Below, piece after piece: positions 1 to 28,923 of a stretch of DNA of 28,923 nucleotides. Source of the DNA: a bacterium (lineage in GTDB: Bacteria > Bacteroidota > Ignavibacteria > UBA10030); contig JAZDJN010000047.1 in the NCBI GenBank assembly GCA_043803945.1, forward strand, positions 1-28,923. The letters run 5' to 3'. Position numbers and translations under genes: made by a program. Below the pieces are notes generated by a model. The model worked only from the letters and a program-made list of their open reading frames with translations. It had not been told where the DNA came from and did no database searches. Positions within the stretch are counted from its first letter, which is position 1. Each line of letters starts with the position of its first letter.

Positions 1-140
1 TGCGCAAAACCATCGGAATGGAAGGACAAAAGAACTAAATCGAAACGACGTTACAGTTACGCTAAACTACTAAATATACGGGCTTGGAAGGTGGGTAAAA
101 ATAATTGTCGTTGGTGGGTAATTTTAATTGACGTTGATCA
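1..140 (+). mobile_element. Right end of a probable IS21-family insertion sequence (terminal repeat region; possibly the last codons of istB at 1..38)
   Basis: Tandem 23-bp repeats GGTGGGTAAAAATAATTGTCGTT (90-112) and GGTGGGTAATTTTAATTGACGTT (113-135) match at 19/23 and are followed by GATCA, ending in CA at 140. Terminal CA with internal tandem repeats is the IS21 end architecture. Bases 1-38 read (M/L)RKTIGMEGQKN*, compatible with an IstB tail. The adjacent ORF stops exactly at this boundary. Confidence 0.7.
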
Positions 141-782
141 ATTGACAGCACCTTTCCCTCGGGTGGTATTGTGGTACTGGAATATAGCTCTCCATGCGGT
201 ACTATCGCTTATCTGACCTGTAAGACTGCGCAAAGCGGTTGAAACCATACTATCGATGATTGATTGGTTGTTATTCTCGGGCATAAACCATGCGTGGCCG
301 ACAGCGCTTGGATTACAGTTCTCATTTGTTGCATTCGGATTGTGAACCCATACGACTCTACCCGGAAATATTCCTTTTGCGATACCAATGGGTTCATACG
401 GATTGACGGTCGCATTGACCGTTAACTGCACATCCTGTTGAAACACATCACGATCAATCAAATAAAAACCGCTCACTCCGAACACGGCGAAGGAGCCAAG
501 AAAAAATGCTGGATAATAACGGATGGTTTTCTTCGAGAGGAGGAGGGCCATTGCTGATACGGCCAGCATCGCAAGGTAACCTACAAATCCTGACGCGATG
601 GGTAAGGCAGTTTTAACACAAGGGTAACTCAAGCGGCTCGGTTTAGGGAGTACTCGAATCAGCACCCAAACCATTGCAGCCAAGCCAACTAATGGGAACA
701 GGAAACAGGTTATATTCCTCAATGGTTTAAAGCCTGTATATCTCCCTGTTTTGGGACAAACTCGAAAATATTTTTTTAACAT
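138..782 (-). pseudogene. N-terminal part of a DUF362-type membrane-anchored protein, truncated by IS insertion
   Basis: 214-aa ORF with hydrophobic N-terminal segments and the motifs [13 protein letters not shown] and PIGIAKGIFPGRVVWVHNPNAT, which I recognise from much longer DUF362-domain proteins. Its TGA stop (138-140) is formed by the IS terminus. Confidence 0.65.
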
Positions 783-813
783 TTTTTATCCTGAACGTAA
801 TTGCTCTGTAAGA

Positions 814-873
814 TCTCCACGCCTGCCTGCCGCTTTGCCCGACGAAGGAGGGCAGGCAGGGATGACACACCGA
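814..873. repeat. REP-like palindromic element CCTGCCTGCC...GGCAGGCAGG inside a CCAC-GATGACACACCGA repeat
   Basis: CCTGCCTGCC (822-831) pairs with GGCAGGCAGG (851-860). The flanks TCTCCACG and GATGACACACCGA recur in inverted orientation at 10256-10295. Confidence 0.75.
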
Positions 874-1239
874 TGTACTCCGATAAGGATTTTATTTGTT
901 CTTTCTTCGAAAAAGATCTTATACTTTTCGCGCATGCCGATGCGTCCGGATCATGGCCACCTGATGACACCGGATAAACACAGGGAAGGTATCTATCCGG
1001 GGTATTCTCTCTTCGGAAGAATGCGGGGCCTGGCCGAATTACGCGGTATGGAGATGGGAATCAGACGATCCCTCGGTTTAGATTGATCTTCGCAAAGAAA
1101 AAAAACGCAGTGGGGTGCAGTTCCTCTGTGTGTGTAACGACCTGCAATCAACAACATACTCGATTCTTTTCAGAAGGTGAAATTGAATAAATGCAAATAC
1201 TAGTTCTCGCACGGAGAGCCGCAACTGAGCATTTGTGGA

Positions 1240-2565
1240 CTAACTCATCTCAAATTCTTTTATTTCGGGTACGAGTAAATTAAAGACGAACAACGCAATC
1301 ATGTATGCTGAGCCGGCAATAATGAACAGGATGAGGTAACTTCCGGTGAGCTGAAGAATTACGCCCGCGGCTGTGGCAATTAACATACCACCGATTGATC
1401 CGGCCATACCACCAAGACCGACCACCGAGCCAATAGCTTTTTTCGGAAACATATCTGACACCGTGGTAAATAAGTTCGCCGACCACCCTTGGTGAGCTGC
1501 AGAGGCAAGTCCAATCAGGAAGACAGCCCACCATTGCGATACGGTCGATGCGAACACGATCGGAGTGATCAGGAGAGCACAAAGAAGCATGACACGCTTT
1601 CTGCCCTTGTTGATACTCCAGCCCCGTTTGATAAATGCACCCGAGAGCCATCCTCCACCGATACTGCCGATGCTTGTCATGGTGTAGATGATGATCAGCG
1701 GCAAGCCCAATTGCACCAGGTCCAGATTGTATCGCTGATGGAGGAATTTCGGAAGCCAATAAATATAGAACCACCAGATCGGGTCGGTCAGAAATTTTCC
1801 CATGACAAATGCCCATGTTTGGCGATACCGTAAGAGGCTCGCCCAGGGGATTTTTTCCGATGTTGTTTCTGATGGATCGCTTCGAATAAATGCGATCTCT
1901 TCTCTGGTGACCTTCTTGTGTTTTTCTGGCACTTCGTATAACCACAACCAAAATATAAGCCAGACGAATCCAAGCAAGCCTGTAAAGATGAATGCCTCCT
2001 GCCAACCCCATGTGACAGTGAGCCATGGCACGACAATCGGTACAAGTAGTGCTCCGATATTGGCACCGGAGTTAAACAATCCGGTTGCCAGCGCGCGCTC
2101 TTTTTTAGGAAACCACTCAGCAGTAGTTTTTATCGCGGCTGGAAAATTCCCGGATTCCCCCAGTCCCAAAGCAAATCGAGCAAGTCCGAAGCCGAAGACT
2201 GAACTTGCCAGGGCGTGGGACATTGCTGCGAAGCTCCAAAAAATTACAGAAAGAGAGAAACCGATTTTCGTTCCAATTTTATCGATATACCTGCCAACGA
2301 AAAGGAGTCCGATCGCATAAGCAGCGGTGAAGGCTGTCACAATGTAACCGTACTCGATTTCAGTCCAGCCGATTTCTACCTGTAAAACGGGGGCAAGCAG
2401 GCCTAAAACCTGCCTATCGACATAGTTGATCGTTGTAGCAAAGAACAACAATGCACATACTGCCCAGCGATATGAGCCTACTCCTCCGTCACTAGCGGGG
2501 GATGGAAAGGGATTTGACTCTGTTCGTGTAGGATTGATTTCGTTCAAAGGTTTTTTCGATCTCAT
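1240..2565 (-). CDS. exuT: MFS hexuronate transporter (ExuT-like, ACS family)
   Basis: 441 aa with about 12 hydrophobic helices. Motifs YRW..CALLFFATTINYVDRQ, GESGNFPAAIKTTAEWFPKKERA, FLTDPIWWFY and AAHQGWSANLFT. Confidence 0.88.
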   Translation of the reverse strand: MRSKKPLNEINPTRTESNPFPSPASDGGVGSYRWAVCALLFFATTINYVDRQVLGLLAPVLQVEIGWTEIEYGYIVTAFTAAYAIGLLFVGRYIDKIGTKIGFSLSVIFWSFAAMSHALASSVFGFGLARFALGLGESGNFPAAIKTTAEWFPKKERALATGLFNSGANIGALLVPIVVPWLTVTWGWQEAFIFTGLLGFVWLIFWLWLYEVPEKHKKVTREEIAFIRSDPSETTSEKIPWASLLRYRQTWAFVMGKFLTDPIWWFYIYWLPKFLHQRYNLDLVQLGLPLIIIYTMTSIGSIGGGWLSGAFIKRGWSINKGRKRVMLLCALLITPIVFASTVSQWWAVFLIGLASAAHQGWSANLFTTVSDMFPKKAIGSVVGLGGMAGSIGGMLIATAAGVILQLTGSYLILFIIAGSAYMIALFVFNLLVPEIKEFEMS

Positions 2566-2619
2566 AATTGTTTAAAGATTCTTTTGTTGGATTCCTCGCG
2601 TCATCATTAAATGGCTAGG

Positions 2620-4881
2620 TTATCTGAGCAGCATCATTTTTCTCGTCTCAGATGAATTCCCGACTGTTATCCTGTAAAAATACACACCGGAAGGCAGCCC
2701 CTGAGAATTCCAGATAGTGCGATGGATACCCGCCGGGAGTTCCTTCTGCACCAATACTGCAATCTCTCTGCCTAACAGATCCACAACGTTGACGCTGACG
2801 TAACTACGTGTTGGTAACTGGAAGGAGATAGTGGTCGTCGGATTGAATGGATTCGGATAGTTTTGATCTACCTTGAATTTTTCTGGCAAGACATGGTTTT
2901 CTTCCACTTGAACAACACTGCTTTGATTAACGGGAGCATAACTGACACCGTCATACCATGTTCGCGTTATATCACCTGCCATTGTGCTCGTTGTGCCCAA
3001 TCGGGTGGCTTCGTCATCTATGTAGACCTCAATACTCTTGTTTGTTGTCACCTCTACTCGACCGAGATATGCCTGGTAGAGATATGTGTTGCCGCTGCCG
3101 GCAAGAACAAGTCTCGCTTCATGATCGCCATCTTCTACCTCTTTGCATGCCATCGATCTGAAAATTTGCATTTTGTCTGCAGCAAGACCAGCTTTAATTC
3201 GCCAATCTGCTGTTTTCAGAGGAATTCCCCAGAAATTAACCCATACATCGTACGTTCCTGCGTCATGTAAATCTATCTGTGTTTTTAGAGCAGGAGCATT
3301 TTCACCAGCAGTTAGTTCAGCAGATGTAAGAACAGTTCCACCATTACCCTGACCAGTCCGGAGATGCCACTTGCTATCCATTGTTCCAGCACTTGTATCC
3401 GGACCGGTAGTTACCAGTGCAGCTCCGTCTGCAAATGTTGTGTTTGAAGTTGTCGCATCAACATAATTTTTCTTTCCAATGGTCTCCAAGCGCCTATCCA
3501 AAATACCGACAACAGCCGCATCGAAATTCTGGGCACTTGTGTAAGTTCCACGGCACCATACTAAAGCCGTGTTATTATTATCCCAAAGTGGAACAACCGG
3601 ACGGAAATTATCACGAACAGATTTTTGCGTAATCGGTGTCCATGTCCAGATTGCACCATGATTGGCTGTCACCCCTTTCCAAATTTCACGTACTCCTAAA
3701 CTAATTGAAGTATCACGTGGATCATTGGGTGTTGATATATATAGCGTATTAGGATCGTTGGGACATAAAGCTCCTAAGCCTGTATAGTCTTCTTCAGAGG
3801 AATAAAATTTCAATCCAGCTTTCCCTAAGTATGTGTATGACCACCTGGTACCATCATAGCGGCAGTAAATGAAAGCATGTTCTGGATTTGCTATCGGTGC
3901 CACATTATATCCATTGCTGAAACTTTGATTTGTGCGTGCTGTTATGATCGTCGCAATAGAACCATCATTGTATCTCATAAGGTCTGCCTGCCAACAGCGT
4001 CTCATTGTATCATTTCCAATAATGGTATTATTGCCAAAGACTTTTGTGAAATTCCAGAATGCAGGTATAAAGGTCGTATCGGTAATATCATTGTCCGCAA
4101 GCGTTCCATCCGATGCATATGCTTTGCCACCTTTGATATATCCATGATAAATACTCGTCAATGTATCGCGTGGATGCTGCTCAGTGAAGACGAAATCAAT
4201 GCGGTCAATGCCGTTACTCCAGTATTTATAATATCCTTTATTGTACGAGCTGCTGGTATTTGTGGTTAATTGACCGCCCCATGACCATGTATCACCCAAG
4301 TCGTTCGATATAAGAAAATTGGGAGCTCGGTGATTCGCTCGTTGAAAATCGTACATCCGATTTTCCGCTGATAGATAGTAGACATTATTATAGGCAAGAG
4401 TATAATCAATACCTCCCGGCTTAGTTCTCCAATCGTAGGTTTTTTCAGGAGCCCATGTCGTACCATCAAATATTCGATACCGAGTTACATTATTATCATA
4501 ATGCTGATCATACATCGCAAGATACTTTCCATCGGGGCGGACAATAAGTCCAGCAGAATTGTGATCATCGGGACTGGTTGTCCACAGAATGTATCTCTTC
4601 GAAGTTGCCGTCTGTATATCAAAAATCACAGCATCATTTGCTCCGTTGCGCGCCGAACCGCCTACTCCTCCTCCATATGCGGCAGAACCGAGAATCAGTT
4701 TACTGTTGTTAATATCGATAATCACTCGTTCGTCCTGGAACCAGCACCAAAAACCATTATCGTTGAATTGTATCAGATTGCCCTTCACAAGATCCCGTGC
4801 GGTTTGACCATAACTCGAGGGTGAGGAGAGTGGCAGAAGAAGTATCAGGAGTAGGATCGACGTGCAGAGATTATTTTGCAT
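2620..4881 (-). CDS. Secreted BNR-4 repeat (beta-propeller) protein with T9SS type A C-terminal sorting domain
   Basis: Signal peptide; NDNGFWCWFQDER; DDHN motif; Asp-box-like repeats SNDLGDTW and TANHGAIW; C-terminal QNYPNPFNPTTTISF...SGVYFYRI...TRKMMLLR. ATG at 4881 preferred over the track's TTG at 4899. Confidence 0.8.
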   Translation of the reverse strand: MQNNLCTSILLLILLLPLSSPSSYGQTARDLVKGNLIQFNDNGFWCWFQDERVIIDINNSKLILGSAAYGGGVGGSARNGANDAVIFDIQTATSKRYILWTTSPDDHNSAGLIVRPDGKYLAMYDQHYDNNVTRYRIFDGTTWAPEKTYDWRTKPGGIDYTLAYNNVYYLSAENRMYDFQRANHRAPNFLISNDLGDTWSWGGQLTTNTSSSYNKGYYKYWSNGIDRIDFVFTEQHPRDTLTSIYHGYIKGGKAYASDGTLADNDITDTTFIPAFWNFTKVFGNNTIIGNDTMRRCWQADLMRYNDGSIATIITARTNQSFSNGYNVAPIANPEHAFIYCRYDGTRWSYTYLGKAGLKFYSSEEDYTGLGALCPNDPNTLYISTPNDPRDTSISLGVREIWKGVTANHGAIWTWTPITQKSVRDNFRPVVPLWDNNNTALVWCRGTYTSAQNFDAAVVGILDRRLETIGKKNYVDATTSNTTFADGAALVTTGPDTSAGTMDSKWHLRTGQGNGGTVLTSAELTAGENAPALKTQIDLHDAGTYDVWVNFWGIPLKTADWRIKAGLAADKMQIFRSMACKEVEDGDHEARLVLAGSGNTYLYQAYLGRVEVTTNKSIEVYIDDEATRLGTTSTMAGDITRTWYDGVSYAPVNQSSVVQVEENHVLPEKFKVDQNYPNPFNPTTTISFQLPTRSYVSVNVVDLLGREIAVLVQKELPAGIHRTIWNSQGLPSGVYFYRITVGNSSETRKMMLLR

Positions 4882-4969
4882 TGAGGAACTTTCGATCAAT
4901 ATATTATCAGAAAAAACGAGTTGTGAGAGGCAACATTATGATAGAAATCTGGATTTTTATCAGTTCAAT

Positions 4970-5015
4970 TATTATTGAACCGATTCAATAATACAACAAA
5001 CCATCCTTAAATCAA
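4970..5015 (-). promoter_or_regulatory. Sigma70-type promoter with overlapping LacI-family operator upstream of the BNR-4/exuT genes
   Basis: Near-perfect palindrome TATTATTGAACCGATTCAATAATA (4970-4993, core TTGAACCGATTCAA at 4975-4988). The minus strand reads TTGATT-N16-TATTAT running into it. Confidence 0.7.
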
Positions 5016-5121
5016 ATACGCGTCAAATAAAAATACCGGGCTAAATATTAATTTCTTTCCTTATCATATGAATATGAATGTGCGCTCCGCGTTTTCTTTT
5101 CTTGTCTATCTTGTACTTTTT

Positions 5122-7626
5122 CTATCTATTGTTAAGCAAATCGTTTACCGCATTCACTAAGAAAATATAACTTGAACCCATATTGATGACATATTCATTC
5201 TCTCCCCACAAAAAGGGCCAGTCGTCCTTACTTTCAGGGAAATCAGGTTTGAGAATCAGAACTCCTGGGACGATACCACCGGCGATAAATGAGAAGTCAG
5301 CACGGTTGTTCCCATAGGCAACACGTTTCGACACGGTCCCAACACCTGAGACGAATGAGGTATTCGATCCGGGATGACAGCCATAGAGATAGTTCAATCC
5401 AGCAAAAACGTGTTCCTTATCGATGAGGTGTGGAAACACTTTGTGGAGATGATAAGTTGTGAGGGCAAATCCCATCACCGTACCACCTCCAGCCCATCCA
5501 GTTGTGGTAATAGGAACTCCAAATGGGTTCTGTTTGATGAGGTCGCTAAGTGTTCTGTTGTAGTTGTGAGCAAAGGACTCGATCTGTTTCTTAAATCCTT
5601 CATCCATAAACGGCAGGGCACGAAGTGCCGGTACAGCATTCAAGCTAAATCGATTTTCAATTGCCGGCAGCAGTTCGTGGATTCTTTTTGCATACGTTGC
5701 GTTGCGTGTGCAAATCAATAACTCAACTGCCGCTTTCAATGCTTCGTCCTCTAATCTCCCTCCGGTCGTATTACCATGGGAGAAGATGTTTGGTGGATGG
5801 GTCTGTTCCTCATCCCAGACTCGTATCGCCGTTGCAAGACATTCTTCGGCGAGGGTATCGTTGAATCCGCGGAGTACGCGGCTGGCTGCTGCCAGGGCTG
5901 CGATCGATCCATAATTCAATGGTGTCGATTTGGTGGTAAATGCCCATCGGTCATCGTAGGTGCTGCTTGTCAATCCATCCGCTGATGAGGACTTCAGCGC
6001 TGGAGCATAAACAAGGTTATCCGTTATCGTTATGGCATCACCCAAGTGTGTGTATTGAGAAAGAGAAGAAACGATGATTCCCGGAATCGCATGGCCAATG
6101 GATCGATGTTGTGCTATGAGAGCGAGAGTCCCATGCTCTATTTGCTGCAGGACATCGGGTTTCCTGTCAGGCATGTGAATATCGACGTACCGCCGTTGTT
6201 GATCGATTGTCGTCTGATCTCTCGTGGGTTTGAACGCTTCCCATGTGTAAACCAGGCTTAGCACAGTTTGGTACTGTGTTTGTGTCCGGATATCATGATC
6301 CCCGGCATCGTACCATCCTCCAATATTCAAGCCTGGGATATGTTCTCCCGGTGTGTATGGTGAATCTGTTGTAGGCCCTTGAGCGTAGAGATCAAAATGG
6401 AGATGATTGACTGGCGCCTGAAGTGCATCATCGAGATGAGATGCACCATGCCATACTCTGTATGCCTCATTCACAAACATATGATCCATTTGAACAGGGA
6501 AGAAGACATCGAGTGTGGGGTGCCACGCACTGCGATACACATCCTGATCGATGCGGAAGGGTTTGGTATGAAGTGTATCGTATTCGATAATGTAAAGTCC
6601 GCTTTCGCTCACCGGGGAAAAATCGAACCGTGCGTAGCGGTACCTAAGATATGTTCCCCATGGTTGTAGCGAGGCAGTATAGGTTACCTTGTATTCTCCA
6701 CGCTCTGTCACTTTGAGCAATCGTGCTGCGGTGTGCAGTGAATCATTTGCATCAAATTCAATGACGCCTATTTTGTTTTGCTGCGGGTGATAACCGAGTT
6801 GTGAATGAGCAATCATCGGCGCTCGTTTCCAGCCTGGTATTGTTGTTGCGGTGAGCAGCCATCTTAACACTGTTCCCGTTGTGCCGGAAGGGAGGAGCGA
6901 TCGGACGACAAACCATCCATTCTGTGCTTTATTCCGGCCGTCATACAATGCGATGGTTCCATCGATTCCGCTGATTGTTACATGACGTTCAGGATCTTCC
7001 GGGGCGAACACTATCTGCCTGCCCGTAACAATTGGCTTTGGTTCGACTGTACCCCATGGTGTTTGTTCCATCGGGCCACCAGGATAAAGTGGAAAGATTC
7101 CACTCTTGCCATCCATGATGTACCCTTTTTCGAAATATGCAGAGGGAAGAAATTCCAGGTTCAGTCCTGCTCTACCCTCTAGCCCCGGGGGAAGCGGCTT
7201 TTGAAAATGAACACTGATCAGTATTCCCTCTTTGACTGATTCTGTTTTGATCGTGTACTCAAAGCCATAGTGCGGGTAGGAGAGAGATGCTTCTATGCTA
7301 TTGGTTTCTCTGTTTATTGTGCGCCGTACAAATTTCGGTAGAGAATCCCATTGCTCTGGCGTTGGATTTAACCGGACATCTCCGTTTGTAGCGGTTCTCA
7401 CACCATGATGGATAATCTCGATGCCACTGATCTTTGCATCGCTGAAGTTCCCGTCGTACCAATTACTGAAGACCAAGACATTCAGGCCGCGCGCTTCATA
7501 ATATTCGCGATCGTTTAATCTTAGTTGCGCCGTCGTTCCTTGCGCAAGACAACCTCCTGGTACGAAAAAAATAAGTGCTACTGCACTTCCTACGACCTCG
7601 AATAATCTAACAAGAAGTTTTCGCAT
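5122..7626 (-). CDS. Glycoside hydrolase family 9 protein (signal peptide, long N-terminal domain, Ig-like CelD_N, GH9 catalytic domain)
   Basis: 834 aa. HSQLGYHP marks the Ig-like domain start, GGWYDAGD is the GH9 catalytic-base motif, and C-terminal WGENEYVIN carries the catalytic acid. Confidence 0.85.
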   Translation of the reverse strand: MRKLLVRLFEVVGSAVALIFFVPGGCLAQGTTAQLRLNDREYYEARGLNVLVFSNWYDGNFSDAKISGIEIIHHGVRTATNGDVRLNPTPEQWDSLPKFVRRTINRETNSIEASLSYPHYGFEYTIKTESVKEGILISVHFQKPLPPGLEGRAGLNLEFLPSAYFEKGYIMDGKSGIFPLYPGGPMEQTPWGTVEPKPIVTGRQIVFAPEDPERHVTISGIDGTIALYDGRNKAQNGWFVVRSLLPSGTTGTVLRWLLTATTIPGWKRAPMIAHSQLGYHPQQNKIGVIEFDANDSLHTAARLLKVTERGEYKVTYTASLQPWGTYLRYRYARFDFSPVSESGLYIIEYDTLHTKPFRIDQDVYRSAWHPTLDVFFPVQMDHMFVNEAYRVWHGASHLDDALQAPVNHLHFDLYAQGPTTDSPYTPGEHIPGLNIGGWYDAGDHDIRTQTQYQTVLSLVYTWEAFKPTRDQTTIDQQRRYVDIHMPDRKPDVLQQIEHGTLALIAQHRSIGHAIPGIIVSSLSQYTHLGDAITITDNLVYAPALKSSSADGLTSSTYDDRWAFTTKSTPLNYGSIAALAAASRVLRGFNDTLAEECLATAIRVWDEEQTHPPNIFSHGNTTGGRLEDEALKAAVELLICTRNATYAKRIHELLPAIENRFSLNAVPALRALPFMDEGFKKQIESFAHNYNRTLSDLIKQNPFGVPITTTGWAGGGTVMGFALTTYHLHKVFPHLIDKEHVFAGLNYLYGCHPGSNTSFVSGVGTVSKRVAYGNNRADFSFIAGGIVPGVLILKPDFPESKDDWPFLWGENEYVINMGSSYIFLVNAVNDLLNNR

Positions 7627-7773
7627 AAAAACTCAACCTGCATACGTGAAATAACCGTAGTACATTATATCGTGTGAGAGAATTTTGGCAGGAGTGCAAT
7701 TTGGTGTGTTCAATGCGATTCTCGAAAAAAAGTATTGACACAAGAGTTACTTTCTCACCGCTTTGTCGGGCTC

Positions 7774-9012
7774 TTAAGACTTTTTCGACAATCGAAGCAT
7801 CTCGCTGCCGGCTAAGAGAATGGCGCCGATACCATGAATGTCATTGAGTGGCGTTGGCCGTTGATAATAATGAACGAGATCGTCGCTTACAACGGTACCG
7901 GCGCAGACTCCTTCGACCATACCATCGGAACGTATCCTTGAGAGAATTCCCTCCCATCCACGCTCTGCGATGGAGGCATAGCGCGGCTCGATATAGCCAT
8001 TGTTAACTGCGCGGGCAATCGTGTAGGTAATCATTGCACTGCCAGAAGTCTCCAGATACGAATCAACCTTGTCGAGCAGTTGATGCCATAGTCCGGTTTC
8101 GCTTTGGTACTGTGCAACACCAAAGATGTGCCGGCGAAAGAGAGAAAGCAATCTCTGGCGATGAGGATGATTCTTCGGCAAACGGTCCAAGAGGTCGACC
8201 TGTGCAATCAGGGCCCATCCGTTCGCTCGCCCCCAAAATGCAATACCGGGACGGTTCACATCCGAATACCAACAATGATGCATAATTCCGGTTCTTTCAT
8301 CGAACAGGTACTTTTGAAAGTTAATGACCTGTTGTGCAGCATCATTGAAATAGCGCCTGTCGTGTGTGAGTTCACCCATGCGGGCAAGAAATGAAATGCT
8401 CATATAGAGGTCATCTGCCCAGAGTGTCCACTGATGCGGGAATGACCGGACGAATGTACCGTCCTTCAGCCGCTGCTGGCGCTTCTGCATATGAGAGGCC
8501 GTGAGGTCAATATATTGTTTGTATCTCTCTTGTTGACTGTGCCGATAGACCTCGATGACGCTTGCTCCCATCGCGCCACAATCGTCAAGTTCTTCCATAA
8601 TGAAGAACTCTCCAAAGGGATAATCCCATTTGTTCTCACCCGTATAGTTATTCTGGAAATAGCGGTAGTGATCAAATCCGAAGTCGACGTTTTTGTAAGC
8701 AAAGGAGATATAGGTTGAATCACGGAGCACATCTCCTAATCGCATCATCGCTAAGTTGAGAACACCATTCCAATAGCGCCAATCGGTGTAGGGGCTTTCA
8801 GGTCGCAGTTGAGAGTCTCGTGGTGCTTCGTCAGGAGAGGCAAACCGGGTTCCGCTTTTTTGATCCAGAAATTCGAAGGATGCCTTCTTGAGCACTCCAT
8901 CTGCAATGGAGCGAAGTTTTCGCTCTGTGGACAGAGAGTCCTGCGCCAATGCTGGCAACGACAGGAAGCAGAGAACTCCGATAGTAAAAAGTGAACGATT
9001 ATATGCGATCAT
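7774..9012 (-). CDS. GH105 (GH88/YteR-like) unsaturated uronyl hydrolase
   Basis: Signal peptide; LDDCGAMG, LWADDLYM, FWGRANGW, GLWHQLLD, YLETSGSAM, HGIGAILLA. Confidence 0.88.
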   Translation of the reverse strand: MIAYNRSLFTIGVLCFLSLPALAQDSLSTERKLRSIADGVLKKASFEFLDQKSGTRFASPDEAPRDSQLRPESPYTDWRYWNGVLNLAMMRLGDVLRDSTYISFAYKNVDFGFDHYRYFQNNYTGENKWDYPFGEFFIMEELDDCGAMGASVIEVYRHSQQERYKQYIDLTASHMQKRQQRLKDGTFVRSFPHQWTLWADDLYMSISFLARMGELTHDRRYFNDAAQQVINFQKYLFDERTGIMHHCWYSDVNRPGIAFWGRANGWALIAQVDLLDRLPKNHPHRQRLLSLFRRHIFGVAQYQSETGLWHQLLDKVDSYLETSGSAMITYTIARAVNNGYIEPRYASIAERGWEGILSRIRSDGMVEGVCAGTVVSDDLVHYYQRPTPLNDIHGIGAILLAGSEMLRLSKKS

Positions 9013-9045
9013 TGGTATTGTTCTGTGGCAACGTCGTCGAACGAA

Positions 9046-10089
9046 TTATCCCTTCCTGCCTGGAAATGTGTTTACTGCATGGAGAAAAGCCTTGATATTC
9101 TCTGTGCTGACACCTGGCGGCATCCCGCCTCCGCATGAGAGAATCACTCTCGACTGGTTTTGCTGGGAGTTCATGAGTTCAATCGTGGCAGTCGTGATCT
9201 CTGCCGGAGTTCCGTTAGCCAGCACATCACGCGGTGGTATATTGCCAAGGAGGGTTACACTGTTGTGGGTTAACTGTTTCAATTCATTCAAGGTGATGTC
9301 AAATCCCATATTGAACAGGTTAACCCCCATCTCGGGCAGATAGGGAGCTGAGACCTTACATGGAGCGTCGTTGTGTAAAAATTTTACCGAGACAGTAGTA
9401 TTATATAATTCTTTAAAATACGGAAGTCCAAACGTGCAGAACTCGGTTTCTCCAATAAAGCCGATGATGTCGTCGAGGAGAAAGATGCCATCGATTGAAG
9501 GAAACGTTTCCATCTGGAGGTTCAGCCAGTCTTTGAGATATACCGTGATCTTTTTCATGAGTACTTCGATTTTTTGAGGTTCCATCATCAGCGCCATCAT
9601 AAATTCGGTCGAACCCATCAGGTAGCTGGCGATATTGAGCGGGCCCCGTGCGACGGCAAAGCGAATCTTATGGCCTGCTTCCTCGATCTTCGGCTGTGCG
9701 ATCTTTAACCGGTTCAACACAAACGGTAGGAGGCCGTCGATTTTGGGATTTGGTACCGGGAGCGAGGCGATATCGTCGGTTGAGTTCAGAATTTTATATG
9801 CATGAGGAAATTCGTTCGGCGGAAATGAACAGCGTGCACCAAAGGCTGAAGGTTCCGTACACATGCCGAACTCAGACCAGAAACCAGGCAGAAACAGTAC
9901 ATCAGGGAAATCGTTCAAGGCCTTCAAGTTTGCCTTCAGCCATAACTCATCGTTTGAAAAATAATCGAGGATCTGTATGCCGTACCAGTTTGGCAGCCAT
10001 GGACAATCGATAACAAATCCGGTCGGTAATGGATGGAAAACTTCTCCGTTAATAATCTTCCTCAGCGACTCCCATTGATGATCGGTCAT
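9046..10089 (-). CDS. Uroporphyrinogen decarboxylase family protein (URO-D / MtaA-CmuA methyltransferase-like; not canonical HemE)
   Basis: 347 aa, no signal peptide. GPLNIASYLMG, FLLDD, FLHND, LLGNIPP and ILSCGGGMPPGVSTENI match the URO-D/MtaA barrel. The HemE RQAGR motif is absent. Confidence 0.8.
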   Translation of the reverse strand: MTDHQWESLRKIINGEVFHPLPTGFVIDCPWLPNWYGIQILDYFSNDELWLKANLKALNDFPDVLFLPGFWSEFGMCTEPSAFGARCSFPPNEFPHAYKILNSTDDIASLPVPNPKIDGLLPFVLNRLKIAQPKIEEAGHKIRFAVARGPLNIASYLMGSTEFMMALMMEPQKIEVLMKKITVYLKDWLNLQMETFPSIDGIFLLDDIIGFIGETEFCTFGLPYFKELYNTTVSVKFLHNDAPCKVSAPYLPEMGVNLFNMGFDITLNELKQLTHNSVTLLGNIPPRDVLANGTPAEITTATIELMNSQQNQSRVILSCGGGMPPGVSTENIKAFLHAVNTFPGRKG

Positions 10090-10162
10090 AGTGTCAATCC
10101 TTTTGAGTGCGAAGTGGCATTGTCAACTGCTCTTCATGAGTATATCCATTTAAATCATATTT

Positions 10163-10295
10163 AACCACTGATGGCACACTGATCATCACCGAGAAAAGCA
10201 AGTGGTGTGAGATCTTGTCCGAAGAAATAACAAATAGAATCAATATCTGTGTATCTCGGTGTGTCATCCCTGCCTGCGGCAGGCAGGCGTGGAGA
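10163..10295. repeat. Small MITE/REPIN-like element with imperfect terminal inverted repeats, one arm carrying a CCTGCCTGC-GGCAGGCAGG palindrome
   Basis: Left arm CCACTGATGGCACACTGATCATCACCGAGA. Right arm (reverse complement) CCAC[GCCTGCCTGCCGCAGGCAG]GGATGACACACCGAGATACACAGA. Intergenic between GH43 and URO-D genes. Confidence 0.6.
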
Positions 10296-10352
10296 ATTTA
10301 GTGAGTAATTACGCTATTTTCATCGTCAAAAGAATATTGGATCGATCAATAG

Positions 10353-12062
10353 TTATTGATACACCTCATCGTTCCCTTGATAGTCATACCAATCGAAGTA
10401 TGCTTTCGTCGTGCTGGGCTTGCCCATCGAGGTTGCATACAGTGCGTACAGTGTTCCAACAAACCCTCCGGCAACTCTTGTGCTCACAAATGTCCCATCC
10501 ACATGTTCCTTCAACACCATCCAATGATCAGGTGAGAAGGAGTAGAGGAATGAATACGTGGGTCCATGAGCTTCAACTTTCAGATACACCGGTTTCCGTG
10601 AAAATTCATCTTGAATCACTTGAGAAACAATCAGATCCATTTGTTGAGGCTGACTTGTGGAAGAACGGAACAGTTGAACAACCGATTCCTTTCCATTTGC
10701 TGATTTGCACAGATAGTAAAAATGCTTCTCGTTATGGAAGACAAGGAGCCCTGCTTTTTCGTTTTCTGATTGTGCGGTAAACTCCAACGCAATAGCTGCC
10801 GAGCCCTGAGTGTGCGGCTGGCGTCGTCCGATAAAACTGGGATTCGCGGAGTCCGAACATCGTTCCGGACGAAGCGAAAGCGTAACATAGCCTTTCCTGC
10901 TGCTCAGGTCATACCATTTCTCTCGAGGTGTTCTTAGGAATATCCAATCCGGATGTAATGCACTCGAGTCGAAATTATCTTTGATACGAAAATTCCCGCT
11001 ATAACGGATCTCGGATGGATTGCCCAATGGACGGATGGGGGAGGGGTAATGATATTGAACCTTTTCATAACCGGGATTGATGATAGGCCAGCCGTCGATC
11101 CATTTCACTGGTGCAAGGAAGGTCTCCCGCCCGGTGTTATAATAATGATCCTCATACGGTTTATAAGGCCTGCATCCGAGAAAGACTGCCCACCAATCAC
11201 CGGTTTCAGTTTCCACAAAGTCGGCATGCCCGGTTGACGTAATTGGAAAATTTCTTTGAGGATCGAGATGGCGTTGTGTGAGAATGGGATTCTTTGCGTA
11301 GGGTCGATAGGGACCCTTAACCGATGTACTTTTGAAAACAACTTCCGAATGCTGATCGGCTGTTCCGCCTTCTGCAGCGATCAGGAAATACGTTCCGTCC
11401 GTTTTAAAGATGTGGGGTGCTTCAATCCACACCGGCTTTTTGGTGATGTCGACACCACCGTTGATCAGGAGAATTTCTTCTCCTATCACCTTAAGACCAA
11501 CAGGATCGAATTCATACATCCTGATTGTTCTGTGTCCATTGTATAATGATTTATCGTCAGGAGGAATACTATTATAGAGGATGTAAGCTTTGCCATCATC
11601 ATCAAAGTATGGCGATGGATCGATTCCGTTGATTTGCGGGATCCAGACAGGATTTGACCATGGGCCGTTCGGAGATGCCGACGTGACGATAAAATTTCCG
11701 CCTGCATCAACCAACGTACAGGTTGTATAGAATTTGCCGTTGTGATGCCGTATCGATGGGGCAAAGATTCCGCGCGAAACACCAAGGCCGTCAAGGTTCA
11801 ATTGTTCAGGCCTGTCAAGCACATGCCCGAGAAGTTTCCAGTTGACGAGATCTTTGCTTTGAAAAATTGGAATCCCCGGATAATAAGAGAATGATGAAGT
11901 GACCAGATAATAGTCGCTGCCCACGCGGCAGATGCTTGGATCGGGATAAAATCCGGCGAGGATTGGATTGCTGAAGCCTTTCTCGTTCTGTGGTAAGGTG
12001 TGAAGAGCGATGAAGAGAAAACAGATGCAAAGGCCAATCGCGAGTATGAGCGATTTGTTCAT
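10353..12062 (-). CDS. GH43 beta-xylosidase / alpha-L-arabinofuranosidase with C-terminal beta-sandwich domain
   Basis: NPILAGFYPDPSI, GIFAPSIRHH, GIDPSPYFDDDG, WIEAPHIFK, TGHADFVET, TGRETFL, C-terminal GGFVG. ATG at 12062 follows GGAG and begins a signal peptide. Confidence 0.92.
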   Translation of the reverse strand: MNKSLILAIGLCICFLFIALHTLPQNEKGFSNPILAGFYPDPSICRVGSDYYLVTSSFSYYPGIPIFQSKDLVNWKLLGHVLDRPEQLNLDGLGVSRGIFAPSIRHHNGKFYTTCTLVDAGGNFIVTSASPNGPWSNPVWIPQINGIDPSPYFDDDGKAYILYNSIPPDDKSLYNGHRTIRMYEFDPVGLKVIGEEILLINGGVDITKKPVWIEAPHIFKTDGTYFLIAAEGGTADQHSEVVFKSTSVKGPYRPYAKNPILTQRHLDPQRNFPITSTGHADFVETETGDWWAVFLGCRPYKPYEDHYYNTGRETFLAPVKWIDGWPIINPGYEKVQYHYPSPIRPLGNPSEIRYSGNFRIKDNFDSSALHPDWIFLRTPREKWYDLSSRKGYVTLSLRPERCSDSANPSFIGRRQPHTQGSAAIALEFTAQSENEKAGLLVFHNEKHFYYLCKSANGKESVVQLFRSSTSQPQQMDLIVSQVIQDEFSRKPVYLKVEAHGPTYSFLYSFSPDHWMVLKEHVDGTFVSTRVAGGFVGTLYALYATSMGKPSTTKAYFDWYDYQGNDEVYQ

Positions 12063-12140
12063 TTCAACTCCTGCCAATCGTTTTTATAAGATCAGATCCT
12101 ATGACTTCCTCTATCTTGAAAGTCGCTGCATGAAATACTT

Positions 12141-15122
12141 CTATTTTGTTGTGCTGGCAGCTTTTCCGGTTCCATGGAAACTCTCCGGCGGTCCTAAATA
12201 GCTGGAACGAACGCTGTCAGTCTCGATGACGATCTTTTGCAGAACCACTCCTGGATCGACAGCCCAGAACTTCAGTACGTGGCCTCCAGGTTCGTTGAAT
12301 GTATGCTTGGAGGCTTCGACTGTAACATTATTTCTCACGGACTCTTCCCAATCCTGGAAGGTCTTCTTTGAATGCATATTCACGATCTGAGGTCGTTCGG
12401 CATCGAATGAAATTCCATAGCGCAGACCTTGATTGTTGTGAAAGTTTAATGTGGGGGAGAGATAGGCTTTCACCGTTACTTCCCCTTTTGAAAAGAGATG
12501 TACGCTATACTCCAGTCGCGGACTGTCTCCCTCGGGCATTTGCGCCGGCACTGTCACCGGAAAAGGTGTCATTGAAGATCCGGTACGACCTAAATCAGGA
12601 ATTCGCTGCCAGGTGATGGGATGTGTATTTACTGCACGGGTGAAATGGTCCGCTTCGATGGAGATATAATTATTACTCTCGATGAATCGATTCAGTTCTT
12701 CTCGTTTAGGGGAGATGGGTTTGTGGATGACTGCATAGACGATCACAGCGGTGTTGCTCGGCCCGGCAATCGTCAACGGAACACGATGCCGGCCTGAAGG
12801 CACATGGTTCCAATCAATGCTGATCCCCAACCGTTTCTCTCTATCTATTGTTCCTCGCGGAGAAGAGATTTTGATCCAGGATTGTTCTGATTGGACAGAA
12901 TACTCGAATGGTGTTGTTCCCCGGTTAAATACCTCTATATAATATGTTTGTCGATGGTAAACATCGAATTCCGGTAAGACCGCTTCACGTTGTTCACCGG
13001 TCATTGCCGTGTCAGGCCAGCAGTCCTGGGATCCTTCGATCGCAACACCCATACTCGGCGTGGAGGGAAGCTGAATCTCTTTCACATCGGGCATAGTGTT
13101 GGTTTCCGGCTGCTGCCAGTATGTATATCCAATGTGTGTTTGATCCATCATGTGATTCCACTTACCGCTTGCCAGAATTGTATTGTAATAATGTGTGATT
13201 GTTGTGTCACGATTATACAATTCCCGTGCTTTTACTGCAAGACCATTCGTTGCCGCGCGACCCTGCTGTGCATAGAATCGATTCTTTCCGACGGTGAAAT
13301 AGAGTTCGTTGAGGTTCGAGCAGGCAAGTGTCGGATGCAGCACAAGTTGGTAAAAAGCAGCTTTATATTCCGGGGAGAGGGTATCGTAAAGACGCTGGGC
13401 TCTATCAGCGAGAGCATTATAATCGGCGACGATTGTTTCAGCTTCTCTATAATTCACCAGACTGTATGTGTCGGGAGCCAGAAGCTCGGGCTTGCGGCGC
13501 GAATTATATTTTGTATAAAGCGAGAGAATTTCCACAATCTCTTTTGCGTGAGCGGATCCAAATTGCTTTTCTGCCCACCGTCGGGTGTAATCCGGCAGGC
13601 GTTCAGCGGGCCACTGGTCGGGATTCCATGCATAATCGAGAAAGAACTCGATCGGGAACTCCATCGGTTTAATGTCACCGACATTCACAATCCAAATACG
13701 TGTTGCCCCATATTCGTAGGCCAGGTGCATTTGTTCCCAGACTCTGGAGATCTGGTTTGTGTTTAGCCATTTATAATTTCTTGGACCCCCGACGTAATCA
13801 TAATGATAATAGATACCGTAGCCGCCGGGGTGCGGAGGATCGGTGAGTTTCGGCAGCTTGCGGATGTTTCCCCAATTGTCGTCGCACAAAAGGAGTGTTA
13901 CATCCTCCGGTGCACGCATCCCTTTATCATAATAGTCCTGCACTTCCTTGTAGAGAGCCCACACTTGTGGAATGGCAGTAATATCTTTTCCCGTCACGTC
14001 GCCAAGGATGGTGCGCTGATCGCGAACAATTTTTTGGAGCAGAGCAATGTTTGATTCTTCGGTCATCGGTTCGTCACCGTCACCTCTCATGGCCAACGTC
14101 ACGATACTTTCATTCGTCCCCATTCGCTGAATGCCTTGGCGCCAAAAGTTTTTCAGCACAGACTCATTCTTCTCATAGTTCCAGGGTCCATTGCCGAACT
14201 GTGCCCATTCGGCATGAGCACGCATCATCGGTTCATGGTGAGATGTTCCAATCACGACACCATATTCATCGGCAAGTGTTGGATTGACTGGATCGTCGAC
14301 GTAAAACGCTCTTCCCCACATCGCGGGCCAGAGGAAGTTTCCTTTCAACCGTAGAATCAGTTCGAAGACATGGTCATAAAACTTGCTGTTGAATCCGCCG
14401 AACTTCTCATAGGCCCAGCCTGATAATGCCGGTGCTTCATCGTTAATAAAAATACCACGGTATTGAACCTTGGGCTCACCCTGGGTGTGGCGGCCTGGCA
14501 GAACAAAAAGAGAGGATTGTTTTCTTACCGGAACGTCGGCCCACCAATACCATGGTGAGACACCGATAGCAGAGGAGAGATCATACATGCCATAGATGGT
14601 TCCGCGCTTCTCGCTTCCGACAATTACCAGTGCACGATCGACTTGCGGGAAAGGCTTTTCTACAAGCTGAATAAAAAATTTCTCACGGCGGCCTGTGAGA
14701 TCATCGACGCGGAGTTTCTTCTCTTGTACCAGTTTGTCGATGAAGGAGTTTTTGCCCAATGTTCCAACAAGGATGAATTCTTTTGTTGAAGGAAGAACAT
14801 CAGAGACGATAGCGGGTTTGGTACCTGTCACCCGTTCGATATCAGATTGGAGATGGTTGAGAACACGAAGAACTCCTGGATAATCCTCTGAACTCGCAAG
14901 GAGAGCCGCTGACGTTCCCGATGCGGAGAGTGTAAAAGACCCACTGCTCTTTGTTGCCGAGACGTACGAGTGTGAAGGTTGTGCGTTCACACTCTGGATA
15001 ACACAAGCAAGAACTACCAACACCTGAAGTGCATGGTGTAATCCTTTGCGTTGCTGAAAGAACTTCTCCTGAAAACCCCGGATCTGTTCCGGTTGTGATC
15101 GCTTGAAGAGCGTGTCAATCAT
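12141..15122 (-). CDS. GH115 xylan alpha-1,2-(4-O-methyl)glucuronidase
   Basis: IGVSPWYWWADVP, YRGIFINDEAP, LKGNFLWPAMW, GTSHHEPM, MRGDGD, DDNWG, YYHYDYVGGPRNYKW, WIVNVGDIKPME, C-terminal DPGVVLQKIV and SYLGPPES. ATG at 15122 avoids overlap with the GH8 gene. Confidence 0.92.
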   Translation of the reverse strand: MIDTLFKRSQPEQIRGFQEKFFQQRKGLHHALQVLVVLACVIQSVNAQPSHSYVSATKSSGSFTLSASGTSAALLASSEDYPGVLRVLNHLQSDIERVTGTKPAIVSDVLPSTKEFILVGTLGKNSFIDKLVQEKKLRVDDLTGRREKFFIQLVEKPFPQVDRALVIVGSEKRGTIYGMYDLSSAIGVSPWYWWADVPVRKQSSLFVLPGRHTQGEPKVQYRGIFINDEAPALSGWAYEKFGGFNSKFYDHVFELILRLKGNFLWPAMWGRAFYVDDPVNPTLADEYGVVIGTSHHEPMMRAHAEWAQFGNGPWNYEKNESVLKNFWRQGIQRMGTNESIVTLAMRGDGDEPMTEESNIALLQKIVRDQRTILGDVTGKDITAIPQVWALYKEVQDYYDKGMRAPEDVTLLLCDDNWGNIRKLPKLTDPPHPGGYGIYYHYDYVGGPRNYKWLNTNQISRVWEQMHLAYEYGATRIWIVNVGDIKPMEFPIEFFLDYAWNPDQWPAERLPDYTRRWAEKQFGSAHAKEIVEILSLYTKYNSRRKPELLAPDTYSLVNYREAETIVADYNALADRAQRLYDTLSPEYKAAFYQLVLHPTLACSNLNELYFTVGKNRFYAQQGRAATNGLAVKARELYNRDTTITHYYNTILASGKWNHMMDQTHIGYTYWQQPETNTMPDVKEIQLPSTPSMGVAIEGSQDCWPDTAMTGEQREAVLPEFDVYHRQTYYIEVFNRGTTPFEYSVQSEQSWIKISSPRGTIDREKRLGISIDWNHVPSGRHRVPLTIAGPSNTAVIVYAVIHKPISPKREELNRFIESNNYISIEADHFTRAVNTHPITWQRIPDLGRTGSSMTPFPVTVPAQMPEGDSPRLEYSVHLFSKGEVTVKAYLSPTLNFHNNQGLRYGISFDAERPQIVNMHSKKTFQDWEESVRNNVTVEASKHTFNEPGGHVLKFWAVDPGVVLQKIVIETDSVRSSYLGPPESFHGTGKAASTTK

Positions 15123-15195
15123 ACGCAGCCCCGTATCTTGTTTCGTTTGGATATGTAGTATTCCTGTTGCACTCGATCGATCCATGCCAAGCCGA

Positions 15196-16503
15196 TTACT
15201 GGGGTGGAGAGAGAATTTTATAACTACCACTGACATGCAGGAACGCCAGCAGATAGAGCATGCCATCATAGTATCGGTAATGGCCTGAGGGGATAGCAGC
15301 ATTCCAGAGTTCTTCCACGAACTCTTTCCTCTCGGGAATCGTTGCTGCAAGCGCTGCGACAGCGTTCATGGCGACAAGGCCGGTACTATGGTCCGATGAG
15401 AGTTGTTCTCCCTCCAGTGTGTATACATTTCCATGGACACCTATTCCCTTGGAATAAAAGAACCGCAGAATGCGGTTGGATTGAGACACTTCCCAATTGT
15501 CTTTTGCAAACCAGGAATAATCAACAGCAACATTCATCGCCACCCTCCAGGCGTCGAATTGAAAGTATTGATGACCTCCACCCCATGGACTGAATGGCGT
15601 ACCATCGAACCGAGCATAATCAGGTGCAAGTCCGGTAACGGGGTGAGCAGCTTTTTTGAGGAATTGCCGGCTTGTTGCTGCGGCCTCAGCCCAAAACCGA
15701 TTCTCCTTTGTTGCCCACAGCGCCCAGAGTTCATAAAAGTGGGGGAGGTGATAGGAGGGATCGGTAAATCCGGCGCCTTGAATTTCTGGAACAAAAACAA
15801 CCTGTTGCTCTTTTGCATTGAACATATTCGTACTAGTGTCGTCATGTTCCGGCTGAGACTCCTGCGTTAGCATCGCGTCGAGAATTGCTTGTGCCTCATT
15901 TCGATAGTGAAAAATTCCCTCCCCATTCCCCCAGCGTGCTGAGGCAAAAAAAAGCGCGGTGACAAACCACTCTTCTCCATCCGAAGCGGCCGTAGAAGAA
16001 ATCTTGGAGCCGTCCGTACGGCAGTGCCATGCAAAGTAATTCTTTCTTGGACCTTGGTGATGCTGCATAAAGGTCTTCGCCCATTTCCATAACCGGTCAA
16101 AGACCTCCTTCTTGTCAAGCTGCACGGCGATCATCATACCGTATGACATCCCTTCGGTTCGAATATCATTATTGTTAATATCTTTGATGTAACCCAAATC
16201 GGCCCCTACAGGATAGTAGACCCGCTGTGTTGAATCGTCTCCATAGAACAGTTGATGGAACGCTCCGTTAATTTTGCTCTGGATTTCATCTCCTCTTTTA
16301 CCCAGCATCTCTGTAAAGAGGTTTTGATATCTCCCTGAAGTGAAAGAACCTTGGCGATTTGAATCTTGTAGGGAATTCACTTGTGACATCGGAAATAAGC
16401 CCTTGGCACTGCCCGTTGAAGCAGTACTCGAATGAGATAATCCACAGGAAGAAGAGGATAGCATGAACAGAAGAATAGGGAATATCACGCATTCGTTTTT
16501 CAT
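15196..16503 (-). CDS. GH8 xylanase / reducing-end xylose-releasing exo-oligoxylanase (Rex-like), probable lipoprotein
   Basis: DIRTEGMSYGMMIAVQ, ASDGEEWF, FTDPSYHLPHFY, FDAWRV, RYYDGMLY. The N-terminal hydrophobic stretch ends SSSC (lipobox-like). Confidence 0.9.
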   Translation of the reverse strand: MKNECVIFPILLFMLSSSSCGLSHSSTASTGSAKGLFPMSQVNSLQDSNRQGSFTSGRYQNLFTEMLGKRGDEIQSKINGAFHQLFYGDDSTQRVYYPVGADLGYIKDINNNDIRTEGMSYGMMIAVQLDKKEVFDRLWKWAKTFMQHHQGPRKNYFAWHCRTDGSKISSTAASDGEEWFVTALFFASARWGNGEGIFHYRNEAQAILDAMLTQESQPEHDDTSTNMFNAKEQQVVFVPEIQGAGFTDPSYHLPHFYELWALWATKENRFWAEAAATSRQFLKKAAHPVTGLAPDYARFDGTPFSPWGGGHQYFQFDAWRVAMNVAVDYSWFAKDNWEVSQSNRILRFFYSKGIGVHGNVYTLEGEQLSSDHSTGLVAMNAVAALAATIPERKEFVEELWNAAIPSGHYRYYDGMLYLLAFLHVSGSYKILSPPQ

Positions 16504-16716
16504 AGAGTATCCATTATGGATGATAAGTTATCCAGGGGCTCATTCATCAATTTACACTCTTTCGTTTGTTAAAGTATTTCAACTTTGATACCCGATTGAA
16601 CGCTACTATTGTGCCGAGGAGTCGATAATAATTTGTCGGTTTGACCACGTTCGCCTTGCATTTTTTTAGTAGGAATTCTTTTTTTTCGCTCTAAAGGGAA
16701 AAGAAGTGTGGAAAAG

Positions 16717-16778
16717 TTTAACGGGTTAAATAATCATTGAACCGTTTCAATAATAAAGAGGATGCACTAAAAAGGCAA
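16717..16778 (-). promoter_or_regulatory. Promoter of the GH8-GH115-GH43 operon with LacI-family operator(s)
   Basis: Minus strand TTGCCT (16778-16773)-N17-TATTAT (16755-16750), directly followed by TTGAACCGTTTCAA (16737-16750). A second, weaker palindrome TTTAACGGGTTAAA lies at 16717-16730. Confidence 0.72.
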
Positions 16779-17118
16779 GCAAAAAAAGAGATTGCTATGT
16801 GATAACTTTGTTGATAAGAAAATAAATCGGTGCTAATTTTTGACCTGGCGTAGCAAATTGGATTTGGGGTAATGACTCTAATCTCTTGAAAGCTCTTTCG
16901 TGTAGCAAGGAAATATGATTTATCTTATAATTCTATTGTATAAAGAAGAGGAGATGTAATAATTGATTTGATTTTTTTTTTGTCACTATTCTCGGACCGA
17001 CCGGTTCACGGATTTGCTTATTTCGATCAAAATTTTGGATATTTTTTGCCTTCAAATAAGTGAAAACTGTATTTAATCCAATTTTGCGCAAAATTCTTAT
17101 TCACCAGAGCTATATTAT

Positions 17119-17159
17119 TTGATTTTACATCAGATAATAAATATATTAAACCGGTTCAA
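17119..17159 (+). promoter_or_regulatory. lacI-family gene promoter with autoregulatory operator
   Basis: TTGATT (17119-17124)-N17-TATATT (17142-17147), overlapping TTAAACCGGTTCAA (17146-17159). Confidence 0.72.
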
Positions 17160-17197
17160 AAAATAGCACTTTTTTCAAAAAGTGCCGGAGAATGACA

Positions 17198-18229
17198 ATG
17201 AAAAAGATTACGATTGAAGATGTTGCCAGACGCTCAGGCGTCTCAAAAGGGACAGTTTCGGCAGTTATCAATGCAAAGAATAGCGTTCGACCATCAACGC
17301 GAGATCACATTTTAGAGGTCATGAAAGAACTCAACTTTCGCCCGAAGGGTGTTGCTCGAAATCTGAAAAATGGCGACCAGGAAAAAAGCATTGGTATCAT
17401 TATTAAGGATTTGAATTACCCGTTCTATACATCGATTGCCACGGGTGTCAAGGAATATGCGAATAGCAAGGGTTACTCTGTATTCGTGGCCAGTTCAGAG
17501 GATGATCATAAATGTGAAAAAAAGTTCTCGCACCTCTTTTCATCGAAAGATATCAAGGGTGCAATCATTGCGCCGATTGTAGAGGGAACAGCGGAGATTG
17601 AACATCTCTTCAAACTGAAAATGATCAATTATCCATTCGTCTTACTCGAAGATGTGAAAGGGATTCAAGCGAACGTTGTCGCGATCGACAACATCAAGGC
17701 AATTAAACGGGCAGTGACGTACTTGATTGAAAGCGGTCATACAAAAATTGTTCATTTCGCAGGTCCGCCAAGTTCTTCTCACACGCAAGAGCGTATAGAG
17801 GGATTTCGCCATGCGTTTAGTGAAAGTCCATTGGTCTTCAACAGTGAGATGATTGTTTCTATCGGTTCTCACTACGATGAATGCATTGAGAAAACCAAAG
17901 AGTATTTTAAGAAAAAGAATCGGGAAGAGTACCCCACAGCGATTGTCTGCTTCAATGACTTGCAGGCCCTAGCCGTCATGACGGCATTGAAGGAATTGAA
18001 TCTGCGTGTGCCTGATGATATCTCTATAATCGGAAACGACGATATTTCCTATGCAAAAATTTATCCAGTTCCCTTGACGACGATTAGAGCGCCCCAGCGT
18101 GAAATCGGACAAAAAGCAGCAGAAATCTTGATTCGTAATATTGAATCCACGACACTTCTGCCGATTGAGCGTGTGGTGTTCGAAACGGAATTTGTTATTC
18201 GGGAATCATCAAAAGTATTAAATGTCTAA
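17198..18229 (+). CDS. LacI/GalR family transcriptional regulator
   Basis: HTH ITIEDVARRSGVSKGTVSAVIN, hinge ARNL, C-terminal PTAIVCFND, VPDDISIIGND and LTTIR. ATG 17198 is better spaced from GGAG than 17192. Confidence 0.95.
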   Translation: MKKITIEDVARRSGVSKGTVSAVINAKNSVRPSTRDHILEVMKELNFRPKGVARNLKNGDQEKSIGIIIKDLNYPFYTSIATGVKEYANSKGYSVFVASSEDDHKCEKKFSHLFSSKDIKGAIIAPIVEGTAEIEHLFKLKMINYPFVLLEDVKGIQANVVAIDNIKAIKRAVTYLIESGHTKIVHFAGPPSSSHTQERIEGFRHAFSESPLVFNSEMIVSIGSHYDECIEKTKEYFKKKNREEYPTAIVCFNDLQALAVMTALKELNLRVPDDISIIGNDDISYAKIYPVPLTTIRAPQREIGQKAAEILIRNIESTTLLPIERVVFETEFVIRESSKVLNV

Positions 18230-18344
18230 GTGAGATGTTTCAGAGAGTATCGCCCTTTAGTACGAAGCTATAATTCTTTTGTCTATAAATTGAGGTGCTC
18301 CCACTCGCTTTTCAATCCTGAATGAAATCCATATCTAGGTCTTC

Positions 18345-19349
18345 TCAACGATAGGCCGCTTCTTTTACCAACCATTTTCTCCAATTCAATTGCCACTCCG
18401 ATAAAGTATTTTTGTTAATCACAGAGATTGGGGTGTAGAGTAATGGCTGGGGAGGAGATTGATTTCTCAGAACTTTGTCGGCAATAATTTTCACTGATTC
18501 ATAACCTAACTTAAAGCAATTCACACTTACCAATACCTGAATATGACCGCTCTCAACATATATCAATGCGTTTGGGACAGCTTGTAAACACACTGCTTTA
18601 ACTTCACCTGGTGACCAAGGCAAACTTTTTTTCAAAGTCACAGCCCAGCTTCCAAATAGGGCCCATCCTTTGATGCTGCGATTTGCTGTATACGCACGGG
18701 ACAAGACTTCGATAGCTTTTTGTGGAGTCTCTTCATTGTGAAATTCATTTTTCGGAAGAAGCAAGATTCCAGGGTAACGCGCAAGTTCATCTTTTAATCC
18801 ATGGAGCCGCTGCTGTTGATTGAAGGCTTTTGGATTGCCAGCCAGCACGGCAATTGTTCCTTTTCCACCCAGCTGAGTGGCGAGTTCTTTCATCATTGCT
18901 TTTCCAAATTCAATGTCGTTGGCTCCGTAATAAGCAAAGCGTTTGCTGGTCGGTGCATCCGAATCGAAGCATAAGACCGGAATGCCTTGAGCCACGGCTT
19001 TATCGATGTATGGAGTGAGATACTCAGCATCGGTACAGGCAATCGCAATGGCATCCACTCTTGCACGAATAAATTTTTCTATTGTCGCAGCTTGTTCTTT
19101 GACGTTTTCTGAATTTTGCGGTGATTGCCAATCGATAATAATTTCAGTCTGATATTGTGGACCGAGCTCTTTGGCAGCGACGTGCGCTCCAGTGTTCGCT
19201 GCCTGAAATACCGGGCTCGTGCCAATCTTGGCAATCATCCCAATGGTGATTTTCTTTTTTGCTGAATTGTTTTGTCCAATGACGACACTGTTCAATACCA
19301 AAGAAAAAATAATAATGAGCAGGAAGATGAAGAGAACTTTTCGTTTCAT
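18345..19349 (-). CDS. Periplasmic sugar-binding protein (RbsB/LsrB-like, Peripla_BP_4)
   Basis: Signal peptide; VDAIAIA, IDKAVAQGIPVLCFDSDAP, QQRLHG. 334 aa. Confidence 0.85.
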   Translation of the reverse strand: MKRKVLFIFLLIIIFSLVLNSVVIGQNNSAKKKITIGMIAKIGTSPVFQAANTGAHVAAKELGPQYQTEIIIDWQSPQNSENVKEQAATIEKFIRARVDAIAIACTDAEYLTPYIDKAVAQGIPVLCFDSDAPTSKRFAYYGANDIEFGKAMMKELATQLGGKGTIAVLAGNPKAFNQQQRLHGLKDELARYPGILLLPKNEFHNEETPQKAIEVLSRAYTANRSIKGWALFGSWAVTLKKSLPWSPGEVKAVCLQAVPNALIYVESGHIQVLVSVNCFKLGYESVKIIADKVLRNQSPPQPLLYTPISVINKNTLSEWQLNWRKWLVKEAAYR

Positions 19350-19523
19350 AGTACAATCCTAATTTAAATGAATGGATAATCAGATTATTCTGGTTCTCTA
19401 AGAACGATCTGTCATTAATGGTGTTCATTGATTAATCGACGTGGTGGGATGTTTTCTTTTCCTGTTTTCAACGAACACCTTATGTCGATCTAAAAATATC
19501 TGCCTCAGCCAATTATTGACTCA

Positions 19524-19552
19524 ATGATAAGACAGTAATGATGTTTTGTCAA
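19524..19552 (-). promoter_or_regulatory. Near-consensus sigma70 promoter upstream of the sugar-binding protein gene
   Basis: Minus strand TTGACA (19552-19547)-N17-TATCAT (19529-19524), about 175 bp upstream of the ATG. Confidence 0.6.
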
Positions 19553-19849
19553 GCATTGGAAAGAAAGAAGAGTAAATAAGGAAAAGATTATTATGAACAG
19601 TTTGGGATGAAAATCTCTTTTTGACTGCCTGCCGGCAAGTGTGCCAATTCTACAACAAGGTAAAATTCTAGGCGATAAAATCGAAGCTGTCATATAATGA
19701 GTTAGCAGAAGTGTTAACAGTTCGAAAAAGTAGAGAATTGGTCCTCAAATCTGCTCCAATCACCTCGACAACCAATTCCCAATCACGCTGCACCAAATCC
19801 TAAATAAATACATTCTTCAATACTTTTGTTTTACACATCCCCCCCATTT

Positions 19850-19920
19850 AAAAACAGCAAAGGGCTGCCTCACGTATGAGACAGCCCCTCTCGGGTGCCC
19901 GGAACCCCGTGGGAAAAGGT
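19850..19920 (-). repeat. att-like repeat copy 1: tRNA 3'-end remnant plus intrinsic terminator
   Basis: 19850-19904 matches 26548-26602 at 51/55. The minus strand reads TTCCGGGCAC then hairpin AGGGGCTGTCTCA-TACG-TGAGGCAGCCCT and a T-rich tail. Confidence 0.75.
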
Positions 19921-20005
19921 TTGCTCAAATCAGATTTATCGAAAACGTACATCCCATTCATCCTAAGTTTTTTTTAAAGTCTTTTTTCGGACACTTTTAG
20001 TTCTC

Positions 20006-20034
20006 CGCGATATTTAATCTCTATTTTTGTCTAA
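20006..20034 (+). promoter_or_regulatory. Putative ECF sigma-dependent promoter, copy 1
   Basis: CGCGATATTT-N11-TTGTCTAA, repeated with identical spacing at 20661-20689. GTCTAA resembles ECF -10 elements. Confidence 0.7.
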
Positions 20035-20086
20035 TCAATAAGTGCTATTATATATGCACACATTGAAATGCCAAAATTTTATTGAA

Positions 20087-20659
20087 ATGGCGAAAATAAC
20101 GGACGCAAAATTACTTCAAAATTCAGCGCTTTCAGATTTTAAGGAGCTCTTCGAGACATATCACGATCTGATCTTCAGCGTATGCTATCGAATGACGGGT
20201 AACCGGACAGTGGCAGAAGATCTTACGCAGGATGTGTTTTTTAATGCCTACAAAGCTCATCATGAATTCCGCAATGACTCACAAATCTCAACCTGGCTGT
20301 ATCGCATTGCTGTGAATGTTTCGCTCAACTACGAAACGAGGAAGAAGCGGGTAAAGTGGTTCTCCCTTGACGTTTTTCTCAATCCTGAAGCAGATGAGGC
20401 ATTTCAAGACCTTTTTTGCACCAACGACACACCTCAGGCACAACTAGAGCAGGCAGAGCGGGAACAGCGCATTTTGAAGGCAATCAACTCGCTTCCTCCA
20501 AAGCAACGTATCGCACTTCTCTCCAATAAGTACGAAGGTTTATCATATGAAGCGATAGCTCTCTCAATGAATTGCTCGGTCAATGCTGTTCGATCGTACA
20601 TTTTCCGTGCCAAACAAACATTATCCAGAAAACTCAATTTATCGAAAGAACGAATATGA
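20087..20659 (+). CDS. ECF RNA polymerase sigma-70 factor
   Basis: AEDLTQDVF, STWLYRIAVN, LPPKQR, GLSYEAIA, VRSYIFRAK. Start uncertain (20042, 20054 or 20087). Confidence 0.93.
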   Translation: MAKITDAKLLQNSALSDFKELFETYHDLIFSVCYRMTGNRTVAEDLTQDVFFNAYKAHHEFRNDSQISTWLYRIAVNVSLNYETRKKRVKWFSLDVFLNPEADEAFQDLFCTNDTPQAQLEQAEREQRILKAINSLPPKQRIALLSNKYEGLSYEAIALSMNCSVNAVRSYIFRAKQTLSRKLNLSKERI

Positions 20660-20660
20660 A

Positions 20661-20689
20661 CGCGATATTTTGCAAAAACGATTGTCTAA
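20661..20689 (+). promoter_or_regulatory. Putative ECF sigma-dependent promoter, copy 2 (upstream of the anti-sigma gene)
   Basis: CGCGATATTT-N11-TTGTCTAA directly after the sigma stop codon. Confidence 0.7.
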
Positions 20690-20707
20690 CTAACAGAGAG
20701 GCTCAAG

Positions 20708-21169
20708 ATGAATCATAGCGAAGCTAAGGCAAATTTATTCCTTTATATCGACGGCGACTTTCCAAAAGAGACCTCCATTCGTATGGATACTCATCTCCGT
20801 GACTGCGCAGAATGCAGGCAGACGCTCAATCTGGCCCGCCCGCTCTGGGCGACCGAAATTCCTCTATCCTCAAGCTCACACGTATACTTTGGATGGACAC
20901 GATTGGAAAATCGGATCGTGAATTACAATCGCCATACTCTACGCGAGACCGTTCGTCCATCGCTCTTGGTCGGACTGAGGATTGCTACTGTGTCAGTACT
21001 TCTTTGCGGTGCAATAATGCTTGGGAAACATCTAGGTGATTTTACCGGCACGGAACAGGCAGATGGTACCAAGGTGATCTCTCAGCTTCACCTCGATAAA
21101 TTTCAATTACCCGAATCCGATCCATTTATCAATACTGTGGTCAGATTCAATGAAGAGTTTGGAAAGTGA
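20708..21169 (+). CDS. Zinc-binding (ZAS, zf-HC2) transmembrane anti-sigma factor
   Basis: LYIDGD...HLRDCAEC (HxxxCxxC) and a single TM helix LLVGLRIATVSVLLCGAIML, directly downstream of the ECF sigma. Confidence 0.88.
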   Translation: MNHSEAKANLFLYIDGDFPKETSIRMDTHLRDCAECRQTLNLARPLWATEIPLSSSSHVYFGWTRLENRIVNYNRHTLRETVRPSLLVGLRIATVSVLLCGAIMLGKHLGDFTGTEQADGTKVISQLHLDKFQLPESDPFINTVVRFNEEFGK

Positions 21170-21177
21170 GGCAGGTG

Positions 21178-21711
21178 ATGCAGAGAAAATTGTTCTTAGG
21201 AATGATGGGCTTTCTCACAATCGTGAATATCAGCGCGCTAGGCACAATGATCTATAACAAGGTTATTTTTGCCCGGGAATCCACCCCCGCTAGAATGTCA
21301 ATGCACAAACCTGACTCGTTGAACAATTGTATTGAAGCAGAATGCCCGATGGCGACAGAACTAGGTTTGACAGAACAACAGATGAAACAAATGCGCGAAC
21401 AGCAAACCCTGATTAACAGAAATATATTAGGATTGTCGCGTGAGGTGGCTGAGAAACGAATCGCTCTCATTCAGGAATTAATAAAGTCAAAGCCTGATAT
21501 CACCAGGATGAACCAAACACTCAAAATCGTAGACTCTTTACAAAGCTCCATTCAACATATAACAATACAGAATTTGCTTGAGGTTAAAAAAGTCCTCAAT
21601 CAAGAACAACAAGAAATTCTCTTTTATCAAATCCTGAGAGAATGTAAAACCGGAATGAGTCGAACATTCCAATATCAAGATACAACAACCACACATCATG
21701 AAAGGAATTAA
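21178..21711 (+). CDS. Periplasmic heavy-metal sensor family protein (Spy/CpxP/ZraP/CnrX-like)
   Basis: N-terminal anchor ending NISALGT; two LTxxQ-type motifs (ELGLTEQQ, VLNQEQQ) flanking a helical hairpin; Met/Cys/His-rich linker. Alternative GTG start at 21166. Confidence 0.82.
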   Translation: MQRKLFLGMMGFLTIVNISALGTMIYNKVIFARESTPARMSMHKPDSLNNCIEAECPMATELGLTEQQMKQMREQQTLINRNILGLSREVAEKRIALIQELIKSKPDITRMNQTLKIVDSLQSSIQHITIQNLLEVKKVLNQEQQEILFYQILRECKTGMSRTFQYQDTTTTHHERN

Positions 21712-21714
21712 ATT

Positions 21715-22050
21715 ATGGCTCGCGCAAAAACTCTCATCGTGATTCTTCTCCTGATCTTTCTGATCGGTTCAGCAGGATTGGTTTCCGTTCTCGGTCAAAC
21801 GCAGGACAAACCAAAAACCCAAACCACTGAAATGAAAAAGGGTCAGTGCACAGATTGCAAAGACTGCAAAGGCACGTGTACCGATTGCAAAGGAAATTGT
21901 AAAGACAGCAAAGGGAAGTGTACAGATTGTAAAAACTGTAAAGATAATTGCAAGGAGTGCAAAGGGAATGGAAAAGAGTGCAAGGGTAATTGCACAAACG
22001 GCCATGAGAAGAAGGCCGGTCCATCGATGAAGCAACAGAAAAAGAAGTAA
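21715..22050 (+). CDS. Small exported Cys/Lys-rich repeat protein (metallothionein-like, 13 Cys)
   Basis: AAGGA RBS; starts 3 bp after the previous stop; signal peptide/anchor then KGQCTDCKDCKGTCTDCKGNCKDSKGKCTDCKNCKDNCKECKGNGKECKGNC; followed by a hairpin. Confidence 0.8.
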   Translation: MARAKTLIVILLLIFLIGSAGLVSVLGQTQDKPKTQTTEMKKGQCTDCKDCKGTCTDCKGNCKDSKGKCTDCKNCKDNCKECKGNGKECKGNCTNGHEKKAGPSMKQQKKK

Positions 22051-22060
22051 GCTCGAAAAT

Positions 22061-22121
22061 ACCTCCCAACCTTCCAAGAATGTCAGGAATTTCCATTTCT
22101 TGGAAGGCGAGGTGGTGTTTT
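22061..22121 (+). terminator. Hairpin closing the ECF operon (possible terminator or REP)
   Basis: CCTTCCAAGAA (22070-22080) pairs with TTCTTGGAAGG (22097-22107); outer ACCTC/GAGGT; followed by GTTTT. Confidence 0.5.
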
Positions 22122-22123
22122 GT

Positions 22124-22470
22124 TCAGAACGTGAACACACTGTCAGCGTCGATGGTCCTGTGAAAAGTTCTGCTGTATTGCCTATCTCTATTCATCCCAC
22201 GAGCGGAATATTACGGATTCCTCTCGCATCAGTTCTTATGCCACAAACATTAACTTTACCACCTTGGCTTAGAATGGATTTCAACATCCGTTCGATATTG
22301 AAGTACCCTTGCGGAACATTCTCTGTACGAAGGGCGTCACTGACAGCGTCTGCCATCAGGAAGAAGTTCACTTGCACGGCGGGGTGATCTATCTGTAACG
22401 CCATTGCCAATCACAGCCTGTTATATATCACCTCGATTCCATATGGAGCATTGTCGATGAGAATAGACAT
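22124..22470 (-). pseudogene. DsrE/YchN-family protein pseudogene
   Basis: Reads MSILIDNAPYGIEVIYNRL*LAMAL...FFLMADAV...PQGYFNIERML...VCGIRTDARG...LVG*IEIG..., then a frameshift to IDADSVFTF*. Two in-frame TGA codons and one frameshift. Confidence 0.8.
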
Positions 22471-22680
22471 GTCCCTGTGGAATCCTTTGAATGTTTAGGA
22501 TGCTTCAAAAATTCACCCAATGTATTTTGGATGAACTTGAAAGTTGTAACATTGGAATGACTCCGAAGACAAGAAGCAGTACAGTCCCAGGTCAACGAAA
22601 ATCCAGGTTGAAACAGAAGGAAGAAACGGATATAATGATTAAAAATAAGTTATCAATTTTCATCAGCGTGCAATCTGTCT

Positions 22681-24315
22681 ATGGGACATAAGAGAACAAA
22701 TCGCATCGTAGCAGCGGCAGTTTTTGCCATCACACTTCTTACATATCTTTTTACTTTACCACCCACGGTAGTCTTCTGGGATGTTCCTGAGCATTGTGCC
22801 GCATCGTACCTTCTCCAGGTACAACATCCGCCTGGTTCTCCGTTGCTTGTGATTATCATGCGAGTTGCTTCGATGATACCGATATTCTCCGATATCGCCG
22901 TCAGAATGAATTTCATCAATGCGTTGGCAAGCTCAATCGTGGTCACGCTGCTGTATCTCATCACAGTCCGGATTATCCTCCTGCGCCAGTTTGTCTTTTC
23001 AACGGATGGTCTCAAATTCGTTGTTGTTGCATCGTTAATATTTTTCAGTGTCTACCCCGGTATTGTGAAATGGTTTCCATCAATGCTTGATGGGGAAGTG
23101 TGGGGTAAAAAATCAGATCTATGGATTGTTCTCGCGATTGCCTTGCCCCTCGCCGCCATCTCTGTGCTGTTCTACTCAGTGAAAAAGAAAAACAGGATTC
23201 TCAATATTGCAGCACTCTCGGTATTGTTCATCCTCCTTGGATATTCCATCTATGCGGTTGTCTTCATCCGTGCAAATGTGAATCCGCCGATGAATGAAAA
23301 TGATCCAAGCACTCTTCAAAGACTGGTATTATATTTGGAACGTGAACAATACGGCGAGACACCACTCCTGGAGCGCCGATGGTCGAACGAACCGGAAAAG
23401 GCGCAGTACTTCAAGAATTATACAAGCGATTTCGACTATCTCTGGAGCTACCAGATCAACCATATGTACCTCCGCTATTTCGGATGGAATTTCATCGGTA
23501 AGGAAGACGATTGGCAAGGGGCCGGCGTTCGCTTCGGCCAGCTATACGGTATACCGTTTCTCCTCGGCTTGATCGGTTTTTTCTATCATTGGAAGATTGA
23601 TCAGAAAATGGCCTTCATCATGACGATATATTTTATCCTCACCGGACTTGCCTTGGCGGTGTATTTTAATATGCAGCAGGAACAACCGCGTGAGCGAGAC
23701 TACTTTTTCGTCTACTCATTTTTCGGTTTTTGCCTTTGGATAGGTCTTGGGACACTCGCCATTGTCAACTACCTGGAACAAAAACTGAAAGAGAGAACAG
23801 CGCGCATCGCTGGGTACGCAGCGATGGCGGCCGCGTTCGTTTTTGTTCCGGTGAATATGTTCCGAACGACGGTTCATCCCTCGAGCCGTTCTGGGCATTT
23901 CGTCACTTGGGACTATGCGTACAACTTGCTTCAAAGCACTGAAAAAGATGCAATCCTGATCACCCACGGAGACAATGATACCTTTCCGCTCTGGTATCTC
24001 CAGGATGTTGAAGGTGTTTGTAGAGACGTCCGCGTCATTTGCCTGAGTCTGGCGAATACCGATTGGTACATAAAGCAGTTGAAGCACAATGAGCCTTACG
24101 GAGCGAAAAAGGTCCCTATTAGCATGACGGACGAACAGATCACTGGAATTCTTCCTGTTCAATATGAGCCGCAAATGGTTTCATTGCCTGTAACGCGGAA
24201 CGCGGCGGAAGGATGGGATAGTTCAAATACAGACCCACGTGGATTGGAGGTCGTTGACACATTGAAATATCATCAAAAACAGGGATGCGCAATTCTCTCA
24301 TGGCATTTATCCTGA
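22681..24315 (+). CDS. DUF2723 (TMEM260-like, GT-C-type) membrane protein; appears internally deleted and C-terminally truncated, possible pseudogene
   Basis: PTVVFWD..E, HPPG, NPPMNENDP, YLEREQYG, MYLRYFGWNFIG, PRERDYF, GDNDTFPLWYLQ. The AVEAEVY...GVH segment I expect after the second helix is missing. Confidence 0.75.
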   Translation: MGHKRTNRIVAAAVFAITLLTYLFTLPPTVVFWDVPEHCAASYLLQVQHPPGSPLLVIIMRVASMIPIFSDIAVRMNFINALASSIVVTLLYLITVRIILLRQFVFSTDGLKFVVVASLIFFSVYPGIVKWFPSMLDGEVWGKKSDLWIVLAIALPLAAISVLFYSVKKKNRILNIAALSVLFILLGYSIYAVVFIRANVNPPMNENDPSTLQRLVLYLEREQYGETPLLERRWSNEPEKAQYFKNYTSDFDYLWSYQINHMYLRYFGWNFIGKEDDWQGAGVRFGQLYGIPFLLGLIGFFYHWKIDQKMAFIMTIYFILTGLALAVYFNMQQEQPRERDYFFVYSFFGFCLWIGLGTLAIVNYLEQKLKERTARIAGYAAMAAAFVFVPVNMFRTTVHPSSRSGHFVTWDYAYNLLQSTEKDAILITHGDNDTFPLWYLQDVEGVCRDVRVICLSLANTDWYIKQLKHNEPYGAKKVPISMTDEQITGILPVQYEPQMVSLPVTRNAAEGWDSSNTDPRGLEVVDTLKYHQKQGCAILSWHLS

Positions 24316-24363
24316 TTACATTAAAAGACTATATCCTTATTACATAAAACGGAAAGCCCAAAA

Positions 24364-26073
24364 ATGAACGACTCTTGCAGATCAATCAGCGAGCTTGATC
24401 TCTCTCCGATTCCCGGTAAACACTATTGGCACTGCGATCGCGAATGGCGTGAGGATTTTGTCTACTTTCTTATGGTGGATCGCTTTCATGACGATCAATT
24501 GAGGATGCCTCTGCTTCATCCTGGCAGATCGCGGGGAAGCGGCACACGGGAACAACTGAGAAGATTCTATGGTGGCACACTCAAAGGTATCCGCAATAAT
24601 ATCGATTACATCCGCGGACTTGGCTGCACAGCGATCTGGCTCAGTCCGATCTTTGAAAATAATGACGCGCCGGATCTACGCTCTGACAAGTATCATGGCT
24701 ATGCAATCCAGAATTATCTGGCTGTCGATCCGCGCTTCGGAACAAAACAGGATCTGATCGACCTTGTGAATGCCGCTCATGATCAGAACATGCGGATCTT
24801 TCTCGACGTTGTCGCCAACCACAGCGGAGACAACTGGTTCTATCTTGGGAATGAATCCAAAGTCTACGACAAAGGGAGAGAATATCCGTTTGGCGGATGG
24901 CGTAATCCGGATCGCCCGTTGCCCATCGAATTGCGCAATCCAAAATTGTACGGAAGAAAAGGGGAAATTTGCAATTGGGATGCAATGCCGGAAACCCTCG
25001 ATGGAGATTTCTTCGTACTCAAGGGCTTCAAGAACGATGAATCGGCCGATGGCCTTGCGTTGCAGGATATCATCATCAAGGCTCACTGCTACTGGATGCG
25101 TGAAGCGGACATAGATGGGTTTCGGATGGATGCGGTAAAACATATGGGCGAACTAGCAATTGCCCGTTTCTGTTCGAGCATCCGTGAGTATGCGTACCTG
25201 CTTGGTAAGAGGCATTTTCTTCTCTTCGGCGAACTAGTCGCGGGTGACGCAGCAGCCCATCGGTATATCGGACCGAACACTCCAACGGAAAAAGGAAATA
25301 AAACAGTTTACTTTGGGCTCGATTCTGTGTTGGATTTCCCGCTCTATTGGACCCTGCCAGCAGTTCTGAAAGGATTTCGCCCGCCGGCGGAATTGATAAA
25401 TCGCTATGAAGCATTACGCGAGAATGCTCTTCACCGCGGAGAAATGGGACGCTATTTGATTACTTTTCTTGATAACCATGATCAGATCGGGATGGACTAC
25501 AAACAACGTTTCGCTGCAAACACTGATGATCGACAGGTTATCGCGGGAGTCGGTTATCTGCTTTGCGCATTGGGGACTCCCTGCATCTATTACGGGACAG
25601 AACAGGGACTTGCGGGAGAGGGGTTTGGAGACGAATATATTCGGGAAGCGATGTTTGAATTGGATTCGTCGGGGAAGAACATACTGAACACAAAGTGCTC
25701 AATCTATAAAGCGATTGCACAGATAGCCTGTGTGAATCAGCAGTATGAAGCTCTTCGTTTTGGCCGAATGTACTTTCGCGAAATCTCAGGCAATGGGACA
25801 GATTTCGGGTTGCCGCAAGGTCATCCCTGCACACTCGCATTTTCCCGGATTCTTGCGGGTCAGGAAATTCTCGTTGCCTATAATACTTCGGTGACTGAAG
25901 TGAGAGAAGACTATGTAATTGTTGACAATGTGGTGCAGCAAGCCGGGAAGCGTATGGAATTTCTGTACGGCGGTGCGGGCTCAACAGAAGTGCTCAGTCA
26001 TACTGACCCCGGTAATCAATCTCGTTTCATACGCCTGAGACTCGATCCGATGCAATTTGTTATCTTAAAATAA
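24364..26073 (+). CDS. GH13 alpha-amylase family protein (cytoplasmic)
   Basis: YFLMVDRF, GGTLKGI, YHGY, DVVANH, DGFRMDAVKH, FGE, FLDNHD, PCIYYGTEQ. Catalytic triad intact; no signal peptide. Confidence 0.92.
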   Translation: MNDSCRSISELDLSPIPGKHYWHCDREWREDFVYFLMVDRFHDDQLRMPLLHPGRSRGSGTREQLRRFYGGTLKGIRNNIDYIRGLGCTAIWLSPIFENNDAPDLRSDKYHGYAIQNYLAVDPRFGTKQDLIDLVNAAHDQNMRIFLDVVANHSGDNWFYLGNESKVYDKGREYPFGGWRNPDRPLPIELRNPKLYGRKGEICNWDAMPETLDGDFFVLKGFKNDESADGLALQDIIIKAHCYWMREADIDGFRMDAVKHMGELAIARFCSSIREYAYLLGKRHFLLFGELVAGDAAAHRYIGPNTPTEKGNKTVYFGLDSVLDFPLYWTLPAVLKGFRPPAELINRYEALRENALHRGEMGRYLITFLDNHDQIGMDYKQRFAANTDDRQVIAGVGYLLCALGTPCIYYGTEQGLAGEGFGDEYIREAMFELDSSGKNILNTKCSIYKAIAQIACVNQQYEALRFGRMYFREISGNGTDFGLPQGHPCTLAFSRILAGQEILVAYNTSVTEVREDYVIVDNVVQQAGKRMEFLYGGAGSTEVLSHTDPGNQSRFIRLRLDPMQFVILK

Positions 26074-26234
26074 AAATCCTCGGGACATTATCAGAATCCA
26101 TATTCATCAATGGCGATTCTGGATTAGCGTGAACGATGAAAGAGGTTTCGTGTTTATTATGGGAATAAACGCAAAGAGGGTTTAGCTCGTAGTTGAACTA
26201 AGTCCGTTCAATAAACCATTCAGGAGGAACCATA

Positions 26235-26547
26235 ATGCCCGAGTCATTAACATCATCCAAGAAGTTACAGTGGAGGTGAGTTGGCATCACCCTGCTTCTG
26301 TATGTGGTATTCTAGCGATCACCATTACTCATTGTTGTTTCCATGCGTGCTTCCAGGTTCGCCGAACTATTCTCCTTTACTTGGTTATTTTCAGGCATCA
26401 TTCTTATAGGGGCCGTTGCAGGATATTCGTCCAAAGCTGTCACAATCCGGGAATCTGTAATTGCGGGAGCAGAATTAACCGCTCTTTGCTTTATCGCATT
26501 TGTAATCTTGTCTCCAATAAAACCTCCAATTCTTCAAGTGCGCATTC
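26235..26547 (+). pseudogene. Membrane protein remnant
   Basis: AGGAGG RBS then MPESLTSSKKLQWR*VGITLLLYVVF*RSPLLIVVSMRASRF...GIILIGAVAGYSSKAVTIRESVIAG. Two in-frame stops, in frame with the 26343 ORF, running into att-like copy 2. Confidence 0.6.
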
Positions 26548-26662
26548 AAAAACAACAAAGGGCTACCTCACGTATGAGACAGCCCCTCTCCCGTGCCCGG
26601 AATTCCGCCAGAAAGCGGCGGGATTTCGTGAGGGTCGACTAACGACCCTCACTCAACAGGAC
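26548..26662 (-). repeat. att-like repeat copy 2: tRNA 3'-end remnant plus terminator, interrupted by a double-hairpin insert
   Basis: GTGCCCGGAA (26593-26602), insert 26603-26656, then CAGGAC. The terminator hairpin is shared with copy 1. Confidence 0.75.
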
Positions 26663-26687
26663 AACAATTTCTGTTCTGATGAACGGT

Positions 26688-26802
26688 ACAACAAAACACC
26701 ACCCAATAGGGTGGTGTTTGTTGTCGTGCCCGGAATCCCGACAAAAAACGTCGGAACAGGCCCACCTACGCAGAAAAACGCTTCGGCGGGCGGGCAGGAC
26801 TT
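26688..26802 (-). repeat. att-like repeat copy 3: tRNA 3'-end remnant plus a different terminator, with two palindromic inserts
   Basis: Hairpin ACAACAAAACACCACCC-AATA-GGGTGGTGTTTGTTGT (26688-26724), then GTGCCCGGAA [26736-26756] CAGG [26761-26798] ACTT. Confidence 0.72.
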
Positions 26803-27144
26803 ACATTTCATTGAACAAAACAGTTTGATAGTAGTGGTTAGTCAACCAATTTCTGGATTATACAGCGTCTGACTTAAAAATTGATAATTGAGTGGCGGAA
26901 GGTAATAGATGTAGAATGAAGTCGGAATGTTACAATTTAGCAGCGAGGGAAGGATAACTATAATAATATTAGAGATATCAAGCTTGACGTTATTCAGCAA
27001 CGGAAAGGAATTTCATTATTGAAAGACTGATAGAACAGAATCATAGAAGAAGAACTGGAGGGAATGTCCTTATTTATAGTTAGTATCAAATGATACCAAG
27101 GCAAAAATGATTAACTTTTCTAAAAATATTGCTGGAGGTATCAT

Positions 27145-27617
27145 ATGCTTGATCATACACTTGCAAACCGCTTGACGGCAAAAACAGTCAAGCGATCAAT
27201 TATTACAAATATCTCTAAAGATTTTAATCTCACCCGTCTGTTAGCAGAAGCATACTTCAATCAGATCAAAGCCTACTTCCTTAATCATGCAGAGGTTGAT
27301 CTGTCTTTGGGACAATTACATTATCTGGCAGTTGATGAACATGAACCTGCCGGAAAACCGATTGTGCTCTGTAAAAAAGTCTCTGTGAAACTCACAAGCG
27401 TGAGATTATTACCCTCTATCTGAAAGGATACCTTGTCCCAACAATTTGTCAAAGAACTAATCACTCGAAAGAATCTGTCGAGCGCTACATCCGTGACTTC
27501 GAAGCTGTTAAACTCTTGTCAACAAAATTTAATGATGTCGAGACAATCTCTCGTCTCATCAGATTGTAATCCTCAGTCGTCAAGCAATACCTTGATCTCT
27601 TACCACTTGACTCCTGA
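27145..27617 (+). pseudogene. DUF1670-family protein pseudogene (internal deletion with frameshift plus a stop)
   Basis: GGAGG RBS. N-half ...GQLHYLAVDEHEPAGKP...VKLT, then in another frame HKREIITLYLKGY...RTNHSKESVERYIRDFEAV...IRL*SSVVKQYLDL. The central region is missing. Confidence 0.75.
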
Positions 27618-27667
27618 GGATGACTTTATTATGTTCTCTCAATTCTTACACCTAGTATCATTTGATA

Positions 27668-28708
27668 CTATTTCATCAGAATCATTTTCTTGGTGGAAAT
27701 GTACGATCCTGCCTGCAATCGATAGAGATAGGTTCCGCTGGAGAGCATCGTTGCATTGAAATGAACCAAATAGTGACCTGCTTCTTGAACTTCATTTACC
27801 AAGCTTGTCACTTCCTTCCCAGTGATATCGAATATGGAAAGTCGGACAACACCGCTCGATGCTAGTTGATAGCTGATCGTTGTCGCAGGATTAAATGGAT
27901 TAGGATAATTATCCTGCAGGACGAAAGCAGTTGGCAGAGCTTCTGTCGCAATTCTCTCAACGGAAGTGACGAAGAGCGGCGACCATGTTTTGGATACCCT
28001 GATTCCATCCACACGTAACGTTGGAGTATTGCCTGAACCCTGACGCAATGCGATGGATCCGTAATTCACCAAGTCTGCTGCTGCGGCACTCCCTAACGTT
28101 CCTACTTGTGCCGTTGCTGGTTCAGTACTCGGTATGGAAGGCTGCTTAAAGATGTAGAGTCTCACACTATCATCGGTTGCTCCAGGACCGATGATGAGTT
28201 TCATAACGAAAAGATATGTCGTGTTTAAAGAATATTCAAAAGGGGTGGCTGTGGAGCTCTCACTGGCGAATGAAAGTCCAAAGGCAACACTATCTCCTGT
28301 GTTTTTTTGACAAAACACCCTCAGGCGAAAGTTTGAGGTATTAAATGGATTTTCCCCATAATGGATAAAATAATCTCTTCCTGTCGATGATGCATTGCTC
28401 ACGTTCACCAAGAACGACGCATACAAACTCCCAGATGTTTGTGCAGTAAAGGTTCTATTGTAATCGGCAGAACCGCCATTTGATATTTTGACGGAATTTC
28501 CGATTCCTGAGCCTGGATAGCCTGGATAGGTTAATCCCGCGGCAATCGAGTCCAGAACGGTTCCACTATGGAGTTTCCAGAATGTCGTATCCAGCGTAGC
28601 CCCGATCGTATAAAGAGCATTATCGAAGTTCTCCACGAGCAGTGTCTGAGCAGAGAGTATGGAAAAGGATGCCAGCACAAGGGCAACCAGGACTAAGGAT
28701 TTCTTCAT
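27668..28708 (-). CDS. Secreted protein of unknown function with T9SS type A sorting domain
   Basis: AGGAG RBS; signal peptide MKKSLVLVALVLASFSILSA-Q; beta-rich core ending RVDGIRVSKTW; DNYPNPFNPATTISY...SGTYLYRL...KKMILMK. Confidence 0.85.
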   Translation of the reverse strand: MKKSLVLVALVLASFSILSAQTLLVENFDNALYTIGATLDTTFWKLHSGTVLDSIAAGLTYPGYPGSGIGNSVKISNGGSADYNRTFTAQTSGSLYASFLVNVSNASSTGRDYFIHYGENPFNTSNFRLRVFCQKNTGDSVAFGLSFASESSTATPFEYSLNTTYLFVMKLIIGPGATDDSVRLYIFKQPSIPSTEPATAQVGTLGSAAAADLVNYGSIALRQGSGNTPTLRVDGIRVSKTWSPLFVTSVERIATEALPTAFVLQDNYPNPFNPATTISYQLASSGVVRLSIFDITGKEVTSLVNEVQEAGHYLVHFNATMLSSGTYLYRLQAGSYISTKKMILMK

Positions 28709-28797
28709 TATCGTTCTCCTTATGATGATGAATAGTTGATCTGATAAAAAAGTTAACTGATCCTAGAGATCTAGCCGAAAATTTAAGAACATAATCA

Positions 28798-28856
28798 AAC
28801 CACTGCACCAAAGGCGCATCAGCCTCTGGCTGAAAAGTTCACCAAGGACACAAAGG
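28798..28856. repeat. REP-like double hairpin inside a CCAC..AAG-type short repeat
   Basis: AACCACT[GCACCAAAGGCGC-ATCAGCCTCTGGCTGA]AAAGTTCACCAAGGACACAAAG; TCAGCC/GGCTGA is a perfect stem. Confidence 0.5.
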
Positions 28857-28923
28857 AAAAACTGTTGAATTAATTTAAATTTCCATTACTCCTTTTTCTT
28901 TTTATTCTTCGCATCCTTAGTGT

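Follow-up and report, generated by a model that had tools for sequence, protein, structure and literature searches.

Gene organization of the xylan locus

The stretch of DNA analysed here (the window, 28,923 nucleotides) comes from a bacterium of the class Ignavibacteria and carries an array of minus-strand genes in the order GH8-GH115-GH43-X-GH88/105-GH9-MFS, where X encodes a protein of the uroporphyrinogen decarboxylase (URO-D) fold (Table 1). X is an intact open reading frame of 347 aa with an ATG start and no evident signal peptide, separated from the GH88/105 gene by 33 nt (9013-9045). Its reading frame, Pfam match and strand bear out the sequence-only reading, which had described a cytoplasmic URO-D-fold gene co-oriented between GH43 and GH105 and lying 33 bp from the latter. 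The GH115 frame as listed begins with TTG and overlaps GH8, and its true start is probably near 15122, before a signal-peptide-like stretch. The gene following X was assigned with the Pfam Glyco_hydro_88 model (PF07470), which takes in both GH88 and GH105; its role is left unexplained by the function proposed below for X.

The same reading had placed X in a locus with GH115 and an ExuT-like importer. The former is confirmed by PF15979, and the latter holds at the family level only: the transporter's best NCBIfam match, TIGR00893 (D-galactonate transporter subfamily), scores 245.9 bits, short of the 395-bit cut-off. This transporter is 74% identical to the MFS protein encoded behind the X ortholog of another locus, L032. 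The uxuA remnant aligns with residues 347-392 of a 398-aa UxuA at 57% identity, and no second UxuA match was found in the genome. A promoter and terminator scan of positions 8900-10500 gave nothing above shuffled sequences.

The 263-nt spacer between X and GH43 is the site at which related loci carry a cassette encoding a corrinoid protein, a PF02574 methyltransferase and an activation-domain protein. Neither Pfam annotation of the window ORFs nor blastx against the cassette proteins revealed a corrinoid, activation or acceptor gene in the window, and blastx searches with the spacer alone and with the entire window detected no cassette remnants (best E 2.2), in line with the earlier remark that the window lacks a corrinoid protein and a reactivase. 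A GC-rich palindrome lies within the spacer near 10269-10289.

Table 1. Features of the window around the URO-D-fold gene X
Feature	Position	Strand	Evidence and remarks
uxuA (mannonate dehydratase) remnant, last 47 residues only	934..1074	+	PF03786 positions 311-350 only
MFS transporter, anion:cation symporter type (ExuT/DgoT-like), candidate uronate importer	1240..2565	-	PF07690 E 4.6e-59
T9SS-sorted secreted protein	2620..4899	-	PF18962; representative of its cluster 18 matches PF15892 (BNR_4)
GH9-like protein with CelD_N	5122..7626	-	PF00759 E 1.6e-20; cluster present in 7 sources including the window
GH88/GH105-family unsaturated uronyl hydrolase-like gene	7774..9012	-	PF07470 E 1.2e-78
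URO-D-fold protein (X), candidate methyltransferase I (methyl-sugar:corrinoid protein)	9046..10089	-	PF01208, AF2 model, corrinoid-cassette linkage of orthologs
Spacer, 263 nt, between X and GH43	10090..10352	-	Sequence
GH43 with GH43_C2, beta-xylosidase/arabinofuranosidase type	10353..12077	-	PF04616 E 6e-93, PF17851 E 1e-53
GH115 alpha-glucuronidase	12141..15350	-	PF15979 E 8e-157, GH115_C E 1e-60
GH8	15196..16503	-	PF01270 E 1.6e-30; also precedes GH115 in related loci
LacI-family regulator, divergent from the operon	17192..18229	+	PF00356/PF13377; cluster in 22 sources including the window

Relationship of X to HemE and MtaA

Residues 38-341 of X match PF01208 (E 1.5e-33), and its AF2 model (pLDDT 96.9) consists of eight strand/helix repeats. 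Foldseek searches with this model matched HemE/UROD (TMq 0.75-0.78) and MtaA (PDB 4ay7; TMq 0.78, TMt 0.80), with MetE also among the matches. The family profile likewise aligned with HemE (6w2o, E 1e-30) and MtaA (4ay7, E 1.8e-29), and more weakly with the solved methyltransferase I (MT I) CdmB (9rui, E 1.1e-19), over profile positions 155-347 only, that is, the C-terminal half.

X belongs to neither of the two closest families. Membership in HemE is rejected by a TIGR01464 score of 54.4 bits against the curated equivalog cut-off of 302.95 and by the missing N-terminal RQAGR motif, an absence already noticed in the sequence: in the profile-to-PDB alignment, 'MRQaGRYLPEY' of 6w2o faces 'ivd.spflaslag' of the family profile, and X reads FVIDCPWLPNW there. 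In HemE, the RQAGR-type arginines bind substrate carboxylates. E73 of X faces the 'FSD' aspartate of HemE, which we take to be catalytic. The host genome has 15 URO-D paralogs, none of which attains the hemE cut-off. Membership in MtaA/CmuA is rejected by TIGR01463 (mtaA_cmuA; 59.6 bits against 235.4) and NF040654 (49.3 bits against 400). Upon end-to-end alignment with MtaA (4ay7), H239 coincides with the His of 'HICG', while D241 and G321 replace the Cys of this motif and the second Cys ('PGCG'), respectively, leaving X without the His-x-Cys...Cys zinc site that serves thiol-acceptor activation. Position 241 is Asp or Glu in 56 of 57 family sequences. The sequence-only reading had assigned HND and SCGGG to the MtaA zinc positions, which proves essentially right, C319 lying two residues ahead of the second-Cys position.

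Conserved residues outline a putative pocket. E73, E79, D118, D206, D207, H239, N240, D241, N283 and S318 are invariant in all 78 orthologs, and H140, R148, R287 (each 78/78), C244 (76/78) and C319 (77/78) are group-specific; the window copy retains all of them. Among the residues that could be placed on the AF2 secondary structure, R148, D206/D207, H239-D241, N283, R287 and S318/C319 lie at or just past the C-terminal ends of barrel strands. Such a polar, acidic and Arg-bearing predicted pocket would suit a sugar acid.

Synteny of orthologs with corrinoid cassettes and uronate genes

Gene neighbourhoods were compared in the best 80 of 582 tblastn-confirmed stretches, which come from other species of many phyla at 62-80% identity and yielded the ortholog ORF in 77 cases. 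Loci with at least 2.5 kb upstream (n=61) were evaluable for the cassette, and those of at least 15 kb (n=49) are referred to as long loci. As assigned by Pfam and NCBIfam, the cassette directly upstream of orthologs comprises a corrinoid protein with an invariant DxHxxG motif, a PF02574 homocysteine-type methyltransferase that keeps the C...CC zinc motif, and a MetH-type activation protein. It often has GH115-GH43 before it and an ExuT-like transporter and uronate genes after it. Cassette-bearing loci include L028 and that of the cultured Rosettibacter primus (L046). Whether this subfamily lies near GH115/GH67 and B12-binding proteins was a question raised by the sequence-only reading, and the answer is affirmative on both counts: 31 of 77 loci (25 of 49 long loci) have GH115 or GH67 no more than 10 kb away, and at least two of the three cassette genes are found within four genes upstream in 35 of 61 evaluable loci, with all three in 23. 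When UxaC, UxuA or an ExuT-like MFS gene is accepted alongside GH115/67, the figure is 43 of 77 loci (34 of 49 long loci), leaving 15 of 49 long loci with neither alpha-glucuronidase nor uronate genes; the cassette-bearing loci L051, L060 and L082 have unrelated surroundings. MFS is the next gene in 7/77 loci and within three genes in 12/77, and UxaC, UxuA and SDR are further recurrent partners.

At least three unrelated URO-D clades adjoin the same kind of cassette, namely the group of X, a second clade of approximately 22% identity and the C92/C73 clade (quick tree with SH-aLRT support), as would be expected of substrate-specifying MT I subunits. One family member (P0198), which is 26% identical to X in an end-to-end alignment and retains HND, carries fused B12-binding_2 and B12-binding domains. 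Three other apparent fusions, P0273 (GH67M+URO-D), P0271 (SDR+URO-D) and P0272 (Amidohydro_2+URO-D), were not counted, each being a single sequence on a single contig that may represent gene-call run-on.

The same cassette could be read with X serving the acceptor side of the corrinoid or using a different donor, that is, as an MtaA-like methyl-corrinoid:acceptor methyltransferase (e.g., fed by MtaB) or as a MetE-like methyl-folate module within a split B12 methionine synthase. MtaA is as close to X as HemE is in fold and profile, an MtaB homolog is the next gene after the ortholog in L031, the host encodes MtaB beside a different URO-D paralog, and the cassette amounts to MetH in pieces without the pterin module; MetE, one of the Foldseek matches, belongs to the same superfamily according to the available part of PMC10418091. 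However, X has not retained the His-Cys-Cys site by which MtaA activates thiols, the cassette already holds a zinc-type thiol methyltransferase as acceptor module, MtaB adjoins the ortholog in only 1 of 77 loci, and the host possesses a full-length MetH (1196-aa frame on contig C101), all of which makes this assignment decidedly unlikely.

Phyletic distribution in the class

Co-occurrence across genomes had also been suggested as a check, and the ortholog indeed tracks both alpha-glucuronidases and corrinoid proteins. In a sample of 201 genomes of the class, it is present in 19, distributed over six families. GH115 or GH67 is found in 18/19 carriers versus 3/182 non-carriers, counts in which kin genomes are not independent and in which linkage of the gene to GH115 itself inflates the association. 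Of the 30 genomes that bear GH10, 20 have an alpha-glucuronidase, and 18 of these carry the ortholog; none of the other 10 does. A small corrinoid protein occurs in all 19 carriers and in 38 of the 182 other genomes. This patchy, alpha-glucuronidase-linked distribution, together with the presence of a full MetH, led to rejection of a housekeeping split methionine synthase.

These patterns also bear on an MT I of different specificity, which would act on aromatic methyl ethers freed in xylan breakdown (ferulate and other methoxylated phenolics released by esterases), as in acetogen O-demethylases. GH43 enzymes remove ferulate-bearing arabinose, which counts for such a specificity, and a PF00756 esterase gene lies directly behind the ortholog in 11/77 loci and within three genes in 16/77. 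Moreover, the characterised O-demethylating MT I proteins named for the superfamily in the available part of PMC13222342 (MtvB, OdmB, VdmB, MtoB) all act on methoxylated aromatics. Nevertheless, we consider an aromatic donor unlikely, as the ortholog tracks alpha-glucuronidase among GH10-bearing genomes, its recurrent partners are hexuronate-type MFS, UxaC, UxuA and SDR genes instead of aromatic-acid genes, the window is devoid of the cluster-7 esterase, and the conserved pocket described above differs from the cavity of CdmB, which is mainly aromatic according to the same part of that source.

A corrinoid-independent reaction on uronates, either a HemE-like cofactor-free decarboxylation or a beta-elimination of methanol from 4-O-methyl-D-glucuronate (MeGlcA) yielding a 4,5-unsaturated uronate for GH88/105 or a downstream pathway, would accord with the absence of the cassette from the window and from 26 of 61 evaluable loci, with the equally close HemE fold and the position of E73, and with the GH88/105 gene, of a family acting on unsaturated uronides, which is the next gene here and in 5/77 loci and lies within three genes in 11/77. 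Such a reaction seems very unlikely: in 43 of 77 loci a cassette gene lies immediately upstream (34 times that of the activation-domain protein, 8 times PF02574, once that of the corrinoid protein), every carrier in the class sample has a small corrinoid protein, P0198 is a fusion with corrinoid-binding domains, and the RQAGR arginines of HemE are missing.

Candidate partners elsewhere in the host genome

The suggestion that partners of X are encoded elsewhere is upheld by a genome search, with the qualification that the proteins found are paralogs of the cassette components. Contig C92 encodes a corrinoid protein and an activation protein, and contig C99 carries an operon for a pterin-binding methyltransferase, MetVF and a corrinoid protein. 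The best host matches to the cassette share 41-60% identity (corrinoid protein 60% and 54%, PF02574 43%, activation protein 41-45%), compared with 77-79% for the URO-D orthologs in the same comparison, and true orthologs of the cassette proteins were not found in the host genome. Four related loci have orthologs of the C99 genes close to the URO-D ortholog. In L028, L064 and L067 these are 75-81% identical to the C99 pterin methyltransferase, MetV and MetF and lie at a distance of 2-4 kb; in L105 the URO-D ortholog is followed at once by genes for a pterin methyltransferase and for a corrinoid protein. In 5 of 5 genomes with cassette-less loci, small corrinoid proteins are encoded elsewhere. 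The host additionally has GH67 on contig C82 and a UxuA-independent glucuronate cluster (UxaC-SDR-LarA-like-PfkB) on C56, and no RACo-type activase (PF14574) was found in its genome.

The lack of true cassette orthologs in the host, the traceless loss of the cassette from the window and the reduction of uxuA beside the MFS gene to a 47-residue remnant could together indicate that the family is a corrinoid MT I of which the window copy is an orphan of locus decay that no longer works. This is the least probable of the alternatives, given that the ORF is intact with all residues invariant in the 78 orthologs, that the paralogous corrinoid, activation and second methyltransferase (MT II) genes and the C56 cluster are available in the host, and that the same cassette-less order (GH8-GH115-...-GH43-...-URO-D-GH105-BNR4-MFS) recurs in L106 (71% identity), a locus from a different genus of the family.

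Proposed role and route

Taken at somewhat better than even odds, X is a candidate substrate-specific MT I of a corrinoid-dependent O-demethylase for MeGlcA. From the comparisons above we infer that X acts as MT I, in which direction the methyl group moves and which trans-encoded partners serve the window copy, and the role itself appears well supported. Judged solely by gene context, the donor would most likely be MeGlcA, or a short MeGlcA-xylo-oligosaccharide, from glucuronoxylan. The original proposal that the methyl ether is removed so that the sugar can enter uronate catabolism is thus favoured by cassette synteny and phyletic pattern, with the substrate taken from context. The leaving group counts against this role, a sugar alkoxide being much poorer in this respect than the phenolates of known O-demethylase substrates, and so does the lack of the MtaA zinc triad.

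In the proposed route, GH115 of the window and GH67 of C82 would free the methylated uronic acid, which the ExuT-like MFS transporter would import. In the cytoplasm, X would hold the sugar for methyl transfer to the Co(I) centre of a small corrinoid protein of the His-on type, which gives glucuronate and CH3-Co(III). A second methyltransferase would then unload the corrinoid: the zinc-type PF02574 homocysteine/thiol methyltransferase in cassette-bearing relatives, and in the host, in all likelihood, the pterin-binding methyltransferase that the C99 operon encodes, feeding MetVF. Oxidised cobalt might be repaired by the MetH-type activation-domain protein of C92, and glucuronate could proceed through the UxaC-SDR-LarA-like-PfkB route on C56. 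In a broader form, to which we give slightly less than an even chance, anaerobes of many phyla would strip the 4-O-methyl group from the glucuronic acid branches of xylan by means of a 'MetH taken apart', in which the URO-D-fold protein replaces the folate module and the methyl group passes via a B12 protein to homocysteine (methionine) or tetrahydrofolate.

Comparison with known methyl-transfer systems

The UroD superfamily includes corrinoid MT I proteins for O-, S- and halide-bound methyl groups, according to the available parts of PMC10418091 and PMC13222342. The proposed system would share its UroD-superfamily MT I candidate with the three- and four-component corrinoid O-demethylases and the chloromethane system (MtvB, OdmB, VdmB, MtoB, CdmB); its sequence relation to CdmB is weak. 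In orthologous loci, though not in the window, the gene is accompanied by those for a small corrinoid protein of the His-on type, another methyltransferase and a reactivating protein, as in corrinoid O-demethylases, and, as in acetogens, a pterin-binding MT II and MetVF occur in some ortholog loci and in the host genome. These systems demethylate phenyl methyl ethers or a halomethane and have an activator of the ATP-dependent RACo type, whereas X would demethylate a carbohydrate (alkyl) methyl ether, and the activator found with its orthologs carries a MetH-type activation domain. Another difference lies in the acceptor module, which is usually a homocysteine-type thiol methyltransferase (PF02574).

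The methylcobamide:coenzyme M methyltransferases MtaA/MtbA share the fold and the His of H-x-C with X and differ in the zinc cysteines and profile score, and the host is no methanogen; HemE/UROD shares the fold and an acidic residue opposite E73 and differs in the RQAGR motif, in score and in context, which for X is carbohydrate instead of haem. MetH is modular (Hcy, pterin, B12, activation), and in the ortholog cassette its Hcy-binding, B12-binding and activation modules are each encoded by a gene of their own. The cassette departs from MetH in having a URO-D-fold protein where MetH has its pterin (methyl-folate) module, in its association with xylan/uronate genes, and in its presence in genomes that encode a complete MetH as well. 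A functional parallel is the cytochrome P450 6-O-methyl-D-galactose demethylase of marine porphyran degraders, reportedly described by Reisky et al. in 2018, which likewise takes a methyl ether off a polysaccharide-derived sugar so that catabolism can proceed and belongs to a polysaccharide utilisation locus; this enzyme is said to be oxygen-dependent, unrelated in fold and chemistry, and to release formaldehyde, unlike the proposed system.

Possible implications for anaerobic hemicellulose degradation

In hardwood xylan, most glucuronic acid is 4-O-methylated, and we infer that the standard uronate pathway should not finish with this group in place, since later aldol cleavage needs a free 4-hydroxyl. 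Bi, Rice and Preston in 2009 (Appl Environ Microbiol 75:395) reportedly found that Enterobacter asburiae forms methanol, among other products, when it ferments methylglucuronoxylose. Targeted full-text searches, with most subscription papers outside their scope, found no description of a MeGlcA demethylase, of URO-D genes in polysaccharide loci or of corrinoid action on methylated sugars.

The conserved orthologous group described here, found across many phyla and tied to alpha-glucuronidases and B12 methyl-transfer parts, offers a concrete candidate. In the broader form of the proposal, no enzyme system before it would have O-demethylated a carbohydrate without oxygen, and no corrinoid methyltransferase would earlier have been shown to act on an alkyl methyl ether, as opposed to a phenolic one or methanol. 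If the proposed role is true, corrinoid O-demethylation chemistry would extend to sugars, a B12 requirement would be added to the degradation of fibre and wood, whether in sediments, digesters or guts, and hemicellulose breakdown would be joined to methionine and C1 metabolism. Other URO-D paralogs in glycan loci, of which the host's set of 15 would be an instance, may then be counterparts for other methylated sugars, providing a reading for the large 'uroporphyrinogen decarboxylase family' expansions in glycan loci.

Conserved neighbourhood of the orthologs

The decisive observation of the analysis is the synteny of orthologs of the window's URO-D-fold protein (the target). A search of one genome per species confirmed at least 582 relatives, of which the best 80 (62-80% identity) were taken as related loci, with record titles including Ignavibacteriota, Melioribacteraceae (among them the cultured Rosettibacter primus), Kryptoniota, KSB1, Fibrobacterota, Calditrichota, Spirochaetes, Opitutales, Lentisphaerae, and Bacteroidales. 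Neighbours were called crudely (ORFs of at least 90 aa, overlaps greedily removed, BLAST single-linkage clusters), and clusters were named by Pfam/NCBIfam on one representative each and by BLAST to the window's proteins; 77 loci were counted, L054, L059, and L095 having no ortholog ORF by this calling.

The commonest neighbours of the ortholog are three clusters missing from the window, together termed the cassette: a corrinoid protein (222 aa, B12-binding_2 plus B12-binding; 37 loci), a PF02574 homocysteine-type S-methyltransferase (294 aa; 35 loci), and a Met_synt_B12 activation-domain protein (about 250 aa; 36 loci). The typical order is GH8, GH115, GH43, corrinoid protein, PF02574 protein, activation protein, URO-D, (aldo-keto reductase), esterase, and MFS, while UxuA, SDR, UxaC, GH67, GH105, GH9, and LacI genes recur nearby. 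A cassette gene lies immediately upstream in 43 of the 77 loci (activation 34, PF02574 8, corrinoid 1); where the sequence extends 2.5 kb or more upstream (61 loci), at least two cassette genes stand within four genes in 35 loci, and all three in 23. The proteins of the cassette look functional, with motifs kept in each: an invariant DxHxxG in the corrinoid protein, the Cys...Cys-Cys zinc motif in the PF02574 protein, and an RxxxGY-like motif in the activation protein. Overall, the cassette is built like a MetH split into single proteins, and the URO-D-fold protein takes the place of the folate module.

Judged from this gene context, corrinoid-dependent methyl transfer is a highly probable role for the target. 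The protein would act as MT I, the substrate-specific methyltransferase that loads the corrinoid protein, using the methyl group of 4-O-methyl-D-glucuronate (MeGlcA), a xylan side-chain sugar acid; the corrinoid-bound methyl would then pass to homocysteine or tetrahydrofolate. Such a system would work like the corrinoid O-demethylases of anaerobes, with MT I, corrinoid protein, MT II (the unloading methyltransferase), and activator.

Family membership and active site

The target lies outside both HemE and MtaA/CmuA, because their defining features were tested and found lacking: it scores 54.4 bits against a hemE cut-off of 302.95 and 59.6 bits against an mtaA_cmuA cut-off of 235.4 (NCBIfam). 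Hallmark residues were read from a profile of 57 family members aligned to solved structures, in which HemE's RQAGR stretch has no counterpart and the MtaA zinc ligands H-x-C ... C align with H239, D241, and G321 of the target. The sequence-only reading, which had described a lack of RQAGR and the presence of HND and SCGGG at the MtaA ligand positions, was therefore accurate, with the refinement that C319, the Cys of SCGGG, stands two residues ahead of the MtaA cysteine position. An AlphaFold2 model (pLDDT 96.9, pTM 0.94) is equally close to UROD (TMq 0.75-0.78) and MtaA (TMq 0.78, TMt 0.80). Fold and ortholog synteny together support the target as a candidate member of the MT I group.

Residues E73, E79, S81, D118, D206, D207, H239, N240, D241, N283, S318, and the GGG are invariant in 78 orthologs; H140, R148, and R287 are invariant in this group and variable in the wider family, and C244 (76/78) and C319 (77/78) are also group-specific. 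By the model's secondary structure, R148, D206/D207, H239-D241, N283, R287, and S318/C319 lie at or just past the C-terminal ends of the barrel strands, the predicted catalytic face. Such a pocket, polar and acidic and carrying arginines specific to the group, would suit a sugar acid. The difficulty of the leaving-group chemistry counts against MeGlcA as donor; H239, D241, C244, and C319 might form a metal site that could ease the departure of the poor alkoxide. According to passages of PMC13222342, zinc is present in some MT I enzymes and lacking in others (CdmB, a Moorella enzyme). The UroD superfamily includes O-, S-, and halide-demethylating corrinoid methyltransferases (passages of Kountz & Balskus, PMC10418091, and of the CdmB paper, PMC13222342), and those passages name no sugar substrate for them.

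Association with proposed methylglucuronate utilization

Counting genes up to 10 kb from the ortholog, 31 of 77 loci carry GH115 or GH67, 25 of them among the 49 loci that span at least 15 kb; for GH115/67 or a UxaC, UxuA, or ExuT-like MFS gene, the counts are 43 of 77 and 34 of 49. MFS is the next gene after the ortholog in 7 of 77 and within three genes in 12. A sample of 201 genomes drawn evenly from the window's class has the ortholog (E <= 1e-60) in 19 genomes, from six families, GH115 in 19, and GH67 in 17. GH115 or GH67 accompanies 18 of 19 carriers versus 3 of 182 non-carriers, ratios that express association rather than independent statistics, the genomes being kin and the genes physically linked. 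GH10, the control for general xylan degraders, was found in 30 genomes, and among these the ortholog is present in 18 of 20 with an alpha-glucuronidase versus 0 of 10 without, five of those ten being weak GH10 matches. A small corrinoid protein (E <= 1e-35, a threshold that excludes MetH) occurs in 19/19 carriers versus 38/182 others. Both co-occurrences proposed as checks by the sequence-only reading, with GH115/GH67 and with B12-binding proteins, were thus observed.

Xylan and uronate genes are lacking from about a third of the long loci, among them some with the cassette in unrelated settings and one adjacent to MtaB, and these count against the MT I/MeGlcA reading. Given the alpha-glucuronidase association, aromatic methyl ethers such as ferulate are an unlikely donor. 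The earlier proposal of a MeGlcA O-demethylase gains support from comparative genomics, and the full statement, MT I with MeGlcA as donor, appears slightly favoured.

The window and its genome

Features of the window and related coordinates (L, DNA stretches, mostly related loci; C, contigs of the window's own genome)
Feature	Location	Strand	Remark
UxuA remnant	934-1074	+	inside ORF 751-1086
MFS, anion:cation-symporter type	1240-2565	-	same orientation as URO-D gene
T9SS-sorted protein	2620-4899	-	same orientation as URO-D gene
GH9-like gene	5122-7626	-	same orientation as URO-D gene
Glyco_hydro_88-model gene (GH88/GH105 family)	7774-9012	-	33 nt downstream of URO-D gene
URO-D-fold gene	9046-10089	-	intact ORF, 347 codons; PF01208, E 1.5e-33
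Palindrome	10269-10289		GH43/URO-D spacer
GH43 + GH43_C2	10353-12077	-	same orientation as URO-D gene
GH115	12141-15350 as listed	-	same orientation as URO-D gene
GH8	15196-16503	-	same orientation as URO-D gene
LacI regulator	17192-18229	+	divergent from URO-D operon
Corrinoid protein paralogs	C92; C99		60%; 54% identity to cassette protein
Activation protein paralog	C92		41-45% identity to cassette protein
PF02574 paralogs	C92; C17		43%; 34-38% (tblastn), fused to MTHFR by Pfam
Full MetH	C101		
C92 cluster	L022:5319-10456 and 15531-16409		gene order in text
C99 operon	L108:9788-12790	-	
C56 cluster	C56:30228-37621		
MtaB/URO-D pair on C87	L017:6550-9270		
Second-clade URO-D examples	L035:14812-15879; L040:17765-18826; L042:11069-12088		

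ORF calls and Pfam bear out the co-oriented position of the target gene between GH43 and the GH88/GH105-family gene. The listed GH115 ORF (TTG start) overlaps the GH8 end by 155 nt, and its true start is probably near 15122, at an internal Met followed by a signal-peptide-like stretch. The GH43/URO-D spacer contains a GC-rich palindrome (CCTGCCTGC..GCAGGCAGG) without a T-run, which could be a hairpin or operator-like element.

Neither the 263-nt spacer nor the rest of the window holds a cassette remnant (best blastx match to cassette proteins, E 2.2), as the sequence-only reading had stated for corrinoid and reactivase genes, and the lack of partners in cis counts against the MT I/MeGlcA reading. 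The combination of GH115/67 and no cassette recurs in twelve evaluable related loci, and all five cassette-less genomes searched encode small corrinoid proteins elsewhere. A corrinoid-independent reaction on the uronate, by decarboxylation or by methanol elimination feeding the adjacent GH88/105, is distinctly improbable. The locus has been remodelled: a UxuA mannonate dehydratase remnant, the last 47 residues only, adjoins the MFS gene, and UxuA has no other match in the genome. That the window's copy is a decayed orphan is very improbable; its ORF is intact, and the window's gene order is kept in the cassette-less L106 (71% identity), which belongs to a different genus within the family.

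Cassette orthologs were not found in the window's genome, the best matches being paralogs, and those on C92 and C99 agree with the earlier suggestion of partners elsewhere. On C92, a corrinoid protein, a Met_synt_B12 activation protein, PfkB, a lyxose-isomerase-like cupin, and a 385-aa URO-D paralog follow one another; the cluster also holds an uncharacterized 335-aa protein, with GH38, amidase, PF02574 methyltransferase, and ferredoxin genes nearby, and appears to be a second sugar-linked corrinoid system. The C99 operon comprises a pterin-binding methyltransferase, MetV-like (DUF5981), MetF, and corrinoid protein genes, with no MT I gene beside it. In L028, L064, and L067, the operon's first three genes have orthologs (75-81%) at a distance of 2-4 kb from the URO-D ortholog; in L105, the next genes after the URO-D ortholog encode a pterin methyltransferase and a C99-like corrinoid protein. 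Because C99-type genes lie near or beside the URO-D orthologs in these loci, we infer that C99, with the C92 activation protein, is the likeliest partner set for the window's copy. PurU formyl-THF deformylase (above the NCBIfam cut-off) stands directly upstream of the ortholog, in the cassette's place, in L029, L039, L044, L076, and L078, which hints at methyl oxidation to formate. Through the C99-type genes and PurU, the family is tied to a tetrahydrofolate branch in addition to that of homocysteine. An acceptor-side or methyl-folate-binding role for the target is improbable.

Glucuronate catabolism is present in the genome, UxaC being encoded on C56 together with a LarA-like protein, PfkB kinase, SDR, and a second ExuT-like MFS in what looks like a UxuA-independent route.

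Relatives and paralogs

In a word-indexed search that scored 8000 candidates, the 119 best matches besides the window's own protein (75-81% identity) came from Ignavibacteria/Bacteroidota-labelled assemblies; when 1.84 billion cluster representatives were searched exhaustively, 1461 relatives passed E <= 0.001, with 118 of them at E <= 1e-30. In the window's genome (5.54 Mb, 118 contigs), 15 URO-D-fold genes were counted, none reaching the hemE or MtaA cut-off. About half are set among sugar genes (own ORF calling and Pfam scans, +/-8 kb): one on C82 adjoins GH67, and one on C73 lies between GH123 and GH38. On C87, a full-length homolog of MtaB (methanol:cobalamin methyltransferase B, E 3.7e-158) neighbours a URO-D paralog in this non-methanogen, the other genes around it being PfkB, ROK, and glycerate kinase. 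In L031, the gene right after the target's ortholog encodes a similar MtaB.

In a quick maximum-likelihood tree, the target's orthologs form one clade (SH-aLRT 100), from which the other 14 paralogs are all absent. Members of another URO-D clade (SH-aLRT 100), unrelated to this one and about 22% identical to the target, are found repeatedly in related loci a few genes downstream of the ortholog, most often right before MFS; the window's genome lacks an ortholog of this second clade. The database protein P0198 (26% identity) aligns with the target end to end, keeps HND, and is fused to B12-binding_2 plus B12-binding. Three single sequences, P0273, P0271, and P0272, join the ortholog to a GH67 middle domain, SDR, and amidohydrolase, respectively, and may be gene-call run-ons of adjoining genes rather than true fusions.

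Targeted full-text searches, with subscription journals largely outside their coverage, found no MeGlcA demethylase. The proposed reading addresses a gap that has long persisted in hemicellulose catabolism, and a cultured relative offers a direct means of testing the candidate.

What the first reader, a model, noticed from the sequence alone, without database searches (positions are those of the whole stretch)
21715..22050. Signal-peptide-bearing 13-Cys repeat protein: candidate extracytoplasmic metallothionein
Seen: 111 aa with a hydrophobic N-terminus, then about 50 residues holding 13 Cys in a K-G-x-C-(T/K)-(D/E)-C heptad, Lys-rich, no aromatics in the mature part and no CxxCH. The repeats show at DNA level (tgcacagattgcaaa, tgtaccgattgcaaa, tgtacagattgtaaa). 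Two repeat positions have Cys replaced (Ser, Gly). Established: characterised bacterial metallothioneins (SmtA/BmtA, MymT) lack signal peptides. Inference: an exported or membrane-tethered metal-thiolate sponge or redox buffer that expands by tandem duplication.
Basis: partly seen in the sequence, partly recalled or inferred. Interest (0 to 1): 0.75.

Follow-up and report, generated by a model that had tools for sequence, protein, structure and literature searches.

The report
Exported cysteine-repeat protein in metal-stress operon
A real, conserved gene for a small exported protein that is very rich in cysteine and lysine ends a self-regulated envelope metal-stress operon of an Ignavibacteria-like bacterium, and it most likely soaks up thiol-loving metals outside the cytoplasm, though nobody has yet measured this.

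Summary
ORF 21715-22050 (+) encodes 111 aa: a signal peptide, then an 84-aa mature part with 13 Cys, 22 Lys and no aromatic residue, built on 21/42-nt DNA repeats. It is under purifying selection (dN/dS 0.06-0.21).

It is the last gene of a conserved four-gene cassette:
- an ECF sigma factor;
- a zf-HC2 anti-sigma factor;
- a membrane-anchored LTxxQ protein with a ZraP/CpxP/CnrX-like predicted fold;
- the Cys-rich protein.

A promoter-like motif occurs exactly twice in the 5.5-Mb genome, both times inside this operon.

The family is tiny: about 8 sequences, and no match in 400 other genomes of the phylum. A second, unrelated Cys/Met/His-repeat family holds the same operon slot in another Ignavibacteriales genome. 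Sister genera carry Met-rich ZraP-like proteins there, and some Bacteroidota fuse Cys repeats to an LTXXQ domain.

I found no DsbA, DsbB or VKOR in the genome, and its exported proteins show no even-Cys bias, so a disulfide-knotted fold is unlikely. I also found no MNIO enzyme, so it is not a bufferin.

Best reading (about 0.5): an unmodified periplasmic metallothionein-like buffer, induced by its own metal-stress sigma circuit. Metal binding is inferred, not shown.

The parts
20008..20034 (+). P1: promoter-like motif CGAYWYTT-N12-TGTCTAA upstream of the sigma gene. Assigning it as -35/-10 is my inference.
   Evidence: Conserved upstream of the sigma gene in 4 of 4 loci. It is one of only 2 exact matches in the 5.54-Mb genome.
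20087..20659 (+). ECF sigma factor. The listed ORF starts at GTG 20042, but ATG 20087 (MAK...) matches the orthologues' starts and leaves room for P1.
   Evidence: Pfam Sigma70_r2 at 62.1 bits and Sigma70_r4_2 at 63.4 bits. NCBIfam sigma70-ECF at 102.5 bits against a cut-off of 42.9. Start judged from alignment A4.
20663..20689 (+). P2: second copy of the same motif, in the sigma/anti-sigma spacer.
   Evidence: The spacer has 87% mean column identity in 4 of 4 loci. Exact match. A 2-mismatch copy lies in the equivalent spacer of the distant operon L046.
20708..21169 (+). Membrane-spanning anti-sigma factor with an N-terminal zf-HC2 motif (HxxxCxxC).
   Evidence: Pfam zf-HC2 at 28.7 bits against a cut-off of 22.2. 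One hydrophobic segment at about residues 86-106.
21166..21711 (+). N-terminally membrane-anchored periplasmic LTxxQ protein, ZraP/CpxP/CnrX/Spy-like. It has invariant C55-x4-C60-P-M and C160. The likely start is M5 (21178).
   Evidence: Pfam Metal_resist at 22.9 bits, below the cut-off of 29.2; the orthologue in L005 scores 29.0 and the one in L046 scores 39.8. Alignment A3. AF2 helices 70-165 at pLDDT 75-91. Foldseek top hits are ZraP 3lay, CpxP 3qzc, CnrX 3epv and Spy 3o39 at E 0.016-0.3. Atlas neighbours are Metal_resist/LTXXQ clusters.
21715..22050 (+). The finding: the gene for the 111-aa Cys/Lys-rich exported repeat protein. It starts 3 nt after the stop of the upstream gene.
21715..21795 (+). 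Signal peptide, residues 1-27. Predicted SPase I cleavage at VLG|Q28.
   Evidence: Basic n-region, hydrophobic core, and small residues at -3/-1 in 8 of 8 homologues, with invariant Q at +1. In this genome Q is the commonest residue after a -3/-1-like site: 197 of 1119, or 17.6%, against a 3.6% background. No SignalP run was possible. There is no twin-arginine and no lipobox.
21847..21993 (+). Cys-repeat core, C45-C93: 13 Cys in 49 residues. It covers the 21/42-nt tandem repeats.
22056..22121 (+). Strong hairpin just after the stop codon, with a U-rich 3' side. A candidate terminator that closes the operon.
   Evidence: MFE -29.4 kcal/mol, z = -3.54, and 0 of 200 shuffles fold as well. The simple terminator scan did not list it.

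Best explanation
The gene encodes a Sec-exported, signal-peptidase-I-cleaved, strongly basic 84-residue protein. I infer that its 10-13 cysteines stay reduced in the periplasm and bind thiophilic metal or metalloid ions as thiolates. That would make it an unmodified, metallothionein-like periplasmic buffer.

It is the terminal gene, and apparently the only effector gene, of a self-contained ECF281-type circuit. In the proposed sequence of events:
1. A membrane-anchored CnrX/ZraP-like LTxxQ protein, which carries its own conserved Cys-x4-Cys-Pro-Met site, senses the metal.
2. The zf-HC2 anti-sigma factor releases the ECF sigma factor.
3. The sigma factor reads two matching promoters, one before its own gene and one before the anti-sigma gene.
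4. The Cys-rich protein accumulates and sequesters the metal, which removes the signal (negative feedback).

The lysines next to the cysteines would offset the negative charge of thiolate clusters. Capacity changes by gain and loss of 7-residue repeats.

Shown here: gene reality, export signal features, operon conservation, motif uniqueness, the analogues in the same slot, and the absence of Dsb-type and MNIO enzymes. Inferred: metal binding, which metal, the sensing step, and the feedback.
For: 1. Real gene under selection. dN/dS is 0.06-0.21 in the 8 of 10 pairs that could be measured.

2. Conserved cassette. Sigma, zf-HC2 anti-sigma, TM-LTxxQ and the Cys-rich gene occur together in the window and in every metagenome variant with enough flank: L005, L006 and L008 (= L009 = L010), with L007 partial. 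Their outer flanks differ.

3. Known architecture. ECF, zinc-finger anti-sigma at +1 and a heavy-metal-resistance protein at +2 is the layout described for group ECF281 and linked there to heavy-metal stress (PMC7826278, passages).

4. The +2 protein. Its fold search is topped by ZraP, CpxP, CnrX and Spy.

5. Promoter motif. CGAYWYTT-N12-TGTCTAA has exactly 2 perfect matches in 5.54 Mb, both in this operon. With up to 1 mismatch there are 3 matches against 5 for the reversed control, and the third lies inside a PIN-domain gene.

6. Same slot in other genomes.
- G679, same order but another family, has a 148-aa signal-peptide protein with 14 Cys, 32 Lys, 5 Met, 3 His and no aromatic residue. 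Its family has 10 clusters with 2-4 repeats.
- In 6 of the 11 loci from sister genera that I examined, the slot holds a secreted Met/Gly/His-rich Metal_resist protein (36-49 bits in the three I scanned) with a C-terminal Cys pair or triplet in 5 of the 6.
- The juxtamembrane linker of the TM-LTxxQ protein is Cys-bearing where the partner is Cys-rich and Met-rich where the partner is Met-rich.

7. Fusions. Signal peptide plus CKDC-type Cys repeats plus LTXXQ occurs in P0028 (LTXXQ 29.9 bits against a cut-off of 24.3; 47 member sequences). A weaker case is the Sangeribacter protein (LTXXQ 19.9 bits; NCBIfam Spy E 6e-6).

8. Evidence against structural disulfides.
- No DsbB, VKOR, DSBA or Thioredoxin_4 match in the 100%-complete genome, while 2 DsbD_TM genes are present.
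- Among 661 exported-like ORFs, Cys makes up 0.56% against 1.13% in cytoplasmic-like ORFs, and even Cys counts are 47.3% against 46.7%.
- Mature Cys counts are odd in 4 of 8 family members, and in 7 of 10 members of the second family.
- Only 4 of 17 Cys columns are invariant, and single Cys are replaced by Ser or Gly in 5 columns.

9. No self-supporting fold predicted. AF2 gives pLDDT 48.2 with only the signal helix, and the ESM Atlas model has pLDDT 0.49. This fits a metal-dependent fold but is not evidence for one.

10. Weak hint of expression. One 185-nt contig, 100% identical and covering 21853-22036, was found in one groundwater metatranscriptome run. DNA carry-over is not excluded.
Against: - No measurement of metal binding exists, and no tool here could model it.
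- The Cys share of the mature protein (15.5%) is about half that of classical metallothioneins (figure recalled, not checked).
- The best-conserved parts are not the repeats. They are the mature N-terminus (QTQDK.K..T.E.KK) and the C-terminal C-x-G-x-C-x-x-G-H-x-KK-A-x-P. That points to a specific interaction or a single defined site rather than a simple sponge.
- No metal transporter lies in the operon or next to it in the window. Only one of the variant loci has thiol/arsenic-type neighbours: ArsP_1, two thioredoxins and CcdA in L005.
- The zf-HC2 anti-sigma factor could equally report thiol or oxidative stress.
- Pfam Metal_resist is below its cut-off for the window's own +2 protein (22.9 against 29.2), and no Foldseek hit reaches E 0.001.
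- The regulon estimate rests on a motif I derived from 8 sites. Degenerate sites would be missed.
Confidence: 0.5

Rival explanations
1. Periplasmic thiol buffer or sacrificial scavenger. The reduced cysteines would react with oxidants, oxygen, electrophiles or polysulfide in the envelope of an anaerobe. The sigma circuit would then be a redox-stress response, not a metal-stress response.
For: - The anti-sigma factor carries the HxxxCxxC zinc-finger motif. Its weak best NCBIfam hit is the redox-sensing RsrA (E 9.6e-5, far below cut-off).
- The genome has two DsbD-type reductant importers and no oxidative Dsb pathway, so reduced thiols in the envelope are plausible.
- One variant locus lies beside two thioredoxins and CcdA.
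- Tolerance of single Cys losses fits a bulk thiol pool as well.
Against: - The equivalent slot in sister genera holds Met/Gly/His-rich ZraP-like proteins, and methionine-rich tails are not thiol buffers.
- The +2 protein resembles the metal-handling ZraP and CnrX as closely as it resembles the chaperones CpxP and Spy.
- The ECF281 context is linked to heavy-metal stress in the literature.
- A stoichiometric protein scavenger is an expensive defence, and no dedicated reductase for recycling it is encoded in the cassette.
Confidence: 0.18
2. Regulatory ligand rather than bulk buffer. The protein would be a dedicated partner of the CnrX-like sensor or of the anti-sigma factor. It would present bound metal to the sensor, or mask the sensor when metal-free, and so set the gain of the sigma switch, much as CpxP tunes CpxA.
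For: - The most conserved mature segments are the non-repeat N- and C-termini, which look like docking motifs.
- Inheritance with the sensor is strict in all variants.
- Cis-fusions of Cys repeats to LTXXQ domains exist elsewhere.
- The sensor's linker chemistry (Cys or Met) matches the partner's chemistry in three lineages.
Against: - A ligand role does not explain repeat-number variation or tolerated Cys losses.
- If the motif-defined regulon really is only this operon, a circuit whose sole output is its own modulator would have no effector.
- This reading overlaps with the best explanation rather than excluding it.
Confidence: 0.15
3. A disulfide-knotted secreted peptide with another role, such as a cationic antimicrobial or defensin-like peptide, or a structural envelope protein.
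For: - It is secreted, small, Cys-rich and has a net charge of about +11.
- Pfam's only hit is the plant defensin-like family AtDEF-like, at E 0.0086 and 16.8 bits against a cut-off of 25.
- An earlier scan note (e1-3536182) describes a different family of secreted disulfide-rich proteins that sit beside ECF sigma factors.
Against: - I found no DsbA, DsbB or VKOR, and the exported proteome shows no even-Cys bias.
- Cys counts are odd in 4 of 8 members, and single Cys are replaced.
- No immunity, transporter or processing genes are present.
- No confident fold is predicted.
- The Pfam hit covers residues 1-58, mostly the signal peptide.
Confidence: 0.05
4. An iron-sulfur or enzyme-modified (RiPP) peptide. 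The invariant CxxCxxCxxxC block would bind a 4Fe-4S cluster, or the cysteines would be converted to thiooxazoles as in bufferins.
For: - C45-C55 has the ferredoxin spacing, and the weak metagenome hits L011-L013 are polyferredoxins matched on that block.
- Bufferins are Sec-exported, ECF-regulated, Cys-containing copper binders (PMC11626156).
Against: - There is no Pro after the fourth Cys and no twin-arginine signal, which export of a folded cluster protein would need.
- The first two Cys of the block are Ser in L005.
- No MNIO (PF05114) was found in the 100%-complete genome, while the control rings in Caulobacter.
- There is no DUF2282 or bufferin HMM hit.
- No radical-SAM or other maturase gene lies in the cassette.
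Confidence: 0.04

Closest known systems
Bufferins (BufA1/DUF2282 and BufA2/BUF_6/12Cys), periplasmic copper-chelating RiPPs of Caulobacter vibrioides and many other bacteria (PMC11626156; abstract and passages read)
   Same: Both are small proteins with a Sec signal peptide and conserved cysteines that accumulate in the periplasm. Both are controlled by an ECF sigma/anti-sigma pair (SigF/NrsF for bufferins). The proposed role is the same: buffering excess metal outside the cytoplasm.
   Different: Bufferins need an MNIO (DUF692) enzyme and a DUF2063 partner to turn Cys into 5-thiooxazoles. This genome has no MNIO, the cassette has no such genes, and no bufferin or DUF2282 model matches. Here the ligands would be plain thiolates, the protein is a tandem-repeat array, and the sensor is an LTxxQ protein.
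ZraP, the zinc-resistance-associated periplasmic protein of Salmonella and E. coli (PDB 3lay), within the CpxP/Spy/CnrX LTxxQ superfamily (PMC8264917, passages)
   Same: ZraP is a periplasmic, stress-induced protein that chelates Zn. Proteins of this fold sit next to the finding (the +2 gene). In sister genera they replace it in the same slot, and in some Bacteroidota they are fused to Cys repeats.
   Different: The finding itself has no LTxxQ domain and no helical fold. It would correspond only to the metal-binding tail, made as a separate protein. ZraP is under a two-component system, not an ECF sigma factor.
CnrYXH nickel/cobalt ECF system of Cupriavidus metallidurans, and the ECF281 group (PMC7826278, passages; CnrX structures 3epv and 2y3b)
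   Same: Both have a membrane-anchored periplasmic sensor of the same fold class plus an anti-sigma factor plus an ECF sigma factor, and both auto-regulate. ECF281 is described with exactly the sigma, zinc-finger anti-sigma, heavy-metal-resistance-protein order seen here.
   Different: Cnr drives an efflux pump (CnrCBA). Here no pump is linked, and the only extra gene is the Cys-rich protein. The anti-sigma factor is zf-HC2, not CnrY. I could not test membership of ECF281 with a group HMM.
Metallothioneins: bacterial SmtA/BmtA and MymT, and vertebrate MT
   Same: Shared features are small size, many Cys in CxxC or CxC-like spacing with adjacent Lys, no aromatic residues, and no predicted metal-free fold.
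   Different: There is no sequence relationship. This protein is exported rather than cytoplasmic, has a lower Cys share (15.5%), has a heptad tandem-repeat build, and has conserved non-Cys termini.
Csp1 copper storage protein of methanotrophs (PMC7558416, passages)
   Same: Csp1 is an exported, Cys-lined protein that stores many Cu(I) ions per chain. By coincidence it also has 13 Cys.
   Different: Csp1 is Tat-exported and is a pre-folded four-helix bundle tetramer. The finding has a Sec-type signal without twin arginines and no predicted helical bundle.

Membership tests
Bufferins (MNIO-modified RiPP metallophores) | Precursor matches DUF2282 or the BUF_6/12Cys model | tested here: not met
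   Pfam at E<=0.1 gives only AtDEF-like. NCBIfam at E<=0.1 gives 0 families.
Bufferins (MNIO-modified RiPP metallophores) | MNIO (DUF692, PF05114) enzyme with a DUF2063 partner, in the gene cluster or at least in the genome | tested here: not met
   PF05114 gives 0 matches in the 100%-complete genome, while the control rings in Caulobacter. None lies in the cassette. DUF2063 was not searched separately.
Bufferins (MNIO-modified RiPP metallophores) | N-terminal Sec signal peptide and conserved Cys in the core | tested here: met
   This is a by-eye and heuristic reading; no SignalP was available.
Bacterial metallothionein SmtA/BmtA (Pfam Metallothio_Pro) | Sequence match to the family model | tested here: not met
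   No such hit at E<=0.1. The PDB profile search found nothing at E<=1.
Bacterial metallothionein SmtA/BmtA (Pfam Metallothio_Pro) | Cytoplasmic location, with no export signal (recalled) | tested here: not met
   A signal peptide is present in 8 of 8 homologues.
Metallothionein in the operational sense (small, Cys-rich, no aromatics, metal-thiolate clusters; definition recalled) | Low mass, high Cys, CxxC/CxxxC spacing, no aromatic residues | tested here: met
   The mature part is 84 aa with 13 Cys, spacings of 2 and 3, and 0 aromatic residues. Its Cys share of 15.5% is lower than in classical MTs.
Metallothionein in the operational sense (small, Cys-rich, no aromatics, metal-thiolate clusters; definition recalled) | Binds several metal ions in thiolate clusters | not testable with these tools
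   Needs ICP-MS or native MS on purified protein.
Csp1/Csp3 copper storage proteins | Four-helix bundle lined with Cys; Tat signal for Csp1 | tested here: not met
   AF2 predicts only the signal helix and short helices at pLDDT below 50. No RR motif occurs in 8 of 8 n-regions.
4Fe-4S ferredoxin-type cluster motif | CxxCxxCxxxCP, with a route for exporting a folded cluster protein | tested here: not met
   The spacing is present (C45-C55), but Thr or Ser follows instead of Pro, there is no Tat signal, and the first two Cys are Ser in L005.
ECF281-type operon (context of the finding) | ECF sigma, zinc-finger anti-sigma at +1, heavy-metal-resistance (PF13801) protein at +2 | tested here: met
   Gene order and Pfam hits, and the description in PMC7826278. 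PF13801 is below its cut-off in the window protein (22.9/29.2) and above it in the L046 orthologue (39.8).
ECF281-type operon (context of the finding) | Sigma factor scores with the ECF281 group model | not testable with these tools
   No ECF-group HMM library is held. NCBIfam gives only generic ECF hits.
CpxP/Spy/ZraP/CnrX superfamily (the +2 neighbour) | LTxxQ motifs and a helical-hairpin fold | tested here: inconclusive
   LTEQQ and (L)NQEQQ motifs are present. The top 12 Foldseek ranks are all ZraP, CpxP, STV, CnrX or Spy, but E is 0.016-0.22 and none reaches 0.001. The PDB sequence profile search found nothing significant.

The most novel reading that the evidence does not exclude
In Ignavibacteriales, which I found to lack DsbA/DsbB/VKOR-type oxidative protein folding, a CnrX-like ECF circuit may have as its only output an unmodified, Sec-exported, repeat-expandable metallothionein. 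Three kinds of protein occupy this operon slot: this Cys-heptad family, a second unrelated Cys/Met/His-repeat family, and Met-rich ZraP-like proteins. They would be interchangeable 'ligand-matched' periplasmic metal buffers whose donor atoms co-vary with those of the membrane sensor. That would be a native periplasmic metallothionein system, a class not yet described in bacteria.
Probability: 0.4. Interest if true: 0.75.

Novelty: new variant of a known kind. Interest (0 to 1): 0.6.

Why it matters
Known ways for bacteria to buffer metals outside the cytoplasm are folded binders such as CusF, CueP and ZraP, Tat-exported Csp1, and the enzyme-modified bufferins. A plain, genetically encoded thiolate repeat protein in the periplasm would be a further and very simple solution. 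It may be possible only where the envelope is kept reducing.

The case is unusually testable. The whole system is four small genes with two recognisable promoters and, as far as the motif shows, no other regulon members. One reporter construct and one purified 84-residue peptide could therefore identify both the inducing metal and the binding stoichiometry.

Repeat-number variation among close relatives offers a natural series for relating Cys count to capacity. Short Lys/Cys heptads of this kind could also be of interest for metal capture or biosensing.

If the redox-buffer reading turns out to be right instead, it would still be a new kind of envelope stress effector for anaerobes.

Tried and rejected
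1. Complex prediction, with the periplasmic part of the +2 protein (A3, residues 33-181) and the mature Cys-rich protein (A2, residues 27-111). The result was 'no answer', score 0.00 in both runs, and the controls were not run. It says nothing either way.

2. Structure prediction of the Cys-rich protein. AF2 with 8 sequences gave pLDDT 48.2, and the ESM Atlas model has pLDDT 0.49 with neighbours at TM 0.40 or less. No usable fold came out, so I ran no fold search on it.

3. Wider homology. The search of 5.8 billion proteins found only 4 relatives. phmmer over 1.84 billion representatives gave 4 hits at E<=0.001, of which only P0005 is a relative. P0006 is a VDVKGSC repeat protein without a signal peptide. 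P0007 and P0008 (3675 and 1674 aa) were not fetched and I took them as low-complexity matches.
- The family-level genome search gave 1 weak hit in 85 other genomes (G021, 21.6 bits). It lies in an alternative frame of a 607-aa gene and is spurious.
- The phylum sample gave 0 of 400.
- The PDB gave 0.

4. Weak loci. L011-L013 are polyferredoxins and L004 is an unrelated repeat region.

5. Of the 20 hits to the Sangeribacter fusion protein, I read 17 (P0023 and P0027 were not fetched; the 20th, P0009, is the query's own record). Thirteen of the 17 are CxxCxxC-repeat proteins with no signal peptide and no LTxxQ, so they are irrelevant. P0019 has LSKQQ/LTKQQ motifs by eye but no Pfam hit.

6. Promoter motif, first version, with up to 3 mismatches: 21 matches against 20 for the reversed control, so it was uninformative.

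7. Rfam on 19300-22750: no match at E<=0.1.

8. Sequencing runs. Only one run held any of the stretch (8% of sampled words). It is kept as contigs, so it gives no strand, no ends and no expression level.

9. Literature. The phrase 'periplasmic metallothionein' appears in 0 papers. Two further term searches listed no native Sec-exported unmodified metallothionein. I read only the listings, so the claim 'not described' rests on these three searches.

10. Earlier scan notes by place and by sequence returned nothing.
Full report
WHAT IS THERE

ORF 21715-22050 on the + strand encodes 111 residues. The N-terminus has a basic start (MARAK), about 21 hydrophobic residues, and then VLG followed by Q28.

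The 84 residues from Q28 hold 13 Cys, 22 Lys, 11 Asp+Glu, 1 His and no Phe, Trp or Tyr. All Cys lie between C45 and C93, with spacings of 2,2,3,2,3,6,2,2,3,2,6,3.

Tandem Repeats Finder reports 21-nt and 42-nt periods over 21854-21994. Cys codons are a mix of TGC and TGT, so the repeats are old and are kept at the protein level.

One detail is only partly right: the Ser in CKDSKG replaces a Cys found in 7 of 8 homologues, but the Gly in KGNGKEC does not sit in a Cys column.

IS IT A GENE?

Four close relatives turned up among 5.8 billion proteins. Six metagenome loci, giving three further distinct variants, also encode it. Eight distinct sequences align end to end (A2).

Pairwise dN/dS is 0.06-0.21 in the 8 of 10 pairs where dS was not saturated. 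That is as low as for the three upstream genes, at 0.11-0.38.

One groundwater metatranscriptome run holds a single 185-nt contig identical to 21853-22036. This is only a weak hint of expression, because the run is kept as contigs and DNA carry-over cannot be excluded.

EXPORT

All eight homologues keep a basic n-region, a hydrophobic core and small residues at -3/-1, with an invariant Gln at +1.

In a heuristic scan of the genome, Gln is the commonest residue after a -3/-1-like site in signal-like N-termini: 197 of 1119, or 17.6%, against a 3.6% background. This is the Bacteroidetes 'Q-rule', in which signal peptidase I exposes Gln that is then cyclised (PMC5837995 and PMC10653852, abstracts).

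There is no twin-arginine motif and no lipobox. I could not run SignalP. Cleavage at G27|Q28 and a soluble periplasmic product are my inference.

THE OPERON

Three genes precede it on the same strand:
- An ECF sigma factor. Its likely start is ATG 20087, judged from orthologue starts.
- A membrane-spanning zf-HC2 anti-sigma factor, 20708-21169.
- A 181-aa protein with an N-terminal membrane anchor and LTxxQ motifs, 21166/21178-21711. The Cys-rich gene starts 3 nt after its stop codon.

Pfam Metal_resist scores 22.9 bits for the window's LTxxQ protein, under the 29.2 cut-off. The L005 orthologue scores 29.0 and the more distant L046 orthologue scores 39.8.

Its AF2 model has three long helices at pLDDT 75-91. 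The Foldseek list is headed by ZraP (3lay, TM by target 0.73-0.82), CpxP, the Salmonella STV protein, CnrX and Spy. E-values are only 0.016-0.3.

ESM Atlas neighbours are Metal_resist/LTXXQ clusters, named 'periplasmic heavy metal sensor' or 'Spy/CpxP family', mostly from Bacteroidota.

The protein has an invariant C55-x4-C60-P-M just before the first LTxxQ motif, and an invariant C160.

A strong hairpin follows the Cys-rich gene, at -29.4 kcal/mol and z = -3.5.

The four-gene order is kept in every variant locus with enough flank (L005, L006, L008 = L009 = L010; L007 is partial), while the outer flanks differ. The window has sugar-utilisation genes and a TMEM260-like protein. L005 has an ArsP_1 permease, two thioredoxins and CcdA. 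L010 has a PLD-like protein and a MacB-type ABC system. The cassette is thus a self-contained module.

The order ECF sigma, zinc-finger anti-sigma at +1, heavy-metal-resistance protein at +2 is what Casas-Pastor et al. describe for group ECF281 and relate to heavy-metal stress (PMC7826278, passages). I could not score the sigma factor against that group's model.

PROMOTERS AND REGULON

The DNA upstream of the sigma gene and the sigma/anti-sigma spacer are both conserved in 4 of 4 loci. They share the motif CGAYWYTT-N12-TGTCTAA.

In the 5.54-Mb genome this motif has exactly two perfect matches: 20008-20034 and 20663-20689. With one mismatch allowed there are 3 matches against 5 for the reversed control, and the extra one lies inside a PIN-domain gene on the other strand.

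A 2-mismatch copy sits in the equivalent spacer of the distant operon L046.

I read these sites as two sigma-dependent promoters. As far as this motif shows, the regulon is the operon itself. The -35/-10 assignment and the regulon size are inferences.

WHO ELSE HAS IT?

The family is very narrow.
- phmmer over 1.84 billion representatives found one true relative.
- There was no credible match in 85 other genomes of the same family.
- There was none in 400 genomes sampled from the phylum, covering 180 genera.

The slot it occupies is not empty elsewhere.
- In genome G679 (same order, another family) the cassette sigma / zf-HC2 / TM-LTxxQ is followed by a GTG-start gene for a 148-aa protein. It has a signal-like N-terminus, 14 Cys, 32 Lys, 5 Met, 3 His and no aromatic residue, and it is built of ECKDKMAKGECKHDSK units.
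- That second family has 10 clusters of 110-152 aa with differing repeat numbers. One source names a member as a hypothetical protein of an Ignavibacteriales bacterium, which places the order.
- BLASTP between the two families gives 26.6 bits. For such compositions this does not establish homology.
- In sister genera I examined 11 loci. In 6 of them the gene after the TM-LTxxQ gene encodes a secreted protein with Met/Gly/His-rich flanks around a Metal_resist/LTXXQ core (36-49 bits in the three I scanned) and a C-terminal Cys pair or triplet in 5 of the 6. From recall, this resembles ZraP, which chelates Zn in the periplasm (PMC8264917, passages).
- In another family the downstream genes are a chromate transporter and FmdE.

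The linker of the TM-LTxxQ protein carries Cys where the partner is Cys-rich (this lineage and G679). It is Met-rich where the partner is Met-rich. That is three lineages, so it is suggestive only.

Proteins also exist that join a signal peptide, CKDC-type Cys repeats and an LTXXQ domain in one chain. P0028 is one (LTXXQ 29.9 bits, above cut-off; 47 member sequences). A weaker case is a Sangeribacter protein (LTXXQ 19.9 bits; NCBIfam Spy E 6e-6).

THIOLS OR DISULFIDES?

The genome is 100% complete by marker genes. It gave no match to DsbB, VKOR, DSBA or Thioredoxin_4, while it has two DsbD-type membrane reductant carriers. The control genomes rang as expected.

In a heuristic split of ORFs of 200 aa or more:
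- Exported-like proteins (n = 661) have half the Cys content of cytoplasmic-like ones (n = 2053): 0.56% against 1.13%.
- They lack Cys three times as often: 20% against 6%.
- They show no excess of even Cys counts: 47.3% against 46.7%.

From recall of Dutton et al. 2008, this is the signature of bacteria that do not build structural disulfides in the envelope.

Within the family, mature Cys counts are 13, 10, 11, 12, 10, 13, 13 and 12, so 4 of 8 are odd. In the second family 7 of 10 are odd. Only 4 of 17 Cys columns are invariant, and single Cys are replaced by Ser or Gly in 5 columns.

These facts argue against a fixed disulfide knot and fit a pool of reduced thiols.

WHAT IT IS NOT

- Not a bufferin. 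An earlier scan note pointed me to bufferins: Sec-exported, ECF-regulated, Cys-containing periplasmic copper chelators whose Cys are converted to thiooxazoles by an MNIO enzyme with a DUF2063 partner (PMC11626156, abstract and passages). They are the closest known functional analogue. But no MNIO is present in this genome, and no bufferin, DUF2282 or other family model matches.
- Not SmtA-like by sequence.
- Not Csp1-like. There is no Tat signal and no helical bundle (Csp1 features from PMC7558416).
- Probably not an iron-sulfur protein. The invariant C45-C55 block has ferredoxin spacing and drew weak hits to polyferredoxins. However, it lacks the Pro, the protein lacks a Tat signal, and L005 has Ser at the first two positions.

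MECHANISM AND ODDS

I put about 0.5 on a periplasmic, unmodified, metallothionein-like buffer for thiophilic metals or metalloids, made on demand by a CnrX-like ECF circuit and feeding back on it by removing the signal.

About 0.18 goes to a thiol redox or electrophile buffer, and about 0.15 to a mainly regulatory partner of the sensor. That last reading overlaps with the first. It is favoured by the fact that the best-conserved mature segments are the non-repeat N-terminus and the C-terminal C-x-G-x-C-x-x-G-H-x-KK-A-x-P.

The remainder goes to disulfide-rich peptides, cluster-binding or modified peptides, and unknowns. Which metal is involved is open. The only hint is arsenic/thiol-type neighbours in one variant locus.

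NOVELTY

The protein family is new and unannotated. The concept of exported Cys-based metal buffering under ECF control has precedents in bufferins, Csp1 and ZraP. I therefore rate it a new variant of a known kind.

Three literature searches (listings only) showed no native, unmodified, Sec-exported metallothionein.

Noticed in passing
G000:C7:33849-34217 (-) = L071:4350-4718 (-): The same genome has a second small exported-looking Lys/Cys-rich protein of 122 aa. It has a signal-like N-terminus ending in FA|Q and 10 Cys, mostly as CxxC pairs spaced about 10 residues apart. It is not beside an ECF cassette. Its neighbours are a glycosyltransferase/deacetylase-like gene, a multi-pass membrane protein, an HtpX-like protease and a LemA-like gene; these names are from reading the sequences, not from a family scan.
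   Followed up: partly
L046:1011-1457 (-) (genome G679): A second, apparently unrelated family of exported Cys/Met/His/Lys repeat proteins (ECKDKMAKGECKHDSK units; 10 clusters, 110-152 aa) occupies the same operon position after sigma / zf-HC2 / TM-LTxxQ.
   Followed up: yes
L003:5995-6786 (+) (Sangeribacter MAG); also P0028 and P0019: Single proteins that join a signal peptide, long CKDCKxC repeats and a Spy/LTXXQ-like C-terminal domain. P0028 also has a His-rich tail. The Sangeribacter gene sits after infC-rpmI-rplT-like genes, not after a sigma factor.
   Followed up: partly
window 22192-22410 (-): A convergent 72-aa ORF matches only positions 32-87 of the 116-position DsrE/DsrF profile (27.9 bits). 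It is either a truncated gene or one with a missed start.
   Followed up: no
window 19350-20007: About 650 nt without a convincing ORF lie between the sugar-binding protein gene and the operon. They include a terminator-like hairpin on the minus strand (19890-19859). No Rfam match.
   Followed up: partly
L005:1-2032 (+): In one variant locus the cassette is preceded on the same strand by an ArsP_1 permease fragment, a Thioredoxin_3 protein, a thioredoxin and a CcdA/DsbD_TM protein. This is a thiol/arsenic-type neighbourhood that is absent from the window.
   Followed up: partly
whole genome G000: This Ignavibacteriales-like genome shows the Bacteroidetes Q-rule: Gln follows 17.6% of the heuristic signal-peptidase sites. 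The published abstract says the rule does not hold for the whole FCB group.
   Followed up: partly
G000:C103:39021-39356 (L027:1462-2157) and G000:C88 (L028): The genome also has a stand-alone secreted Metal_resist protein with a long Met/Gln/Arg-rich tail. It has a second sigma / zf-HC2 / TM-LTxxQ cassette as well, followed by a large signal-anchored protein instead of a Cys-rich one.
   Followed up: partly
window 21734-22096 (-) and 21769-22140 (-): Two long antisense ORFs (120 and 123 aa) run across the repeat. They are side effects of the repetitive codon pattern, not genes.
   Followed up: yes
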